Below are positions 1-53,126 of a stretch of DNA of 53,126 bases, one piece after another. A model generated the notes under the pieces. That model ran no database searches and was not told the origin of the DNA. It saw only the letters and a list, made by a program, of their open reading frames with translations. The DNA comes from Candidatus Saccharimonadota bacterium (GTDB lineage Bacteria > Patescibacteriota > Saccharimonadia > Saccharimonadales > UBA4665): contig JAGQNO010000001.1 of the NCBI GenBank assembly GCA_020428025.1, positions 1-53,126 of the forward strand. Direction: 5' to 3'. Within the stretch, counting starts at the first letter, position 1. Each line of letters starts with the position of its first letter. A program made the translations under genes and the position numbers.

Positions 1-888
1 ATTATGCGGCTGTTTGAAATTAACACTATGACGCGGCAAGCAGAAGAAGCATTTCTGCAGGCTGCGCCCATGACGCAGATTATGCAAGAATCGCCAGAGG
101 TACTGGACGATGCCGCCGCCCAGCCGCTCAAGATTACTGCTGGTAAAGTAGATTTTTCCAATGTCAGTTTTGCCTACCGTGACAATAATGCGGAACAAAC
201 CGTTTTTGATAATTTAGAACTCTCCATTGAGCCGGGCGAACATGTGGGCCTGGTTGGCCCCAGTGGCGGCGGCAAGTCTACGCTCACCCGTCTGCTGCTG
301 CGCTTTGACGATATTACGAATGGCGCCATTTTAATCGACGGTCAAGACATTCGCCGCATCACCCAAACCAGCCTGCGCGACGCGGTTGGCTATGTGCCGC
401 AAGAACCGCTGCTGTTTCATAGAAGTATCCGTGAAAACATTGCCTATGGACGTCCCGATGCCACCCAAGCGCAAATTGAAAACGCCGCCCAAGAAGCTCA
501 GGCGCACGACTTTATTAGCAAGCTACCAAACGGCTACGAGACCGTGGTGGGTGAGCGCGGCGTCAAACTGAGCGGCGGCCAGCGCCAACGCGTTGCTATT
601 GCTCGCGCTATCTTAAAAGATGCCCCTATCTTAGTACTCGATGAGGCAACTTCTGCGCTTGATTCAGAAAGCGAAAAAGCCATTCAGACTGCCTTGTGGG
701 AGCTCATGAAAAACAAAACTTCGCTAGTAATTGCCCACCGCCTCAGCACAATTCAGCGCCTAGACCGCATCCTGGTTTTGGATAATGGCCAAATTGTGGA
801 GCAAGGCTCGCACAAAGAACTCTTGGCAGCCAAAGGTCTGTACGCCAAGCTGTGGGCGCACCAATCTGGTGGGTTCATAGAGGACTAG
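1..888 (+). CDS. ABC exporter, C-terminal ATP-binding domain (gene start lies upstream of the window)
   Basis: Frame is open from nt 1. Walker A GPSGGGKST, ABC signature LSGGQRQR, Walker B ILVLDEATSALD, H-loop IAHRLST. MsbA-type NBD. Confidence 0.9.
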   Translation: MMRLFEINTMTRQAEEAFLQAAPMTQIMQESPEVLDDAAAQPLKITAGKVDFSNVSFAYRDNNAEQTVFDNLELSIEPGEHVGLVGPSGGGKSTLTRLLLRFDDITNGAILIDGQDIRRITQTSLRDAVGYVPQEPLLFHRSIRENIAYGRPDATQAQIENAAQEAQAHDFISKLPNGYETVVGERGVKLSGGQRQRVAIARAILKDAPILVLDEATSALDSESEKAIQTALWELMKNKTSLVIAHRLSTIQRLDRILVLDNGQIVEQGSHKELLAAKGLYAKLWAHQSGGFIED

Positions 889-897
889 CAAAATGAA

Positions 898-920
898 ATA
901 GCACCCGCCATGGGTGCTAT
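898..920. terminator. Hairpin between convergent ABC and L25 genes (likely bidirectional terminator)
   Basis: ATAGCACCC-gccat-GGGTGCTAT, a perfect 9-bp stem followed by atcatttta. It sits between stop 888 (+) and stop 940 (-). Confidence 0.5.
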
Positions 921-939
921 ATCATTTTATGAGTTTTTG

Positions 940-1641
940 TTACTCAGCGGTTTTCTGAGCAGCTTCAGATTCTGTAGCTTCTACAGAGCCTTCAGCGGCT
1001 GGGACGGCGCTGGCATCGGCTTCTTCGGCGTCGCCACCGGCGGCGTCGTTAGCTGCAGCCAGGGCGCTTGGTTCGTAAACGGTGGCAATGGCTTGGTCTG
1101 GGTCCATTTCTGGATCTAACTCTACGCTTTCAGGGAGAATCAGGTCTGCCACGGTGGCTTTGTCGCCTACTTCTACTAGTTTTTCTGCGTTGTAGTAGAG
1201 GCAGTCTGGTAATTTGGCAGGCAAAGCAAAGACGGTGATTTCATCTAGGTTGTTAATGACAATCAGGCTGTTGCGCTCGGCTGGGCTGGACTCGTTACCC
1301 TCATTGTACTGAGGCTTGATTGGCACGATAGCGTCCACGGTTTGGTTAGCATCTACAGCGTTAAAGACCACGTGCACTAGTTGCTGCTTGCGCGGCTCAA
1401 ACTCTGCTTCTTTAATCATGGCGGTGTACTTTTTGCCATCGGCCGTGAGTTCTACGGGGTGGTGACGGCCAGCACCTTTGTAGGCCAAGGTAAGCTCACG
1501 CACATCGCCCTGGACGATGATGGAATCCTTACCGTGGTTGTGGATAACGGCTGGCACCACGCCTTCTTTGCGCAGGTGTTTTACCGCTTTACCGGTTACT
1601 TTGCGCGGCGCTAGTGTGACCGCAACTTTGTCGTTAGACAT
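940..1641 (-). CDS. rplY: 50S ribosomal protein L25, long Ctc form, with acidic Ala/Glu-rich C-terminal tail
   Basis: N-terminus RKVTGKAVKHLRKEGVVPAVIHNHGKDS is typical of L25/Ctc. Two-domain length. The tail is AAGGDAEEADASAVPAAEGSVEATESEAAQKTAE. Confidence 0.85.
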   Translation of the reverse strand: MSNDKVAVTLAPRKVTGKAVKHLRKEGVVPAVIHNHGKDSIIVQGDVRELTLAYKGAGRHHPVELTADGKKYTAMIKEAEFEPRKQQLVHVVFNAVDANQTVDAIVPIKPQYNEGNESSPAERNSLIVINNLDEITVFALPAKLPDCLYYNAEKLVEVGDKATVADLILPESVELDPEMDPDQAIATVYEPSALAAANDAAGGDAEEADASAVPAAEGSVEATESEAAQKTAE

Positions 1642-1701
1642 AAAAAATACTCCTTGTTTGCCCCGTATTATAACAGATTAGCTACGGTAAATAAACAGGC
1701 C

Positions 1702-1710
1702 TGCTATACT
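1702..1710 (+). promoter_or_regulatory. Extended -10 promoter element (TGcTATACT) 8 nt upstream of the dedA ATG; implies a leaderless or near-leaderless mRNA
   Basis: ctgcTATACTagacgtatATG. No Shine-Dalgarno sequence fits in the 8-nt gap. Confidence 0.35.
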
Positions 1711-1718
1711 AGACGTAT

Positions 1719-2357
1719 ATGTTTGATTTTACCCACCTGGTGCAATCCGGCGGTCTCCTACTTTTGGCGCTCATTATTTTTTCTGAATCTGGTATGATGG
1801 TAGGCTTTTTGTTCCCGGGCGATACGCTGCTATTTAGCGCCGGCATCCTAGCCGCCTCTGGCCACTTGCCTATAGTGTGGACAATCGTGGTCATTGCCGC
1901 CGCCGCCATCATTGGCGATAACACCGGCTACCACATTGGTAAACACCTAGGACCGCGCCTATTCAAGAAAGAAGACGGCTTAATCTTCCGCAAAGACCTG
2001 ATTATGAAAACAGAAAAATTCTATGAAAAATACGGCACCAAAACCATGCTAATCGCCCATTTTATTCCTGTTGTACGCTCTTTTGCGCCCGTCACCGCCG
2101 GCGCTGGCCGCATGGATTACAAACAGTTTGTTATTTTTGACGCTATTGGGGACACGGTCTGGGCCGCAAGTATCACTTTGCTGGGTTATTTTGTGGGCTC
2201 GCGTATTCCGGGTATTCAGAACTATGTTGAGCCAATTCTACTAATAATCATCCTTGCTACGCTGCTGCCGACCATCTACCATGCCATGAAAGACCCTAAG
2301 ATTCGCGCCCGATTGAACGCGCGTTTTAATCGTATAATTTCCGTGCTAAAGAAGTAA
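1719..2357 (+). CDS. DedA/VTT-family membrane protein
   Basis: Multi-TM protein with FPGDTLLFSAG and HFIPVVRSFAPVTAGAGRM, the characteristic DedA re-entrant motifs. Confidence 0.85.
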   Translation: MFDFTHLVQSGGLLLLALIIFSESGMMVGFLFPGDTLLFSAGILAASGHLPIVWTIVVIAAAAIIGDNTGYHIGKHLGPRLFKKEDGLIFRKDLIMKTEKFYEKYGTKTMLIAHFIPVVRSFAPVTAGAGRMDYKQFVIFDAIGDTVWAASITLLGYFVGSRIPGIQNYVEPILLIIILATLLPTIYHAMKDPKIRARLNARFNRIISVLKK

Positions 2358-2368
2358 TTATCATTCAA

Positions 2369-2635
2369 TCAGAGCGATGTCAGAATAAGAAATAGCACAA
2401 AGAATCCCACCAAGCTGGCCAGCAAAATAGCTTCTGTCTTAAAGGGTTTGTGCTTTACGGCTGAGTGAATCATTTTTACTAAGTTGTAGATAAAAATTGG
2501 TACATAAATGATGAGCATCCATATGTCTGCAGCAACTCTAGCTGAATCATCGGCGTCTGACGTATTTCCCACGCTGGACATCCAAACAGCCCAAGGAAAA
2601 ATTATAGTCGCAAAACCAATGAAGACACTGATCAA
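2369..2635 (-). CDS. Small hypothetical membrane protein (88 aa, 3 predicted TM segments)
   Basis: ORF with hydrophobic segments. GC looks lower than flanks by eye. No recognisable family. Confidence 0.4.
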   Translation of the reverse strand: MISVFIGFATIIFPWAVWMSSVGNTSDADDSARVAADIWMLIIYVPIFIYNLVKMIHSAVKHKPFKTEAILLASLVGFFVLFLILTSL

Positions 2636-2724
2636 TCTATTTTTTTATGAACCCCATTCTATCCCCACTTTGTAGCAACGTTTCTGTAGTTATATTAGCA
2701 CTCATGCAACTGGTAGCAGTCTGG

Positions 2725-5538
2725 CTATAACATTTTTGAAAGATACTGTCCGGTATAGCTCTTGTTGTTTTTGGCCACCTGCTCCGGCGCGCCTTCTGCC
2801 ACCACTTGGCCGCCGCCGGCGCCGCCTTCTGGGCCCATGTCTAGTATCCAATCGGCGTTTTTAATGACGTCTAGGTTGTGTTCTATGACCACCATGCTGT
2901 TGCCGGCGTCAACCAGGGCGTGCAGCATTTGCAGCAGTTTGTCTACATCGGCCATGTGCAGGCCGGTAGTAGGCTCGTCCAAAATGTAGAGGGTGCGGCC
3001 GGTGGGTCGGCGGCTTAATTCCGTGCTTAATTTAATGCGCTGCGCCTCGCCGCCAGACAGCGTGGTGGCAGATTGGCCCAAGCTAATGTAGCCCAAGCCT
3101 ACATCTACCAAGGTTTGCAGTTTGCGGGCAATGGCTGGCTGGTTTTTGAAGAATTCTAGGGCTTGCTCGCAGGTCATGGCCAACACGTCAGCGATGGTTT
3201 TGCCTTTGTAGTGAATTTCTAGGGCTTCACGGTTGTAGCGCTTGCCGTGACAGACTTCGCAGGGGACGTAGACATCTGGCAGGAAGTGCATTTCTATTTT
3301 GATTATGCCATCGCCGGCGCAGTTTTCGCAGCGGCCACCTTTGACGTTAAAGCTAAAGCGTCCGGGGGTGTAGCCGCGCAGTTTGGCATCTGGCAGGCTG
3401 GCAAACAGCTCCCTAATAGGGCCAAACAAACCGGTGTAGGTTGCAGGGTTGGAGCGCGGCGTACGGCCAATTGGCGACTGGTCAATAATAATAGCTTTGT
3501 CTAGTTCTTTGATGCCTTCTATACTATCGTGCTTGCCAGGAACCGTACTGGCGCGGTGCAGACGGGCCTGCAATTCTTTGGCTAAAATATCGTTAATAAG
3601 ACTGGACTTGCCGGAGCCGGACACGCCGCTGACCACCACTAATTCTCCTAGTGGGATGTCTACAGAAACGTTACGCAGGTTATTTTCCCGCGCGCCTACA
3701 ATACTTAGTTTTTTGCCATTGCCTTTGCGCCGTTTGGCTGGCACAGCGATTTTTTTACTGCCCTCTAGGTACTGCGCGGTTAGGCTGTTTTTAACCTTCA
3801 TGACCTCTGCTGGTGAGCCGGCCGCCACTACGTGGCCACCATGAATCCCAGCACCAGGGCCAATGTCTAGCAGGTAGTCCGCGGCACGGATGGTGTCTTC
3901 ATCGTGCTCCACCACTAGGACGGTGTTGCCTAAATCGCGCAGGTGTTTAAGCGTGTTGAGCAGACGGCCGTTATCGCGTTGGTGCAGACCAATGCTAGGC
4001 TCATCCAAAACGTACAGCACACCCATCAGGCCAGAGCCAATCTGGGTAGCTAGCCGAATGCGCTGGGCTTCGCCGCCACTCAACGTATTGGCAGCGCGTA
4101 GTAAGTTTAGATAATTGAGTCCCACATCTTGCAAAAATTGCATCCTAGCACCAATTTCTTTTAAGATTAAGTGCGCAATTTTGGTCTCTTTTTCATTGAG
4201 TTTTAGGCCGTGGAACCACTTGAGTGCGCTGTCTATGTCTAGCTGGCAGACATCCATAATAGAGCTACCCTTGACCGTTATGGCCAGGACTTCTGGCTTA
4301 AGGCGCAGACCGCCGCAAGCGTGGCAGGGCTTTTCTTGCATAAAGCGCTCTATGTCGCGCCTAATAAAATCGCTCTCTGTTTCTTTATGCCGACGCTCCA
4401 GGTTTGGAATGACGCCTTCATAGGTTGTGTCAAAATGACGACCGCCGCTGAGCGAAATCCGATACGTCTCATTGCCCGTGCCATACAGCAATTTGTCCAT
4501 TTGCTCTGCGCTAAGCGTGCCGGTTGGTTCATGCAAACTAAAACCATGCCGATCCGCCACTGCCTGCAATTTACGCATGTACCAGTTGTCTACATTGACT
4601 CGGTTGTACGGCCTAATGGCGCCCTCTGAAATAGTTAGCCGGCCGTTAGGAATCACCAGCTCTGGGTCAACCTCTAGTCTGTTGCCCAGGCCGGTACAAA
4701 CCGGGCAGGCTCCTTGGGGACTGTTAAAACTAAACGTCCGCGGCTCCAACTCCGGAATGGTAATTTCTGGGTGCTGCGGGCAGGCGTACATTAAGCTGTA
4801 GCTGGTGGTGGCGTTATTAGAGTCGGCATCCAGAATAACCAGTCGGCCCTCTGCCACCTCAAGCGCCTGCTCTACAGACTGGACTAAGCGGCCGCGGCTG
4901 GCTTCATCGTTTACTAAACGGTCCACCACTACTTCTATGCGGTGACGTTTAGCTTTGTCTAGCTCCGGGAATTCATCCAGCGCGTAAACCACGCCGTCTA
5001 CCCGCACGCGGGCAAAACCGGCTCGCTGATACATTTCTGGGATATGTTCAAAGGCACCTTTTTTGTCTATTACTACTGGCGCTAGCACCATGATGCGCTT
5101 GCCAGTAGTAGAGGCCACGATCTGGTCCACAATACCGGCGCTGGTCTGACGCGTGACAGGCGTGCCATCTACCGGACAGTGAGGAATGCCAATGCGAGCA
5201 TACAAAAGACGCAGATAGTCGTAAATTTCCGTAACGGTTGCCACCGTGGAGCGCGGGTTGCGGCTGGTAGATTTTTGGTCGATACTAATGGCCGGGCTTA
5301 GGCCGTCTATCTGGTCCACGTCTGGTTTTTCCATAAGCCCCAAGAACTGCCGAGCATAACTAGACAGGCTCTCTACGTACCTGCGCTGCCCCTCTGCGTA
5401 AATCGTATCAAAGGCTAAAGACGACTTGCCGGAGCCAGACAAACCGGTCACTACCACCAGCTTGTCGCGCGGAATAGTAACATCTATATTTTTTAGGTTG
5501 TGCTCGCGGGCACCCTTAACTACGATTGCGTCGGCCAT
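2725..5538 (-). CDS. uvrA: Excinuclease ABC subunit A
   Basis: 937 aa. Two ABC modules ([14 protein letters not shown] and [13 protein letters not shown], two LSGGEAQRI signatures) and zinc modules CPxC/CxxC. Confidence 0.97.
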
Positions 5539-5731
5539 ACTCCCCCTAATTCGTCATGGCAGTATAGCTTATTTTGGTGATTTTTTCTAGTGCTTGCCAA
5601 TTGTTTTCCCTGCCGATTTCTAGAAGCACACGAATAGCCCACGCTAAGTACCCTCTATGGTTCCGGGCGTGGGCTTCTTGATTTTGCTACTTTTTTACAT
5701 CACAAAACCATAAACATTTTTAACAATACTA

Positions 5732-5760
5732 TTGACGATTGTGCTATTTCTGTTTATAAT
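5732..5760 (+). promoter_or_regulatory. Consensus sigma70-type promoter (TTGACG, 17 nt spacer, TATAAT)
   Basis: TTGACG at 5732-5737, 17-nt spacer, TATAAT at 5755-5760. AAGGAG at 5772-5777 and GTG start at 5782 follow. Confidence 0.6.
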
Positions 5761-5781
5761 GCCGCTCACAAAAGGAGAAAA

Positions 5782-5982
5782 GTGGTGTACGATATCTTGG
5801 TTTTAGGACAAATTCCTGGCACGAATTTGGTCATAGATTTTACCATGTGGCTGCAGCTAATGGCCCTATTGATTGCCGTTATCTTCTACGTCTCTGCACA
5901 CCGTCGGCACGAACACCGCACCACTCTTTCACTAGTTCAAGCTCAGAACGATTTACAGCAAATGCTGAATCACACGCTATAA
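5782..5982 (+). CDS. Small hypothetical membrane protein (66 aa)
   Basis: Preceded by a consensus promoter and an AAGGAG RBS. One clear TM segment (WLQLMALLIAVIFYVSA) followed by a basic stretch HRRHEHR. Confidence 0.5.
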   Translation: MVYDILVLGQIPGTNLVIDFTMWLQLMALLIAVIFYVSAHRRHEHRTTLSLVQAQNDLQQMLNHTL

Positions 5983-7404
5983 TTCCGGAGTAATTGATTC
6001 TCCGTACAGTTGCAGCTCGGTTAGCAGGTATTCCTGCTGGCTAGTCAACGACCCAGCGGCCAACTGTTGTAGCCGATTAAAATACCGGGCCAGTGGGCTG
6101 GCCGGGCCGCCAGTTAGCAGCTTATCTTTTAGGTATGCTTCCCAAGCCTCGCGCTGTTCGCCGCTTAGGCTGGCCGGGTAATTGCGTGCCTGGTAGCGCG
6201 GCAGCAGTTTTTGCAGGCGTTGGTCTTGCAGTTTATCCGCAAATTGAGGTAGGTCTTTGGCCGGAGCAGCCCGCAGCGCACGGCTGGCCAGCTTGTCTGC
6301 ATCAGATATAAAACCGTCGTACAGCTGCTCATCTACATCGCCGCTCACACGGGGACGCTCTGTATCCAATATTTCTATGGCCGCCAGAACATTGGCCGCA
6401 AAGGCTTTTTGACCGGCCTTTAGGAGTGTAAGGTTTTTAGTTATTGTGTCTGTATCTAATTGCAGCCGCTGCTCTGCGCCTTTAAGCACGCCTAAAGGAG
6501 CAACCGCTGGGCAGCGATTAAACTTAATGGTTTTGACGGGCAGCGGCACATCTTCTGGTGAGCGGTCTTTTTTATAGCGCCAGGCATCGGCCAGCTCCTG
6601 AGGGGTCATTTTTAGAAACGGCGTGGGGTCATGCCGCAAATCGTACACCAAGGCCTGATCCTTTTGTGGATGATCTGCCAGCTTTACCACGGCCGTGGTA
6701 TGTCCGGTGGCCGATGGATACCGCCCGCTGGTATAGATAAAAGGCTGCCCAGCGCCCACCAGCTTGGCCACTGCCTGCTTGCTGCGCCCATCGAGCAAAT
6801 ACTTAAACAGGTCTGGCTGCTTATCTTTAATGAGTTTGGCCACGGCAATGGTGGCCATGACATCACTTAAGGCGTCGTGCGCGGCCTCGTGGCTCAAGCC
6901 GTTGGCTTTAGTCAGCATTTCTAGCCGATTTGCCGGCTTGCCGTCTGGTGTAAACGGCCATTCTATGCCGTCCGGCCGGAGACCGCGCGTCATGCGTACC
7001 AGGTCTAATAGGTCCCAACGCGAACAGCCGTTTTGCCACTGCCACTCATACGGATCGTAGAAGTTGCGGTAGTGAAGGAAGCGCATAAACTCATCGTCAA
7101 ACCTAATGCTGTTAAAGCCCACAAAAATGGTGCCGGGCTGCACCACTTGGCCATAAAATTCTTGTAAAAACTCGGCTTCTGTCAGGCCGTCCTGCAGGGT
7201 TTGCTGCGGCGTTATGCCGGTGAGCAAAATGGCATCCGGCTCCGGCAGTACGTCTGGCGTGAGCTTGATTAACAGATTAACAGGGTCACCAATTGGCTCC
7301 AAATCAAGATTGGTGCGTTGACCGGCAAACTGCATAATCCGGGCCGATCGCGGCCGTATACCAGATGTTTCTAAATCGTAAAAAAAGAAGCTACCCTCTG
7401 CCAT
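5977..7404 (-). CDS. sbcB: Exodeoxyribonuclease I
   Basis: N-terminus FFFYDLETSGIRPRSARIMQFAG (DEDDh ExoI motif), HDALSDV motif III, about 475 aa with the SH3-like/C-terminal ExoI architecture. Confidence 0.85.
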   Translation of the reverse strand: MAEGSFFFYDLETSGIRPRSARIMQFAGQRTNLDLEPIGDPVNLLIKLTPDVLPEPDAILLTGITPQQTLQDGLTEAEFLQEFYGQVVQPGTIFVGFNSIRFDDEFMRFLHYRNFYDPYEWQWQNGCSRWDLLDLVRMTRGLRPDGIEWPFTPDGKPANRLEMLTKANGLSHEAAHDALSDVMATIAVAKLIKDKQPDLFKYLLDGRSKQAVAKLVGAGQPFIYTSGRYPSATGHTTAVVKLADHPQKDQALVYDLRHDPTPFLKMTPQELADAWRYKKDRSPEDVPLPVKTIKFNRCPAVAPLGVLKGAEQRLQLDTDTITKNLTLLKAGQKAFAANVLAAIEILDTERPRVSGDVDEQLYDGFISDADKLASRALRAAPAKDLPQFADKLQDQRLQKLLPRYQARNYPASLSGEQREAWEAYLKDKLLTGGPASPLARYFNRLQQLAAGSLTSQQEYLLTELQLYGESITPEL

Positions 7405-7459
7405 GGGTCCTATTGTACCTGTTTATCGGTCTTGTTTGCAAATATAAGTTAATAATTAT

Positions 7460-8740
7460 TTAATATTTGAGCTTGCCCACGCCGGCAATTTTAATGGTGT
7501 TACCGGCCTCAATGCCGTCGCGCTCCAGCTTGTGCATAATGCCCATTTTGCGCAGGATGTCGCGCAGGCGCTGGACGGCTTCATCGTTAGTAAACTCTGT
7601 CCGCTGGGCAAACTTCTCTATCTTACGGCCAGTGACCATAAAGGTCTTAGGGCCCAAGCGTTCCACCCGCCAGGCGGCAGCATTATCTGGCAGTGTGATG
7701 ACCGGCAAGGCCGACTCCGACTCTGCGGCAGCCGCCGCTGCCAAAGCTCGCTGCTCATGCACCAACTTGGCGGCGGCATATAAGAGCGGTCTTAGGCCCG
7801 TTCCCGCAGCGGCAGAAATAGCCATAACATGGGTGTTTTTGCCGGCGGCTTTTTGTAGTTGGCCAGCGATATCGGCCACGATTTCATCATCCAGACCGTC
7901 TATTTTGTTAAGCACCACAATTTCCGGCCGACCCGCCAGCTCTGGGCTGTAGGCAGCTAGCTCTGCCCGAATGGCCTTGTAGTCTGCGGCCGGATGGTTG
8001 CTGTAGGCATCCACCAAATGCAGTAGCACGGCCGTGCGCTCTACGTGCCGCAGAAAGTCGTGGCCCAGACCCTTGCCTTCGGCCGCGCCTTCAATCAGGC
8101 CGGGGATGTCGGCCACCAACAGTGCGATGTCTTTGTCTACCGGCGCCATGCCCAGGTTGGGCACCAGCGTGGTAAACGGATAGTTGGCGATTTCTGGCCG
8201 GGCGTTGGAAATGCGGCTCAATAGAGTGGATTTGCCGGCGTTTGGCAGGCCGATTAGGCCAACATCCGCAATCATTTTAAGCTCTAGTTTTAGGTCCCGA
8301 CGCTCCCCCGGCTCGCCCTTTTCTGCAAAGTTTGGCGCCTGCCGTGTGCTGGATAAAAAGTGGGCATTACCAAAGCCGCCGCGGCCGCCGCGGGCCACAA
8401 TAGCTTCTTGGCCGTCCTCTGTTAAATCGGCCAAGATGCCTTCTGGGCCGGTGGCAATGGTGCCAACAGGCACCTGAACCAGCAGGTCCTGGCCACTGCG
8501 GCCATGTTTGTTAGACGACCCGCCAGGCTGGCCGGGCTGCGCCTTAACTTCTTTTTCAAATCTAAAGCGCGCTAAGGTATCTTGGTTGCGGCTGGCTACT
8601 AAAACTACGTTGCCGCCGTGGCCGCCATCGCCGCCATCTGGGCCGCCTTTAGAAATAAACTTTTCCCGCCGCCAACCCAGCTTGCCATGGCCGCCATCGC
8701 CTGCCTGTACCGTCACCGTTACTCTATCTACAAAACTCAT
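7460..8740 (-). CDS. obg: GTPase Obg/CgtA
   Basis: Gly-rich Obg fold (GDGGHG, GGPDGGDGGHGG), G1 GLPNAGKST, G3 DIPGLIEGA, G4 NKID, C-terminal OCT-like domain. Confidence 0.95.
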   Translation of the reverse strand: MSFVDRVTVTVQAGDGGHGKLGWRREKFISKGGPDGGDGGHGGNVVLVASRNQDTLARFRFEKEVKAQPGQPGGSSNKHGRSGQDLLVQVPVGTIATGPEGILADLTEDGQEAIVARGGRGGFGNAHFLSSTRQAPNFAEKGEPGERRDLKLELKMIADVGLIGLPNAGKSTLLSRISNARPEIANYPFTTLVPNLGMAPVDKDIALLVADIPGLIEGAAEGKGLGHDFLRHVERTAVLLHLVDAYSNHPAADYKAIRAELAAYSPELAGRPEIVVLNKIDGLDDEIVADIAGQLQKAAGKNTHVMAISAAAGTGLRPLLYAAAKLVHEQRALAAAAAAESESALPVITLPDNAAAWRVERLGPKTFMVTGRKIEKFAQRTEFTNDEAVQRLRDILRKMGIMHKLERDGIEAGNTIKIAGVGKLKY

Positions 8741-8836
8741 CTCTTTAGATTATAGCCGATAGACGCTAGATTCTAGAATCAAAGAAAATGAGAGAGGCTT
8801 TTATAGGGCGCACAGAAGCCGCTCTACAAAAGCCGG

Positions 8837-9973
8837 CTAATAGACGTATTGGTAGCCGGCTGCTGACAAAGTCCGATAGTTCTGTACATTCCACCCCAGA
8901 TGGTTCATCTCAGAAATCGTAATAGTGCCATCGCCATTCACGCTAGTAACGTAGCCTACATGTCCCCAGCCGCTTGTACCAAGCACAACAGCGGCACCCA
9001 CGCGCGGTTCAGAGCCGGTGGGGATTCCCATAGCAGCAGCGCGGTAGCCCCATGTGGCGGCATTGCCTAAGTTTGTTGGCACAGGATTGCCGGCGGCGGC
9101 GCGCATTTTGGCCACCCACCAGGTACAGTAACCGTAATCATAGCCATTGTAACCGCCAGCTACAGAGTAGTTTGCGCTGGCGCCCCAAGCCGTGCTACTT
9201 GTTGCAGCTACTGGACGCGTGGCCGCTACCACTACGGCGGCGGCTTTGGTGCCATCTGGTATAAGGATGCGTTGTCCGGGTTGGATACCGCTGATTTCTG
9301 CATCGTTAAAGGCAATAATCTTATTTTGGTCAGCCTGATAGGTAGAGGCTAAGCTGGCCACTGTGTCGCCCTGTTTTACGGTGTAGACAATGCCGGTTAC
9401 GGGCGGCACCAAAATTTGCGCGCCAGAGGTAAGCACGTCGCCACTGATGTTGTTGGACCAGCGAATACTGTCTGATGTTACGCCGTACTTGGTGGCAACA
9501 GAGGTGACGCTATCTCCCTCTGCAACTGTGTAGGTAATAATGTCGCGATTAGAGGCAAAAGAGGTAGTTTTGGCAGGGATTTGCGGCTTGGCCACCACGC
9601 TACTAGTAGTTGGCGATAGCGCGAGCTGGGTGGTCTCACTGTCTGCCTGGTTGCTAACTGCGGTGGCCTCTGACAGTGCAGCCACCTGTGCCACGCTTCG
9701 CGCTATGCCGGCCGATGCAACTTGGTCTAACGGATTAATCACACTGCTGCGCTGACTAGGGCGTGCAGCAGCAAGAGATGTAGTCGATTTGCCACTTGGA
9801 GACCCCTGGAGTAAAAAGACAGTGGCGGCAGCAATAATAATTGCTGGCACCACAATTAGTTTTACGGCCGCAAGAGGCCTGCCAGTCAGAAAAGTTGGAC
9901 GGGCTTGGAGCTTGGCTTGAATCGGCTCTAAAGGAGCGGCGACTCTTTGAATTGTCTGTTGAATACTACTCAT
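8837..9973 (-). CDS. Secreted peptidoglycan hydrolase, 2x LysM + C-terminal CHAP domain
   Basis: Start placed at MSSIQQ (ATG 9973); the longer track ORF would overlap mltG. LysM repeats YTVAEGDSVTSVATKYGV and YTVKQGDTVASLASTY. CHAP Cys/His in YCTWWVA and GHVGYVTSV. Confidence 0.8.
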   Translation of the reverse strand: MSSIQQTIQRVAAPLEPIQAKLQARPTFLTGRPLAAVKLIVVPAIIIAAATVFLLQGSPSGKSTTSLAAARPSQRSSVINPLDQVASAGIARSVAQVAALSEATAVSNQADSETTQLALSPTTSSVVAKPQIPAKTTSFASNRDIITYTVAEGDSVTSVATKYGVTSDSIRWSNNISGDVLTSGAQILVPPVTGIVYTVKQGDTVASLASTYQADQNKIIAFNDAEISGIQPGQRILIPDGTKAAAVVVAATRPVAATSSTAWGASANYSVAGGYNGYDYGYCTWWVAKMRAAAGNPVPTNLGNAATWGYRAAAMGIPTGSEPRVGAAVVLGTSGWGHVGYVTSVNGDGTITISEMNHLGWNVQNYRTLSAAGYQYVY

Positions 9974-10082
9974 AATTGGACGGGTGCGACATGCCCACCA
10001 TGGCGCTCGTACCTGTAAAAATGGGGCCAAAAACCACATCTCTACCCCTGTAGTATACCAAAAATAAGCGCTACTGGCAACC

Positions 10083-11096
10083 TTAGGGGGCTGCGCAGAG
10101 TTTGTGGCAGTAGGCGTTGGTTGCGGCCTGGTGCTCAGCCAGAGTCTTAGTAAAGTGGGTGGTGCCGTCGTCGCCTGCCACAAAATACAGCCAAGAAGTG
10201 GTCGCGGGGTTAGCTACGGCCGCCAAAGAACTTTCACTCACCGTACTAATTGGGCCCACTGGTAGCCCTCCATGAATAAGCGTGTTGTATGGGGAATCAT
10301 AGGTGAGCGATGGCGAGCGCCCGGCTGCCACCGCACCATAAAAGGCCGTAACATCAGAGCCCAGCGGCATCCCTTCTTTAAGACGGGAGAAAAAGACCTG
10401 TGCCGCCTGCGTACGATCAGACTGCTTGGAAACCTCTTGCTCTACAATTGAAGCCAGTATTATTCCCTGATACGGGCTCAGGCCCTGATTGCCAACCGCC
10501 TGCTGCCAAGAGATTGTAAGATGTTCTTGCATCGCATTCAGTGACTGAGTAATAATATCGCTCGCTGGTGTATTGGGCGTACGCTGGAAAGAGTCCGGAT
10601 ATAATAATCCCTCTAGAGAAGCTAGGTTGGCAGGCATTAAACTCATAAGCGGCAAATTCTTGTAATTGGCCGGCTGCAGAGCGGCATCTACCTCAGATGG
10701 GCTGTAGCCATCGTTAATTAAGTCGGCCCTAATTTGGTCGATTCTGCGCCCCGGTAAAATGGTAACTAATTTGCTGGCTACTTTACCACCGCTTAAAGTA
10801 TCCACGATTTCTTTAAGTGTTTGGCTAGGAGAGAGTGCGTACACGCCAGCCTGCAATTTGGCGGAATCGCCCCGGCCGTGCACATAGATTTCAAACACTT
10901 TGGCATTCCTAATAAGCCCCGCATTGGCTAACTGAGCAGCAATCTGCTTAACTCCACTGCCCTGCTCTACCGTAATAATTTGCGTGCGCGTATCAGCACT
11001 AACCGGCCCCAGGTTGTGCACATAAGCTACACGCAGGCCCACGCCCACAGCAAACAAAAGAACAAGTGGCACAACTATAAAAAGCCAGCGCTTCAC
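10083..11096 (-). CDS. mltG: Endolytic murein transglycosylase MltG (YceG-like)
   Basis: N-terminal TM, YceG motifs (LASIVEQEV, YNTLIHGGLPVGPI). GTG start overlaps the ruvX TGA stop. Confidence 0.9.
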   Translation of the reverse strand: MKRWLFIVVPLVLLFAVGVGLRVAYVHNLGPVSADTRTQIITVEQGSGVKQIAAQLANAGLIRNAKVFEIYVHGRGDSAKLQAGVYALSPSQTLKEIVDTLSGGKVASKLVTILPGRRIDQIRADLINDGYSPSEVDAALQPANYKNLPLMSLMPANLASLEGLLYPDSFQRTPNTPASDIITQSLNAMQEHLTISWQQAVGNQGLSPYQGIILASIVEQEVSKQSDRTQAAQVFFSRLKEGMPLGSDVTAFYGAVAAGRSPSLTYDSPYNTLIHGGLPVGPISTVSESSLAAVANPATTSWLYFVAGDDGTTHFTKTLAEHQAATNAYCHKLCAAP

Positions 11097-11497
11097 GATG
11101 GCAGCTCCGCCAAAAAATCTTCTAAAATATAGACTGCGCTTAGGCTGTCTATGTCGCCTTTGGTAAAGTTTTTACCGCTCTTTTTTAGCTCTGCTTCTGC
11201 CTGAACGGACGTCAGCGCCTCATCTTGACGCACCACAGGAACGCCGCAGAGGTCCAGCTTAGAGATAAAGTTTTCTACGTAACGGGTTTGTTCGGTTTCT
11301 TGGCCGTCCAGGCCGCGGGGCCAGCCAACGACTATTTGGCTTATGTGGTGCTCTGAGGTTAGGTCGCGAAGTTTTGAGCAGAACGATTCGTCGTTGGCCA
11401 ACACAGGCAGGGGCGATGCAATGCGCGCCACATCGTTAGCCAAGGCAACACCAATCCGGGCCGCACCCACATCTAACGCTAGGTACTGCTTAATCAT
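11093..11497 (-). CDS. ruvX: Putative pre-16S rRNA nuclease / Holliday junction resolvase-like YqgF
   Basis: LALDVGAARIGVA N-terminus, 134 aa, conserved ruvX-mltG synteny. Confidence 0.9.
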   Translation of the reverse strand: MIKQYLALDVGAARIGVALANDVARIASPLPVLANDESFCSKLRDLTSEHHISQIVVGWPRGLDGQETEQTRYVENFISKLDLCGVPVVRQDEALTSVQAEAELKKSGKNFTKGDIDSLSAVYILEDFLAELPS

Positions 11498-13200
11498 TGG
11501 GCGGTTTTGGTGGGCTTAGCTACGGTTACGGTTATTTTTTTGAGGTCCTTAGGTGCTTTGCTGACCCAGAACGGGCTCAGCTTAATATCTACGCCAGTCA
11601 CGTCTGGGTTAGAGGCCAATACTGCCTTGATATCACCAGCTTTTTTGCCAGCAAATTGCTTGGTCAAGTCGGCTACGTCTAGGCTTGGACCCACTTCTGC
11701 TACCGTTTGCAAATTCAGAGAAAGACCGTTTTCTGCCGGGCCCATTAGCTTGAAGGCACCCTGGGTAATACCCTCTGTTAAAATGTTTTGCTTGGTAGTG
11801 TCTATCTGCGCTTTTATGGCATTGCCTACCAGTGTCTTGAGGTCCGATTCCTTGGCGCCGTAGACGGTGTAGGTAATGGCTTCTGTGACGGTGACACTGC
11901 TGGCCTGATCACCCGCATTATTGCTGGTGGTAATGGTTGGCTGACCAACGGTGTAAGTGGCGTCAATGACGTACATGCCCTGGCCTTTCAGCTGGTCCGA
12001 CAGTGCTTTCTGAATGTCTGGCGCGCTGGTGTTGATCTTGGCCTTGGCGGCATCGATATCGGCCTGCGAAACGACTGTTTGGATGTTATCGGTGCCGCCA
12101 CTGGCAGAGCCGGAGGCCGTTATTGTGCTCCCATCATAAGTGTCGTTCTTACCTGATACAGTGAATTTAGTGCCGCCAGAAGCGTTGTACTTAGCTCCGG
12201 CAGCTTGTGCAGTTATGTCAGCTGAACCCGAGAGAACACAGTTCTTGCCCATGCCCGTTGCATCTTTCAAAGTAACGCTCTGCTGAATGATATAGGTCTG
12301 GCCACCACTACTAACTCCTATACCACTTGGTACGATTTGCACACCATTAGAACATGAGCTGCTGAGGGTAATTGCGCCCGTAGCAGTGGTGCCGTTGTTT
12401 TTCTGCCCAGTAGCCGGAGCACTGCCCGTAAATGTTTTTTGCTGCTCCGCCTTCTTGGCTGGGACAGTTTTGCTATCCTCATTCAGCGCGGTTGCCGTTG
12501 TGTTTAGCGCAAAACTTACATTGGTGTTAACATTACTGGCATTTGTCTTAATGTTGATTTTGGCCCGCGGCATAACCACAAAAGCTACATACCAACCAAC
12601 TACCAGTACAATCAGTAGCAGTACGCCCAAAATTGACAGCAAACGGAACTTATCAAAGTCTGGCACCTTAAGTTTTTTGTTGGGCTTGGGCGATTTTACA
12701 GCTGCGGCGGGCAGCGGCTCTTCTTCTGGCGCTTCTTCTTGGTTGTCTAGTTGCAAAGTTTCAATGCCCTCTGCTTTGGGCGGCGGCGTAGCGTTTGGAC
12801 TGGCTAGGTCGCCCACAGGGGCATTCGCGTCTAGCTCTGGCTCTTGGTCTGAATCCGAGCTGAGTTCTGCGTTTTCATCTACAACTTCATCGTCTACCGG
12901 GCCAACTTTGGGAGCAGCCGGAATCTGAGGCCGACTGGTAGGTGTGGCCGCAACATGCAGACCAACCGCGCCAGCTAGGGGCATCAGGCCGGATTCTGTG
13001 GTTACCAAAACTAAGTTTTTCTTTTCTTGGTCTGCCGCGCGCTTGAGCAGCTTCATGTTAACAATACTTTGCAGCGTGGTGGCGCGCTTTGGCAGCACAA
13101 AGGCTACCACTTTAGCGGAACTGCCGCGTAGCTTATCTATAATAGCGGTGATTTCATCGTCGATGTCTATATAAATGGTGTCTTTGCTGGGTGCGCTCAT
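11494..13200 (-). CDS. Hypothetical bitopic membrane protein (568 aa), translationally coupled to ftsA
   Basis: ATGA overlap with the ftsA stop. About 85-aa cytoplasmic domain, acidic Pro/Glu linker, one TM (LLSILGVLLLIVLVVGWYVAFVV), about 350-aa Thr/Ser/Gly-rich external domain. No family recognised. Confidence 0.6.
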   Translation of the reverse strand: MSAPSKDTIYIDIDDEITAIIDKLRGSSAKVVAFVLPKRATTLQSIVNMKLLKRAADQEKKNLVLVTTESGLMPLAGAVGLHVAATPTSRPQIPAAPKVGPVDDEVVDENAELSSDSDQEPELDANAPVGDLASPNATPPPKAEGIETLQLDNQEEAPEEEPLPAAAVKSPKPNKKLKVPDFDKFRLLSILGVLLLIVLVVGWYVAFVVMPRAKINIKTNASNVNTNVSFALNTTATALNEDSKTVPAKKAEQQKTFTGSAPATGQKNNGTTATGAITLSSSCSNGVQIVPSGIGVSSGGQTYIIQQSVTLKDATGMGKNCVLSGSADITAQAAGAKYNASGGTKFTVSGKNDTYDGSTITASGSASGGTDNIQTVVSQADIDAAKAKINTSAPDIQKALSDQLKGQGMYVIDATYTVGQPTITTSNNAGDQASSVTVTEAITYTVYGAKESDLKTLVGNAIKAQIDTTKQNILTEGITQGAFKLMGPAENGLSLNLQTVAEVGPSLDVADLTKQFAGKKAGDIKAVLASNPDVTGVDIKLSPFWVSKAPKDLKKITVTVAKPTKTAQ

Positions 13201-14537
13201 ATGCTTAACATCCGATCCAATTTTTCTCTAATGCTGCCGCCTTGGCTGCCATCTAATTGTAGCGTATCTAGACCTACGCGCAGAAGCCCCATGGCCGTAA
13301 TGAAGGTGTGGTCGTTAACTTTACCGGTGACGTCTTTAATGCCCACCACCTGCTCCGGCCTAATGTGGTGCACGCTGGGCTTGCGCGTAAACGGAAGGCT
13401 CTTGTACCAGCTGGCTTCTTCTAGTCGACTCATGAGCATGTCCAGGCTGGAGCCGCCGCCACACAAGAAAAGTCGATGCGGCAAGTGGTCTAATTTATCA
13501 AACTCCGCCAAGGCCAGCTCTATGCCGCTAATCCAGACATCGGCCGTTTTTTCTAGCGCTTTTTCTATGTCTGGGCGCTTTTGGGTAGGCACCCGGCTAG
13601 ACGACAGGCCCACTTTAAGCGCTTCCGCTTGATCAAAATCCACGCCCAAATCGCGCTCTACGGCGCGGGTAAAGGCTCGGCCGCCAATGCCAAACATTTT
13701 GGTGCCCTGCACGCCGCCATCATTAACTACGGCAATATCTGTGGTGCCGCCACCAACGTCCATTAAGACGGCGGATAGCGACTGGTTGGGAATGTCGCCA
13801 ATAACGGCTCTAGAAACAGCAAATGGCTCCGCGGCCACAGCAATTAAGTCTAGGTCCAGCTCTGAGGCGGTTTTTTCTAGCGCACCGATGTGAATCATGG
13901 GGGCAAAGGCGGTGTACAGCTGCACCACCACGTCTTTGCCTTGGAAACCAATGGGGTTCGTTACGGGGTAGCCATCGATTTCTAAGCTAACCAGCGCGCT
14001 GTTAACAAGCCGCACCGGCACTTCTTTGCCGCCCAGCTCCCAGGTAAGCTCTTGCCGAGCCCGGACCTCTGCACGGTCTTGCACCAGCCTAATAATCTTT
14101 TCCATCTCTTGAATATCTAGCTGCTTAGCACTATCTTTGCGGCTCACGCGCACAGTTGTGGTAGTGCCTTTAACCAGCTCCCCGGCAATGCCAATAATTG
14201 CCTGGCGCACACTGACACCCGCCTCTTGCTCTGCCTTGTTTAGAGCTTTGTCGCAGTTTTCTACCACACCAGCAATGTCGGCAATTGCACCGGCCTGCAT
14301 ATCTGTTAACGCCTGGTGTTGGCGTCCCATGCCCACAATTTCTATGCCGCCATCTGGCTGCACTTTGCCAATCAGCGCTTTAACGTATTCTGTGCCGATA
14401 TCCAGCGCTACAATGTGCTGATCCGATTTTGCACCCTTGACCGGCATATTACTGCGCGCCTGCTGGGCCTTTTCTTTAGCAACCGCCAAAGCTTTCTGAG
14501 CGGCCACAGTGGAAACGTCTTTGAGTTTAGCAAGCAT
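13197..14537 (-). CDS. ftsA: Cell-division actin-like ATPase FtsA
   Basis: ALDIGTEYVKAL phosphate-1, MDVGGGTTDIAV phosphate-2, FLCGGGS adenosine motif, SHS2/1C-like insert. The N-terminal 30-40 aa may be an over-extension. Confidence 0.8.
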   Translation of the reverse strand: MLAKLKDVSTVAAQKALAVAKEKAQQARSNMPVKGAKSDQHIVALDIGTEYVKALIGKVQPDGGIEIVGMGRQHQALTDMQAGAIADIAGVVENCDKALNKAEQEAGVSVRQAIIGIAGELVKGTTTTVRVSRKDSAKQLDIQEMEKIIRLVQDRAEVRARQELTWELGGKEVPVRLVNSALVSLEIDGYPVTNPIGFQGKDVVVQLYTAFAPMIHIGALEKTASELDLDLIAVAAEPFAVSRAVIGDIPNQSLSAVLMDVGGGTTDIAVVNDGGVQGTKMFGIGGRAFTRAVERDLGVDFDQAEALKVGLSSSRVPTQKRPDIEKALEKTADVWISGIELALAEFDKLDHLPHRLFLCGGGSSLDMLMSRLEEASWYKSLPFTRKPSVHHIRPEQVVGIKDVTGKVNDHTFITAMGLLRVGLDTLQLDGSQGGSIREKLDRMLSI

Positions 14538-14558
14538 AATCAGAATAAGTATACCATT

Positions 14559-15629
14559 TTATCGCCTTGCGCGGCGATGTTTTACGACTTTTACAGTTTG
14601 TAGAGCCACTTGCTGCATAGCGTAGCGCTCACCCAGCCAGAACATACTGACGCCCAAGATAATCGTGGCGTAGGCCGGAGCAGCGTAGCGCCAAAATTCG
14701 CCGGAAGGCAGTGGTATGTTGGGCCAGTTGCTGCCGGGGCTGTTTGCTATGCCAGTGGTAGTAGCCACGCCGGTGGGTACAATCATAACCGTTATCTGCA
14801 AGCTAGTGGTCTGACCAGCAGCATCGGCAACCGTAATCATAATAGGATAGCCGGTGCGGTGGGTGGCCGGTTTGTTGTACACGTGCTGCAAATGAAAATC
14901 GCCGGGCGTTGCTTGACTCTGCAGATTGCCAGCACCATCGCCCCAGTCCACCTTAATGGCGTAGGGCGGCGTGCCGCCGCTCAGCGTTAATGGCCAATCT
15001 GTCGTTTGACCCACATTGTAGGCTTTAAAACTGAAGGTAAAGCCAATCACTGGCGCGTTTTTATTGCTAGGCTGAGCTGTTATGACAGAAGGTGCAGGCG
15101 GTGTTTGTGCAGTTGCTGTTGAAGGCGCGGGGGGTGTATTTGTGGAAGGCTCAGGTGGTGTATATGGTGGCTTGTAGATAACTGTGGTGGGCGTGCCAGC
15201 GGGGCCGGCATCATCTGTTAGATTATACGCTTGGGCGCTCAGAACATTCTGCCCATATCTAAGGGTGAGCGATATTTGCCACCTACCATCTGGCTGACAC
15301 TGTGCGGTGCCGACGGTGTGACCATTATTGGTGAGTGTCACATAGGATTTATCCGGGCAAGTACCGCTGGCATCAATTTTTGGCGACTCAAACGTAGCGC
15401 CGCCCAGCGGCGAATCTATGGTAGCGGCACTGGTCAACATGGGCGCCGGAATCCGACCCTTAACCTGATAATCGACCCCATTTACGCCGCCCGTAAAGCT
15501 CCAGCAAAACATAAGCGTGGCAAACACCAGCAAGCCCAAGAGTGGATAGCTGGTGTGCGCATGCGGCCGCAGCTTAAAGCTGTGACTGCGATGGATTACA
15601 AGCGGTTTTTTGGTTTTTGTTTTGGGCAC
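14559..15629 (-). CDS. Membrane-anchored surface protein with Ig-like and PKD-like domains (paralog of 21072-21965)
   Basis: N-terminal signal anchor, Pro/Thr linker, PKD-like LTLSGGTPPYAIKVDWGDGAG, C-terminal TM with FWLGERY and a basic tail. Confidence 0.6.
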   Translation of the reverse strand: MPKTKTKKPLVIHRSHSFKLRPHAHTSYPLLGLLVFATLMFCWSFTGGVNGVDYQVKGRIPAPMLTSAATIDSPLGGATFESPKIDASGTCPDKSYVTLTNNGHTVGTAQCQPDGRWQISLTLRYGQNVLSAQAYNLTDDAGPAGTPTTVIYKPPYTPPEPSTNTPPAPSTATAQTPPAPSVITAQPSNKNAPVIGFTFSFKAYNVGQTTDWPLTLSGGTPPYAIKVDWGDGAGNLQSQATPGDFHLQHVYNKPATHRTGYPIMITVADAAGQTTSLQITVMIVPTGVATTTGIANSPGSNWPNIPLPSGEFWRYAAPAYATIILGVSMFWLGERYAMQQVALQTVKVVKHRRARR

Positions 15630-15635
15630 GAATTC

Positions 15636-15968
15636 CTATTCTGTTCTTGGTACGAGCTCCACAATTTCTTGGAATCGATCAGATTCTGCTTTTACTATAA
15701 CATCCAATACCCATGGATCGACTTTTCTTGGCTTTAGATGTTCTGTGTCTGTCAGGATTATATCTACGTCCTGGCCGGAAACTTCCCCAAGGCTACGAGC
15801 TAAGGCAGTGAACTCTAAAGTTGAGTCATTGTTTTTTGGATCTGCCTCAATTGCTATGTAGGCAACCTCTCCGTGTACTTTTATAGTCCTAGTGAGGTTA
15901 GGAAAGACTCTATGAGCATGGTCAGCTGCTGTCCGGCCTGCGCCATGAATTGCTTCAAATAATGTCAT
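15636..15968 (-). CDS. Hypothetical protein (110 aa)
   Basis: ORF only; the only long ORF in this interval. No motif recognised. Confidence 0.35.
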   Translation of the reverse strand: MTLFEAIHGAGRTAADHAHRVFPNLTRTIKVHGEVAYIAIEADPKNNDSTLEFTALARSLGEVSGQDVDIILTDTEHLKPRKVDPWVLDVIVKAESDRFQEIVELVPRTE

Positions 15969-16005
15969 GTGTATGCTATTCCTTTATTTTTTCTTGATGC
16001 AAAGA

Positions 16006-16776
16006 TTATACACCCGTTAAACTGGCTGGTCCAGGCCCTTTGGCAACACAATTTTGACAAATTGCATCGGCCGAAGACAGCTGCCGCCGACAGGTGGGGC
16101 AAGCCGGCACAAGCGCGTCGACGCGAGCGGCTCGGCCAAACAGCGTAAACATGCCAATGGTCATGTACAGGCTTATGGACAGCGCGCCCAGGACAAACAT
16201 GGGTGTACCGCTGGACAGCCCAAAATCATACAGGCCGTGCAGCACCATAACCACGGCCAGTGGCAGTAGCGTAGACCAGATTGGTAATCCCTTGGCTTTG
16301 GCGCGGGCCACAAAATAGCCCGCAGCCCCTGTTAATGCAGCATGGAAAAATGAAACAATAATGAGCCGACCAATACCTGTACCAGCACCATCTACCAAGG
16401 TGTAGAGGATGTTTTCTGCAAAACCAAAGCCCAGGCCGCACAGTGCAAAGTAAATCACGCCATCGGTGCGCTCTGTAAAGTAGGGCTTGCGCCAGAGCCA
16501 GACTAGCAGTGGTAGGAACTTAACGGCTTCTTCTATGATTCCCACCAGCATAAAGTCAATAAACAGCGTACGCGTGCTAAAGAACAGGTCTGGATTAGTA
16601 ATGTCGTGCTGTATAAAGATTGACTCTAAGATGCCAGCCACAATCATGGCCACAACACCCATACAGAACGAACCCCATAACGCGCGTCGCGGCTCCAGCT
16701 CTCCCTTGTCGTGCCTAATGAACCAGCGCGCAAGCCAGAGCGCACCCAAAACAAATAAAGAGAGTATGAGCAACAT
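16006..16776 (-). CDS. PrsW-family intramembrane metalloprotease with C-terminal zinc-ribbon
   Basis: Multi-TM. EEAVKF and FFHAALTG motifs of the PrsW/CPBP-like family. C-terminus CPTCRRQLSSADAICQNC. The ATG overlaps the alaS TAA (TAATG). Confidence 0.7.
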   Translation of the reverse strand: MLLILSLFVLGALWLARWFIRHDKGELEPRRALWGSFCMGVVAMIVAGILESIFIQHDITNPDLFFSTRTLFIDFMLVGIIEEAVKFLPLLVWLWRKPYFTERTDGVIYFALCGLGFGFAENILYTLVDGAGTGIGRLIIVSFFHAALTGAAGYFVARAKAKGLPIWSTLLPLAVVMVLHGLYDFGLSSGTPMFVLGALSISLYMTIGMFTLFGRAARVDALVPACPTCRRQLSSADAICQNCVAKGPGPASLTGV

Positions 16777-18656
16777 TATTGTAGGACCGCTTTTATGCGC
16801 CTAATGCCCGCGCTAGACGATTCCTCTTTGACGATTTTAAAGCGCTTGCCGTCTTCTGTAAGCTGGAGCGTGTGGTCAACATGTGGTCCGCCGCAAATTT
16901 CAAAGCTAAACGGTTTGTCTGCGCCAGCGGCAATCATTTTGTAGACTTTAACGGTGTCGCCATATCTGTCCCCAAATTGACCAAGGGCGCCCAGCGGGCC
17001 GGTTGCTTCCTCTGTAGGGTACTCCGCAAAGCTGACTTGTAAGTCTTTGCTGATTTGCTCGTTAACAATGTCTTCTACCTGCGCGATTTGCTCTGGTGTC
17101 ATCTTAGCGTCGTGACTAAAGTCAAAGCGTAGGCGCTCTTCTGTAATGTTGCTGCCGTGCTGCACAACGTGGTCACCCAAGACATCCCGGAGCGCCTGGT
17201 ACATCAGGTGGGTAGCGGTGTGATACTTCTTGTGCTGCAGTGTTTGCCCGCCTAGACCGCCCTTAAACGTACCTTTGGCAGCGGTTTGGCTGCGCTGGCG
17301 CTGTTCTGTCATGGCGGCATCAAATTGCTGGCGCCAATCGGCTGGCAAATTAAGCCCCTGCTTAAACGCTTCTTCTGTAGAGAGTTCTACTGGGAAGCCG
17401 TAGGTGTCGTACAAACGGAACAGCGCGGCGCCGTCCAGTGGGTCCATTTTGGCCATTTCTTTCAGGCCCTTGCGTAGTGTCTGGCGGAAAGCCTTTTCTT
17501 CTTTAACTAGCACCGCAACTACCTCGTTTTGCTTGGCGGCTACCTCTGGGAAATCATCTTTATACAGGCTGGCAATGACGGGTACAACTTGCTCCAAAAA
17601 GTTCTGTTCTATGCCAAGCTCAAAAGCAAACCTAATGGCGCGGCGCAGCAGGCGGCGCATGACATAGCCCTGCTCTTTGTTGCTGGGCGTTACGCCGTCT
17701 ACCGCCAGGAAGGTGGCAGCCCGGAGGTGGTCCGCAATGACGCGCATGGCGTTAGTGTGCTGGTCATAAGACTTGCCGCTTAACTTCTCTAATTGCTCGA
17801 TAATTGGCCACATAACACTGATCTTAAATATGTCGTCTGTGTCTAACGCGGCAGCAGCAATTCTTTCTAGGCCCGCGCCAAAGTCAACATTTTGTTTAGG
17901 CAGCTTTTGGAAGCCATCGGCTGTTTTTAGATATTCCATAAAAACGGAATTGCCAATTTCTATAAAACGGCCGCAGTCGCAGTTAACGTGGCAGTTGGCG
18001 CCGTAGGCGGGGTCGTGCTGAACGTGCGGGAACAGATAAAAGACCTCACTGTCAGGGCCGCCCGGCTCCCCTGGCGTCATAGTGGCAGGCGTCATGCCGT
18101 TGCGAGCCCACCAGTTTTTGTCCGCATAGAAGCTGATGCGCTTACCTTTGTTACCCTTTAAGGCCCCCTGCTCTTCCGTGCCTAAATCAATTTGCTCATG
18201 GTCTAGACCGGCTTCTTTAAACAACTCTGTCCAAATGGCGGCGGCAGTTTCATCTTTAGGGATGCCATTCGCGGCATCCCCGCTGTAGCAAGTCACGTAG
18301 ATTCGGCTGGGGTCCAGGCCGACTTCTTTGGTTAAGAACTCCCAGAACCACTTAAGCTGGTCTTCCTTAAAATAATCCCCCAGCGACCAGTTGCCCAGCA
18401 TTTCAAAGAAGGTGGTGTGGCGGTTGTCGCCCACCTCTTCTATGTCCTGTGCGCGTAGACAGGTTTGGCTATCAACTAGCCTTACCCCTTCCGGGTGCTC
18501 TTGGCCTAACAGGTAGGGCATGAGTGGCTGCATGCCACTGCCGGTAAAGAGCGTGGTGGGGTCGTTATCTGGCACCAAACGGGCGCGCGGAATGACGGCG
18601 TGGCCTTTATGGCTAAAAAATTCTAGGTATTTTTGGCGGATTTGCTGGGCGTTCAT
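16776..18656 (-). CDS. alaS: Alanine--tRNA ligase, short form (catalytic + editing domains, no C-Ala domain)
   Basis: Start set at MNAQQIRQKYLEFF. Class II AlaRS motifs (FTGSGMQP, RHTTFFEMLGNWS). Editing-domain HxxxH (HTATHLMYQAL) and CGGPHV near the C-terminus. Confidence 0.95.
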   Translation of the reverse strand: MNAQQIRQKYLEFFSHKGHAVIPRARLVPDNDPTTLFTGSGMQPLMPYLLGQEHPEGVRLVDSQTCLRAQDIEEVGDNRHTTFFEMLGNWSLGDYFKEDQLKWFWEFLTKEVGLDPSRIYVTCYSGDAANGIPKDETAAAIWTELFKEAGLDHEQIDLGTEEQGALKGNKGKRISFYADKNWWARNGMTPATMTPGEPGGPDSEVFYLFPHVQHDPAYGANCHVNCDCGRFIEIGNSVFMEYLKTADGFQKLPKQNVDFGAGLERIAAAALDTDDIFKISVMWPIIEQLEKLSGKSYDQHTNAMRVIADHLRAATFLAVDGVTPSNKEQGYVMRRLLRRAIRFAFELGIEQNFLEQVVPVIASLYKDDFPEVAAKQNEVVAVLVKEEKAFRQTLRKGLKEMAKMDPLDGAALFRLYDTYGFPVELSTEEAFKQGLNLPADWRQQFDAAMTEQRQRSQTAAKGTFKGGLGGQTLQHKKYHTATHLMYQALRDVLGDHVVQHGSNITEERLRFDFSHDAKMTPEQIAQVEDIVNEQISKDLQVSFAEYPTEEATGPLGALGQFGDRYGDTVKVYKMIAAGADKPFSFEICGGPHVDHTLQLTEDGKRFKIVKEESSSAGIRRIKAVLQ

Positions 18657-19010
18657 CTCTGTTATTCTAACAGATGTCAAGCGTGCTTGCTATCTTGACA
18701 AATATAATCAATAGTTGTAAATTATATTCCTTCATCAAGTTGGTGAGCATATGGAGAGAGAAATCTCATGTACGTGAGCCGCCCTGACGTTAGACAAGTC
18801 CTAGGTGAGATCAGCAGGAAGCTGTCCTCCAAAAATAACAAGCCCCGGCTAAACAAGAAGGTTCCTACCGCCACCAGGCCGTAGAAAGAACAAACCGGGC
18901 AAAGCCGCTAGAGGCAAAAGAATGAAGAAAAGCTGCACCCGCCGGCCACCGCTAGCACCAACCATTTCTCTTTTTTTACACTTCCAGCGGCTTTTTTCAT
19001 GCCTTAATTT

Positions 19011-19697
19011 TTAGGCAGTATGCAAAGAAAACGCCGTAACTGCCGATTCTGGAGCCGCCGGCCCCTGCAGAGCCTGCGCTAAGACATCGGGGCCTGAGCG
19101 AGCCGTATCCTGTAGTGTAAACCGACGCAATTCTGCACCGTACTCCATAAGCGCCCGGCCGCAGTAGCTCACCATTCCTGGATAAATCTGCTCTGATGCA
19201 ACTGTGCGCAAATCGTTAAAATCGCTCGCCGCTTTTCTTAGGCCATCCAAACATATGGCAGATACAGCCTGTTCGCGCTCTGCTTCCCCTGCCGCAGCAA
19301 ATAAGGCTTTGTGCAAAACCTCAGCGTAGGGTAACTCTTGCTCTGCGGCCGCGCTCTCGGTAGCTATGCCCCAAATAACTGAAGAGCGGACTACATGCTG
19401 TCGGCCCGGTTTTGTGTCTATTGTACAGTCAGGGAGCTTGGTTGTCCTGTCTTGTAAGCTCACGACGCCTATGCTAGTCAGAAATGGCACAGTCCAGTGA
19501 AGACCAGGAGTTACTGAGCCATAATATTCTCCGCGCCGATTTGTTGGCCGCTGCCGATGCAAGCGCAACCCTCTTGACCCCTGCGGAACAGACACCAAGG
19601 ATTTAGCCACACCAAATCCACCGCCCGCCAAGCCCGTTAGGTACGGTAAATACCGAGTACCCTGAGTCACAACTTCGCTCACAAGATCTGCTGCCAT
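19011..19697 (-). CDS. Divergent SPFH/band-7-like protein
   Basis: VSVPQGSRGL...TPGLHWTVPFLTSIGVVSLQDRT matches the SPFH core pattern (v.e.er.v...pGlhf.iPf.d.v..v). C-terminal G.E.rrf.lqD pattern. By-eye assignment only. Confidence 0.45.
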   Translation of the reverse strand: MAADLVSEVVTQGTRYLPYLTGLAGGGFGVAKSLVSVPQGSRGLRLHRQRPTNRRGEYYGSVTPGLHWTVPFLTSIGVVSLQDRTTKLPDCTIDTKPGRQHVVRSSVIWGIATESAAAEQELPYAEVLHKALFAAAGEAEREQAVSAICLDGLRKAASDFNDLRTVASEQIYPGMVSYCGRALMEYGAELRRFTLQDTARSGPDVLAQALQGPAAPESAVTAFSLHTA

Positions 19698-19938
19698 AGT
19701 TATGACTCACTATACGCCCTTTACACGAATATGTGGAGTATTTACACGACAAACGCGCGTCTGTTCTGATCTTACGCGTAGCGCGGCCACTGCTGCTGGC
19801 AATTGTGCCGGCTGGCGTACTCACCAACATCCTATTCCCGCCGCTTGCGTTGTTTGACGGTGCGCCCACCATCCTCATTACCTGTTACGTCCTGTGGCGC
19901 GTGCACAAATACCGATTTGTCCAAACGCCCCAAAAATC

Positions 19939-20967
19939 CTAGCAAACAATGCCGCCGCCCAGCACGACATCACCATCATATAGAACCGCTGATTGTCCAG
20001 GCGTAATGGCGCGGACTTCATCATCCAAAATAAGCGTACTGACCCCATCAAATGTGCAGGCCACCAGCGGTGCGCGGTACCTGGTGCGGACAAGGTACTG
20101 GCCCTTCTCTGGCCGCCCGTTAATCCAATGTAGTGCGCCTAAATCTAATTTTTTGCGCCATAGTGCCGGGTCCGCTAAATCTGTAGTTACGTACACTTCA
20201 TTGCGCGCCATGTCTTTGCCGGTGACATAGTACGGCAAGCCGCCGCCCACGCCCAGACCGCTACGCTGGCCAATGGTATAAAAGAGCGCGCCATCGTGTT
20301 GGCCAATAACTTTGCCGCGCTGGTCCAGCAAATTCCCCGGTTTTTGCGGCCCCAGCTCCGCCAACAAGAAATCCTTTATGCCCACTTTGCCCACAAAACA
20401 GATGCCCTGGCTGTCTTTTTTATCTGCCGTGGCCAGACCCATTTTGGCTGCCTGCGCGCGCACTTCCGGCTTGGACAGTTCTCCAATGGGCATTAAGGAT
20501 TTTTGCAGCGCATCCTCTGTAACTCTGTACAAAAAATACGACTGGTCTTTATTAACGTCCAGCCCCGCTTTAAGCTGACCATTTTGGATACGAGCATAGT
20601 GACCAGTGGCAATCATATCCGCTCCATCTCCCAGCGCTGTCTCTAAAAAGAGCTTAAATTTGACCTCTTGGTTACACATAATGTCCGGGTTGGGCGTAAT
20701 GCCGGCCTGGTAGCCCTGGACCATGTAATCCACCACTTTTTGCCTATATTCTTTTTCAAAATCGTACATTTTGAACGGAATATCCAGCTGCACCGCCACC
20801 CGCTTGGCATCCTGGTAGTCCTGCTTCCACGGACAAGCAAAACCGGGCAAATCCTTGGACCAGTTCTTCATGTACACGCCCGTGACATCATAGCCCTGCT
20901 GCTTCAGCAGCGCAGCGGTGACGGAGCTATCTACCCCGCCGGACATCCCAACATAGACTTTTTGCAT
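19939..20967 (-). CDS. mnmA: tRNA-specific 2-thiouridylase
   Basis: PP-loop VGMSGGVDSSV, catalytic Cys motifs (DIMCN, SQGICF), 342 aa. Confidence 0.95.
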   Translation of the reverse strand: MQKVYVGMSGGVDSSVTAALLKQQGYDVTGVYMKNWSKDLPGFACPWKQDYQDAKRVAVQLDIPFKMYDFEKEYRQKVVDYMVQGYQAGITPNPDIMCNQEVKFKLFLETALGDGADMIATGHYARIQNGQLKAGLDVNKDQSYFLYRVTEDALQKSLMPIGELSKPEVRAQAAKMGLATADKKDSQGICFVGKVGIKDFLLAELGPQKPGNLLDQRGKVIGQHDGALFYTIGQRSGLGVGGGLPYYVTGKDMARNEVYVTTDLADPALWRKKLDLGALHWINGRPEKGQYLVRTRYRAPLVACTFDGVSTLILDDEVRAITPGQSAVLYDGDVVLGGGIVC

Positions 20968-21027
20968 TTACATATTATATCAGGGGCTTTCAGTGTTCTG
21001 GCTTAGCATATAGACTATAGTCGATAT

Positions 21028-21045
21028 TATAGATTATAATCTATA
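21028..21045. promoter_or_regulatory. Perfect 18-bp palindrome TATAGATTATAATCTATA (candidate operator/promoter) upstream of mnmA
   Basis: Self-complementary over all 18 nt and contains TATAAT on both strands. A second 10-bp palindrome GACTATAGTC lies at 21013-21022. Confidence 0.4.
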
Positions 21046-21071
21046 TGCATAGAAGTGCGCGCGCCGCGGGG

Positions 21072-21965
21072 TTATTGCCGTTCAGCACTCTCAAGCTCAC
21101 GCCGCAAAACATACAACTGATGCCGCCGCCCCAACCAAAACGATGTAAACAGCAGCGGAAGCACCAACAAAATCGGCCACCATAAAACAATCACCTTGGT
21201 TATAACTGATGAGGTGTTTTTGCCAGAAGCCGCCCCGCCCTGGCTGGCGCCATTGGCTACCGCTACCAGCTGCAAAAAGGCCGTCGTGCCATTTTTGTCG
21301 GTGACGCGCACGGTTACTTTATAAATACCAGCGGCGTTATATGTATGATCAATAGAAAAGTCGCCGGCAAAGTTCAAGCTCTTAAGCTGGGGGGCAGAAC
21401 CGTCGCCCCAGTCTACGCTGACCGCATACGGGCCCACGCCGCCGCTTAAAATCAGCGGCCAAGACAACGAGGTGCCAGGATTGACGCCGCGGCGGGCGTA
21501 TAAAGAAGTTAGAGACACCACCGTGCCAAACTGGGCAAATTGGGCATCTTTGTACGTTACATTTACGGTGTTAGAGTCTGGGCCGGCTTGGTCCAAGGCG
21601 TCGTAGACACGAGCTACCAGCGCGTTAGCGCCGGCAAACAACGTGGCCTGCAGGGTATAGCTGCCGCCCTTACAGGTGGTGGAGCCAATAAACACGTTGT
21701 TAGAGAAAATCTTAACCAGTGTGCCATTTGGACACAAACCGGCAATGGTAATCGGCATGGTACTAACGGTGGAGCCGTTGCCGGGCGTAGTAATGGTGGC
21801 CGCAGTTTTGGGCGGGTCCGTGCTAATGGTGCCTTCCAGGCCAATCTGGCCGGACTGCGGGTTCTGCGAGGTATCCGTGGCGGCCAGCACCGGAGCAACG
21901 CTACCAAAACTTAGCAGCAGCCCCAGAAGACTAGCGGCGGCGGCTTTGCGAACGCGCCACCACAC
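21072..21965 (-). CDS. Membrane-anchored surface protein with Ig-like and PKD-like domains (last gene of surface locus)
   Basis: GTG start at 21965 gives signal peptide MWWRVRKAAAASLLGLLLSFGSVAPVLAA. Ig-like ITIAGLCPNGTLVKIF..TTCKGGSYTL. PKD-like LILSGGVGPYAVSVDWGDGSAP. C-terminal TM with FWLGRRH. Confidence 0.6.
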   Translation of the reverse strand: MWWRVRKAAAASLLGLLLSFGSVAPVLAATDTSQNPQSGQIGLEGTISTDPPKTAATITTPGNGSTVSTMPITIAGLCPNGTLVKIFSNNVFIGSTTCKGGSYTLQATLFAGANALVARVYDALDQAGPDSNTVNVTYKDAQFAQFGTVVSLTSLYARRGVNPGTSLSWPLILSGGVGPYAVSVDWGDGSAPQLKSLNFAGDFSIDHTYNAAGIYKVTVRVTDKNGTTAFLQLVAVANGASQGGAASGKNTSSVITKVIVLWWPILLVLPLLFTSFWLGRRHQLYVLRRELESAERQ

Positions 21966-22983
21966 GGCGGTTGTAAGCCTTGATTGCTCGCGGCAGCCCA
22001 AAGATGGCGGCCAGCAGCAGCACAATTAACAGTACAAACAGTACAATTGCCCAGAACGGAATAATGTAGAAGTTGGTACTAGCCGTGATTAGCGACCCGT
22101 TGGAGCCGTAGCCAAAGTTGCCAACAAGTTTGTAGGCACCAATTTTGCCCAGCTTGGTGGTGAACGGAATATCAAACTTACGAATACTACCTGGCAGCAC
22201 GTTACCGCGCGGGGTTTCATTGTTGACTTCGTAGTTGGCAATGATTTTACCGCGCCAGGTCTGCAGCTGGATTTTGCCAAAGGGCTGCTCTTGGATATCC
22301 CCGGCGTTTTGGAAGCGGACGGTAGCCTTGAGCTTGTCAGGACTGCTAAAAATGGTGCGGGGAGCATCGATTTGGTTGGGGCCAACAATTTTGCGGACAT
22401 CTAGGCTTGCCACGCTGAGCGCTTCGCGGATGTCGCCCGGCACAGTGACTAGGATAAGCGACCCAACACTAGCAGATAGCGTTACGTTCTTAGAGGCCGC
22501 ATTGTCTGAGCTAGCAGGCACAAAACGCACGGCGCCGTAGTAGCCACCGGCTTTGTAGTCTTTGGGTACGGTAACAGGCACGTTAATGTTGGCCGTCTGG
22601 CCCGGAGACAATGTTACGTTAGGAATATCGCCCACCAAGCGCTTTAGGCTGTGGCTTTGGGCAAATTGGTTGGAGTCTAGAATGATTTGCGGCTGACCGG
22701 TTTCATCGGTGGCGGCGGTAAAGTCGTTAATAACTACTTTGTAGCTAGCCACCTGGGAGGTAACGTTTTCTACCGTAACTGGCACAATTTGGGTACTGCC
22801 GGCATTAACCGTAATATCTGAGCGCACCGGCGATATTTTAAGCCCGCTAGAACTGGCAGATCCGTTGGCCGCAATAGGTTTAGTGGCTTGCGTGGCGGGT
22901 GCAGCGGCAGCGATGCCTCCACTTAGAAGAATACTGCCAGCTACCACCAGGCTGAACAGATTCATGAGCCTTACACGCAACAT
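21931..22983 (-). CDS. DUF916/DUF3324-type (CscA-like) cell-surface protein with C-terminal TM anchor
   Basis: Signal peptide MLRVRLMNLFSLVVAGSILLSGGIAAAA. Two Ig-like halves with KAGGYYGAVRF and LPGSIRKFDIPF..IGAYKLVGNF patterns typical of these families. C-terminal TM and basic tail. Confidence 0.55.
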   Translation of the reverse strand: MLRVRLMNLFSLVVAGSILLSGGIAAAAPATQATKPIAANGSASSSGLKISPVRSDITVNAGSTQIVPVTVENVTSQVASYKVVINDFTAATDETGQPQIILDSNQFAQSHSLKRLVGDIPNVTLSPGQTANINVPVTVPKDYKAGGYYGAVRFVPASSDNAASKNVTLSASVGSLILVTVPGDIREALSVASLDVRKIVGPNQIDAPRTIFSSPDKLKATVRFQNAGDIQEQPFGKIQLQTWRGKIIANYEVNNETPRGNVLPGSIRKFDIPFTTKLGKIGAYKLVGNFGYGSNGSLITASTNFYIIPFWAIVLFVLLIVLLLAAIFGLPRAIKAYNRRVVARSQSRRR

Positions 22984-23175
22984 ATTTTTTGGATCCTTTT
23001 TTACTCTTTGCTCATATAGTAACAAAGTGGTTACGCTTTTGGCAAATGCCCTTTTGGCGCTTTTACCAGAATGGCCGATTTCTAAAAGCCCACGCGGCGG
23101 CCACGCTATGGGCCTTCTATGCTACCAAACCTAAGCTTCTGGAAATCGCCGTCGCCGGGAGATCCCGTAAACAAA

Positions 23176-24213
23176 CTAAAACGTCCCCAGAGCCACATAG
23201 CTCATGGTAGACACGTACACGCCCGGTGCCTGGCCAGCCGGCACATTAACCACGTAGGTCACGGTGTACTTGCGGGCCTCGTCTGGCTGGGTGGTTACGG
23301 CAATGGCGTCGCCAGGATTAAAGGCAAATTTGTTAATCTGATTGTAGCTGGCAGTGGGCAGACCAAAGCCGGTGCCGGAGACATCTTGCCCACCCTGCGG
23401 GGCGCTGTTGGCACGTAAGTTTATACCAAATTGGCCAGTTCCGGTCTGCACTGGGCTGGCGCCAGTTAGGGCTGGGATGACATTATTACCAGAGGTCATA
23501 GTAGTGCCGCCCACATAGATAGAATAACCGCTAATAGCGTTGCTGGCGGCCAAGATTTGGCTGGTGCCCTGGCTGGTTATGCGGCTAGAAAGTTCGCCAA
23601 AGTTGACGTAATCGCCCTGCACATTGTTGCAATCATAGCCAGTTATAGTCACCCCAACGCACATTAAAAGGTACGGCGGGACGGTAGCCTTAATGCTAAT
23701 ATCCATGTTAATTGCGTACGCAATGCCGCCGGTGTAGCTGGGCACGCCGCTCAGGTTGCCGTCTTGGTAGGTAAGCACGCGCACATAGTAGGAACCCTCT
23801 GCGTCTGGGTTGCGTACGCCGTCAAACTCATAGGTGCTAAGCAGCTGGCTGGCAGCCAGTGGCGGCCGCATAATGACGATTTGGTTGGTGGTGGTCTGCG
23901 GGCTCATGACAAAGCCCATTTCTCCAGACTGACTCAGCAGTACAGCTTGGCTAACATCTAGGCCGGCGGGGGGCGTACAGGGCGACTCCGGGAATGGGTC
24001 GTTGGCACATATTTGAAATACAATGGTCTGCACCGTGTCCATGCCGGGCATTTGCAAGCTAAATTTGTAGCGACTCGTGCCCGCCGCCAAAGCGTTAGAC
24101 AACATCAGCGATCGATTTTGCAGCTGCGTGCCCTGCGCCCACAAACTCTGCGCAAACACTAGCAGCGCACAGAGCGCTAGGAGCAGACCGGCGGCAAACT
24201 GCGTCCGCTTCAT
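23176..24213 (-). CDS. Secreted surface protein, GTF-tail family (member D, 345 aa)
   Basis: Start at MKRTQFAAGLLLALCALLVFAQSLWA (signal peptide). Shares GTGQFGINLRAN, GDAIA and the C-terminus APGVYVSTMSYVALGTF with neighbours. Confidence 0.7.
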   Translation of the reverse strand: MKRTQFAAGLLLALCALLVFAQSLWAQGTQLQNRSLMLSNALAAGTSRYKFSLQMPGMDTVQTIVFQICANDPFPESPCTPPAGLDVSQAVLLSQSGEMGFVMSPQTTTNQIVIMRPPLAASQLLSTYEFDGVRNPDAEGSYYVRVLTYQDGNLSGVPSYTGGIAYAINMDISIKATVPPYLLMCVGVTITGYDCNNVQGDYVNFGELSSRITSQGTSQILAASNAISGYSIYVGGTTMTSGNNVIPALTGASPVQTGTGQFGINLRANSAPQGGQDVSGTGFGLPTASYNQINKFAFNPGDAIAVTTQPDEARKYTVTYVVNVPAGQAPGVYVSTMSYVALGTF

Positions 24214-24223
24214 GGGGTGGCCC

Positions 24224-25513
24224 TTAGAACGTACCGGTTGCAATCATGGCTAGGTTGGCGGTGTAGATACCGGCCGGGGTGGTGCTAGCTGCGGTAGCGG
24301 CAAAGTCGTACTTGTTAATCAGCAAGTTTACTGGGGAGGTAGAGTAGGCAACGCGGTCACCGTACAGTGTCTTAACGTTATCGACACTGGTGGTATCCAT
24401 GGCGTAATGGCTGAGAGTGCCATCGTTATAGTTGGTGTCGCATGTTATGGCACCGACGCTTAAGACTAGGTCTGCGTTGGTGCTGTCGTTGCAGTGCATA
24501 CCAAAGGCAGCTGTTCCAGCCGTGATTGCACCAGGGGTTGCTGCACCGGCATTAGCTGCTGGGATAGCACAGGTTACGCCAGCATCGATGCTTAAGCCAC
24601 CACAAGCATTACTGTTTTGCATTCTTATGGCCACGCCGTTCAAGGCGTTAGTAGAGGTGATTGTAAAGACAGACCCGGTGTCTACCGCGGAGGTGTCCAA
24701 GGTGTTGTTAGTGCCGTGTCCTAAGGTGATTGCGGGGACCACTAAGTTACCCGTAGGCGTACAGCTGGTCGGTGATGTAGGCGCTCCAGGAGGTGGCGTG
24801 GTACTGCCGCTGACACAGAAGGTTAGTGTTTCCTGGACCTTAGCCGTTACCTGAATTACGTAGGCGGTACTGAGCGCAAAACCACCGTAATCCTGATACG
24901 AACCTGGCGCAGCGTGCGTGTAAGCAGCTGGAGCGGTGTCCGATGTGTAGGTAATCAAGCGGGCATAAAAGGTACCAAGTTCACTTGTGTTGGTAACACC
25001 ATTAATCGCAAACGAGTAGGCAGTACCGGCCGTAACGCCAACGCCGGTGCTATCTGACATAGTAAAGGTTTGACCGGAGTTTAGTGAGCTGGCTGTCCAG
25101 CCAGCGCCCAAGCTGCTGTAGGCTACAGGGGTTGATGTGGTGTTGTCCGTATACGCACTGGTGTCTATGGTTGGTGTTGCACCAACGGTAAATCCTGCCG
25201 GAGCGGGACAGTTGGCGTCTTCAATAAACGGCGTACCGCCGGTGCCAGAACAAAAGTCAATTACTATGCCCTTTAAGGTGTACGCGGTAGCCGATGTAAA
25301 CGTAACGCGGTAGCTTACGTTGGTACCGCTACCCACACCGGTAGTAATAGCCCCACCGCTCACGCCGCTATCGCTCATTTTTATGGAGCGGAACTGCACC
25401 TGACCACCAGCGCCAGCGGCCAAAACAACGGCCGTTGGCGACATCGCAAACAGCATACCTAGCGTCATTAGGACGCTGAGTGGCCGTTGAATTCGTTGTT
25501 TAAAAGTGTTCAT
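24224..25513 (-). CDS. Secreted surface protein, GTF-tail family (member C, 429 aa)
   Basis: Start at MNTFKQRIQRPLSVLMTLGMLFAMSPTAVVLAA. Close paralog of 25641-26876. C-terminus TPAGIYTANLAMIATGTF. Confidence 0.7.
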   Translation of the reverse strand: MNTFKQRIQRPLSVLMTLGMLFAMSPTAVVLAAGAGGQVQFRSIKMSDSGVSGGAITTGVGSGTNVSYRVTFTSATAYTLKGIVIDFCSGTGGTPFIEDANCPAPAGFTVGATPTIDTSAYTDNTTSTPVAYSSLGAGWTASSLNSGQTFTMSDSTGVGVTAGTAYSFAINGVTNTSELGTFYARLITYTSDTAPAAYTHAAPGSYQDYGGFALSTAYVIQVTAKVQETLTFCVSGSTTPPPGAPTSPTSCTPTGNLVVPAITLGHGTNNTLDTSAVDTGSVFTITSTNALNGVAIRMQNSNACGGLSIDAGVTCAIPAANAGAATPGAITAGTAAFGMHCNDSTNADLVLSVGAITCDTNYNDGTLSHYAMDTTSVDNVKTLYGDRVAYSTSPVNLLINKYDFAATAASTTPAGIYTANLAMIATGTF

Positions 25514-25640
25514 GAGGTTGTGCGGTTGTTTGATTTTTAATTTCCCTTGTGTTGATAGTATCACGCTTGTCAATGTAAGCGCAAGCATTTCCCTCCTGGG
25601 GCGCCCTCTTTGGTGTTTTTGGATGTGTAATTGTTTCATT

Positions 25641-26876
25641 TTAGAATGTCCCCGTAGCAATTAATGCTAAGTTAGCGCTGTACAAACCGGCCGGCGTCGA
25701 GTTGCTGGCTGTGGCGCCAAACGTAAGTGTGTTATTAACATTACTAACAGGTCCAGTGCTAGAAGCAATGTTGTCGCCAAAGGTGGTCGTAACATTGCTG
25801 CCGCTGGTGGTACTATCCATAGCAAAATGAGCCACATTGCCATCGTAATAGTTTCCATCTGGCGTTATAGTTCCAGTGCCACTAGTGCCAAGACTAATAT
25901 TCATGCCAAAAGCCGCCGTGCCAGCGGTCATCGCAAAAGGTGTGGCACCACCGGCATTTACCGGCGGAATATCACAAGTTGTGCCGCCATCAACACTTAA
26001 GCCACCGCAGGCGTTACTGTTGTGCATTCTAATGACTACCCCGCTTAGGGCGTTGGTAGAGACCTGCGTGTAGGCTAATCCGGTGTCTACATTTGAGGAA
26101 TCGATAATTTTTGCCGTACCGCCGGCAGTGTGTCCCAACGTTATAGCTGGTGTGGTTACGCCGCCGCAGTTAGCAGCAGGAGCGGCGCCAGATACGCAGA
26201 AGATTAAACTTTCCTGAACGCGCGCCGTAATGGTAATGACCATGGCGGTACTCAGCGCAACACCGCCAAAGTCCTGCTCGCCGCCAGTGGCTGCCGTTTG
26301 GTTGTGGGCTTGGGCCTGGGCGGCTGATGTATAGGTATAAATACGTGCGTAGAATGTGCCTACGGTGCTGGGGTTAGTAAACCCGTTGGATGTGCCGTTG
26401 CCCATTTCTATTATGAGCGGCGATGTTAAAGAAGATGCTGAGGCGCGCGTTAGAACAATCCGGTTTGCCACCGGACCAGTGGTGTAAACCCCAAAGTTGC
26501 CCCCGGCGCCCACACCGCTCTGAGTGCCAAGTGTGGTGGTGGCGCTGTTGGCGTTAAAGCCGGTGGGCGTGGTACACGTATCGAAGTACAGTGGGCTGTT
26601 AGCACAAAAATCTACGACTATACCACCCACAGCGCCGTTGTTGCCCACGCTAAATTTGAGCTTGTACGCCACGTTGGTGCCGCTGCCAACCCCTGTTGTA
26701 ATCGTGCCGCCGGAGGGGCCGGAATCGCTCATAGTAATGCTGCGGCCGTTGAGCTGCGCTGCCCAGACGGTGGCCGGCATAGCGGTAGAAATCAGCAAAG
26801 ACAAAACCATCACCACCGCTGGAAGCGATGGCGTGCCATCAAATATACGCTGAATGTGGCCGATGTATTTTTTCAT
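25641..26876 (-). CDS. Secreted surface protein, GTF-tail family (member B, 411 aa)
   Basis: Signal anchor LPAVVMVLSLLISTAMPATVWA. RSITMSDSGPSGGTITTGVGSGTNV block shared with member C. C-terminus TPAGLYSANLALIATGTF. Confidence 0.7.
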   Translation of the reverse strand: MKKYIGHIQRIFDGTPSLPAVVMVLSLLISTAMPATVWAAQLNGRSITMSDSGPSGGTITTGVGSGTNVAYKLKFSVGNNGAVGGIVVDFCANSPLYFDTCTTPTGFNANSATTTLGTQSGVGAGGNFGVYTTGPVANRIVLTRASASSLTSPLIIEMGNGTSNGFTNPSTVGTFYARIYTYTSAAQAQAHNQTAATGGEQDFGGVALSTAMVITITARVQESLIFCVSGAAPAANCGGVTTPAITLGHTAGGTAKIIDSSNVDTGLAYTQVSTNALSGVVIRMHNSNACGGLSVDGGTTCDIPPVNAGGATPFAMTAGTAAFGMNISLGTSGTGTITPDGNYYDGNVAHFAMDSTTSGSNVTTTFGDNIASSTGPVSNVNNTLTFGATASNSTPAGLYSANLALIATGTF

Positions 26877-26975
26877 TTTTTGGTTTTGGGCATTGTAGCA
26901 GCTATAATCTGCTGTTATTTTAGCTTCACCTTAGCTTAGCGTAGCACTAGCGGAATAAACATGCAAGGGGTGTGT

Positions 26976-27737
26976 TTAAAAAGTCGATGTAGCCACCAGC
27001 ACGTGCTGCAGCGTGTACTGCCCGCCCGGCGTGGCGTTGGAAACATTAAACAAGTATGAAATGGTGTAATCTGTCTCGCCGCTACTCTTGTTGCTGTAGG
27101 CAATGGTATCGCCGGTAACGTACTTAAAATAGTTGGGCGTATCGTAGCCAGCGGCGGCCTGACCAAAACTAAAACTGGCATCCGGCGCCTGGGAAGGATT
27201 TGCGCCAAACGTCACCGGCGCGGTGTTGGCCACCAAGTTAATGCCAAACTGCTCCGTGCCCACGCTAGAAATTGCGGGGGTAGTTAGACCCAACATAATG
27301 TAGCTGCTATTGGTTGGCCCCGGCGATGTCTGCACCACTGTATATCCGTTAGACAGGTATGTTTTTACCGTAAAAGTTGCCGTGGCCGTCTTGGCTGCCG
27401 TAGATGTAAGCGTGCCTAAGTTGGTACCGGGATTGGTTACTGTAAATTGCAGCCAAGGCTGTCGGTCTGTGTTAAAACCAGCGTTAGATTGGTAGCTGGT
27501 GCTGGTAGTGTTGCCCACCGCCGTCTCTCCTGCTGCCTGCTTAGAGCAGTACGTGCTGGAACAAGCGCGCAGGTTGCCGCCGCTGCCAAAGAAAATTTCG
27601 TTTACTCGGTAATTGCTAGACGATGCCTGCGGCACAGTATTTGCCAACACAATAGCCGGCGCCAAGACCAGCAGAGCACCAACCAGAATTACAGCCAGAG
27701 CGATTTGTTTGCGCAGCATACATCTATAGTATGCCAT
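26976..27737 (-). CDS. Secreted surface protein, GTF-tail family (member A, short form; start may be ATG 27719)
   Basis: Signal peptide MLRKQIALAVILVGALLVLAPAIVLA. GTEQFGINLVAN, GDTIAY and C-terminus TPGGQYTLQHVLVATSTF. Confidence 0.7.
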   Translation of the reverse strand: MAYYRCMLRKQIALAVILVGALLVLAPAIVLANTVPQASSSNYRVNEIFFGSGGNLRACSSTYCSKQAAGETAVGNTTSTSYQSNAGFNTDRQPWLQFTVTNPGTNLGTLTSTAAKTATATFTVKTYLSNGYTVVQTSPGPTNSSYIMLGLTTPAISSVGTEQFGINLVANTAPVTFGANPSQAPDASFSFGQAAAGYDTPNYFKYVTGDTIAYSNKSSGETDYTISYLFNVSNATPGGQYTLQHVLVATSTF

Positions 27738-27787
27738 AAGCGGAATATGCTAGACTACAAGCAGCACGTAATACATGCAAGAACAGG

Positions 27788-28804
27788 GTGGAAGACAAAA
27801 AAAACGCCGATGCCGAACCCGCCGAAGAGTCGCTGGAGCAAGCCGCGACTATTGTTGACGCGCCTGAAACAGACAAGAATGATGGCGACCCCGATGTCAT
27901 TGCCGCCGACAAAAACGTAAAACGCACCGTTGGCAGCCCGCTTAAACCATCGGTAGCCAAGCAGACCCAAAGTTGGCTGTTAAGTCTTAATATTTGGCTG
28001 CTTTTATTTGTCTTTGTGCTAGTAGTGGCGGGCGTGATTGCCTTCTTTAGCTACAGCTACAGCAAGAAAAAATCCGGGAGTGGCGGCACCATTAACACCA
28101 CCACCCTGACTCCGGAAGTCCTCAGCCAGCTCACCAAAAACGATGCCACCGTGGGCTCCAGCGGCCAAGTCCTGTACGTACAAAGTAGCGCCGTTTTTAC
28201 CGGCAAAATCCTAGCCCGATCCGACCTAGAAGTGGCCGGCAACCTGGTTTTGGGTGGACTTCTGAACGTACCCAGCATTAACGTAGCTGGCAATGCTGGC
28301 GTGGGCCAGCTGAACGTCAGCCGCAACATGGCTGTCACCGGTGACACCGCCATTCAGGGCCAAGTCACCATATCTAAAACCCTCCAGGTTGGCGGCAGCG
28401 GCACCTTTACCGGCCCCCTTTCTGCCCCGCAAATCACCGTTGGCTCTTTACAGTTGGGTGGCGATTTAGTCATTAGCCATCATATAACAGCCGGCGGTGG
28501 CACGCCCGGCCGATCCGTTGGCACAGCCCTAGGCAGCGGCGGCACCGCCAGTGTCAGTGGCACGGACACCGCCGGATCAGTCAGTATTAACACCGGCGGC
28601 GGCCCGCCGGCTGGCTGCTTCATAACTGTCAATTTTGTGACTAAATTTAACAGCACGCCTTACGTGCAAGTAACGCCTGTTGGCTCATCGGCCGGTGGTA
28701 TTGCCTATTACGTCACCAAGACAACGGCCGGCTTCAGCATTTGCACGGCGACGGCACCCCCGGCTAACGCTAACTTTGGGTTTGATTACTTTGTGATTAA
28801 CTAA
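27788..28804 (+). CDS. Bitopic membrane protein with external beta-helix-like repeats and a small C-terminal beta-sandwich (possibly lectin-like) domain
   Basis: GTG start, acidic N-terminus, TM WLLSLNIWLLLFVFVLVVAGVIAFF. Repetitive v.G.l.v.G segments (LEVAGNLVLGG, INVAGNAGVGQ, LQVGGSGTFTG, LQLGGDLVIS). The domain assignments are by eye. Confidence 0.6.
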   Translation: MEDKKNADAEPAEESLEQAATIVDAPETDKNDGDPDVIAADKNVKRTVGSPLKPSVAKQTQSWLLSLNIWLLLFVFVLVVAGVIAFFSYSYSKKKSGSGGTINTTTLTPEVLSQLTKNDATVGSSGQVLYVQSSAVFTGKILARSDLEVAGNLVLGGLLNVPSINVAGNAGVGQLNVSRNMAVTGDTAIQGQVTISKTLQVGGSGTFTGPLSAPQITVGSLQLGGDLVISHHITAGGGTPGRSVGTALGSGGTASVSGTDTAGSVSINTGGGPPAGCFITVNFVTKFNSTPYVQVTPVGSSAGGIAYYVTKTTAGFSICTATAPPANANFGFDYFVIN

Positions 28805-29108
28805 CCTCTACGACTGGTGTTCGCACAACTTTTCTGGAAACATACAGCGTTACAAAAAAGTTTACAACCATAGCCCCAACCCAAAAATATACAGCCGGGC
28901 CTAAAGTAACATTGATAGGTTTACCTTCTATTCCAAAAGGCATTTGGTCTACAAAAAACGGAATAAAAGATAATCCAATCGCCAATCCGGCTAAGATAAG
29001 TGCAGTCTTTTTGTTTCGGATCTTAAAACACTCTAACCAACTCAAGGCCATAGCAATATTTGCCCACCAAGCAATTATACCCGGGTGAATTGGCATCCAA
29101 CAAAACAT
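28797..29108 (-). CDS. Hypothetical membrane protein (103 aa, 3 TM)
   Basis: Hydrophobic ORF convergent with 27788-28804. No family recognised. Confidence 0.4.
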   Translation of the reverse strand: MFCWMPIHPGIIAWWANIAMALSWLECFKIRNKKTALILAGLAIGLSFIPFFVDQMPFGIEGKPINVTLGPAVYFWVGAMVVNFFVTLYVSRKVVRTPVVEVS

Positions 29109-29138
29109 GGCACCAGCCAGGGTACCATTGGAATCAAA

Positions 29139-29158
29139 AACAAGAACTTCAGCTTGTT
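29139..29158 (-). terminator. Weak hairpin + T-tract downstream of the ATPase cluster
   Basis: On the minus strand AACAAG-ctgaagtt-CTTGTT followed by TTTGATT, about 60 nt after the epsilon stop. The AT-rich 6-bp stem makes this low confidence. Confidence 0.3.
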
Positions 29159-29217
29159 ATTTTGGGAGGTTGTTGCTTGGGCAAATTTTTTTATGCTTAA
29201 CACTATTTTCTCCTTCA

Positions 29218-29553
29218 CTAAACGTCTAAAAACACCCGCACAGTATCCTGATGCACGTGCAGTAGACCACCGGCAATCCGGATGCGCTTGTTACCGGACG
29301 GCGCCGCCACATGCATCTCACAAGAAGTTAAGAGCGAGATAAAGTTGTGGTGATGCGGCAACACATCAAACGGGCCGGTGGCGTTTTCTGCGGACAGGCT
29401 AAAGGCCTCTTCATTGTAATACACGTGGAAAGGCGAGTAGACTTTTAAGCTCATGACCGGCTTGCCGTCGACCAATTTTTCCTTGGGGGCTTCTGCGGCT
29501 GGCTGGCCGTCGTCTACAATTTGACCGGTGCTGGCGTCCTGTCTTTTTGCCAT
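29218..29553 (-). CDS. atpC: F1 epsilon-like subunit (beta-sandwich only, N-terminal extension, no C-terminal helical hairpin)
   Basis: MSLKVYSPFHVYYNEEAFSLSAENATGPFDVLPHHHNFISLL matches the epsilon pattern (l.v.tP......v..v.....G.fgiLp.H.p.i..L). Position is immediately after beta. Confidence 0.65.
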   Translation of the reverse strand: MAKRQDASTGQIVDDGQPAAEAPKEKLVDGKPVMSLKVYSPFHVYYNEEAFSLSAENATGPFDVLPHHHNFISLLTSCEMHVAAPSGNKRIRIAGGLLHVHQDTVRVFLDV

Positions 29554-29555
29554 CT

Positions 29556-31716
<2,161 letters not shown>

Positions 31717-31720
<4 letters not shown>

Positions 31721-33297
31721 GCTTTTGGCTCCTCTTCTTTTTCTGGTGCGGCCTCTTCAGTTGGCGCCTCCTGTGCTGGGGCCTCTGGCGCGGCCGATGC
31801 TTCTTCTGGTGCGTCCGTAGCCGGTTTTTCTGCCGGTTCTGGCACTTTTAGGTTACCAGTGTCTGCGCCGCCCATAAGCTGAACTTTAGCCTTTTCCCGC
31901 AGTTGGTCACGCACTAGGTCGTAGTTGCCTTCATCGTCCTGCACCTCTTTAGCCGATTCATGCACGTGCTCTTTGAGCGACTTAATATCCACCACTTCTT
32001 CTGGTGGCGTGTTCATAATTATGTCCAACATGAGCACTTGTTCTATAGGGGTATACGTCTCATTAGGGGCCTGGCTCATGAGCTCATACAGCTTTTTACC
32101 AAGCTGCAAGTCGCGCTGCGCTTCTAGGGCCATTTCTGAACCAAAGTGCGCAAATTCTTCTGCCGCGCGGTAACCGTTTAAGGTCTTAATCAGCTGCGCG
32201 GCCAGCTCTTTCTGCCGCTTGTTTAGGCCAAGACCACCAACACGAGTCACAGACAAACCAGTGCTGACGCCGGGGCGCATGGTATCTTTAAACACCTTGG
32301 TGTCCAAAATCCACTGACCGTCTGTAATGGACATGATGTTAGTGGGCAGATATGCCGTGATGTCACCGCCGGGCGTCAGTACTAGTGGCAGGCTGGTGAG
32401 GGTTTTACTGTTAGACTTAAGCCGTCCGGCACGCTCCAAGAGGCTGGAGTGCTGGAAAAACATGTCACCTGGGTAGCTATCGCGGCCCGGGCTAGAGCCG
32501 GAAAGCAGCGCGATTTCCCGGTAGGCGTGGGCGTGACTGGTTAAATCGTCATAAATAATTAGAGTGTCTGTGTCGCATTTTTGCCAGAGATATTCTGCCA
32601 TAGAGCAGGCCACGTAGGGCGCTAAATAGCTCATGACCAACGATTCAAAGACGGTAGACACCACCACAATGGCTTTTTCTATGGCGCCGGTTTCTGTTAG
32701 CTTGGTTAGCACAGCATCGATGTCCGCGCGGCGCTTGGCCACCATGACATAGACCACCGTAATATCGGTTTCTTTCTGGTTGAGCAGCATCTGCATAGCC
32801 AGGGTGGTTTTACCAACTTTACTGTCGCCCAAAACCGCAAGACGCTGGCCGCGCACAAGGGGGAATAATTCATCTAAAACGGTTAAGCCGGTGGGTAACT
32901 GCGTGCTTAGGGCTTGACGTTTGGCAATACCAGGCGCGGCGTTAAAGACCGGCCAAACGGCGTCGGGCGCAATGGGCCCTTTGCCATCCAGCGGGTCGCC
33001 CATAACAGATACCACACGGCCCACAAAGCCCTTGCCTACTTTACACAAAAGCTCCTGATGCTGAACCACGGCCATCATGCCATTTTGCAGCGTTTCTGCG
33101 CCTAGGTGCAGCACGTACACGGTGGTGTTATCTACATGGTGCACAAAACCTTTGCTGCCATCTTCAAACATAATTAGCGCGTGAATATTGACCGGGTGCA
33201 GGCCGTTAACCTTAACAATAAAGGTGTCGACGCCAACAACTTCGCCCACAGGATTGCCGGCTTCTACCAACTTGTCAAAATGTCGATTATCGCTCAT
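31717..33297 (-). CDS. atpA: F1 alpha-like subunit, divergent, with about 50-aa Pro/Ala/Glu-rich C-terminal tail
   Basis: Walker [69 protein letters not shown] (Arg-finger context). The tail is [41 protein letters not shown]. Confidence 0.85.
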
Positions 33298-33812
33298 GCC
33301 TTGGGCGCCTCCTGCTTTGCGTGCAGACCCTCTATAAGCAGGTGCTTGTTATCGCGCAGCGAATTTTTGAGGCTAAAATCATACAATTTACTGGTGGTGC
33401 GCAGCGTGCAGCCCGCGGCAATACTGGGCTGCAGACCCACTTTAATCAGGAGCATAGGATGGATATTAGTGCGCAGCCAGGTGACAATTTTATTCATAAA
33501 AAGGCTGGACGGGTCAGCCGCAAAACTCATGGCCACAGCGGGCGCTTTGGTAAGCAAGGTGTCTAAATGCTTCAATAGCGCCTCTTGACCCTCTTGCTTG
33601 GCTAGATCGCAGCCGTAGCCGTTGGCTAGCTCTGCTAAGACTTTGCCCACCTTAGGTGTTTCTGTGGCTACACCAGCTTTGGTTTTTAGGCGGGCCGCGG
33701 TAGCAAGTTCTATGTGACGCTCTAGGGCGCGCTTAAGCCGCGCCACATCCCCCGGTGACACCACGCTCACAGGTAGGATTGCTTTAGGCTCCACGCCGCA
33801 CGTCCTCGGCAA
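33294..33812 (-). CDS. atpH: F1 delta/OSCP-like subunit (true start may be an internal GTG near 33794)
   Basis: C-terminal half [13 protein letters not shown]...[32 protein letters not shown] fits the delta pattern (v.sa..l......i.........v....vdp.liGG..v..g....D.S....L). Position is between b-like and alpha. Confidence 0.6.
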
Positions 33813-34326
33813 TGGCCTCTTTGTTAGCGCTTAGTTCGCCAATTATGTATTCTAACTGGTCAGATAAATCGATTTGATTCCCAATAGCAGCCAAGATGTA
33901 GTGGTTGACGATTTCTGCCATGTCGTCCTCAAAGCGCATGATCATCTGCTGCTTCTCTGCCTGCAGCTGAGCAGAAAGTTCCGCGGATAGGGCCTGACGC
34001 TGCTCCTCAATAACCTGATTGGTCTTTTCTATGCTATCTATGGCCAGGTTTTTGGCATCCATAATGGACTGCTCGTATTTGGCAAATTCTTCCTGCAACT
34101 TCTTGGTGATTTCTGTCTTCATGTACTCGTTTAACTGGCTAGTGGTTAAACGAAGGTCTTGCTGCAGGAACATAGCGTTCTCACCAATAATTTTCTCAAA
34201 GTGCAGACGACCGCGGTTTCTAAGCTCTTCCCGGAACTGATCATCAAAAATATGCTCGGCATTCATTTTTGCCGCTTCGTCAAGCTGCTGATCGGCTGAT
34301 TTTACTGGTTTTTTCTTTCCAAACAT
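33784..34326 (-). CDS. Coiled-coil stalk protein in the subunit-b position but with no transmembrane segment
   Basis: 180 aa, entirely hydrophilic and heptad-like (EEQRQALSAELSAQLQAEKQQMI). Synteny with atpF. No hydrophobic N-terminus. Confidence 0.5.
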   Translation of the reverse strand: MFGKKKPVKSADQQLDEAAKMNAEHIFDDQFREELRNRGRLHFEKIIGENAMFLQQDLRLTTSQLNEYMKTEITKKLQEEFAKYEQSIMDAKNLAIDSIEKTNQVIEEQRQALSAELSAQLQAEKQQMIMRFEDDMAEIVNHYILAAIGNQIDLSDQLEYIIGELSANKEAIAEDVRRGA

Positions 34327-34344
34327 GTCCCCACCAATTCTTCT

Positions 34345-35214
34345 TTATAATTTTAGCACTAAATAGACGGCGACTAAACAGCCGATAAAAATGAGCAGGC
34401 CGGTAATGACTACTTGGATCATGTTGCGCATAATCGATTGCTTGGCCAGCGGGTTTCTACCAATCGCCATCATGCCGCTCTGGATACCACCGTACATCAG
34501 GGCTGCAGTAATGCCAAAGCCAGCAAGCATAATGGCAATGCTGACGTAGAGCTGGCTGGCGTTAATTGGCTTACCAACAACGCTTATGGCTGCTTTTTGC
34601 ACAAACTGCGGCACGCCGCTACTGTTGGTGACCAGTAGCGGGTTTTTGGCCACGCCGATGTCTACCTGGACGCTACCAATTGCAGCTTGGATTTCTGCAC
34701 CTTTACTGGTTTTTAGCTTGGCTACAGAGGCCACATTGTTCTTGCCGTCAAAGGTGCCTACGGCGCGGCCTAGGATTGTAGCCTGACTTGTATCGGCTTT
34801 CATGCCAATTCCGCTGATGGCCGATACGCTTATGGGGTCGCCCGCACCAATACTACCGTTTTGATTACTAACCAAGACGTAATAGCGGCCACTCGTAACC
34901 ACATATACCTGATTACCCGCGGCCGTAGCCGGATCCGTGCTAGAGAGGCTAACCGCCGCACTATTAGGTGCCACCACCACTCCAAATAACTTCTTAGAGT
35001 CTGCATAAGTGGCAAGCGCGACGCTGCCTTGCTTCTTGGTGTCCGGCTGGACAATAAAGCCCGGCCGCAGCGTTTCCGATGCCTTGTATGCCTGAGCCAC
35101 GGACTGCAGACTAGAGGCGTTGGTGTTGGTTTGCTTATCTGCCGCTAAAACCGTTGCCGGCATTAGCAGCAAAACCACCCCTGTTATTACCGACCATGCA
35201 GCGCGGCGTATCAT
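34345..35214 (-). CDS. Signal-peptide protein with about 200-aa external domain fused to a C-terminal c-subunit-like helical hairpin lacking the ion-binding carboxylate
   Basis: Signal peptide MIRRAAWSVITGVVLLLMPATVLA. C-terminal LAGFGITAALMYGGIQSGMMAIGRNPLAKQSIMRNMIQVVITGLLIFIGCLVAVYLVLKL resembles the c-subunit TM1, ARQP-type loop and TM2. No D/E in either helix. Confidence 0.5.
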   Translation of the reverse strand: MIRRAAWSVITGVVLLLMPATVLAADKQTNTNASSLQSVAQAYKASETLRPGFIVQPDTKKQGSVALATYADSKKLFGVVVAPNSAAVSLSSTDPATAAGNQVYVVTSGRYYVLVSNQNGSIGAGDPISVSAISGIGMKADTSQATILGRAVGTFDGKNNVASVAKLKTSKGAEIQAAIGSVQVDIGVAKNPLLVTNSSGVPQFVQKAAISVVGKPINASQLYVSIAIMLAGFGITAALMYGGIQSGMMAIGRNPLAKQSIMRNMIQVVITGLLIFIGCLVAVYLVLKL

Positions 35215-35234
35215 ACTACCCTTAAGTATAACCG

Positions 35235-36380
35235 TTATGACAGTAGTTTTACTAGTGTTTTCAGAAGCTTTGTAAGCTCGACACCCGTGGTGGTCTTGCC
35301 CATGGTAAATCTAAGGCTGGCCTGAGCATCCTGGTCAGACAATCCCATAGCCTTGAGTACATGCGACGGCACGCCTTTTTGCGCACTACAGGCCGACCCT
35401 GCTGCTGCCAAAATCCCCGCCATCTCTAGCTGAATGAGCAGCCGTTCATTATCTGCGCCCGGAAACGTTATATGTAGATTATTGGGTAGCCGCTGACTGT
35501 TGGAGCCGTTGAGCCGCCACACTTCTGGAAGTTGCTGCAAAAAATCTTGCTGGATTGTTTGTAGCCGTTTACCCTCTTGATGACGCTTGGTTTGTACCAG
35601 TTGCAGCGCCTTGGCAAAGCCCACACAGGCCGCCACATTTTCTGTGCCACTGCGCAAGTTGTATTCCTGCCCGCCGCCGTTTATTTGCGGCTGCAGCTTG
35701 AGACCGCCCTTTACGTACAAAATACCGCTCTGCTTAGGACCGTATATTTTGCCGCCGTTGAGGGTCATAAGATCAACCCCCAGGCGGGCCACATTTAGAT
35801 CTAGGTAGGCGGCCGCCTGGCAGGCATCGGTATGAAAATACAGGGGCAGTGGGTTATTCTTTTGCTGTCTTTCTAGATTAAGCCTCTTAATCAGCTGGCC
35901 AATTTTGGTGATTGGCTGCAAACTGCCGACCTCATTGTTGGCGTACATAACGCTAACCAGCACCGTTTGATCGTTGATTGCTTTCTGTAGCTTCTCTAGG
36001 ACTACAATACCATCTGGTCCAACTGGTGCCAGCTGGTGTGCATACTGCTGCGCTGGCGCCAACACGGCCTCGTGCTCCACGCCGCTAACCACCACATTGG
36101 CGCCTGGATACTGCTGCATAATGCCGTGAACAGCCAGGTTGCACGATTCCGTGCCGCCCGCAGTAAAGATAATTTCTGGCCCGCGTGCGCCCAGTACTTT
36201 GGCAATATCTGCCCGCGCCTGCTCTAAAGCCTGCTTAACGGTTTGCGCTGGCAAATAGGTGGCAGAAGGATTATAAAACTGTTCCTGCCAAAACGGCTGC
36301 ATGGCCTGCAGAACCGCTGGGTCTAGCGGCGTGGCAGCGGCGTGATCTAGGTAGATTGGCTTAGGCATGGCTGGCGGCAA
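35235..36380 (-). CDS. Cysteine desulfurase (class V aminotransferase, NifS/IscS-like)
   Basis: IYLDHAAATP N-terminus, PLP-Lys context NGGKIYGPKQSGILYV, active-site AAGSACSA. Confidence 0.85.
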   Translation of the reverse strand: MPPAMPKPIYLDHAAATPLDPAVLQAMQPFWQEQFYNPSATYLPAQTVKQALEQARADIAKVLGARGPEIIFTAGGTESCNLAVHGIMQQYPGANVVVSGVEHEAVLAPAQQYAHQLAPVGPDGIVVLEKLQKAINDQTVLVSVMYANNEVGSLQPITKIGQLIKRLNLERQQKNNPLPLYFHTDACQAAAYLDLNVARLGVDLMTLNGGKIYGPKQSGILYVKGGLKLQPQINGGGQEYNLRSGTENVAACVGFAKALQLVQTKRHQEGKRLQTIQQDFLQQLPEVWRLNGSNSQRLPNNLHITFPGADNERLLIQLEMAGILAAAGSACSAQKGVPSHVLKAMGLSDQDAQASLRFTMGKTTTGVELTKLLKTLVKLLS

Positions 36381-36723
36381 GCTCTGCGCGCAGCTTATCG
36401 CAGTACATGGTTACGGCTTGGTAGAAGTTGCGGAGCTCATCCCCCTGCACCAGTTGGTAGGAGTGTTTGCCTTGGGATTTTAGTATGCCTTGGGGGCGGA
36501 CATCGTACCGGGTGGTCACCACATGATTTTTGCCGGCGCTGTCCAGCCATTCCTCATGCCAGACCCAAGAACTGCGGTCTAGGCAAAAGAATTCGCGGCG
36601 ATGGCCTTTAGGAATTGGTCCAAACAGTTTGCCGCCCATGACTGCATTTTCTCGCATTGTTTTACGATACAAGGCTTCGCGGCGCTGGTCATTAGATTGA
36701 GGCAGTAGCTTAGGCAGGAACAC
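36361..36723 (-). CDS. Hypothetical protein (120 aa)
   Basis: ORF overlapping both neighbours (20 nt and 14 nt) inside a co-directional gene train. No family recognised. Confidence 0.45.
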   Translation of the reverse strand: MFLPKLLPQSNDQRREALYRKTMRENAVMGGKLFGPIPKGHRREFFCLDRSSWVWHEEWLDSAGKNHVVTTRYDVRPQGILKSQGKHSYQLVQGDELRNFYQAVTMYCDKLRAELAASHA

Positions 36724-37072
36724 GTAGAGCCTCCTCTATATTAGCTCTGGCATCCAATTCCATCTGAGTTGGTGGAACTTGATATGACGGAGCTGATTCT
36801 ATAGGAATAACTGTAGCGTCTAAATCTGACTCATGGGCCCTAGCGGTTTCTGCGGCTAGTGTAGCGGCATGCAAATCTCGCTCTTGCTGGGTGGAAGTTA
36901 GGCTCTTCAGTATATTAGGTGCAACATGTTGCAACTTAGAAAGGATATCACTATGGCTAGCATCGGCAATGGCCAGCAGTTCTGCCTTTAAAGTCTGCTC
37001 TGCAGAAAAAGGCGCGTTAACGCTTTCTTTTCCCTTAAGGCCAAATCCGGTAAGTCTTCCAAAACTACTCAT
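36710..37072 (-). CDS. Hypothetical protein (120 aa)
   Basis: ORF 20 nt downstream of tatD and overlapping the next ORF. No family recognised. Confidence 0.4.
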   Translation of the reverse strand: MSSFGRLTGFGLKGKESVNAPFSAEQTLKAELLAIADASHSDILSKLQHVAPNILKSLTSTQQERDLHAATLAAETARAHESDLDATVIPIESAPSYQVPPTQMELDARANIEEALRVPA

Positions 37073-37092
37073 AGCAAAAACTAATTATACAC

Positions 37093-37908
37093 CTATATGT
37101 CAAACAATTGTGCGGCATTTTTTGTAGTTTGGGCAGCAAGCTGCTTATGGTCGATGCCTTTTAGCTCGGCTAAAAACTCGCAAATGCGCACTATTTGTTT
37201 TGGCTCGTTTATTTTACCACGATTTGGGGTTGGAGTCAAGAATGGCGCGTCAGTTTCAAGGAGTAAATGCTCCGGCGGAATGGATTTGTACATGTCGATT
37301 TGCTCTTTGGACTTGGCAAACGTTGCAATGCCGTTTACCCCTATAAATAGCCCCCGCTGCAGCGCCTTGTCTAAATTGGCCTTACTGTCCGTAAAACTGT
37401 GCAAAACACCGCGGACAGGAGTGTTGTCATAGATTGGCCAAAAATCGTCAAAGGCCTCCCGCACATGGAAAATGATTGGCAAATCTGCCTCTTTAGCCAG
37501 CTGAAGCTGAAATTCCAGCACTTTGACCTGATCTGCTTTGGGCGAATGGTTGTAGTAATAGTCCAGGCCGCACTCGCCTATTGCCACGACTTTTGGCTGA
37601 TGGACTAGCGCCGCAAGCTTTGGATAATTACTCTTGTGGGCACGCATCTCTGCGGCCTCATGCGGGTGCACGCCAATACTGGCCCAGCATTCAGGCTTAT
37701 CCTGTACAAACTGTACGGCCAGCTCACTGTCCGCAAAGTCGCACCCCACGCAAATCATTTTGCTCACGCCAGCCTCCTGGGCATTTTGCAATACCTGACT
37801 CACATTTAGGTCAGATTTAGCCCAGAGCTCGCGCGTGGTGCGCTCACCGCTGGCCATGCCTATGGATTGAATATGACAGTGGGTATCAACTAACATCGGC
37901 AATAACAC
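37093..37908 (-). CDS. tatD: TatD-family metal-dependent DNase/hydrolase
   Basis: VDTHCH N-terminal metal motif, IGECGLDYY, HVREA, LHSF, ETDAPFL. Confidence 0.9.
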   Translation of the reverse strand: MLLPMLVDTHCHIQSIGMASGERTTRELWAKSDLNVSQVLQNAQEAGVSKMICVGCDFADSELAVQFVQDKPECWASIGVHPHEAAEMRAHKSNYPKLAALVHQPKVVAIGECGLDYYYNHSPKADQVKVLEFQLQLAKEADLPIIFHVREAFDDFWPIYDNTPVRGVLHSFTDSKANLDKALQRGLFIGVNGIATFAKSKEQIDMYKSIPPEHLLLETDAPFLTPTPNRGKINEPKQIVRICEFLAELKGIDHKQLAAQTTKNAAQLFDI

Positions 37909-38215
37909 GAACTATTCTTGGTCCTGAAGTGGCTACACCAACAGTCGTGGAAAATGGAATAGGCCGCTCAGATTGAACTTGCGTGGCAAGTTCAATTTGG
38001 TCGTCCTCTAGTTTAACATTTTCTACCAAAACGCAGAGGACTCCTTGCGGCTCATCGTCTCCAAAAACACCGTCTATCAACACTCTTCGGCCGATAAATT
38101 GAGCAGCCGCGTGCAGTCTTTTGTCTGGCTCGCCCTCTATGTTTTCTGCGTGCCTGAAAACTGCATCGTTCCAGTTTGCCAATATATCTACTGCTTCTTG
38201 CTTTGAAGTTTTCAT
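37886..38215 (-). CDS. Hypothetical protein (109 aa)
   Basis: ORF between metG and tatD, overlapping the tatD start by 23 nt. No family recognised. Confidence 0.4.
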   Translation of the reverse strand: MKTSKQEAVDILANWNDAVFRHAENIEGEPDKRLHAAAQFIGRRVLIDGVFGDDEPQGVLCVLVENVKLEDDQIELATQVQSERPIPFSTTVGVATSGPRIVRVIADVS

Positions 38216-38254
38216 AGATAGCTACTATACTCCCCCTGTCTTAGAAATAAAATC

Positions 38255-39712
38255 TTAAGCGGGTTGCGATGGTTGATCGTGTTTAGGGAACAACGTGCCC
38301 TCTATGGGGCGAATGATACCTTCAGAAAACACGTTGCGGATGCGTGTGGCGGTCCCAGGCATAAACGGCTCTAATAGGTCAGCGATTTCTACTAAGGCGC
38401 CGGCTTGGTAGGCCAGGACTTCGCGCAGGTGGTCTTCATCGCCGGTTTTGGCGATTTCCCACGGCTTGGTCTCGTCTATGTACTGGTTGATGCCGCGGAC
38501 TTGCTCCCAGACTTCGTCTAGAGCGCGGTCAAAGCGGCAGGCCTTCATGGCTTGTTGGTAGCCGTCTATATCGTGTGTGGCCTCTGGAATGTCGCCAATT
38601 AAGCCTTTTTGGTACTTAAGAATCATAGCGGCCGTGCGCTGGACGGCATTGCCGAGTTCGTTCGCGAGTTCGTTGTTGTAGGCGGCTTCAAAGGCGGGCC
38701 AGCTAAAGTCGCCGTCTTCGTAGCTGGGGATGTGCCGTAAGAAGTAATAACGGAATGGGTCCACGCCGTATTTATCTAAAATTTCTTGCGGGTTTACATA
38801 ATTGCCCAGGCTCTTGCTCATTTTTTTGCCGTCGATGTTAATAAAGCTGTGCACATACAGCTGCTTGGGCAGCTCCAGGCCGGCACTCAGTAGCATAGCT
38901 GGCCAAATGGCGGCATGGAAACGCACAATATCTTTACCTATAACTTGCACGTCAGCGGGCCAGAAGTGCTTAAAATCGGCGTGCTCCGGGTAGCCAAGAA
39001 CTGTGATGTAATTCATGAGCGCTTCTAGCCAGACGTACATGGTCTGCTTGGGGTCCCCAGGCACCGGGATGCCCCAACCGATTTTATCTGCCGGGCGGCT
39101 AATGCTGATGTCCTGAAGCCCATCGTTGAGCAGACTTAGGATTTCATTGCGGCGCGTCTGGGGCACAATTTCAAACTCGCCTGATTCTATGGCTTGTTTA
39201 ACTGGCTCCGTATACGCAGAAAGTTTAAAGAAGTAGTTTTCTTCCTCAATTTTTTCAAATGGTCGATTGTGGTTTGGACAGGTGCCGCCAAGTTCTTTAA
39301 CCTCTGTTTCTGTAAAAAAGGCTTCATCGCCCGTGCAGTACCAGCCGGTGTATTTGCTCTTGTAGATGTCTTTGCTAATTGCTTGCCAGACCAGGGCGGC
39401 GCGTTGCTCGTGACCGGCGTCTGTGGTGCGTATAAACCTGGTATTAGAAACATCTAAATCTTTGGCCAAACCACTAAAAAGCGCGCTCATTTTGTCTGCG
39501 AGTTCTTTGGGTTTTAGGCCCTGCTCCGCGGCTTTTTCAGCAATTTTACCGCCGTGCTCATCCGTGCCAATGCTAAACATGACATCTTTGCCCTGTTGCC
39601 GCGCATAGCGCGCTAAGCTATCTGCCATAACAAATTCCATGGCGTGACCCAGGTGCGGCTCGCCGTTGACGTATGGTATAGAGGTGGTGACGTAGTAATT
39701 GTTATTGGCCAT
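38255..39712 (-). CDS. metG: Methionine--tRNA ligase (short form)
   Basis: HIGH-type motif PHLGHAM, KMSKS motif KMSKSLGN, 485 aa without a C-terminal tRNA-binding appendix. Confidence 0.95.
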   Translation of the reverse strand: MANNNYYVTTSIPYVNGEPHLGHAMEFVMADSLARYARQQGKDVMFSIGTDEHGGKIAEKAAEQGLKPKELADKMSALFSGLAKDLDVSNTRFIRTTDAGHEQRAALVWQAISKDIYKSKYTGWYCTGDEAFFTETEVKELGGTCPNHNRPFEKIEEENYFFKLSAYTEPVKQAIESGEFEIVPQTRRNEILSLLNDGLQDISISRPADKIGWGIPVPGDPKQTMYVWLEALMNYITVLGYPEHADFKHFWPADVQVIGKDIVRFHAAIWPAMLLSAGLELPKQLYVHSFINIDGKKMSKSLGNYVNPQEILDKYGVDPFRYYFLRHIPSYEDGDFSWPAFEAAYNNELANELGNAVQRTAAMILKYQKGLIGDIPEATHDIDGYQQAMKACRFDRALDEVWEQVRGINQYIDETKPWEIAKTGDEDHLREVLAYQAGALVEIADLLEPFMPGTATRIRNVFSEGIIRPIEGTLFPKHDQPSQPA

Positions 39713-39717
39713 AGCGT

Positions 39718-40782
39718 CTATTGTAACAGGGTTTGCAGATAGTTTTGCCAGGCAACCTCGTCGCCTTCTGCTTTAACGCCCTTGGCTAGCTGCGCCGCAC
39801 GGCCAAGCTTATAGAATTCCTGGATGGTTTTGGCCAGGTCTTCTACATCGTCTGGCTTGCAGAGCAGGCCATCTTTTCCGTCCAGCACATGCTGCGGCAG
39901 CGACCCAGCCTTTGTTGCAATCACCGGCCGTCCGTGGGCGTGCGCCAACTGCACATTAAAGCTGGCCGTGCCGTGTTTGTACGGCAGCACTACCGCGTCC
40001 GCGCCTAAAATTAAGTCACTTATTGCTTCTTCTGGGACGTAATCCGTTTGCAAATGTACTCTGTTTTGGAGGCCTAAATCATTGATAAGCTGGTCGTATT
40101 GTTCGCGGCCGCCCCAACACTCACCGGCAATAGTCAGCTGTACATCCGGAACGCGCGCAAGGGCCTTAAGCAGCACGTCCACGCCCTTATATGGCCGTAT
40201 AAAACCAAAGAATAGTAGCTTGTGTTTTACCTTGTACGGCGGCAACGTGGCGGGTTTGGTAATAACTGCGGGCAGCTCAGTTACGGCCACGGGGCGGGGG
40301 GTGAGCTGCTTAGCAACCTGCGCCTGCTCTTGAGTATGGACCAAGATTTTGTTAGATTTTTGCATGAGCTGCTTGGCTAGTCGGCGGTCGCCCGGCCTAG
40401 GTTCATGCGGCAGGACGTTATGGCTCAGCACAATCTTGGATGGCATTTTGCCAGCTGCCATACTAATCGCGCGGTAGATTGGCCCATGGAAGGTGGGCAC
40501 CCACCACACAAAAATAATCTGATCCATCTGACGCAGCCGACGCCCAGCTGTCAGCCAACTAAACGGATTCCGCCAACTAAGGCTTTGTCGCACATTATTA
40601 AACGGTGGTATTTCTGGCCGCGCAACACGCTGCGTGCCCGGGTAAAACCATGGATACTGATGTTTCCAGGACTCAAGGACTACATTGTGTCCCGCCTGCT
40701 CTAAACGGCGAGCCAACTCCGTGGTGTGCTTGGCAATACCACCTTTGTAGGGGTGAGTGGGGCCAATAATTGCTATATTCAT
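39718..40782 (-). CDS. Glycosyltransferase, GT4 (GT-B fold) family
   Basis: N-terminus IAIIGPTHPYKGGIAKH. C-terminal sugar-donor domain with the GRPVIATKAGSLPQHVLDGKDGLL pattern. Confidence 0.75.
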   Translation of the reverse strand: MNIAIIGPTHPYKGGIAKHTTELARRLEQAGHNVVLESWKHQYPWFYPGTQRVARPEIPPFNNVRQSLSWRNPFSWLTAGRRLRQMDQIIFVWWVPTFHGPIYRAISMAAGKMPSKIVLSHNVLPHEPRPGDRRLAKQLMQKSNKILVHTQEQAQVAKQLTPRPVAVTELPAVITKPATLPPYKVKHKLLFFGFIRPYKGVDVLLKALARVPDVQLTIAGECWGGREQYDQLINDLGLQNRVHLQTDYVPEEAISDLILGADAVVLPYKHGTASFNVQLAHAHGRPVIATKAGSLPQHVLDGKDGLLCKPDDVEDLAKTIQEFYKLGRAAQLAKGVKAEGDEVAWQNYLQTLLQ

Positions 40783-41192
40783 TTGAGGAGTTTAGTTACT
40801 TCTGCGCGCTCGGTGTCGTCTAAGTCGGCAAAAAGTTCTGTGTCGTATTTTTCTGAGACACTGTAGATGTAGTCTCTGAGCGTGCGCGGCAGGACATGGA
40901 AATGCAGGTGGTCTACACTAAGCTGACTTTGTTTTAGGAACGGCCGGTAGTTTTGGCGCACATCCACGCCATCGCCCATGCCGGCTTTAATCAGTTTTTG
41001 CTCTACATCCCAGATAAGCGCAAAGATATCTTGCAGCTCCTTATTCGTCAGTTCCCAGGGCTTTTCTACATGACGCTTTGGCGTAACCAAGGCGTGGCCG
41101 GCCGTCTTGCGCGGGTTGCTGAGGAGCACATTAGCAGAGTCATTACTGGCAATGACTCGTTCTTCTAGGTTGCAGAATGGGCAGTTTGTCAT
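40779..41192 (-). CDS. HIT-family nucleotide hydrolase/transferase
   Basis: CPFCN zinc motif and histidine triad VDHLHFHVLPR. Start set at ATG 41192 because the longer ORF would begin 2 nt after the tRNA. Confidence 0.8.
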   Translation of the reverse strand: MTNCPFCNLEERVIASNDSANVLLSNPRKTAGHALVTPKRHVEKPWELTNKELQDIFALIWDVEQKLIKAGMGDGVDVRQNYRPFLKQSQLSVDHLHFHVLPRTLRDYIYSVSEKYDTELFADLDDTERAEVTKLLK

Positions 41193-41277
41193 AATGATTT
41201 GGTGGGTGATAGGGCAAAAATATCCGGTGGATATTTTTGTAGACACCAGCGAAGCGTCCTTAGTTTTAGTGGTCATA

Positions 41278-41354
41278 TGGTGGGTGATGAGGGGCTCGAA
41301 CCCCCGACCTCAGCAATGTGAATGCTGCGCTCTAGCCAGCTGAGCTAATCACCC
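41278..41354 (-). tRNA. tRNA-Val (anticodon CAC), CCA encoded
   Basis: Reverse complement is GGGTGATTAGCTCAGCTGGCTAGAGCGCAGCATTCACATTGCTGAGGTCGGGGGTTCGAGCCCCTCATCACCCACCA. 7-bp acceptor stem, D arm GCTC/GAGC, anticodon stem CAGCA/TGCTG with loop TTCACAT, T loop TTCGAGC. Confidence 0.9.
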
Positions 41355-41375
41355 GATAAGTTTCAGTATAACAGA

Positions 41376-41915
41376 TTAGTTAGCGTAAGCAGGTGAGGTT
41401 GCTATTTCTTCATCTTTAATGTCTACGTAGTCCCTTAAATCCTCCAGCATTACGTGTAAACGTGCAGTTTCTTCTGCTTGGGACCGGAAACCACTCTTAA
41501 GATAGCTCTGACCGGTTCGCAGCTCGCTAAGTTGTTGGCTGTTTTGGCCTAGGGTTTGTTTTATATCTGCAATGTCATGACGCACATCAGCCATGCTGGC
41601 CATGAGAGATTCTTGGCCAGTAATTAAGCTTTGGTACTTTTGATTGAGGTCTGCTTGGCCGGTCACCAGGCTACCATACTTCCGCTGGAGGTCTGCTTGG
41701 CCGCCCGTAAGTGTTTCATACTTTTGTAGCAAATCTTCTTGACCATGTTCTAATTTGATGACCCTGGCCGTCAGTTTTTGAACATCTATTTTGAGCTGCG
41801 CCACATCTGCCTTGAGCTCCGCAATGTCCACCTTTATAGGTAGCAGCTCTGCACGCACAACATCCGTGACGATGTCACGGATGACAGTGGCAAAACCGGA
41901 GGCTGCTAGGTCCAT
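41376..41915 (-). CDS. Coiled-coil protein with four tandem 14-aa repeats
   Basis: 179 aa. Repeats are LEHGQEDLLQKYET / LTGGQADLQRKYGS / LVTGQADLNQKYQS / LITGQESLMASMAD. No TM or signal peptide. Confidence 0.6.
   Translation of the reverse strand: MDLAASGFATVIRDIVTDVVRAELLPIKVDIAELKADVAQLKIDVQKLTARVIKLEHGQEDLLQKYETLTGGQADLQRKYGSLVTGQADLNQKYQSLITGQESLMASMADVRHDIADIKQTLGQNSQQLSELRTGQSYLKSGFRSQAEETARLHVMLEDLRDYVDIKDEEIATSPAYAN
41586..41753 (-). repeat. In-frame 42-bp tandem repeats (about 4 copies) inside the coiled-coil gene
   Basis: gaggtctgcttggcc recurs at 41646 and 41688, exactly 42 nt apart. The peptide periodicity is 14 aa. Confidence 0.7.
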
Positions 41916-41921
41916 ACCGCT

Positions 41922-41949
41922 ACTGTAGCAGGCGGCACAATCTTTGCAA
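41922..41949 (-). promoter_or_regulatory. Promoter for the coiled-coil gene; leaderless configuration
   Basis: Minus strand reads TTGCAA, 16 nt, TACAGT, 6 nt, ATG (41915). Confidence 0.45.
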
Positions 41950-42010
41950 TCGACAGTTCATTAAAATTTCATTAAATTCAGCTATTGACCCCTGTTAATG
42001 AATGAAGGAA

Positions 42011-43312
42011 CTAATCAATGTAATCTTTACAAAAGCGCTCAAAAACGGCGTTGGTCCAGCCAAAGCCGGTCTGCGATGGATACACGCCCTTGGCCGGCGG
42101 CTTATCGGGTGACACCACGTTATATTTTTCCAGGAAAACACCGTGCGTACTAAACCAGTCCAGATTGGTCCGTAGCCACTTAAGCGCCTGACGACGAGCC
42201 TCCGCATGATAGCCGTAGCGCTCCAGCCCCTGCACCGTCAAAAACACCAGCGGCGCCCAGCCGTTGGGATGCGCCCACTGGGTGGGCATGCTGCCTAGCA
42301 CAAATTTACCCAAGGGATCTTGATCGGTGGTGGCTAGGCCGCCTTTTTCATCAAATCGCTTCAGGGATTTTACTAATGCGGCAGCTTGCTCAGCCGACGC
42401 CTGGCCGGACCACAGCGGGTAGTACGCCGCCAAGCTAGCCACGCCAGAGCGCTTGCCGCGGACATAATTGTAGTCATAATATAGGCCGCGGAAACCGTCC
42501 CACATTAGGTTAGTCATGCTGTCGGCGCGGCTATCGGCCATGAGCTGCCACTTGGTGCTGGCAGCGGTGTCGCCACGCAGAGCGGCTGCCCAAGCAAAAT
42601 CAGTTTCGTATTTATACAGCAGTGCGTTTAGGTCCACTGGCAAATAATTGAGTGCTTTGCGACTAAAGCGCGGTGTCATATCCCAACCGGACTCCGCCTC
42701 TGCTAAATCGTGTAGGTAGTTGATATCGTAATAGCGGCTGAGCCCGGCGTACACCAGGCGCTCGTGAGGCTTTTTGGTGCCTTTCCAAACTGTAAAGTAT
42801 TCTTGCTCGGCAGCGGCCATGCGCGGCGTCAACCACTCCAAATCTAGGCCATACGTCTCATAGCAGTCGCGTATATAACTGGTCAAAAACGGCGGCTGTG
42901 ACCGGCCCATTAAATAGGTCCGCGACGCATTGGGTATCACCTTAAAGCGCTCCAACATGGCCAGCAAATTGTCCAGCATACCCAGCACCAGCTCTTTGTG
43001 CTCCGCGTCCAGCAGCCCTTGCGCCATAAAGTAGCTGTCCCAGTAATACATCTCATTAAAGTCAAAATTAGTGTGCTCCTCATACGCGGGCACAAGGTAT
43101 TTGTGAGGCAGTCCAATTAAGCTTTCATCATCCTCCGGGTGCCTGCGTTCCAGCTTCTTCCAAAACGTTTTGATGTACTGCCGCGCTTCTTTGACATCTT
43201 CTTTGGTTAGCTCTTTGGGCGCGGCCGGCAACGCCTTTTGCGCCAAAATCTTAGCCGTTTCTAGTGGCTTCTGGGCAGCGGATACGATGTCTTCTGGCGT
43301 CAGGCGGGGCAT
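42011..43312 (-). CDS. Trehalase (glycoside hydrolase family 37-like), cytoplasmic form
   Basis: Trehalase signature-like blocks FNEMYYWDSYF and QWAHPNGWAPLVF. (alpha/alpha)6-type length. No signal peptide. Confidence 0.75.
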   Translation of the reverse strand: MPRLTPEDIVSAAQKPLETAKILAQKALPAAPKELTKEDVKEARQYIKTFWKKLERRHPEDDESLIGLPHKYLVPAYEEHTNFDFNEMYYWDSYFMAQGLLDAEHKELVLGMLDNLLAMLERFKVIPNASRTYLMGRSQPPFLTSYIRDCYETYGLDLEWLTPRMAAAEQEYFTVWKGTKKPHERLVYAGLSRYYDINYLHDLAEAESGWDMTPRFSRKALNYLPVDLNALLYKYETDFAWAAALRGDTAASTKWQLMADSRADSMTNLMWDGFRGLYYDYNYVRGKRSGVASLAAYYPLWSGQASAEQAAALVKSLKRFDEKGGLATTDQDPLGKFVLGSMPTQWAHPNGWAPLVFLTVQGLERYGYHAEARRQALKWLRTNLDWFSTHGVFLEKYNVVSPDKPPAKGVYPSQTGFGWTNAVFERFCKDYID

Positions 43313-43344
43313 GTATCTAGCCTAGCTGGACATAGGACGTAAGG

Positions 43345-43971
43345 TCAAGCAGAGATTTCAAGGTATGGCAAACTACTGACGACTAGGGAGTCGCGGCCAG
43401 CCATTGGCATATAGCCTTGCTGGCCCTCCCAGCCCTCGACAACCGGCTTTAGTTGTGTAGTCGGACCCAATTGCAGTGCATCAAACGCTACAAGTCTACC
43501 AGCAAATGCAATCTGGCCCGGAGCACATACAGCTTCTCTGTTTGTACCCACCAGATAAAGCTCTTTTCCCGCAACAAAGTCCGTGAGCTTTTCTGCTTCC
43601 TCTGCCTGCTTTTTTGCAACTTCTCGTGCTACAGCATCAGCACAAACTTCCAGTTCAAACAAAACTTTTGTTGGAATAATACCGTCTAGTCCACGCAATC
43701 TCGCCACAACGTTATGCAGCTCAAGAGATGGCTTATTATAACTATTTTGGTAACTATCCTCTGACAACGCCGCCCCTATAAGAGTAAATCCAACTGGGTT
43801 CTGGATCCTAACTTCGTACGGTAACGAAGAATATTTTTGAAGTCGCAGTCCTGGCCTATCCTGGAATTGCCGCATAGTTACTACTGATGGATTTAGCTCT
43901 TCGCTTTTCCACACCTCCGTAAATCCTGTATACAGATCATCCCTGGTAAGTGTGCGTAGTGTTTCAGCCAT
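43345..43971 (-). CDS. Hypothetical protein (208 aa)
   Basis: ORF with lower-GC appearance than its neighbours. No family recognised. Confidence 0.45.
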   Translation of the reverse strand: MAETLRTLTRDDLYTGFTEVWKSEELNPSVVTMRQFQDRPGLRLQKYSSLPYEVRIQNPVGFTLIGAALSEDSYQNSYNKPSLELHNVVARLRGLDGIIPTKVLFELEVCADAVAREVAKKQAEEAEKLTDFVAGKELYLVGTNREAVCAPGQIAFAGRLVAFDALQLGPTTQLKPVVEGWEGQQGYMPMAGRDSLVVSSLPYLEISA

Positions 43972-44028
43972 AATTGTCTCCTTTTAGAGGAGTATACATA
44001 GTTAAGTTCTATGTTCAAAGCATAAGAA

Positions 44029-45897
44029 CTACTTATTCAAACGTTTGCGCTTATTAGGATCAAGCTCACGCTTGCGCAACCGCAGATTCTTGGGCGTAAC
44101 TTCCAAAAGTTCATCGTTCTCAATAAAGTCTAGGCATTGTTCCAAAGAAAAAATTGTAGGCGGGGTCAGCTGCACTACACCATCAGAGGAGCTGGAGCGC
44201 ATGTTGGTGAGCTGCTTGGCTTTACAGACGTTGATTTCCAGGTCTTCCTGGCGGGTGTTTAGGCCAATGATTTGCCCGGCGTAGACTTTTTCTGCGGGGC
44301 CAATAAAGGTGGTGCCGCGGGCTTCTGCGTTTTGCAGGGCGTAGGGTGTGGACACGCCGGCTTCGTAGCTAATCAGTACGCCGTTTCGCAGCTGCTGCAA
44401 AGCGGCGCCCACGGGCTGGTAGCCAACGACCAAGCTGTTCATGACAATGGTGCCTTTGGTGTTGGTCAGCAAAATGTTGCGCATGCCTAGCAGGGCGCGG
44501 GTGGGCATGGTATAGACCAATTTTGTAACGGCCTTGGAGGCGTTGGCAAATTGCTCTTTAAGAACGGCACGGCGCTGGCCTAATTCCATTTGCACGGTGC
44601 CTACATGTTCTGCTGGGACTTCTATAATGACCTCTTCTATTGGCTCTACCGTGACGCCGTTTTCTTCATGGGTGACCACTTGCGGGCGGCCAACTTCAAA
44701 TTCGTAGCCTTCGCGGCGCATGGATTCAATGAGCACGCCCAGGTGCAGTTCTCCGCGGCCAGCAACGGTGTACCCAATGCCGTCTGGCTCTACCTGAAGA
44801 CCTACATTGGTTTCTAGCTCTTTTTGCAGACGATCGCCAATCTGGCGGCTGGTAGAAAACTCGCCTTCTAAGCCCTTGAACGGCGATGTATTTGGCCCTA
44901 GGTAAATACGCAGCGTGGGGGCTTCTACTTCTATGGTTGGTAGGGCTTCTGGGTTATCGCTATCAGCAATGGTTTCTCCAATTTGGGCATCGGCTATGCC
45001 GGTTAGCTGCACGATATCGCCTGCAATACCTTCCGCTACTTCAAATCGATTTAGGCCGTGGCTCATAAAAACATTTTCTACGCGCGCTTTTGCCACGGAG
45101 CCGTCCTTCTTGCAAAGAGCAACACTTGCGCCGGGCTTAATGTGTCCGCGGGTAATGCGGCCAATACTGTATTTACCTTTAAACGTGTCGTGCGCCAGGG
45201 CGGTAACCAGCATTTGGAAGGGCTTGTCTTGCTCTACCTGCGGCGCTGGGATTTCATTGATAATGGCGTTAAAAATTGGCTCTAGGTCTGCATCTGCATC
45301 TGGGTCCGTGGGCGGCGTATCCCAGGCTTTGCCGGCGCGGCCAATGGCGTAGTGCACGGGGTAATGCAGCTGGTCTTCATGTACCGCAAGCTCCAAGAAT
45401 AGGTCGGCTAGTTCGTCTTCTACTTCTTTAATGCGGGCGCCTGGTTTGTCAATTTTGTTAATGACTACAATTGGCTTCAGTTCGGCTTCTAGAGCTTTTT
45501 CTAGTACAAATTTGGTCTGCGGCATGGGGCCCTCTTGGGCATCTACTATCAAAAGGCAGCCATCCGCTAGGTTCAAAGTTCTTTCTACCTCGCCGCTAAA
45601 ATCGGCGTGGCCAGGGGTGTCTATAATGTTAATGCGGTAGTCGCCGTGCTGCACGGCGGTGACTTTGGCGGTGATGGTAATGCCGCGTTCACGCTCTTGG
45701 TCGCCGCTATCCATAATGAGCGACTGCGACATTTCTGCCTGGTTATCGCGGAAGGTTTTGGACTGTTTTAACAAGCCGTCTACCAACGTGGTTTTGCCGT
45801 GATCAACGTGAGCAATAATGGCGACGTTTCTAATATTTGCGGGGTCTTGTTTGGGGTTCATAGGCATAAAAATGGCCGGCGCTTTGGGCCGGGCCAA
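44029..45897 (-). CDS. typA: Translational GTPase TypA/BipA (true start probably ATG 45861-45867)
   Basis: IRNVAIIAHVDHGKTTL G1, DTPGHADF G3, NKID G4, EF-G-like domains, BipA-specific C-terminal domain. Confidence 0.95.
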   Translation of the reverse strand: MARPKAPAIFMPMNPKQDPANIRNVAIIAHVDHGKTTLVDGLLKQSKTFRDNQAEMSQSLIMDSGDQERERGITITAKVTAVQHGDYRINIIDTPGHADFSGEVERTLNLADGCLLIVDAQEGPMPQTKFVLEKALEAELKPIVVINKIDKPGARIKEVEDELADLFLELAVHEDQLHYPVHYAIGRAGKAWDTPPTDPDADADLEPIFNAIINEIPAPQVEQDKPFQMLVTALAHDTFKGKYSIGRITRGHIKPGASVALCKKDGSVAKARVENVFMSHGLNRFEVAEGIAGDIVQLTGIADAQIGETIADSDNPEALPTIEVEAPTLRIYLGPNTSPFKGLEGEFSTSRQIGDRLQKELETNVGLQVEPDGIGYTVAGRGELHLGVLIESMRREGYEFEVGRPQVVTHEENGVTVEPIEEVIIEVPAEHVGTVQMELGQRRAVLKEQFANASKAVTKLVYTMPTRALLGMRNILLTNTKGTIVMNSLVVGYQPVGAALQQLRNGVLISYEAGVSTPYALQNAEARGTTFIGPAEKVYAGQIIGLNTRQEDLEINVCKAKQLTNMRSSSSDGVVQLTPPTIFSLEQCLDFIENDELLEVTPKNLRLRKRELDPNKRKRLNK

Positions 45898-45936
45898 CTC
45901 TCTTGGGTTATATTATATCATATCCTATGTGTTCTT

Positions 45937-46923
45937 TTATAGTAGTCCGGCCTCTACTAAACTTCTAAAATCCCAGGCCATGGAGCCTTCTGTTTTGTAC
46001 GTCCAAAAACACTCTGCCTGCTGCCCACGGAAAGCGCTTAACTGCGCTGCGGCATACAGCTTAGTTACGACTTCCCTTTGATCAATTGCCAACGTATCCA
46101 TCTGCACTGCCGGTAGCGCGGCCGACCACTCGCCAATCATGGTATTGTGTGTTAGCCGCGGCAGGGCTAACTGTAGTCGTAACCAGCGCTTAGCGCGCTG
46201 TATTTGCTTGGCGGGCGCAAACGATTTATCGCGCTCCGTAAACAACTGGTAGTGGTGGTGATCAATGACTAGTCGCGGATACTTTAGGAGCGGTAAATGC
46301 AGTGGCCAGCGCCAAGGGCGGAAAGCATCGTGTGCCACAACCTTAACATGTTCTGCGCAGCCAGCCACAGCTAATTGGTAGCCTCTTTTATAAAATTGCC
46401 GTAGTTCGCGCCTAGGGATTTGCGGCGACGGCTCATTTAAAAGCTCTAACCCCCACAGCTGTGGCGACCGCCCATAGCGCTGACAAATTCGCGCCAATAT
46501 ATTCAGCGTCTGCGCGCCGTAACTATGACCGGACTCACACCAACCAACCGGACCGATGCAGCCACTATGATCATTGCCGTTCTGCGATCCCGGCGCTCCG
46601 TGCAAATCTAGCAATACCTGCAAATCATACTTGGCGGCCCACTCAAACGCTTTATCTACATACTGCACTGTTGGCTGGTAGGGCGATGCCCCGCCAAACA
46701 GCCAGTACCCCACCGGTATACGTATTAAATCTACGCCCTGCTCCTTGAGCCAGGCAAAATCGGCCTCAGTAATAAAGCTGTCTCGGAAGGTTTTTACCCG
46801 TTCTGCAGCATCCGGCAATTGGCTGAGTGTAAACTCATCTACCGCCGGCGTGCCGTCAAAAACCGATGGCGTAATCCAGTGCTCCAGCACCAACCAACCG
46901 CCAAGATTCACTCCCCTAAGCAT
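45937..46923 (-). CDS. GH5 glucan exo-1,3-beta-glucosidase-like hydrolase (no signal peptide)
   Basis: GVNLGGWLVLEHWITPSVF, LHGAPGSQNGNDHSG and acid/base LELLNEP blocks, as in GH5 exo-beta-1,3-glucanases. Confidence 0.85.
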   Translation of the reverse strand: MLRGVNLGGWLVLEHWITPSVFDGTPAVDEFTLSQLPDAAERVKTFRDSFITEADFAWLKEQGVDLIRIPVGYWLFGGASPYQPTVQYVDKAFEWAAKYDLQVLLDLHGAPGSQNGNDHSGCIGPVGWCESGHSYGAQTLNILARICQRYGRSPQLWGLELLNEPSPQIPRRELRQFYKRGYQLAVAGCAEHVKVVAHDAFRPWRWPLHLPLLKYPRLVIDHHHYQLFTERDKSFAPAKQIQRAKRWLRLQLALPRLTHNTMIGEWSAALPAVQMDTLAIDQREVVTKLYAAAQLSAFRGQQAECFWTYKTEGSMAWDFRSLVEAGLL

Positions 46924-47104
46924 ACGAGCTCGCTAGGTGCCAAAGCTGGCAGTATTGGCAATGGTAAATAGTTAACCGCGCACCGTGCTGGTGTGCCGCA
47001 ACCACAGCGGCCGCCTTAGCTTGGCGCGCGGTATCAAAGCCCAACTTGTCGCTGCACGGCAGCGCGGCGGGATCTGGATTAACCGGCGTGGACGACCTCT
47101 GCAT
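46916..47104 (-). CDS. Small hypothetical protein (62 aa) with C-terminal CxxC-WH motif
   Basis: ORF bridges the MFS stop and the GH5 start, overlapping both. Ends in YHCQYCQLWHLASS. No confident family. Confidence 0.3.
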   Translation of the reverse strand: MQRSSTPVNPDPAALPCSDKLGFDTARQAKAAAVVAAHQHGARLTIYHCQYCQLWHLASSYA

Positions 47105-48596
47105 CGAGTTTTTCGCCCTTCTTTTCTCTAATTAACAGCGCGGCCGACAAAGAGCCCAGCAACGCAAGGCCAGCGGCCCACAGCAACGCGTGGCGGAAGC
47201 CAACCACCGTTGACTGCGCCATAAGTTCATGACCGGCTTGTTTAGCAGCGGCTAGGGCGGATGGGTCGCCAGAGGCAGCCTTTTGAGCAGCGGCGTTCAT
47301 GGCGGCAGCGTGTGTCTTAGCGTAGTGTGCAGCGCCAGAAGTTGCGATGCCGCTCAAAATAGCCAGGCCAAGTGAACCACCAATCTGCTGTGAGGTGTTT
47401 AAGAGTCCAGAAGCCAAGCCAGATTCATTCTGAGACACCCCTGCGGTAGCTGCCATAGTAATAGCAATAAAGCTTACACCCATACCGGCAGCAGTCAAAA
47501 CTAAGCCTGGGAAGATGTTTGTCCAGTAGGACCCGTTAACCGACATGTGGCTCAGCCAGAACAAACCGGCAGCAATAAGCCAAGGGGCCACAATCAGCGG
47601 CTTTTTATAACCAATGCGCGGAATAACGTGCTGCATGCTTGTTGCTACACCGCCAATCACAAAGGTAATCGGCAAGAAGCCCAGACCACTTTTAAGCGGT
47701 GACCACCCTAAAATTTGCTGCACGTACAGCGTAACAAAGAAGAACATACTAAAGATTGCCGCCACGTTAAATAGCGATGTTAAGTTGGCCGATCCCACGT
47801 TGCGCACCCCAAAAATGTGCAGCGGCATAAGTGGCTGCTTGCTACGCTTTTCGTTCCAGATAAAGGCTGTCAGGAGCGCTACGGCCGCGCCAAATAGCCA
47901 GATAGATTTGTGGTTTGTCCATCCATATTCCGGCGCCTTAGTAAGTGCGTAGACTAAGAGCATCAAACCGGATGTAACCAAAGTAGCACCCGGCAAATCT
48001 AGGTGCTGATGTTCTAAGTCCGCCTTGCTTTCTGGCACATAGCGATGTGCCGCCCAGGCTACCGCCAGACCAACTGGCACGTTGACAAAGAAGTTCCATC
48101 GCCAGTCTAGGTACTGCGTTAGCACGCCGCCAAGAAGTACGCCGGCAGCGCCACCGGCAGCTGCCACGGCGCCCCAAACACTCAAGGCTTTAGCGCGCTC
48201 TTTACCTTCTTTGAAGGTGGTCAGAACAATACTCAGTGCCGCCGGAGACATAAAGGCGGCAATCAGGCCCTGTGCAGCCCGCATTAAGTCCAGCATCAGC
48301 GGAGTGGTAGCCAGTCCGGTCAGCAAAGAAACGAGACCAAAAAGAGCTGTTGCAAAGACAAACTGACGCTTGCGACCATACAGGTCGGCCGCACGGCCAC
48401 CCAGCAGCAAGAAGCCGCCAAAGGCCAAGGTGTAGGCGGTAACTATCCACTGCAGGTCGGCTTCGCCGGCAAAGTGCAGCGCTTTAGCAATAGAGGGTAG
48501 CGCCACGTTTACAATAGAGGTGTCTAGCACCACCATAAACTGGGCCACGGCCACAATTAATAAAATCAGGTTTTTATGTAGAACTTTTTTTACCAT
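47079..48596 (-). CDS. MFS transporter, DHA2 (14-TM EmrB/QacA-like) drug:H+ antiporter family
   Basis: Start set at MVKKVLHKN. FMVVLDTSIVNVALPSI motif, GGRAADLYGRKR (motif A-like), about 14 hydrophobic segments. Confidence 0.85.
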   Translation of the reverse strand: MVKKVLHKNLILLIVAVAQFMVVLDTSIVNVALPSIAKALHFAGEADLQWIVTAYTLAFGGFLLLGGRAADLYGRKRQFVFATALFGLVSLLTGLATTPLMLDLMRAAQGLIAAFMSPAALSIVLTTFKEGKERAKALSVWGAVAAAGGAAGVLLGGVLTQYLDWRWNFFVNVPVGLAVAWAAHRYVPESKADLEHQHLDLPGATLVTSGLMLLVYALTKAPEYGWTNHKSIWLFGAAVALLTAFIWNEKRSKQPLMPLHIFGVRNVGSANLTSLFNVAAIFSMFFFVTLYVQQILGWSPLKSGLGFLPITFVIGGVATSMQHVIPRIGYKKPLIVAPWLIAAGLFWLSHMSVNGSYWTNIFPGLVLTAAGMGVSFIAITMAATAGVSQNESGLASGLLNTSQQIGGSLGLAILSGIATSGAAHYAKTHAAAMNAAAQKAASGDPSALAAAKQAGHELMAQSTVVGFRHALLWAAGLALLGSLSAALLIREKKGEKLDAEVVHAG

Positions 48597-49078
48597 TTTG
48601 ACTCCTATATCGGACTTTAGTGTACAGGAGCGGGCACTATAAATAAACAAAAACGTGGTGGTGGAGCTGCCGGCTACCGCCGCCGGGTCCATCGGGTTAG
48701 AAGATTTGTCGTCTACAGGTGTAGTTCATTTTGTGGTCTTAACAATCGGTTATTTATATGAACAAACATTCCGATTGAGCAATTCTAGTCTTAGCGCTGC
48801 GCTCAAATGGCACGCGGCGAGCAGTCAGAAAAATATGTAACGCTCCTACTCTATCTGACATGAAGCAGGAGCATTTTTAGCAGATTAAGCTGCTAGGGCG
48901 AAGTCAGCGCGGGCTAGGCGTGCGCCTAGAACCTTGTTGACTGCGTCGCTAATAGAAGTTTTTGCATCTATTAATGTTGCCTATAACGCTGGCAAGCGAC
49001 CTGCGGATCAAACCGATAACGTCCAATGTCGAGCTTAAAATTCAGCCCCACGTCAATTACTATTATACCATAAAAATA

Positions 49079-49107
49079 TTGAAAATTGTAGTATTTTTTG
49101 CTATGAT
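49079..49107 (+). promoter_or_regulatory. Promoter TTGAAA, 17 nt, TGcTATGAT (extended -10), 7 nt upstream of ATG 49115
   Basis: TTGAAA at 49079-49084, TATGAT at 49102-49107 preceded by TGc, ATG at 49115. No room for an RBS. Confidence 0.5.
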
Positions 49108-49114
49108 AGCCCCT

Positions 49115-49621
49115 ATGCCCGCTTACAGAGGTGCTATTCCTACGTCAGGTCAAGCGGAGGCTCAAATTTTTAGCCTTGCATCGCAGTGCCTGTATCCTTA
49201 TACGCCTAAAAGCCCAACTATCCAGGAGGCGCTGCCTATTGCTAAAACGATGCTTGATGCCCTTGATATGTATTCTATTCAACATGGCCCGCTCGCTGCT
49301 GTACGGAGCGGAGATGTTACGGTCAAGAAATATACCTTTGAATCCAGTAGAGTCGATATAACTTTTTTAACGGTTAATGGCATTGGTAGACGTTCGCAAC
49401 AAGTGCGCGGCCAGCACCTGCGTATCAAAACGCCAGCAGACAACTATGAATTCTCAAGACTGCAAAGGCCAACAGAAAATGGACTGCTCCCTCTTAACAG
49501 CCTGAGATATGGTTTGCAAACTCTGGGTACGCTTGCGGAAACCATGGCAGATGAAGTGGATTACCACGAACACCAGCTGGGCTACACACTACCTATTGGC
49601 AGTACTTTGGGCCCGCAATAG
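49115..49621 (+). CDS. Hypothetical protein (about 168 aa)
   Basis: Start chosen at MPAYRG downstream of the promoter. The longer track ORF runs through the promoter. 3' end overlaps the rsmA 3' end (convergent). No family recognised. Confidence 0.45.
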   Translation: MPAYRGAIPTSGQAEAQIFSLASQCLYPYTPKSPTIQEALPIAKTMLDALDMYSIQHGPLAAVRSGDVTVKKYTFESSRVDITFLTVNGIGRRSQQVRGQHLRIKTPADNYEFSRLQRPTENGLLPLNSLRYGLQTLGTLAETMADEVDYHEHQLGYTLPIGSTLGPQ

Positions 49622-50380
49622 CCGATACCAATCTTGCAGGGTCAGGCTTTGGGGTCTGCTAGTTGGTGGCACTTCCGCACGGGAAAGAAGTTGATTAGTC
49701 GTAACTTTATCAAGATTAAGTCCGCCACTTAAAGAATTTAGAAGTGTTTTGCGCTTCTGACTAAATCCCGCCTTAACCAGCCTAAAAAACGCACGCGGCT
49801 CAACGTCCGGGAATAGCGGCTCCGGACGTCCCTGTAAAATTAGAATCTGGGAATCCACTTTTGGCGGGGGCGTAAACAGTGCGGCTGGCACCAGCGGCCC
49901 TAGACTGGCCTGCCAATAAAATTGAGTTGTTATGCTTAAAATAGACATATTGCCCGGCTGCGCACAAGCCCGCTCCGCTACTTCCTTCTGAATTAATAGC
50001 ACAGCGCAAGCCGGCGGATTAGACGATTCACTCAGGAGCTGCACTAAATTACTAGTTAGGTAATACGGAATGTTAGCTACAACTTTGTAGCCAGCTGGCA
50101 GCTCTATGAGATTAAATGTACGAATGTCGCCATGAACCAAGCTAAAATTAGCATCACCCTCAAACCGATTTTGCAGCCCCGGCAGCAAATCTTGATCAAA
50201 CTCCAGAGCAACCACCCTTGCGCCAGCAGCCAATAAATACTCGGTGAGTGTGCCCGTGCCGGGGCCGATTTCAAGCACTGTTTGGCCGGGCTGAACATCC
50301 GCGGCATCTACCATGGCCTGCAAGGTGGCGGGGTCATGTAGCCAGTGCTGGCCCAGCGATTTTTTGGTTTCTACCACCAT
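49589..50380 (-). CDS. rsmA: 16S rRNA (adenine1518/1519-N6)-dimethyltransferase
   Basis: SLGQHWLHD, SAM motif VLEIGPGTGTLT, VVANIPYYLTS. ATG 50380 overlaps the upstream gene's stop. Confidence 0.93.
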   Translation of the reverse strand: MVVETKKSLGQHWLHDPATLQAMVDAADVQPGQTVLEIGPGTGTLTEYLLAAGARVVALEFDQDLLPGLQNRFEGDANFSLVHGDIRTFNLIELPAGYKVVANIPYYLTSNLVQLLSESSNPPACAVLLIQKEVAERACAQPGNMSILSITTQFYWQASLGPLVPAALFTPPPKVDSQILILQGRPEPLFPDVEPRAFFRLVKAGFSQKRKTLLNSLSGGLNLDKVTTNQLLSRAEVPPTSRPQSLTLQDWYRLLRAQSTANR

Positions 50381-51597
50381 CTGTGCGATACCCAGAAACT
50401 GTACGCTGCCGACCAAGATCCGTATTTGCCAACTGCATAGCCGTTACACCATCTGAGCTGTGTTACTGGGTTAGTTGCCCAGTCGCTACCAGCGCTGGCC
50501 ATCTTGCTGCCCGGCAATGCCTGACAGAGACCGTATGCGCCAGAGGCATTTTGGGCATTGGGATTCCAGTTAGATTCTTTGCTGACAATATAATCCACGT
50601 AGGTGTAGTCGCCCGGCGCAATGCCGGCCAGGCCCATATCGCCCTTTATACCGCTTAGGCTGCTACCGCGCACCTCAATTTGCGTAACAGGCTCCTGCGT
50701 TACCACTGTCTGAATTGCGGTTCGTCCCACCTCTACGCCGTTGCGCAGATTAATTTGGTAGGTAACGGTTTTTTTGCCGGGTGATCCGGCTTGGCGCACA
50801 GCGCTGGTGCCGTATGCTAGGGTGGTGTCTGTTATGTATTGCTTAGGCATAGCAATATCTTCCGTAACAGTGGTGGTGGTAACGCCATTTCTAATAACGT
50901 AGATTTGCTGACCAGGTGTTAGCGGCGTATCAGCTAGCGGCATGAGCTGGTCTTCTTTGCCAAGCTGAATTTTCTTCTCTGCCACCAAATCACCAACAGT
51001 TTTAGCGCGTGTGCGCACTGTCTGACTGGAATTATACAGGTTAAGCGTAACCGGCGTGGCCCGATCTATGGTAACTTGCTCGCCAATGGCACCGCTCAGA
51101 ATAAAGTTCTGAGTTGGCAGCGTACTGACCAAATCTTCCGGGAAGACAGTGTTGCCGGTCTGCGCAGCAATAGCCCGCGGCGTAGTGGCGGCACTGTAGG
51201 TGTAGTTACGACTTGTACCGTCCACGACCAGCACCGGCACAGCACGGTAAATGTTAATCCTAAAATCGTCCTGATTAATTTTGGTGGTGACCGCTGGTTC
51301 TACTACATCGCCCTTATTAATCTTGATGTTAAGCTTGGCCAGTAATGACCCCACGGTTGGCTCAATAGTTGGCACTACCTGCTGCACTTTATCATGCGAT
51401 ATAATCACGACTTTTGAATCGCGTTTTAAATGCGGTTGTGCTTGCCTGCCAAAAATGAGCCAGCCAGCTCCCAGCAGCAAGAACATAACGCCAAAAGTTA
51501 CAGCGGGCACGGCAATGGGGTGCTCTTTGAGCCAGCGCAACTTATTTTTGGCGGCGCTTTTAGATCGATGTTTAAGGCTAAAAAACTTTTGCTTCAT
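50371..51597 (-). CDS. Cell-wall protein: TM anchor, 3x DUF348, G5 domain, C-terminal lytic-transglycosylase-like domain (RpfB/YabE-like architecture)
   Basis: Three repeats of the ...v.v..dg......t...tvg..l....i.l...D.. type. G5 block YGTSAVRQAGSPGKKTVTYQI. C-terminus SKESNWNPNAQNASGAYGLCQALP. Confidence 0.75.
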   Translation of the reverse strand: MKQKFFSLKHRSKSAAKNKLRWLKEHPIAVPAVTFGVMFLLLGAGWLIFGRQAQPHLKRDSKVVIISHDKVQQVVPTIEPTVGSLLAKLNIKINKGDVVEPAVTTKINQDDFRINIYRAVPVLVVDGTSRNYTYSAATTPRAIAAQTGNTVFPEDLVSTLPTQNFILSGAIGEQVTIDRATPVTLNLYNSSQTVRTRAKTVGDLVAEKKIQLGKEDQLMPLADTPLTPGQQIYVIRNGVTTTTVTEDIAMPKQYITDTTLAYGTSAVRQAGSPGKKTVTYQINLRNGVEVGRTAIQTVVTQEPVTQIEVRGSSLSGIKGDMGLAGIAPGDYTYVDYIVSKESNWNPNAQNASGAYGLCQALPGSKMASAGSDWATNPVTQLRWCNGYAVGKYGSWSAAYSFWVSHRWW

Positions 51598-51662
51598 GTG
51601 TACAGAGCTTGGCCCTTACATACATTTGCCAAGTAATCTTAATTATAGCAAAAATTAGCTTG

Positions 51663-53126
51663 TTAGAGCTTCTTGAGCGGCGCAAAGCTAATATTAAGCT
51701 TGCGTAGGCCCTTGCCTTTAAAGTAGACGCTGGCAACATCGCCGTCCATTTCCAGGACTGTGCCCGGGCCAAACTGGGGATGCAAGACGCCGTCGCCTTC
51801 TTGTAGGTCCGGTACGTAGCGCGGCTCGTTGCTAACAGTGGCCGGCGGGCCAAGCGGCACACTGGGCGAGTCAGCCGCGGTTTGAATATTGCCGTCAATC
51901 TCTGATAAAAAGCGCGACGGCGGGTTGGATTGCAGGCCGCCGTACAAGAGGCGCGACCCGGCATGCAGCAGGTATAACTCCTGTCTGGCGCGCGTCATGC
52001 CCACGTAGCAGAGTCGGCGTTCTTCTTCCATTTCCGATTCATCGTACAAGGCGCGGGAGTGCGGAAAAATTGTTTCCTCCAGGCCAATCATAAACACCAC
52101 CGGAAACTCCAACCCTTTAGCGGCGTGCAGCGTCATGAGGGTAATGGCATCACCGGACAGATCCGCCGTGTCTAAATCTGACACCAGGCTGACTTCTTCC
52201 AGGAAACCGGCCAGGCCCACATCTTGGTATTCTTGCGCCACGCTGAGCAATTCCTTAACGTTTTCTATGCGCGCCTCGCCCTGCGGCGTGTCGTCTTCTA
52301 GGTAGTCATAGTATTTAATGCGGCGCACCAAAGAATCAATCAGGCCGCTAACGGCAACATCTTCCATGTTGTCCCGCAGCGTGGCCAACGTATCTCCTAG
52401 CTCTGACAGTGCGGCTTTGGCTTTGGGCGTCAGGCTGGGACAGGTTTCTGCCCGATTTAGAGCCTGTAGCAAATTAAGCCCCTGCTCTGCCCGCCACTCG
52501 TGAAAATTCTGCAGACTTTTTGGGCCAATGCCACGCGCCGGCACATTAACGATTCGCTCAAAACTAACCCGGTCTTCTGGCTGAAAAACCAGCCGCAGAT
52601 AAGCCACGATGTCCTTAATTTCTTTACGGTCATAAAAGCGCACACCGCCCACCACGCGGTACGGCAAGCCGTAGCGCATAAGTGTTTCTTCAAGCGACCG
52701 ACTCTGCGCGTTGGTGCGGTAGAGCACGGCGTAATCATGCATTTTGCGGCGGCCGCTATCCAGGCCCTCACGCACGCGGCGAACAATCGCTTCGCCCTCT
52801 GCGCGGTCATTACTTACTGGCACAATTTGGACGGGCAGGCCATCACCCAATGCGGTCCACAATTTTTTGTCTGAGCGCTGCTGGTTCTTAGTAATAACAG
52901 CGTGCGCGGCATCCAGAATCCGCTTAGTGCTGCGATAGTTTTGCTCCAGTTTGATGACGGTGGTGTCTTTATAGTCTTTTTCAAAGTTGAGGATGTTTCT
53001 GAAATCTGCGCCGCGCCAGCTGTAAATTGAGTTGTGCACGACGATGCCATTGGCAATGTAATTGTGAGTTTTGGTAACATCTAGATCGTAGACAGGGCCT
53101 TGATAGGCTTCTTTTGCGACGCTTAT
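51663..53126 (-). CDS. pcrA: ATP-dependent DNA helicase PcrA/UvrD, C-terminal two-thirds (gene continues beyond the window), interrupted by an intein
   Basis: Motif III SIYSWRGAD, motif IV LEQNYRST, VLYRTNAQSR, GLEFPVVF, motif VI CYVGMTRAR, C-terminal GDGVLHPQFGPGTV domain. The frame is open to nt 53126. Confidence 0.9.
   Translation of the reverse strand: MSVAKEAYQGPVYDLDVTKTHNYIANGIVVHNSIYSWRGADFRNILNFEKDYKDTTVIKLEQNYRSTKRILDAAHAVITKNQQRSDKKLWTALGDGLPVQIVPVSNDRAEGEAIVRRVREGLDSGRRKMHDYAVLYRTNAQSRSLEETLMRYGLPYRVVGGVRFYDRKEIKDIVAYLRLVFQPEDRVSFERIVNVPARGIGPKSLQNFHEWRAEQGLNLLQALNRAETCPSLTPKAKAALSELGDTLATLRDNMEDVAVSGLIDSLVRRIKYYDYLEDDTPQGEARIENVKELLSVAQEYQDVGLAGFLEEVSLVSDLDTADLSGDAITLMTLHAAKGLEFPVVFMIGLEETIFPHSRALYDESEMEEERRLCYVGMTRARQELYLLHAGSRLLYGGLQSNPPSRFLSEIDGNIQTAADSPSVPLGPPATVSNEPRYVPDLQEGDGVLHPQFGPGTVLEMDGDVASVYFKGKGLRKLNISFAPLKKL
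53031..53126 (-). mobile_element. C-terminal splicing region of an intein (blocks F/G) inside pcrA/uvrD
   Basis: Translation ...GPVYDLDVTKTHNYIANGIVVHN|SIYSWRGAD. It has the VYDL..V....HN(F/Y)xANGxxVHN terminal signature followed by a +1 Ser that restarts helicase motif III. Confidence 0.75.

Follow-up and report, generated by a model that had tools for sequence, protein, structure and literature searches.

The Pam pilus, first described in 2026, is a thin filament on the surface of parasitic bacteria of ultrasmall size (CPR); its cryo-EM structure was determined in Ca. Mycosynbacter amalyticus (bioRxiv 10.64898/2026.03.03.709456). It forms through donor-strand exchange, using membrane-anchored chaperones but no usher; the donated strand of PamA and PamB, which contain paired cysteines and reach very high abundance, is their inter-domain linker (bioRxiv 10.64898/2026.03.03.709456). 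The M. amalyticus genes lie in an ATP-synthase neighbourhood in the order T-A-E-D-R-B-C; a tail fibre-like protein is central in the Pam neighbourhood network. PamR folds as a tandem beta-sandwich resembling RbmA, and AlphaFold models put its N terminus into PamE (bioRxiv 10.64898/2026.03.03.709456). NCBIfam models exist for PamR (NF058578), PamT (NF058579) and the pilin C-terminal domain (NF058581). With chaperone-usher pili (Pap/Fim; class 5 CFA/I; archaic Csu), Pam pili have several features in common: Ig-like subunits that are incomplete until donor-strand complementation and exchange, a chaperone of two domains, and the ordered addition of tip, rod and terminator subunits.

A third related system is the WxL/Csc cluster of Bacillota, defined by at least one WxL-interacting protein (WxLIP) encoded adjacent to two or more WxL proteins (Hassan et al. 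2023). The WxLIP consists of DUF916, DUF3324 and a transmembrane (TM) helix, and a small LPXTG protein is often present as well. A non-covalent surface complex of this type has been proposed for lactobacilli and enterococci, and one strand of the WxLIP is predicted to make the WxL sandwich complete.

An earlier note on the window, the whole 53,126-nucleotide stretch of DNA analysed here, described a six-gene surface locus as either a distant WxL/Csc counterpart or a new pilus- or adhesin-like assembly. The locus at 21072-27737 is very probably a pam operon, encoding a chaperone-assisted, usher-less donor-strand-exchange pilus of a single-membrane Saccharibacterium. Thus the second suggestion named the right kind of structure, as identified by the NCBIfam models, but not a new one, the Pam pilus being already known from the cryo-EM work and those models. 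The present evidence consists of family membership, domain architecture, linker-strand conservation, synteny and purifying selection. Filament structure and donor-strand exchange, both experimental, and the assembly order, from AlphaFold models, would carry over by analogy from the M. amalyticus study. We infer in addition the donated strand of the chaperone, a division of labour between the two major pilins and a role in host attachment.

Six genes and their pilin-like products

The six genes, lettered A to F in what follows, encode these proteins:

26976..27737, minus strand: A, PamT, single-domain tip pilin, 253 aa (NF058579 and NF058581 matches)
25641..26876, minus strand: B, major two-domain pilin paralog 1, 411 aa (NF058581, hhalign, AF2)
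24224..25513, minus strand: C, major two-domain pilin paralog 2, 429 aa (BLASTP to B, NF058581)
23176..24213, minus strand: D, two-domain pilin at the PamE position, 345 aa (NF058581, homology to B, position)
21931..22983, minus strand: E, membrane-anchored two-Ig-domain chaperone at the PamD position, 350 aa (PF06030, hhalign, AF2, Foldseek)
21072..21965, minus strand: F, PamR, RbmA-like (PKD/Ig) protein, C-terminal TM helix (NF058578, PKD_4, TM)

All six ORFs are co-directional at the coordinates first reported. When genes were called independently on the corresponding ENA contig, B, D, E and F had the same lengths (411, 345, 350 and 297). All six proteins have a hydrophobic segment like a signal peptide at the N terminus, including A-D, for which it had been claimed. 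Compared with the closest relative, dN/dS was 0.05-0.09 across all six genes, which indicates purifying selection and therefore six real genes.

A scored 302.7 bits against NF058579 (CPR_pilus_PamT), above the equivalog cutoff of 240. The Pam pilin C-terminal domain (NF058581, cutoff 55) was matched by all four proteins A-D, with 144.8 bits for A and 149.9 bits for D, and below the curated cutoff for B (47.4 bits, E 2e-12) and C (39.6 bits, E 5e-10). PamT is made up of a signal peptide and this domain, and lacks the N-terminal sandwich and the linker. In BLASTP comparisons B and C were 47% identical over the full length (E 3.5e-93), and C is a tandem duplicate of B; B and D showed 27% identity over the full length (E 8e-19), A and D 30% (E 3e-11), and A also matched B (E 4e-6). 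Profile alignment with hhalign gave probabilities of 99.9% for PamT and D, 97.9% for PamT and B/C, and 100% for D and B/C. BLASTP and hhalign (97.9-100%) thus bear out the C-terminal domain that A-D had been said to share.

The AF2 model of B (pLDDT 86.8) has two domains, the N-terminal one at residues 44-210 and the C-terminal one at 224-411. Mature B has a mass of about 36.7 kDa and three cysteine pairs, whereas C has four. Among 564 homologues of B, the named ones are from Saccharibacteria or Patescibacteria. B and C sit at the PamA position of the M. amalyticus gene order, and as the major pilin two paralogs of 37-40 kDa in tandem here take the place of a 55 kDa PamA; yet the size and the three cysteine pairs of B/C fit PamB. 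D is proposed to be the proximal or adaptor subunit that receives the PamR strand.

The membrane-anchored chaperone and its relation to WxLIP

The AF2 model of E (pLDDT 79.7) consists of two beta-sandwiches followed by a TM helix (residues 298-337), in agreement with the two Ig domains and C-terminal anchor first ascribed to it. E scored 28.7 bits against PF06030 (DUF916/WxLIP_PGBD; Pfam gathering cutoff 27.3), the family is matched by 26/26 members of the E family, and the homologues carry the NCBI name 'DUF916 domain-containing protein'. Aligned with eight Firmicutes WxLIPs, E gave an hhalign probability of 98.9% (E 1e-17, 272 columns) in an alignment that stays collinear across the two domains and the TM helix; the N-domain on its own gave 97.3% (E 2e-11; reversed control 0.5%). 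On the other hand, PF11797 (DUF3324) was matched neither by E nor by any of 26 relatives, and the C-domain aligned on its own reached 33% (reversed control 9.6%). Of the DUF916/DUF3324 match originally claimed, sequence therefore bears out the DUF916 part, and a possible likeness to DUF3324 is supported by the collinear full-length alignment and the fold. The best two-domain Foldseek matches were E. faecium WxLIP structures 9i25_C (E 3.5e-10, TMt 0.58) and 9i1y_A (E 1.8e-9, TMt 0.53). E truly belongs to the DUF916/WxLIP family, with the shared architecture of signal peptide, Ig, Ig and TM helix, although it lacks the conserved NQIDKxxxYFDLK insert of WxLIPs (an 11-residue gap in the alignment). 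This link between the Pam chaperone and WxLIP, absent from the Pam preprint, may be the sole new part of the analysis.

Such kinship favours a WxL/Csc-type complex, in which A-D would be held non-covalently on the cell wall through E and would not polymerise into a filament. A tblastn search of 7.3 Gb of plasmids with E returned only two hits, both WxLIP genes adjoining WxL genes. Furthermore, E and WxLIP are each encoded beside secreted clients whose incomplete beta-sandwich they are predicted to complete with a strand, the same interaction principle. However, the clients are unrelated in sequence and profile. No match of A-D to PF13731 (WxL) was found in Pfam at E<=1, with positive controls at 50-93 bits; the W-x-L motif is absent from A-D; hhalign probabilities against WxL were at most 1.1%, the level of the reversed control; and in a reciprocal scan ten Firmicutes WxL proteins matched no Pam pilin model. 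By these four approaches A-D are ruled out as WxL-domain proteins. No LPXTG-like motif occurs among the six proteins and no CscD-type partner is present at the locus. Moreover, A-D and PamR match Pam models whose family forms filaments in M. amalyticus, while WxL proteins are described as wall-bound and not filamentous. The WxL/Csc counterpart suggested in the earlier note thus holds for E and fails for A-D. Of the two findings named there as jointly refuting it, one was made and the other was not, because E resembles DUF916 while A-D are Pam pilins, a characterised family.

After the WxLIPs, Foldseek placed E closest to the chaperones of chaperone-usher systems, CfaA, CsuC, Caf1M and FimC (TMt 0.42-0.54); the AF2 model and Foldseek characterise it as a membrane-anchored, PapD/FimC-like two-domain chaperone. 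Likewise, in a PDB copy lacking the PamA/PamB structures, the best bacterial fold matches of the B model were two-domain chaperone-usher adhesins, e.g. CfaE-CfaB, FimH and PapG. These superpositions would suit a classical or archaic chaperone-usher pilus (Pap/Fim, CFA/I, Csu/SCPU), but the resemblance is confined to the fold level. The PapD_N/PapD_C, fimbrial and SCPU families, the latter two among those proposed at the outset for comparison, were not matched by any of the six proteins in Pfam at E<=1. A Pfam/NCBIfam scan of about 30 of the window ORFs of at least 140 aa detected no usher, sortase or type IV pilus genes. Saccharibacteria have no outer membrane. In addition, a TM helix holds the Pam chaperone at the membrane, strand donation is by the internal inter-domain linker and not by an N-terminal extension, the filament is extended and not coiled, and sequence similarity is not detectable. 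A chaperone-usher pilus can accordingly be given almost no probability.

Candidate donor strands and PamR

Candidate donor strands were located in the pilins, the chaperone and PamR:

26196..26273, minus strand: inter-domain linker of B, DFGGVALSTAMVITITARVQESLIFC, candidate donor strand (conservation, low pLDDT)
24815-24892 (C) and 23659-23730 (D), minus strand: linker equivalents, counterparts of the B linker
22435..22491, minus strand: conserved segment of E, KNVTLSASVGSLILVTVPG, candidate chaperone donor strand (conservation, loop, WxLIP alignment)
21810..21854, minus strand: N-terminal strand of mature PamR, SGQIGLEGTISTDPP, candidate terminating donor strand (conservation, likeness to the D linker)

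Among 180 B/C-type pilins no stretch is better conserved than the linker, with A207 at 99%, A218 at 96%, V220 at 95%, E222 at 100% and F226 at 97%, and the monomer model of B has low pLDDT at residues 216-219 within it. A conserved inter-domain linker strand would be required by a polymerising subunit and therefore counts against a WxL/Csc-type complex, which on balance appears improbable. In E, the segment KNVTLSASVGSLILVTVPG contains alternating conserved hydrophobic residues (V167 81%, L169 81%, A171 69%, V173 75%), begins within residues 159-172, the sole internal loop that the AF2 model gives with low confidence, and corresponds in the alignment to the part of WxLIP that reportedly inserts into WxL. 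It is a candidate for the strand donated by the chaperone.

F scored 402.1 bits against NF058578 (CPR_pilus_PamR; equivalog cutoff 300) and 31 bits against PKD_4 (cutoff 27), and has a C-terminal TM helix at 251-279, consistent with the PKD/Ig protein with a C-terminal anchor initially described. Its gene overlaps the end of the E gene by 35 nt. The N-terminal strand follows the pattern G-S-[VI]-G-[LVI]-[EQ]-G-T-[IV]-x-x-P-P-P in 77 PamR sequences and is similar to the D linker, [LIV]-S-[VI]-x-A-x-V-P-P, making it a candidate terminating donor strand. The preprint reports a fold likeness of PamR to Vibrio cholerae RbmA, a matrix scaffold with tandem FnIII domains (bioRxiv 10.64898/2026.03.03.709456). 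PamR has the N-terminal strand and the C-terminal TM helix in addition; its proposed role is that of terminator and membrane anchor of the pilus, whereas RbmA binds exopolysaccharide. A paralog lies 6 kb from the pam locus, beside an ftsA-like gene:

14559..15629, minus strand: PamR paralog, 356 aa, C-terminal TM helix (tblastn, NF058578)

It shares 30% identity with PamR over 273 aa (tblastn, E 6e-26), scored 152.9 bits against NF058578, under the cutoff of 300, and also occurs 3' of alaS in survey loci L004, L006, L038 and L080. A second anchor is possible.

Gene order across Saccharibacteria and proposed assembly

A survey across Saccharibacteria, as the earlier note had proposed, recovered a conserved order. 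In 36 Saccharimonadia genomes the succession PamT, pilin(s), PamE-like, chaperone, PamR adjoins the ATP synthase, the full order in these 36 complete loci being atpG-atpD-atpC / G(-) / PamT-pilin(n)-D-E-PamR-mnmA-alaS. PamT opens the operon in all 36 canonical loci, which contain one (26/36), two (9/36) or four (1/36) tandem B/C-type pilins. E and PamR are adjacent in 65 of 80 loci and the run D-E-PamR is found in 55 of the 80, D always lying directly upstream of the chaperone. The neighbour G is divergent:

27788..28804, plus strand: G, 338 aa, N-terminal TM helix and beta-helix-like repeats (conserved adjacency)

G adjoins PamT in this orientation in 38 loci and PamR in eight distant loci, shows a weak Bactofilin match (E 1e-3), and probably corresponds to the 'tail fibre-like protein' reported from the Pam neighbourhood.

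These data also bear on whether A-F could be independent, non-assembling Ig-fold adhesins or envelope proteins, clustered only by co-regulation. Every domain is indeed a generic beta-sandwich, E also matches fn3_5 (33.5 bits), and fold matches to full-length B have low TM-scores of about 0.2. However, gene order and stoichiometry are strictly conserved in dozens of genomes, a common C-terminal domain is present, the linker and C-terminal strands of the pilins are almost invariant, and equivalog-level matches were obtained to components of a structurally solved pilus. Independent proteins are thus very unlikely.

The pam operon identified here has the M. amalyticus core order T-A-E-D-R (T-pilin-E-chaperone-R), and the two systems share PamT and PamR at the equivalog level, the pilin C-terminal domain, two-domain pilins in which the linker strand is conserved and the cysteines are paired, a membrane-anchored chaperone, and the ATP synthase and a tail-fibre-like gene as neighbours. 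On the other hand, M. amalyticus has two chaperones and the present locus one, and mnmA follows PamR in place of the PamB-PamC module, which was not found within the window. Filaments were seen in M. amalyticus, while the present organism is another, uncultured Saccharibacterium, for which a filament is predicted from the genes.

In the proposed mechanism, all six proteins would be exported by Sec, and the anchored chaperone E would hold each newly exported pilin, its beta-strand entering the open, incomplete Ig-like C-terminal domain. Single-domain PamT would start assembly as the distal tip, followed by the two-domain pilins B and C, each supplying the preceding subunit's C-terminal domain with its own conserved linker strand, and then by the PamE-like pilin D. 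Entry of the PamR N-terminal strand into D would stop growth, and the C-terminal helix of PamR would tie the fibre to the membrane. The resulting filament would most likely make the first contact with the host bacterium.

A Pam pilus operon in an uncultured Saccharibacterium

The locus at 21072-27737 on the minus strand comprises six ORFs, A to F.

ORFs of the locus (coordinates, strand, length, and description)
A, 26976-27737, minus strand, 253 aa, tip pilin PamT
B, 25641-26876, minus strand, 411 aa, two-domain major pilin
C, 24224-25513, minus strand, 429 aa, two-domain major pilin
D, 23176-24213, minus strand, 345 aa, pilin at the PamE position
E, 21931-22983, minus strand, 350 aa, membrane-anchored two-Ig chaperone at the PamD position
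F, 21072-21965, minus strand, 297 aa, proposed anchor PamR

Each of the six proteins starts with a hydrophobic segment resembling a signal peptide, and E and F end in a C-terminal TM helix. Paired cysteines and a high content of Ser, Thr, Gly, Ala, and Asn characterize the mature pilin-like proteins. A C-terminal domain is common to A-D, and B, C, and D are homologous along their full length (BLASTP: A and D, E 3e-11; B and C, 47% identity; B and D, E 8e-19; hhalign among A-D, 97.9-100%). The lengths of B, D, E, and F were reproduced by gene calls on an ENA metagenome contig encoding an identical E protein. Compared with the closest relative, locus L001 (95% PamR identity), every gene has a dN/dS of 0.05-0.09, and positive selection on the pilins was ruled out on this basis. 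The ORFs with their signal peptides and anchors, the common C-terminal domain, and the low dN/dS therefore bear out, well beyond chance, the six-gene surface locus described in the earlier note. Promoter and terminator scans performed no better than shuffles, and no Shine-Dalgarno-like sequence precedes the starts.

The locus was identified with the NCBIfam release of June 2026, whose Pam models derive from a 2026 preprint (10.64898/2026.03.03.709456). A scored 302.7 bits against the equivalog CPR_pilus_PamT (cutoff 240) and F 402.1 bits against CPR_pilus_PamR (cutoff 300). The domain model CPR_Pam_pilin_C (cutoff 55) was passed by A and D with 145 and 150 bits, and was matched significantly, under the model cutoff, by B (E 2e-12) and C (E 5e-10). 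In the preprint, two filaments of Ca. Mycosynbacter amalyticus were solved by cryo-EM. Their pilins PamA and PamB, 2nd and 9th in cell protein abundance, each have two domains, and the strand of the inter-domain linker completes a neighbour's truncated Ig-like C-terminal domain. The other operon products are the single-domain tip pilin PamT, PamE, the RbmA-like PamR, and a pair of PapD/FimC-like chaperones, PamC and PamD, each with a C-terminal TM helix (10.64898/2026.03.03.709456). Thus, a new organism carries a real Pam pilus operon, and a conserved one. The pilus-like assembly that the earlier note had envisaged is thereby upheld, but not as a new system, since it has already been described.

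The M. amalyticus gene order, as implied by the QHN accession numbers, is T-A-E-D-R-B-C; the window reads T-(B,C)-D-E-R and continues with mnmA. In position, B and C take the place of PamA, D that of PamE, and E that of PamD. The window lacks the PamB-PamC module and holds no additional pilin or chaperone paralog. With mature sizes of 36.7 kDa (B) and 39.7 kDa (C), both major pilins look more like PamB; for B, the number of cysteine pairs (three, against four in C) points the same way. PDB sequence searches with B, D, E, and the E-family profile, in a copy without the PamA/PamB entries 25PZ and 25QA, returned nothing meaningful.

Gene order and divergence across genomes

A PamR query against GTDB species representatives yielded 80 loci. 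Because M. amalyticus itself is not among them, the orthology calls were made from gene order, size, and cysteine pairs. Among the records that name a lineage, nearly all belong to Saccharimonadia or Saccharibacteria, with one Parcubacteria and one Pseudomonadota; others carry just the label "bacterium". The full order PamT-(pilin)n-D-E-PamR was found in 36 loci, with n=1 in 26, n=2 in nine, and n=4 in one, so the two-pilin state of the window is a common variant. E adjoins PamR in 65 of the 80 loci and mnmA follows PamR in 68. The distant loci L067-L076 have another layout, G(-)-PamR-chaperone, with one to three chaperone copies. A second E-like gene lies between the major pilin and D in L013, and two or three E-like genes follow PamR in L068 and L076. 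This variable chaperone copy number is reminiscent of the two-chaperone operon of M. amalyticus. In three ENA assemblies with a 100% identical E (L090-L092), two additional small ORFs of 53 and 197 aa stand between D and E, genes that are separated by a 192-nt gap in the window; in L090, an opposite-strand Tad4-family gene takes the place of mnmA after PamR.

The divergent neighbour G (27788-28804, plus strand) encodes a 338-aa membrane protein with beta-helix-like repeats and a weak Bactofilin match. It is kept beside PamT, as a divergent G(-)/PamT pair, in 38 of the 80 loci, and beside PamR in eight distant loci with otherwise rearranged pam genes; it is probably the "tail fibre-like protein" of the preprint. 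ATP synthase genes adjoin G in 36 loci. Just upstream of atpF/atpH/atpA/atpG/atpD/atpC in the window, at the place expected for atpE or atpB, lies a gene (34345-35214, minus strand) whose 289-aa product combines a signal peptide with a secreted domain of ~210 aa (Pfam Phage_cement, 29.9 bits, GA 27). At its C-terminus the protein has a two-helix hairpin, GGIQSGMMAIGRNPLAKQ..., that looks like an F-type ATPase c subunit.

The region 19939-31720 shows mosaic divergence from L001. The genes atpG and G have dS values of 0.10-0.19 at 99-100% amino acid identity, atpD has 0.62 at 99.5%, and the pam genes and mnmA have 0.8-1.6 at 83-95%, with low dN/dS throughout. This pattern points to recombination around the pilus operon, not to positive selection.

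A PamR paralog (14559-15629, minus strand) with a C-terminal TM helix directly adjoins an ftsA-like gene (13197-14537). It is 30% identical to PamR (E 6e-26) and scores 152.9 bits against NF058578, short of the cutoff of 300. Near its N-terminus, the segment VDYQVKGRIPAP..AATI aligns to the donor-like strand of PamR, and in L004, L006, L038, and L080 such a paralog is also found downstream of alaS. It could be a second pilus anchor.

Relationship to the WxL clusters

E scores above the Pfam gathering cutoff for PF06030 (DUF916, WxLIP_PGBD). All 26 of its aligned relatives match that model, many of them named "DUF916 domain-containing protein" by NCBI. A tblastn search with E of 7.3 Gb of plasmids gave only two matches at E<=10, both to "DUF916 and DUF3324" genes adjoining WxL genes, in Levilactobacillus brevis and Enterococcus faecalis. 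When a 69-sequence E-family profile was aligned by hhalign to eight WxL-interacting proteins (WxLIPs; DUF916, DUF3324, and TM helix) of Firmicutes, the match (98.9%, E 1e-17) was collinear through both domains and the TM helix. The N-terminal domain alone gave 97.3% (E 2e-11; reversed control 0.5%) and the C-terminal domain alone 33% (reversed control 9.6%). In Foldseek, the best two-domain matches of the E model were the E. faecium WxLIP structures 9i25_C ("bound to long WxL"; E 3.5e-10, TMt 0.58) and 9i1y (E 1.8e-9, TMt 0.53), which outrank the chaperones CfaA, CsuC, Caf1M, and FimC (E about 1e-6, TMt 0.42-0.54). The top E-value went to a Vpr fibril (TMt 0.20) through one fn3_5-like domain only, which is a caveat, as E also matches Pfam fn3_5 (33.5 bits). 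On the other hand, fn3_5 proteins match only one domain of E (TMt 0.11-0.20) and WxLIP the whole two-domain architecture, and fn3_5 was therefore set aside as the family of E. E lacks the conserved NQIDKxxxYFDLK insert of WxLIPs. E and WxLIP are essentially shown to be one family. The Pam preprint makes no mention of WxL, DUF916, or DUF3324 (10.64898/2026.03.03.709456), and a literature search found no paper pairing DUF916 with Saccharibacteria; the link between Pam chaperone and WxLIP may be a new observation.

The pilins gave a different result. A-D do not match PF13731 in Pfam (positive controls 50-93 bits), contain neither a W-x-L nor an LPXTG motif, and align to WxL domains in hhalign at no more than 1.1%, the same as the reversed control. 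Reciprocally, none of ten Firmicutes WxL proteins matched the NCBIfam Pam pilin model at E<=10. Homology of Pam pilins and WxL domains was accordingly rejected at the sequence level. A WxL cluster, as defined in the literature, needs one or more WxLIPs together with two or more WxL proteins (Hassan et al.), and by this definition the locus is not a WxL cluster. The WxL/csc resemblance noted earlier thus holds for the family of the chaperone but not for membership.

Hassan et al. predicted that a hairpin strand of WxLIP completes the WxL sandwich, and the chaperone step proposed for Pam follows the same principle. The Pam pilus and the WxL/Csc clusters of Bacillota might conceivably, though we hold it rather doubtful, represent two branches of a single ancient system that works without an usher in single-membrane bacteria, with a membrane-anchored strand-donating chaperone and clients that are related or handled alike. 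In that case, strand exchange would serve to assemble or cap the WxL proteins, together with their small LPXTG partner, in the manner of PamT, the pilins, and PamR. A possible lead for related clients is an N-terminal motif of WxL proteins and LPXTG partners that resembles the N-terminal strand of PamR.

In the Firmicutes plasmid clusters L081-L088, WxL proteins and small LPXTG proteins carry [ST]-G-x-[VI]-x-F immediately behind the signal peptide (as in TGKIGFRAN and STAGIRFVEG); the PamR counterpart (21810-21854) is SGQIGLEGT, S-G-x-I-G-L. The N-terminus of NF053819 (EF0750 LPXTG family) was matched weakly by PamR (E 0.035) and by four of ten WxL proteins (E 7.5e-4 to 0.5), matches that may be driven by the signal peptide. 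One of these clusters, L087 (78207-79968), is a WxL-WxLIP gene pair on the Bacillus anthracis virulence plasmid pXO1. Upstream of the pair, at a distance of ~1.5 kb, are a CpaF/VirB11-family ATPase gene and, next to it, a hypothetical gene. Among 296 plasmids with WxLIP matches, 180 are from Bacillus.

Conserved strands and proposed pilus assembly

The B model (pLDDT 86.8) consists of an N-terminal sandwich (44-210) and a C-terminal domain (224-411) joined by a low-confidence linker (216-219). The linker, DFGGVALST..ITITARVQE.L.FC, has the highest conservation within 180 homologues, in agreement with the preprint, where conservation is stated to be greatest in the donated linker and the site that binds it (10.64898/2026.03.03.709456). 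The best bacterial fold matches for B are the two-domain chaperone-usher adhesins CfaE-CfaB, FimH, PapG, and CupB6, with low TM-scores; the full-length model gave only low-TM multi-domain matches, with no WxL chain within the top 50. The E model (pLDDT 79.7) comprises a pair of beta-sandwiches and a TM helix; a single internal loop (159-172) is disordered and runs into a conserved stretch, NVxLxASVGSL[VI]L, whose hydrophobic residues alternate. The N-terminal motif of PamR, G-S-[VI]-G-[LVI]-[EQ]-G-T-[IV]..PPP, resembles the D linker, [LIV]-S-[VI]-x-A-x-V-P-P. Searches for SCPU, fimbrial, and PapD families gave no matches.

On the reading with the most support, assembly would begin with Sec export of the Pam proteins, each pilin then being captured through strand complementation by the membrane-tethered chaperone E. 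PamT would nucleate the tip, B and C would join through linker-strand exchange, D would come next, and PamR would end growth and anchor the fibre via its N-terminal strand and TM helix. In M. amalyticus, the filament architecture and donor-strand exchange are experimental, and the assembly order and the role of PamR are AlphaFold-based (10.64898/2026.03.03.709456). The sequence features required by each step are present and conserved in the locus. Which strand of E is donated, and a role in host attachment, we infer.

The locus marks this uncultured Saccharibacterium as a Pam pilus carrier. In the sole cultured example, Pam pili rank with the most abundant proteins of the cell and are proposed to establish first contact with the host bacterium (10.64898/2026.03.03.709456). 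A compact core of five functions (tip, rod, adaptor, chaperone, and anchor) is kept across Saccharimonadia, with one to four copies of the rod pilin, and offers a simple annotation template for such "hypothetical proteins". The DUF916/WxLIP chaperone links a CPR pilus of solved structure to the WxL adhesion clusters, themselves poorly understood, of enterococci, lactobacilli, Listeria, and the Bacillus cereus group. It also suggests a general route of surface assembly for bacteria without an outer membrane, namely strand complementation by a membrane-tethered chaperone.

Follow-up and report, generated by a model that had tools for sequence, protein, structure and literature searches.

A divergent, conserved F1-like operon of Saccharibacteria encodes a c-subunit-like hairpin that lacks the membrane carboxylate and is fused to a phage-cement-like extracellular domain

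In textbooks, rotary F-type ATPases are machines coupled to ion flow. The F1-like X0 ATPases of mycoplasmas, whose membrane sector is not understood, are the sole known exceptions, in that they apparently convert ATP energy into mechanical work on the cell surface. Examples are the G1 gliding ATPase of M. mobile (MMOB1610-1670) and the MIB-MIP-associated cluster (MMCAP2_0575-0581 / MSC_0618-0621 region). Gliding and MIB-MIP antibody release, both of them surface functions, depend on these ATPases, which have been described as having no equivalent in other bacteria. Where papers on Saccharibacteria mention an F-type ATPase, they describe a single ordinary ATP synthase, and a literature search for the term F1-like together with Saccharibacteria or Patescibacteria found no papers. 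Published KO counts give two alpha/beta/gamma sets and a single a/b/c set for Ca. Saccharimonas aalborgensis, GWC2_44_17 and the cultivated Ca. Mycosynbacter amalyticus (PMC12592800, Table S5), and only the canonical operon for Southlakia and TM7x. These counts from related genomes indicate that some Saccharibacteria hold a canonical F1Fo beside a divergent set, and the cultivated Ca. Mycosynbacter amalyticus may, by its gene counts, carry the F1-like operon described here.

We analyzed a 53,126-nucleotide stretch of DNA from a Candidatus Saccharimonadota bacterium, referred to below as the window. The gene of interest, gene X, opens an operon, a place where subunit c would be expected, and is followed there by b-like, delta-like, alpha, gamma, beta and epsilon genes. 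The features of gene X and of the operon, with the evidence for each, are as follows.

34345..35214, minus strand: gene X, a 289-residue precursor made up of a signal peptide, an ectodomain and a c-like hairpin (ORF list, homologues, AF2)
35143..35214, minus strand: signal peptide of X, residues 1-24, MIRRAAWSVITGVVLLLMPATVLA (sequence reading; low pLDDT and poor conservation)
34645..35124, minus strand: extracellular beta-rich domain of X, residues ~31-190, like phage cement/fibre-anchor barrel modules (Pfam, Foldseek)
34561..34644, minus strand: juxtamembrane linker of X, residues 191-218, with a short helix at 203-213 (alignment and AF2)
34348..34560, minus strand: C-terminal hairpin of X, residues 219-289, with TM1 at 219-250, loop at 251-263 and TM2 at 264-289 (AF2, fold and sequence matches)
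34450..34458, minus strand: codons of R253-N254-P255, the invariant cytoplasmic loop motif that corresponds to the RQP/RNP loop of subunit c (family alignments)
33784..34326, minus strand: b-like protein (b'), 180 residues, helical (position and architecture; highly conserved)
33294..33812, minus strand: delta/OSCP-like protein (delta'), 172 residues (TIGR01145, OSCP, PDB profile)
31717..33297, minus strand: alpha-like protein, 526 residues, with a Pro/Glu/Ala-rich C-terminal tail (PF00006, E=3.9e-65)
30863..31720, minus strand: gamma-like protein, 285 residues (PF00231, E=7e-30)
29556..30866, minus strand: beta-like catalytic protein, 436 residues (PF00006, E=2.3e-64)
29218..29553, minus strand: epsilon-like protein, 111 residues (PF02823, 44.5 bits)

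The F1 subunits of this operon are divergent, and the alpha-, beta-, gamma-, epsilon- and delta-like proteins all score under the NCBIfam equivalog cut-offs (atpA, atpD, atpG, atpC and atpH). The alpha-like protein reaches 390 bits on the atpA model TIGR00962 (cut-off 484), the beta-like protein 435 bits on the atpD model TIGR01039 (cut-off 463), the gamma-like protein 93 bits on TIGR01146 (cut-off 194) and the epsilon-like protein 35 bits on TIGR01216 (cut-off 67). Delta' matches TIGR01145 with E=0.005 (17 bits, cut-off 57.5) and Pfam OSCP with E=0.06, and all ten PDB matches of its family profile with E<1 are OSCP/delta proteins, aligned at the C-terminal domain. The catalytic motifs are intact; the translation of the beta-like protein carries the Walker motif and a Walker B-like FADN. 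The epsilon-like protein consists of the beta-sandwich only, with a 33-residue N-terminal extension and no C-terminal helices. Comparison of the b' profile with the PDB and Pfam gave no credible ATP-synt_B match; the name b-like reflects solely the position and architecture of this protein. The b' of almost every other species is ~205 residues long and has an N-terminal TM helix, which is missing from the b' of the window. Measured against the mycoplasma models, the alpha-like protein scores 254 on MSC_0619 (cut-off 520) and 316 on MMOB1660 (cut-off 600), and the beta-like protein scores 372 on MSC_0618 (cut-off 570) and 320 on MMOB1670 (cut-off 850). Both proteins score higher on the canonical atpA and atpD models than on the mycoplasma models, while remaining under all cut-offs.

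The gene order X-b'-delta'-alpha-gamma-beta-epsilon is kept in nearly all of 83 Saccharibacteria loci, even though their X proteins are only 39-62% identical to that of the window. The gap between X and b' in these loci is mostly 14-50 nt and reaches 77-177 nt in a few. Loci L016 and L082 lack b' and delta', and on the L075 contig the ATPase genes are missing from between X and the surface genes downstream, so that these adjoin. Throughout the order, synteny covers the surroundings as well (metS-tatD-nifS-X-...-surface cluster), which makes adjacency by itself less telling than it seems. X takes the very place that a and c have in atp operons. Neither a subunit a gene nor an ordinary c gene was found in the window or within 10 kb on either side of the examined loci. 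Likewise, tblastn of the window with the c subunits of E. coli, PS3, bovine and M. tuberculosis and with E. coli subunit a detected no a or c gene, and no c subunit aligned to X. The conserved operon contains no 12-TM gene and no a-like gene, and its only membrane-spanning part besides X is the single TM helix of b'. This operon context, of which the original prediction made no use, is the strongest argument for X as a c-like membrane part.

A scan of the sequence for promoters and terminators returned counts equal to the shuffled expectation. One terminator-like hairpin lies ~90 nt past the epsilon gene, and the genes downstream encode fibre-like (bactofilin-like beta-helix) and WxL-type surface proteins. 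X and b' share a reading frame and are separated by a single TAA; a read-through fusion of the two was considered and rejected, as X is expected to have its C-terminus on the outer side of the membrane.

The 289-residue ORF lies exactly at 34345-35214, with its stop codon at 34345-34347, and its translation agrees with the one previously described; its location on the minus strand had been left unstated. The N-terminus reads MIRRAAWSVITGVVLLLMPATVLA followed by ADK, and the C-terminus ends in ...LAGFGITAALMYGGIQSGMMAIGRNPLAKQSIMRNMIQVVITGLLIFIGCLVAVYLVLKL. The signal peptide was called by eye from an RR in the n-region, a hydrophobic core and a cleavage site between VLA and A. An AlphaFold2 model of full-length X, generated with a 96-sequence alignment (mean pLDDT 86), shows a disordered N-terminus, a beta domain at ~39-190 and helices at 203-213, 219-253 and 255-288; N191-P192 in the juxtamembrane linker is near-invariant. 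The model, together with the signal peptide as read by eye, bears out the predicted arrangement of a signal peptide, a beta-looking domain and two C-terminal helices. It had also been noted that no Met start would yield a normal 70-90-residue c subunit, and indeed the first Met past residue 138 is M229, which lies within TM1.

We then compared the hairpin with subunit c by fold and by sequence. When the hairpin alone is modeled by AF2 (pLDDT 95.7) and searched against the PDB with Foldseek, F-type c subunits make up 49 of the top 50 matches. The c subunits superimpose on the hairpin with TM scores of 0.76-0.83 and rmsd of 1.4-2.0 Å over 66-71 residues, and the Foldseek E-values are only 0.02-1. 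A two-helix hairpin is a simple fold, which counts against the weight of a fold match. Both of the best matches of the hairpin profile to PDB sequences are also c subunits (E=0.16 and 0.21), and the (A)IGRNP of X aligns in register with the RNP/RQP loop of the c subunits 9itj_H and 4bem_A. The topology of X, with its N-terminus outside and its loop inside, fits that of subunit c. Thus, the c-subunit layout originally proposed for the hairpin holds for both the fold and the register of the loop. A significant profile match to ATP-synt_C, proposed at the same time as a check, was not obtained: neither of the two PDB sequence matches is significant, Pfam gives no match to the 70-residue hairpin alone even at E<=10, and hhalign of the hairpin family against a hand-typed c alignment, whose small size of 10 sequences limits the test, gives a probability of 4% (P=0.01). 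X also matches no NCBIfam model at E<=0.01. Because the profile matches to subunit c are not significant, shared descent of the hairpin with subunit c is plausible but unproven, and convergence may still account for the likeness.

Neither helix of the hairpin in the window contains D or E, as had been observed, and the same is true of the TM2 core (268-284) in all 176 distinct hairpins of the X family. Elsewhere in these hairpins, E occurs in 4 of 176 at position 267 (normally Q), in 2 of 176 at position 245 and in 1 of 176 at position 285. The alignment of orthologs thus contains no conserved carboxylate in the TM2 core. Since the carboxylate is absent family-wide, its absence from the window is not a strain-specific change or a sequencing error. 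The position of the subunit c carboxylate aligns to L273 of X, which is L, I, V or M across the family; in every known F/V/A rotor ring, a Glu or Asp in the membrane is essential. TM1 presents a face of small residues (S/G at 225, T/G/S at 232, A at 236, G/A at 237, G at 243, G/S/A at 247 and A/S at 250), and the GxGxGxG motif is absent. The original prediction had offered a choice between a non-translocating ring or stator that displays a domain outside the cell and a convergent resemblance. It is supported in part, by the layout, the fold and the family-wide absence of the carboxylate; a significant profile match to subunit c is missing, and the ring or stator is a hypothetical arrangement.

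The hairpin belongs to a large family. We found 429 homologues of X in a database clustered at 90% identity, 613 family clusters at 50% identity (E<=1e-30) and relatives in 302 GTDB species genomes, so the feature is not a product of chance. Complete genomes with X include CP064993.1, CP064992.1 and OY969576.1. Among the segments of X, the loop is the most conserved, with a mean top-residue frequency of 0.83 versus 0.59 for the ectodomain, and TM2 is second; this pattern makes X unlike a passive anchor. R253-N254-P255 is unchanged in 176 of 176 distinct hairpins, which were gathered with a [GS]RNP[LM] motif filter, and it is also invariant in an unfiltered alignment of 96 X sequences. Q267 hardly varies, and Y284 and F276 show little or no variation.

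The ectodomain resembles phage proteins. Residues 31-165 of X match Pfam PF22758, Phage_cement, with 29.9 bits (cut-off 27, E=6.9e-7). The XM1 gp53 minor capsid family and two cement-protein families, all of them phage capsid-accessory families, are matched by 12, 9 and 3 of 96 X family members, and only 9 of 96 reach PF22758 at E<=0.01. Foldseek matches of the ectodomain in the PDB include 8hdt_G, a Pam3 capsid entry (E=5e-5), as well as capsid entries of BB1, HFTV1, Sf11 and TW1, and matches in BFVD, with E-values down to 4.7e-10, are to preneck appendage, Mtd-N-like and DUF2190 proteins. A search of PHROGs with X matched no family. Another secreted protein in L075 has, by eye, a similar N-terminal domain motif.

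Taking these results together, we consider it on balance probable, though far from certain, that X serves as the membrane subunit facing gamma/epsilon in an F1-like ATPase that is uncoupled from ions and transmits torque or strain, driven by ATP, to a domain outside the cell. As part of this explanation we propose, from sequence comparisons, that the operon encodes a second, divergent, Saccharibacteria-specific F1-type ATPase. Cleaved X would place a phage-cement-like domain of ~170-190 residues outside the membrane, TM1 would run inward, the Arg-Asn-Pro loop would lie in the cytoplasm and TM2 would lead back outward. Several copies would join through their hairpins into a ring or a smaller bundle, the loops of which could form a docking surface for the gamma/epsilon foot, while the delta-like and b-like proteins would hold the alpha3beta3 head. 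ATP hydrolysis would push gamma/epsilon against the X oligomer, and the energy would travel through the hairpins, as rotation or torsional strain, and reach the outside domains, whose fold appears to be of a family that supplies phages with oligomeric docking modules. The energy could not enter an ion gradient, because subunit a and the membrane carboxylate are absent. The loss of the b' membrane helix in the window and the operon exceptions at L075, L016 and L082 speak against this explanation, as does the lack of an a-like partner that could serve a rotating ring as its stator.

A bolder form, which we regard as unlikely, is a rotary or torsional motor in which the F1 head and stalk drive a carboxylate-free c-like ring whose phage-anchor-like crown, turning or flexing on the outside, engages the surface proteins encoded just downstream, powering host attachment, movement or attack. 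If true, mechanical work across a membrane would be seen for the first time in an F-type motor from outside mycoplasmas, and a recognizable c-like rotor adapted to mechanical output would be without precedent.

The absence of subunit a as a counter-stator is also what would be expected if X were a static anchor or stator, present in few copies (perhaps trimers), that tethers the F1-like head together with b' while the complex undergoes cyclic conformational changes with no net rotation. Phage cement proteins, the relatives of the X ectodomain, are typically trimeric, and the b' of the window, having no TM helix, must attach elsewhere, possibly to X. A closely similar model has been put forward for the mycoplasma Type 3 ATPase, and its authors see their protein with a signal peptide and two TM helices as a possible stalk substitute. 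However, a peripheral stalk is already given by delta' and b', and the invariant RNP loop in the c register and the c-like fold point to a gamma/epsilon-facing role, so we assign a static anchor a low probability.

It is improbable that X is a hairpin-anchored surface protein that neighbors the ATPase genes by chance, has no part in the ATPase and resembles subunit c by convergence. Such a protein would be consistent with the lack of a significant profile match to subunit c, with an order-wide synteny that takes in the unrelated metS, tatD and nifS, with the retention of X beside a surface-protein cluster without ATPase genes in L075, and with the similar domain motif seen by eye in a second secreted protein there. 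Strong conservation of the cytoplasmic loop and TM2 would be unexpected in a mere anchor, however, and the RNP in the exact register of subunit c and the fold matches, nearly all of them c subunits, also speak against it. X also occupies the a/c place of atp operons and is the sole candidate for a gamma/epsilon-facing membrane part; without it, the membrane part of the F1-like complex would be a single b' TM helix. Finally, a true ion-translocating ring with non-carboxylate ligands (e.g. Q267 or Y284) and an unrecognized a-like partner or the a of the canonical Fo would fit the conservation of Q267, Y284 and F276 and the presence of a canonical subunit a in some genomes, but it is very improbable given that 0 of 176 hairpins have a mid-membrane ionizable residue, that position 267 is ~6 residues off the carboxylate position 273 on the cytoplasmic side, that the conserved operon has no a-like gene and that known rotor rings depend on the carboxylate.

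If X is the membrane subunit of an ion-uncoupled F1-like ATPase, the window reveals a system comparable to that of mycoplasmas in another phylum, conserved across hundreds of Saccharibacteria species. A protein that is recognizably c-like, has lost the ion-binding carboxylate and has gained an outside domain offers a simple, testable model of how F1 torque could cross a membrane in the absence of ion flow. The comparison suggests that, in host-dependent bacteria, surface mechanics took the place of ion coupling on more than one occasion. Genes counted as F-type ATPase in metabolic reconstructions of Saccharibacteria may belong to this second, probably non-bioenergetic complex, and inferences on Saccharibacteria energy metabolism that are based on ATP synthase therefore need to be re-checked.

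Several known systems can be set beside this one. Like F-type subunit c (AtpE, PF00137), X has a two-helix hairpin of ~70 residues, N-out/loop-in/C-out, with an Arg-(Gln/Asn)-Pro loop in the same register. Unlike subunit c, in addition to the sequence differences given above, it is fused to a signal peptide and an extracellular domain of ~190 residues and is encoded in an operon without subunit a. The ectodomain is like phage cement/decoration and fibre N-terminal anchor barrels (PF22758, PF23982, PF09956/DUF2190) in both sequence and fold, with Pam3 gp6, E217 gp24 and the phi29-type preneck appendage barrel as named comparators; those are soluble virion proteins, whereas the module in X is exported, tethered by a c-like hairpin and encoded in a cellular operon. 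The N-ATPase (alternate F1Fo, atpDCQRBEFAG) is likewise a second F-type operon beside a canonical one, but it retains a and a carboxylate-bearing c and adds AtpQ/AtpR; membership of the window operon in that group was rejected on scores (alt_F1F0 alpha 322, cut-off 750; beta 399, cut-off 752) and on a differing gene order. The flagellar/T3SS ATPase (FliI6-FliJ with FliH) sets a precedent, since it is related to F1, has a gamma-like shaft and a b/delta-like stalk protein, and acts on a membrane module other than Fo. FliI is a homohexamer, whereas the alpha and beta of the window are distinct, and membership here too was rejected, as both proteins score far higher on F-type than on FliI/SctN models and export-gate genes are absent.

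The closest likeness is to the mycoplasma F1-like X0 ATPases. In both cases a genome-reduced, host-dependent bacterium has a second alpha/beta/gamma/epsilon-like set from which a and c genes are absent, although for Saccharibacteria its place beside a canonical F1Fo rests on the KO counts of related genomes. The Saccharibacteria cluster differs in keeping b-like and delta-like stalk genes and in lacking the 12-TM protein and the small cytoplasmic protein. X is comparable to MMCAP2_0577, MMOB1650 and MSC_0620 by their descriptions rather than by sequence: each combines a signal peptide with a large extracytoplasmic part and a C-terminal pair of TM helices joined by a short loop, in ~770-1100 residues for the mycoplasma protein versus 289 for X. 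The role proposed for the mycoplasma complexes, passing ATP-derived force to the cell surface, is the one that X would serve in Saccharibacteria.

The open reading frame predicted at 34345-35214 is borne out: it lies on the minus strand and encodes a 289-residue protein, X, whose N-terminus (MIRRAAWSVITGVVLLLMPATVLA followed by ADK) looks like a Sec-type signal peptide and leads into a Ser/Val/Gly-rich region and then the two hydrophobic helices quoted in the original prediction. The AlphaFold2 model, generated from a 96-sequence alignment (mean pLDDT 86.4), places a beta domain at approximately residues 39-190, a short helix at residues 203-213, and long helices at residues 219-253 and 255-288. 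As had been claimed, X has no internal Met for a c subunit of normal size, since residues 139-228 contain none able to start a free 70-90-residue protein. The X gene is genuine and widespread. Its 429 homologues in a protein database clustered at 90% identity belong, where named, to Saccharibacteria or Saccharimonadales; an exhaustive HMMER search yields 613 clusters at 50% identity (E≤1e-30); and relatives occur in the genomes of 302 GTDB species, labeled Saccharibacteria with few exceptions. Among the 150 HMMER clusters listed, lengths are mostly 255-310 residues, with some shorter and apparently partial.

The strongest evidence on X is its genomic context, which consists of the following genes on the same strand:

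b', 33784-34326, minus strand, after an 18-nt gap from X: helical protein of 180 residues
delta', minus strand, after b': 172 residues, weak matches to delta/OSCP
alpha, minus strand, after delta': 526 residues
gamma, minus strand, after alpha: 285 residues
beta, minus strand, after gamma: 436 residues
epsilon, 29218-29553, minus strand, after beta: beta-sandwich protein of 111 residues

When 83 Saccharibacteria loci were mapped by tblastn, the order nifS-X-b'-delta'-alpha-gamma-beta-epsilon appeared in essentially all sufficiently long contigs. The X proteins of these loci share only 39-62% identity with that of the window. Neither a subunit a nor an ordinary c subunit was found in the window or in the flanks of the compared loci. 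One c-subunit tblastn match, at 16006-16776 (minus strand), is due to chance; that gene encodes a PrsW-family intramembrane protease (PF13367, E=2e-29).

The best models for every F1 subunit are F-type, yet all scores fall under the NCBI equivalog cut-offs (390 bits versus 484 for alpha, 435 versus 463 for beta, 93 versus 194 for gamma, 35 versus 67 for epsilon, and 17 versus 57.5 for delta') and also under those of the mycoplasma F1-like and N-ATPase models. Read from the translations, the catalytic motifs of beta and the Arg-finger context of alpha (SVTRVGG) are intact. The last ~65 residues of alpha (31717-31920) form a Pro/Glu/Ala-rich low-complexity tail, and alpha differs in length among species, with 475 residues in locus L002 and 658 in locus L001. 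The epsilon-like protein has a 33-residue extension followed by the N-terminal beta-sandwich only; the C-terminal helical hairpin, an inhibitor of canonical bacterial F1, is missing from it. When a delta' family profile was searched against the PDB, OSCP/delta accounted for all ten matches below E=1, and the aligned part is the C-terminal domain. In nearly all species, b' has an N-terminal transmembrane helix and a long, highly conserved helical region (for example, L001:10866-11486 and L002:10877-11506), with no credible sequence match to ATP-synt_B. The b' of the window and of the 96%-identical locus L004 lacks the transmembrane helix and starts MFGKKK. This start is not mis-called and no longer one is possible, since the TAA stop codon of X lies in frame 18 nt upstream.

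The hairpin of X is weakly c-like by sequence and, as modeled, clearly c-like by structure. In the final 70 residues Pfam gives no match, with a threshold as loose as E≤10. A hairpin profile of 56 sequences, searched against all PDB sequences, returns only three matches at E≤10, the best two of which are F-type c subunits (Chloroflexus 9itj_H, E=0.16; Acetobacterium 4bem_A, E=0.21). Both align in register at AIGRNP(E/L), which places the canonical carboxylate opposite L273 of X. Comparison by hhalign with a small c-subunit alignment gives a probability of 4% (P=0.01), so the profile-profile comparison yields no significant match to subunit c. By fold, the hairpin-only AlphaFold2 model (pLDDT 95.7) was compared with 350,542 PDB chains using Foldseek, and 49 of the 50 best matches are F-type c subunits (TM 0.76-0.83 in both normalizations, rmsd 1.4-2.0 Å, 66-71 residues, 14-25% identity). 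The Foldseek E-values reach only 0.02-1, which is usual for a fold of this small size, and the full-length model gives the same split outcome. The topology of X is that of subunit c, with the N-terminal domain outside, given the signal peptide, and a basic loop (R253, K258, K/Q259, R263) in the cytoplasm.

The absence of the essential carboxylate holds family-wide. Among 176 distinct hairpins, gathered from homologues and fetched loci and selected by the [GS]RNP[LM] loop motif, none has Asp or Glu at any position of the TM2 core (268-284), which rules out a strain-specific or sequencing change. Glu occurs at position 267, normally Gln and at the cytoplasmic start of TM2, in four hairpins, at 245 in two, and at 285 in one. 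The X of locus L075 (DATNAB010000088.1) has Glu at 285.

The ectodomain resembles phage proteins. Residues 31-165 match Pfam Phage_cement (PF22758) at 29.9 bits, above the cut-off of 27, and other family members match XM1_gp53_minor_capsid (12), Phage_cement (9), and Phage_cement_2 (3). Foldseek matches X to phage capsid entries of Pam3 (8hdt_G, E=5e-5), BB1, HFTV1, Sf11, and TW1, including the TW1 capsid-stabilising protein. In BFVD there are 50 matches at E≤1e-3 (best 4.7e-10), most of them to barrels at the N-terminus of long phage proteins, namely the preneck appendage barrel, the Mtd N-terminal domain, and DUF2190. In phages, modules of this type are structural, oligomeric docking units and not enzymes.

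In the best-supported reading, which we infer as a whole, X would face gamma/epsilon as the membrane subunit of an F1-like ATPase that is uncoupled from ions. Its copies would join via the hairpin and their RNP loops would dock the central stalk, with the head held by delta' and b'; ATP hydrolysis would push the central stalk against X and, given that neither a subunit a nor the carboxylate is present, rotation or torsional strain would reach the outside domains as output. The inner helix of a c ring is the N-terminal one, and the geometry may permit a crown, in which the 28-residue linker could carry the 17-kDa domains outward. That X is instead a static anchor or a stalled-rotor transducer is possible though unlikely. 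The motif R253-N254-P255 never varies, either in the 96-sequence alignment, which was unfiltered, or in the 176 motif-selected hairpins, and the mean top-residue frequency is highest in loop 251-263 (0.83), compared to 0.67 in TM2 and 0.59 in the ectodomain. This pattern is unlike that of a passive anchor and resembles a surface that docks a cytoplasmic partner.

We consider it quite improbable that X is an unrelated surface protein with a convergent hairpin. Synteny throughout the order covers the whole region (metS-tatD-two small genes-nifS-operon-bactofilin-like gene-secreted protein cluster), so the adjacency of X to the ATPase genes is partly inherited gene order. In L075, where X lies at 1253-2110, the bactofilin-like gene and surface cluster are directly next to X, and none of b', delta', alpha, gamma, beta, or epsilon intervenes; its ATPase genes are either lost or moved elsewhere. 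At loci L016 (1817-4392) and L082 (10001-12271), alpha directly follows X, the upstream genes differ, and tblastn detects neither b' nor delta'; thus, in some lineages the complex seems to operate with no peripheral stalk genes in its operon. The proposed homology to subunit c is based on the fold, the register of the motif, and the place of X in the operon; the sequence statistics are not significant. Unconventional ion translocation is highly improbable.

A secreted-protein block follows epsilon in about 55-64 of the 83 loci and may either work together with the ATPase or simply reflect conserved gene order. In the window it spans 21072-28804, directly after the X operon, and includes a membrane-anchored, weakly bactofilin-like beta-helix protein of 338 residues on the opposite strand, four proteins (253, 411, 478, and 355 residues) all ending in (A/L)(T/G)(G/S)TF, a WxLIP_PGBD/fn3_5 protein with a C-terminal transmembrane helix, and a PKD-domain protein. 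By eye, an L075 open reading frame upstream of X (168-1253, plus strand) has an N-terminal motif like that of the X ectodomain (…GRVLVKVTGEGGAIKPGDYLTTSSTAGYAMKA…GKAL…), beta-helical repeats, and at its C-terminus a domain similar to the one in the 338-residue protein; if so, the ectodomain module would be reused in fibre-like surface proteins. A hydrophobic 103-residue open reading frame after epsilon (28797-29108, minus strand) overlaps a terminator-like hairpin (29107-29128); its conservation extends no further than the close relative L004, so it is probably outside the complex.

Published genomes bear on whether this complex accompanies an ATP synthase. In Southlakia epibionticum, the operon is canonical (atpI-a-c-b-delta-alpha-gamma-beta-epsilon), and PF00006 proteins number just two (supplement of PMC10633639). 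According to KO counts for complete genomes (Table S5 of PMC12592800), TM7x and RAAC3 have one of each ATPase subunit, while Ca. Saccharimonas aalborgensis, GWC2_44_17, and the cultivated Ca. Mycosynbacter amalyticus have two each of atpA, atpD, and atpG and one each of a, b, and c. We infer that this is the pattern expected from the X operon and that the operon encodes a second ATPase, distinct from ATP synthase. Several bins of the Saccharimonadia order CAILAD01 have one alpha, beta, gamma, and epsilon and no a, b, or c (same table), and may hold only an Fo-less F1-type complex. A second complex goes unmentioned in these papers. X is more interesting than a lone odd protein, since it reveals a second F-type machine that is widely conserved in Saccharibacteria and had gone unrecognised.

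In functional terms, the closest precedent comes from the mycoplasma F1-like X0 ATPases, which lack b and delta, have roles in gliding and antibody release, and have been described as without counterpart in other bacteria (PMC3369863, PMC12994834). The Saccharibacteria operon shares with them the general idea and the architecture of a signal peptide plus two C-terminal transmembrane helices, but differs in composition and sequence, and its membrane subunit is recognizably c-like. Its alpha and beta are nearer to canonical F1 subunits than to those of the mycoplasma models, suggesting an origin independent of the mycoplasma systems. Since X lacks the carboxylate that defines subunit c, and the operon has neither the 12-transmembrane protein nor the absence of b and delta that define the mycoplasma clusters, it is a member of neither family. 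We therefore file it as a variant of the kind "F1-like ATPase with non-Fo membrane sector."
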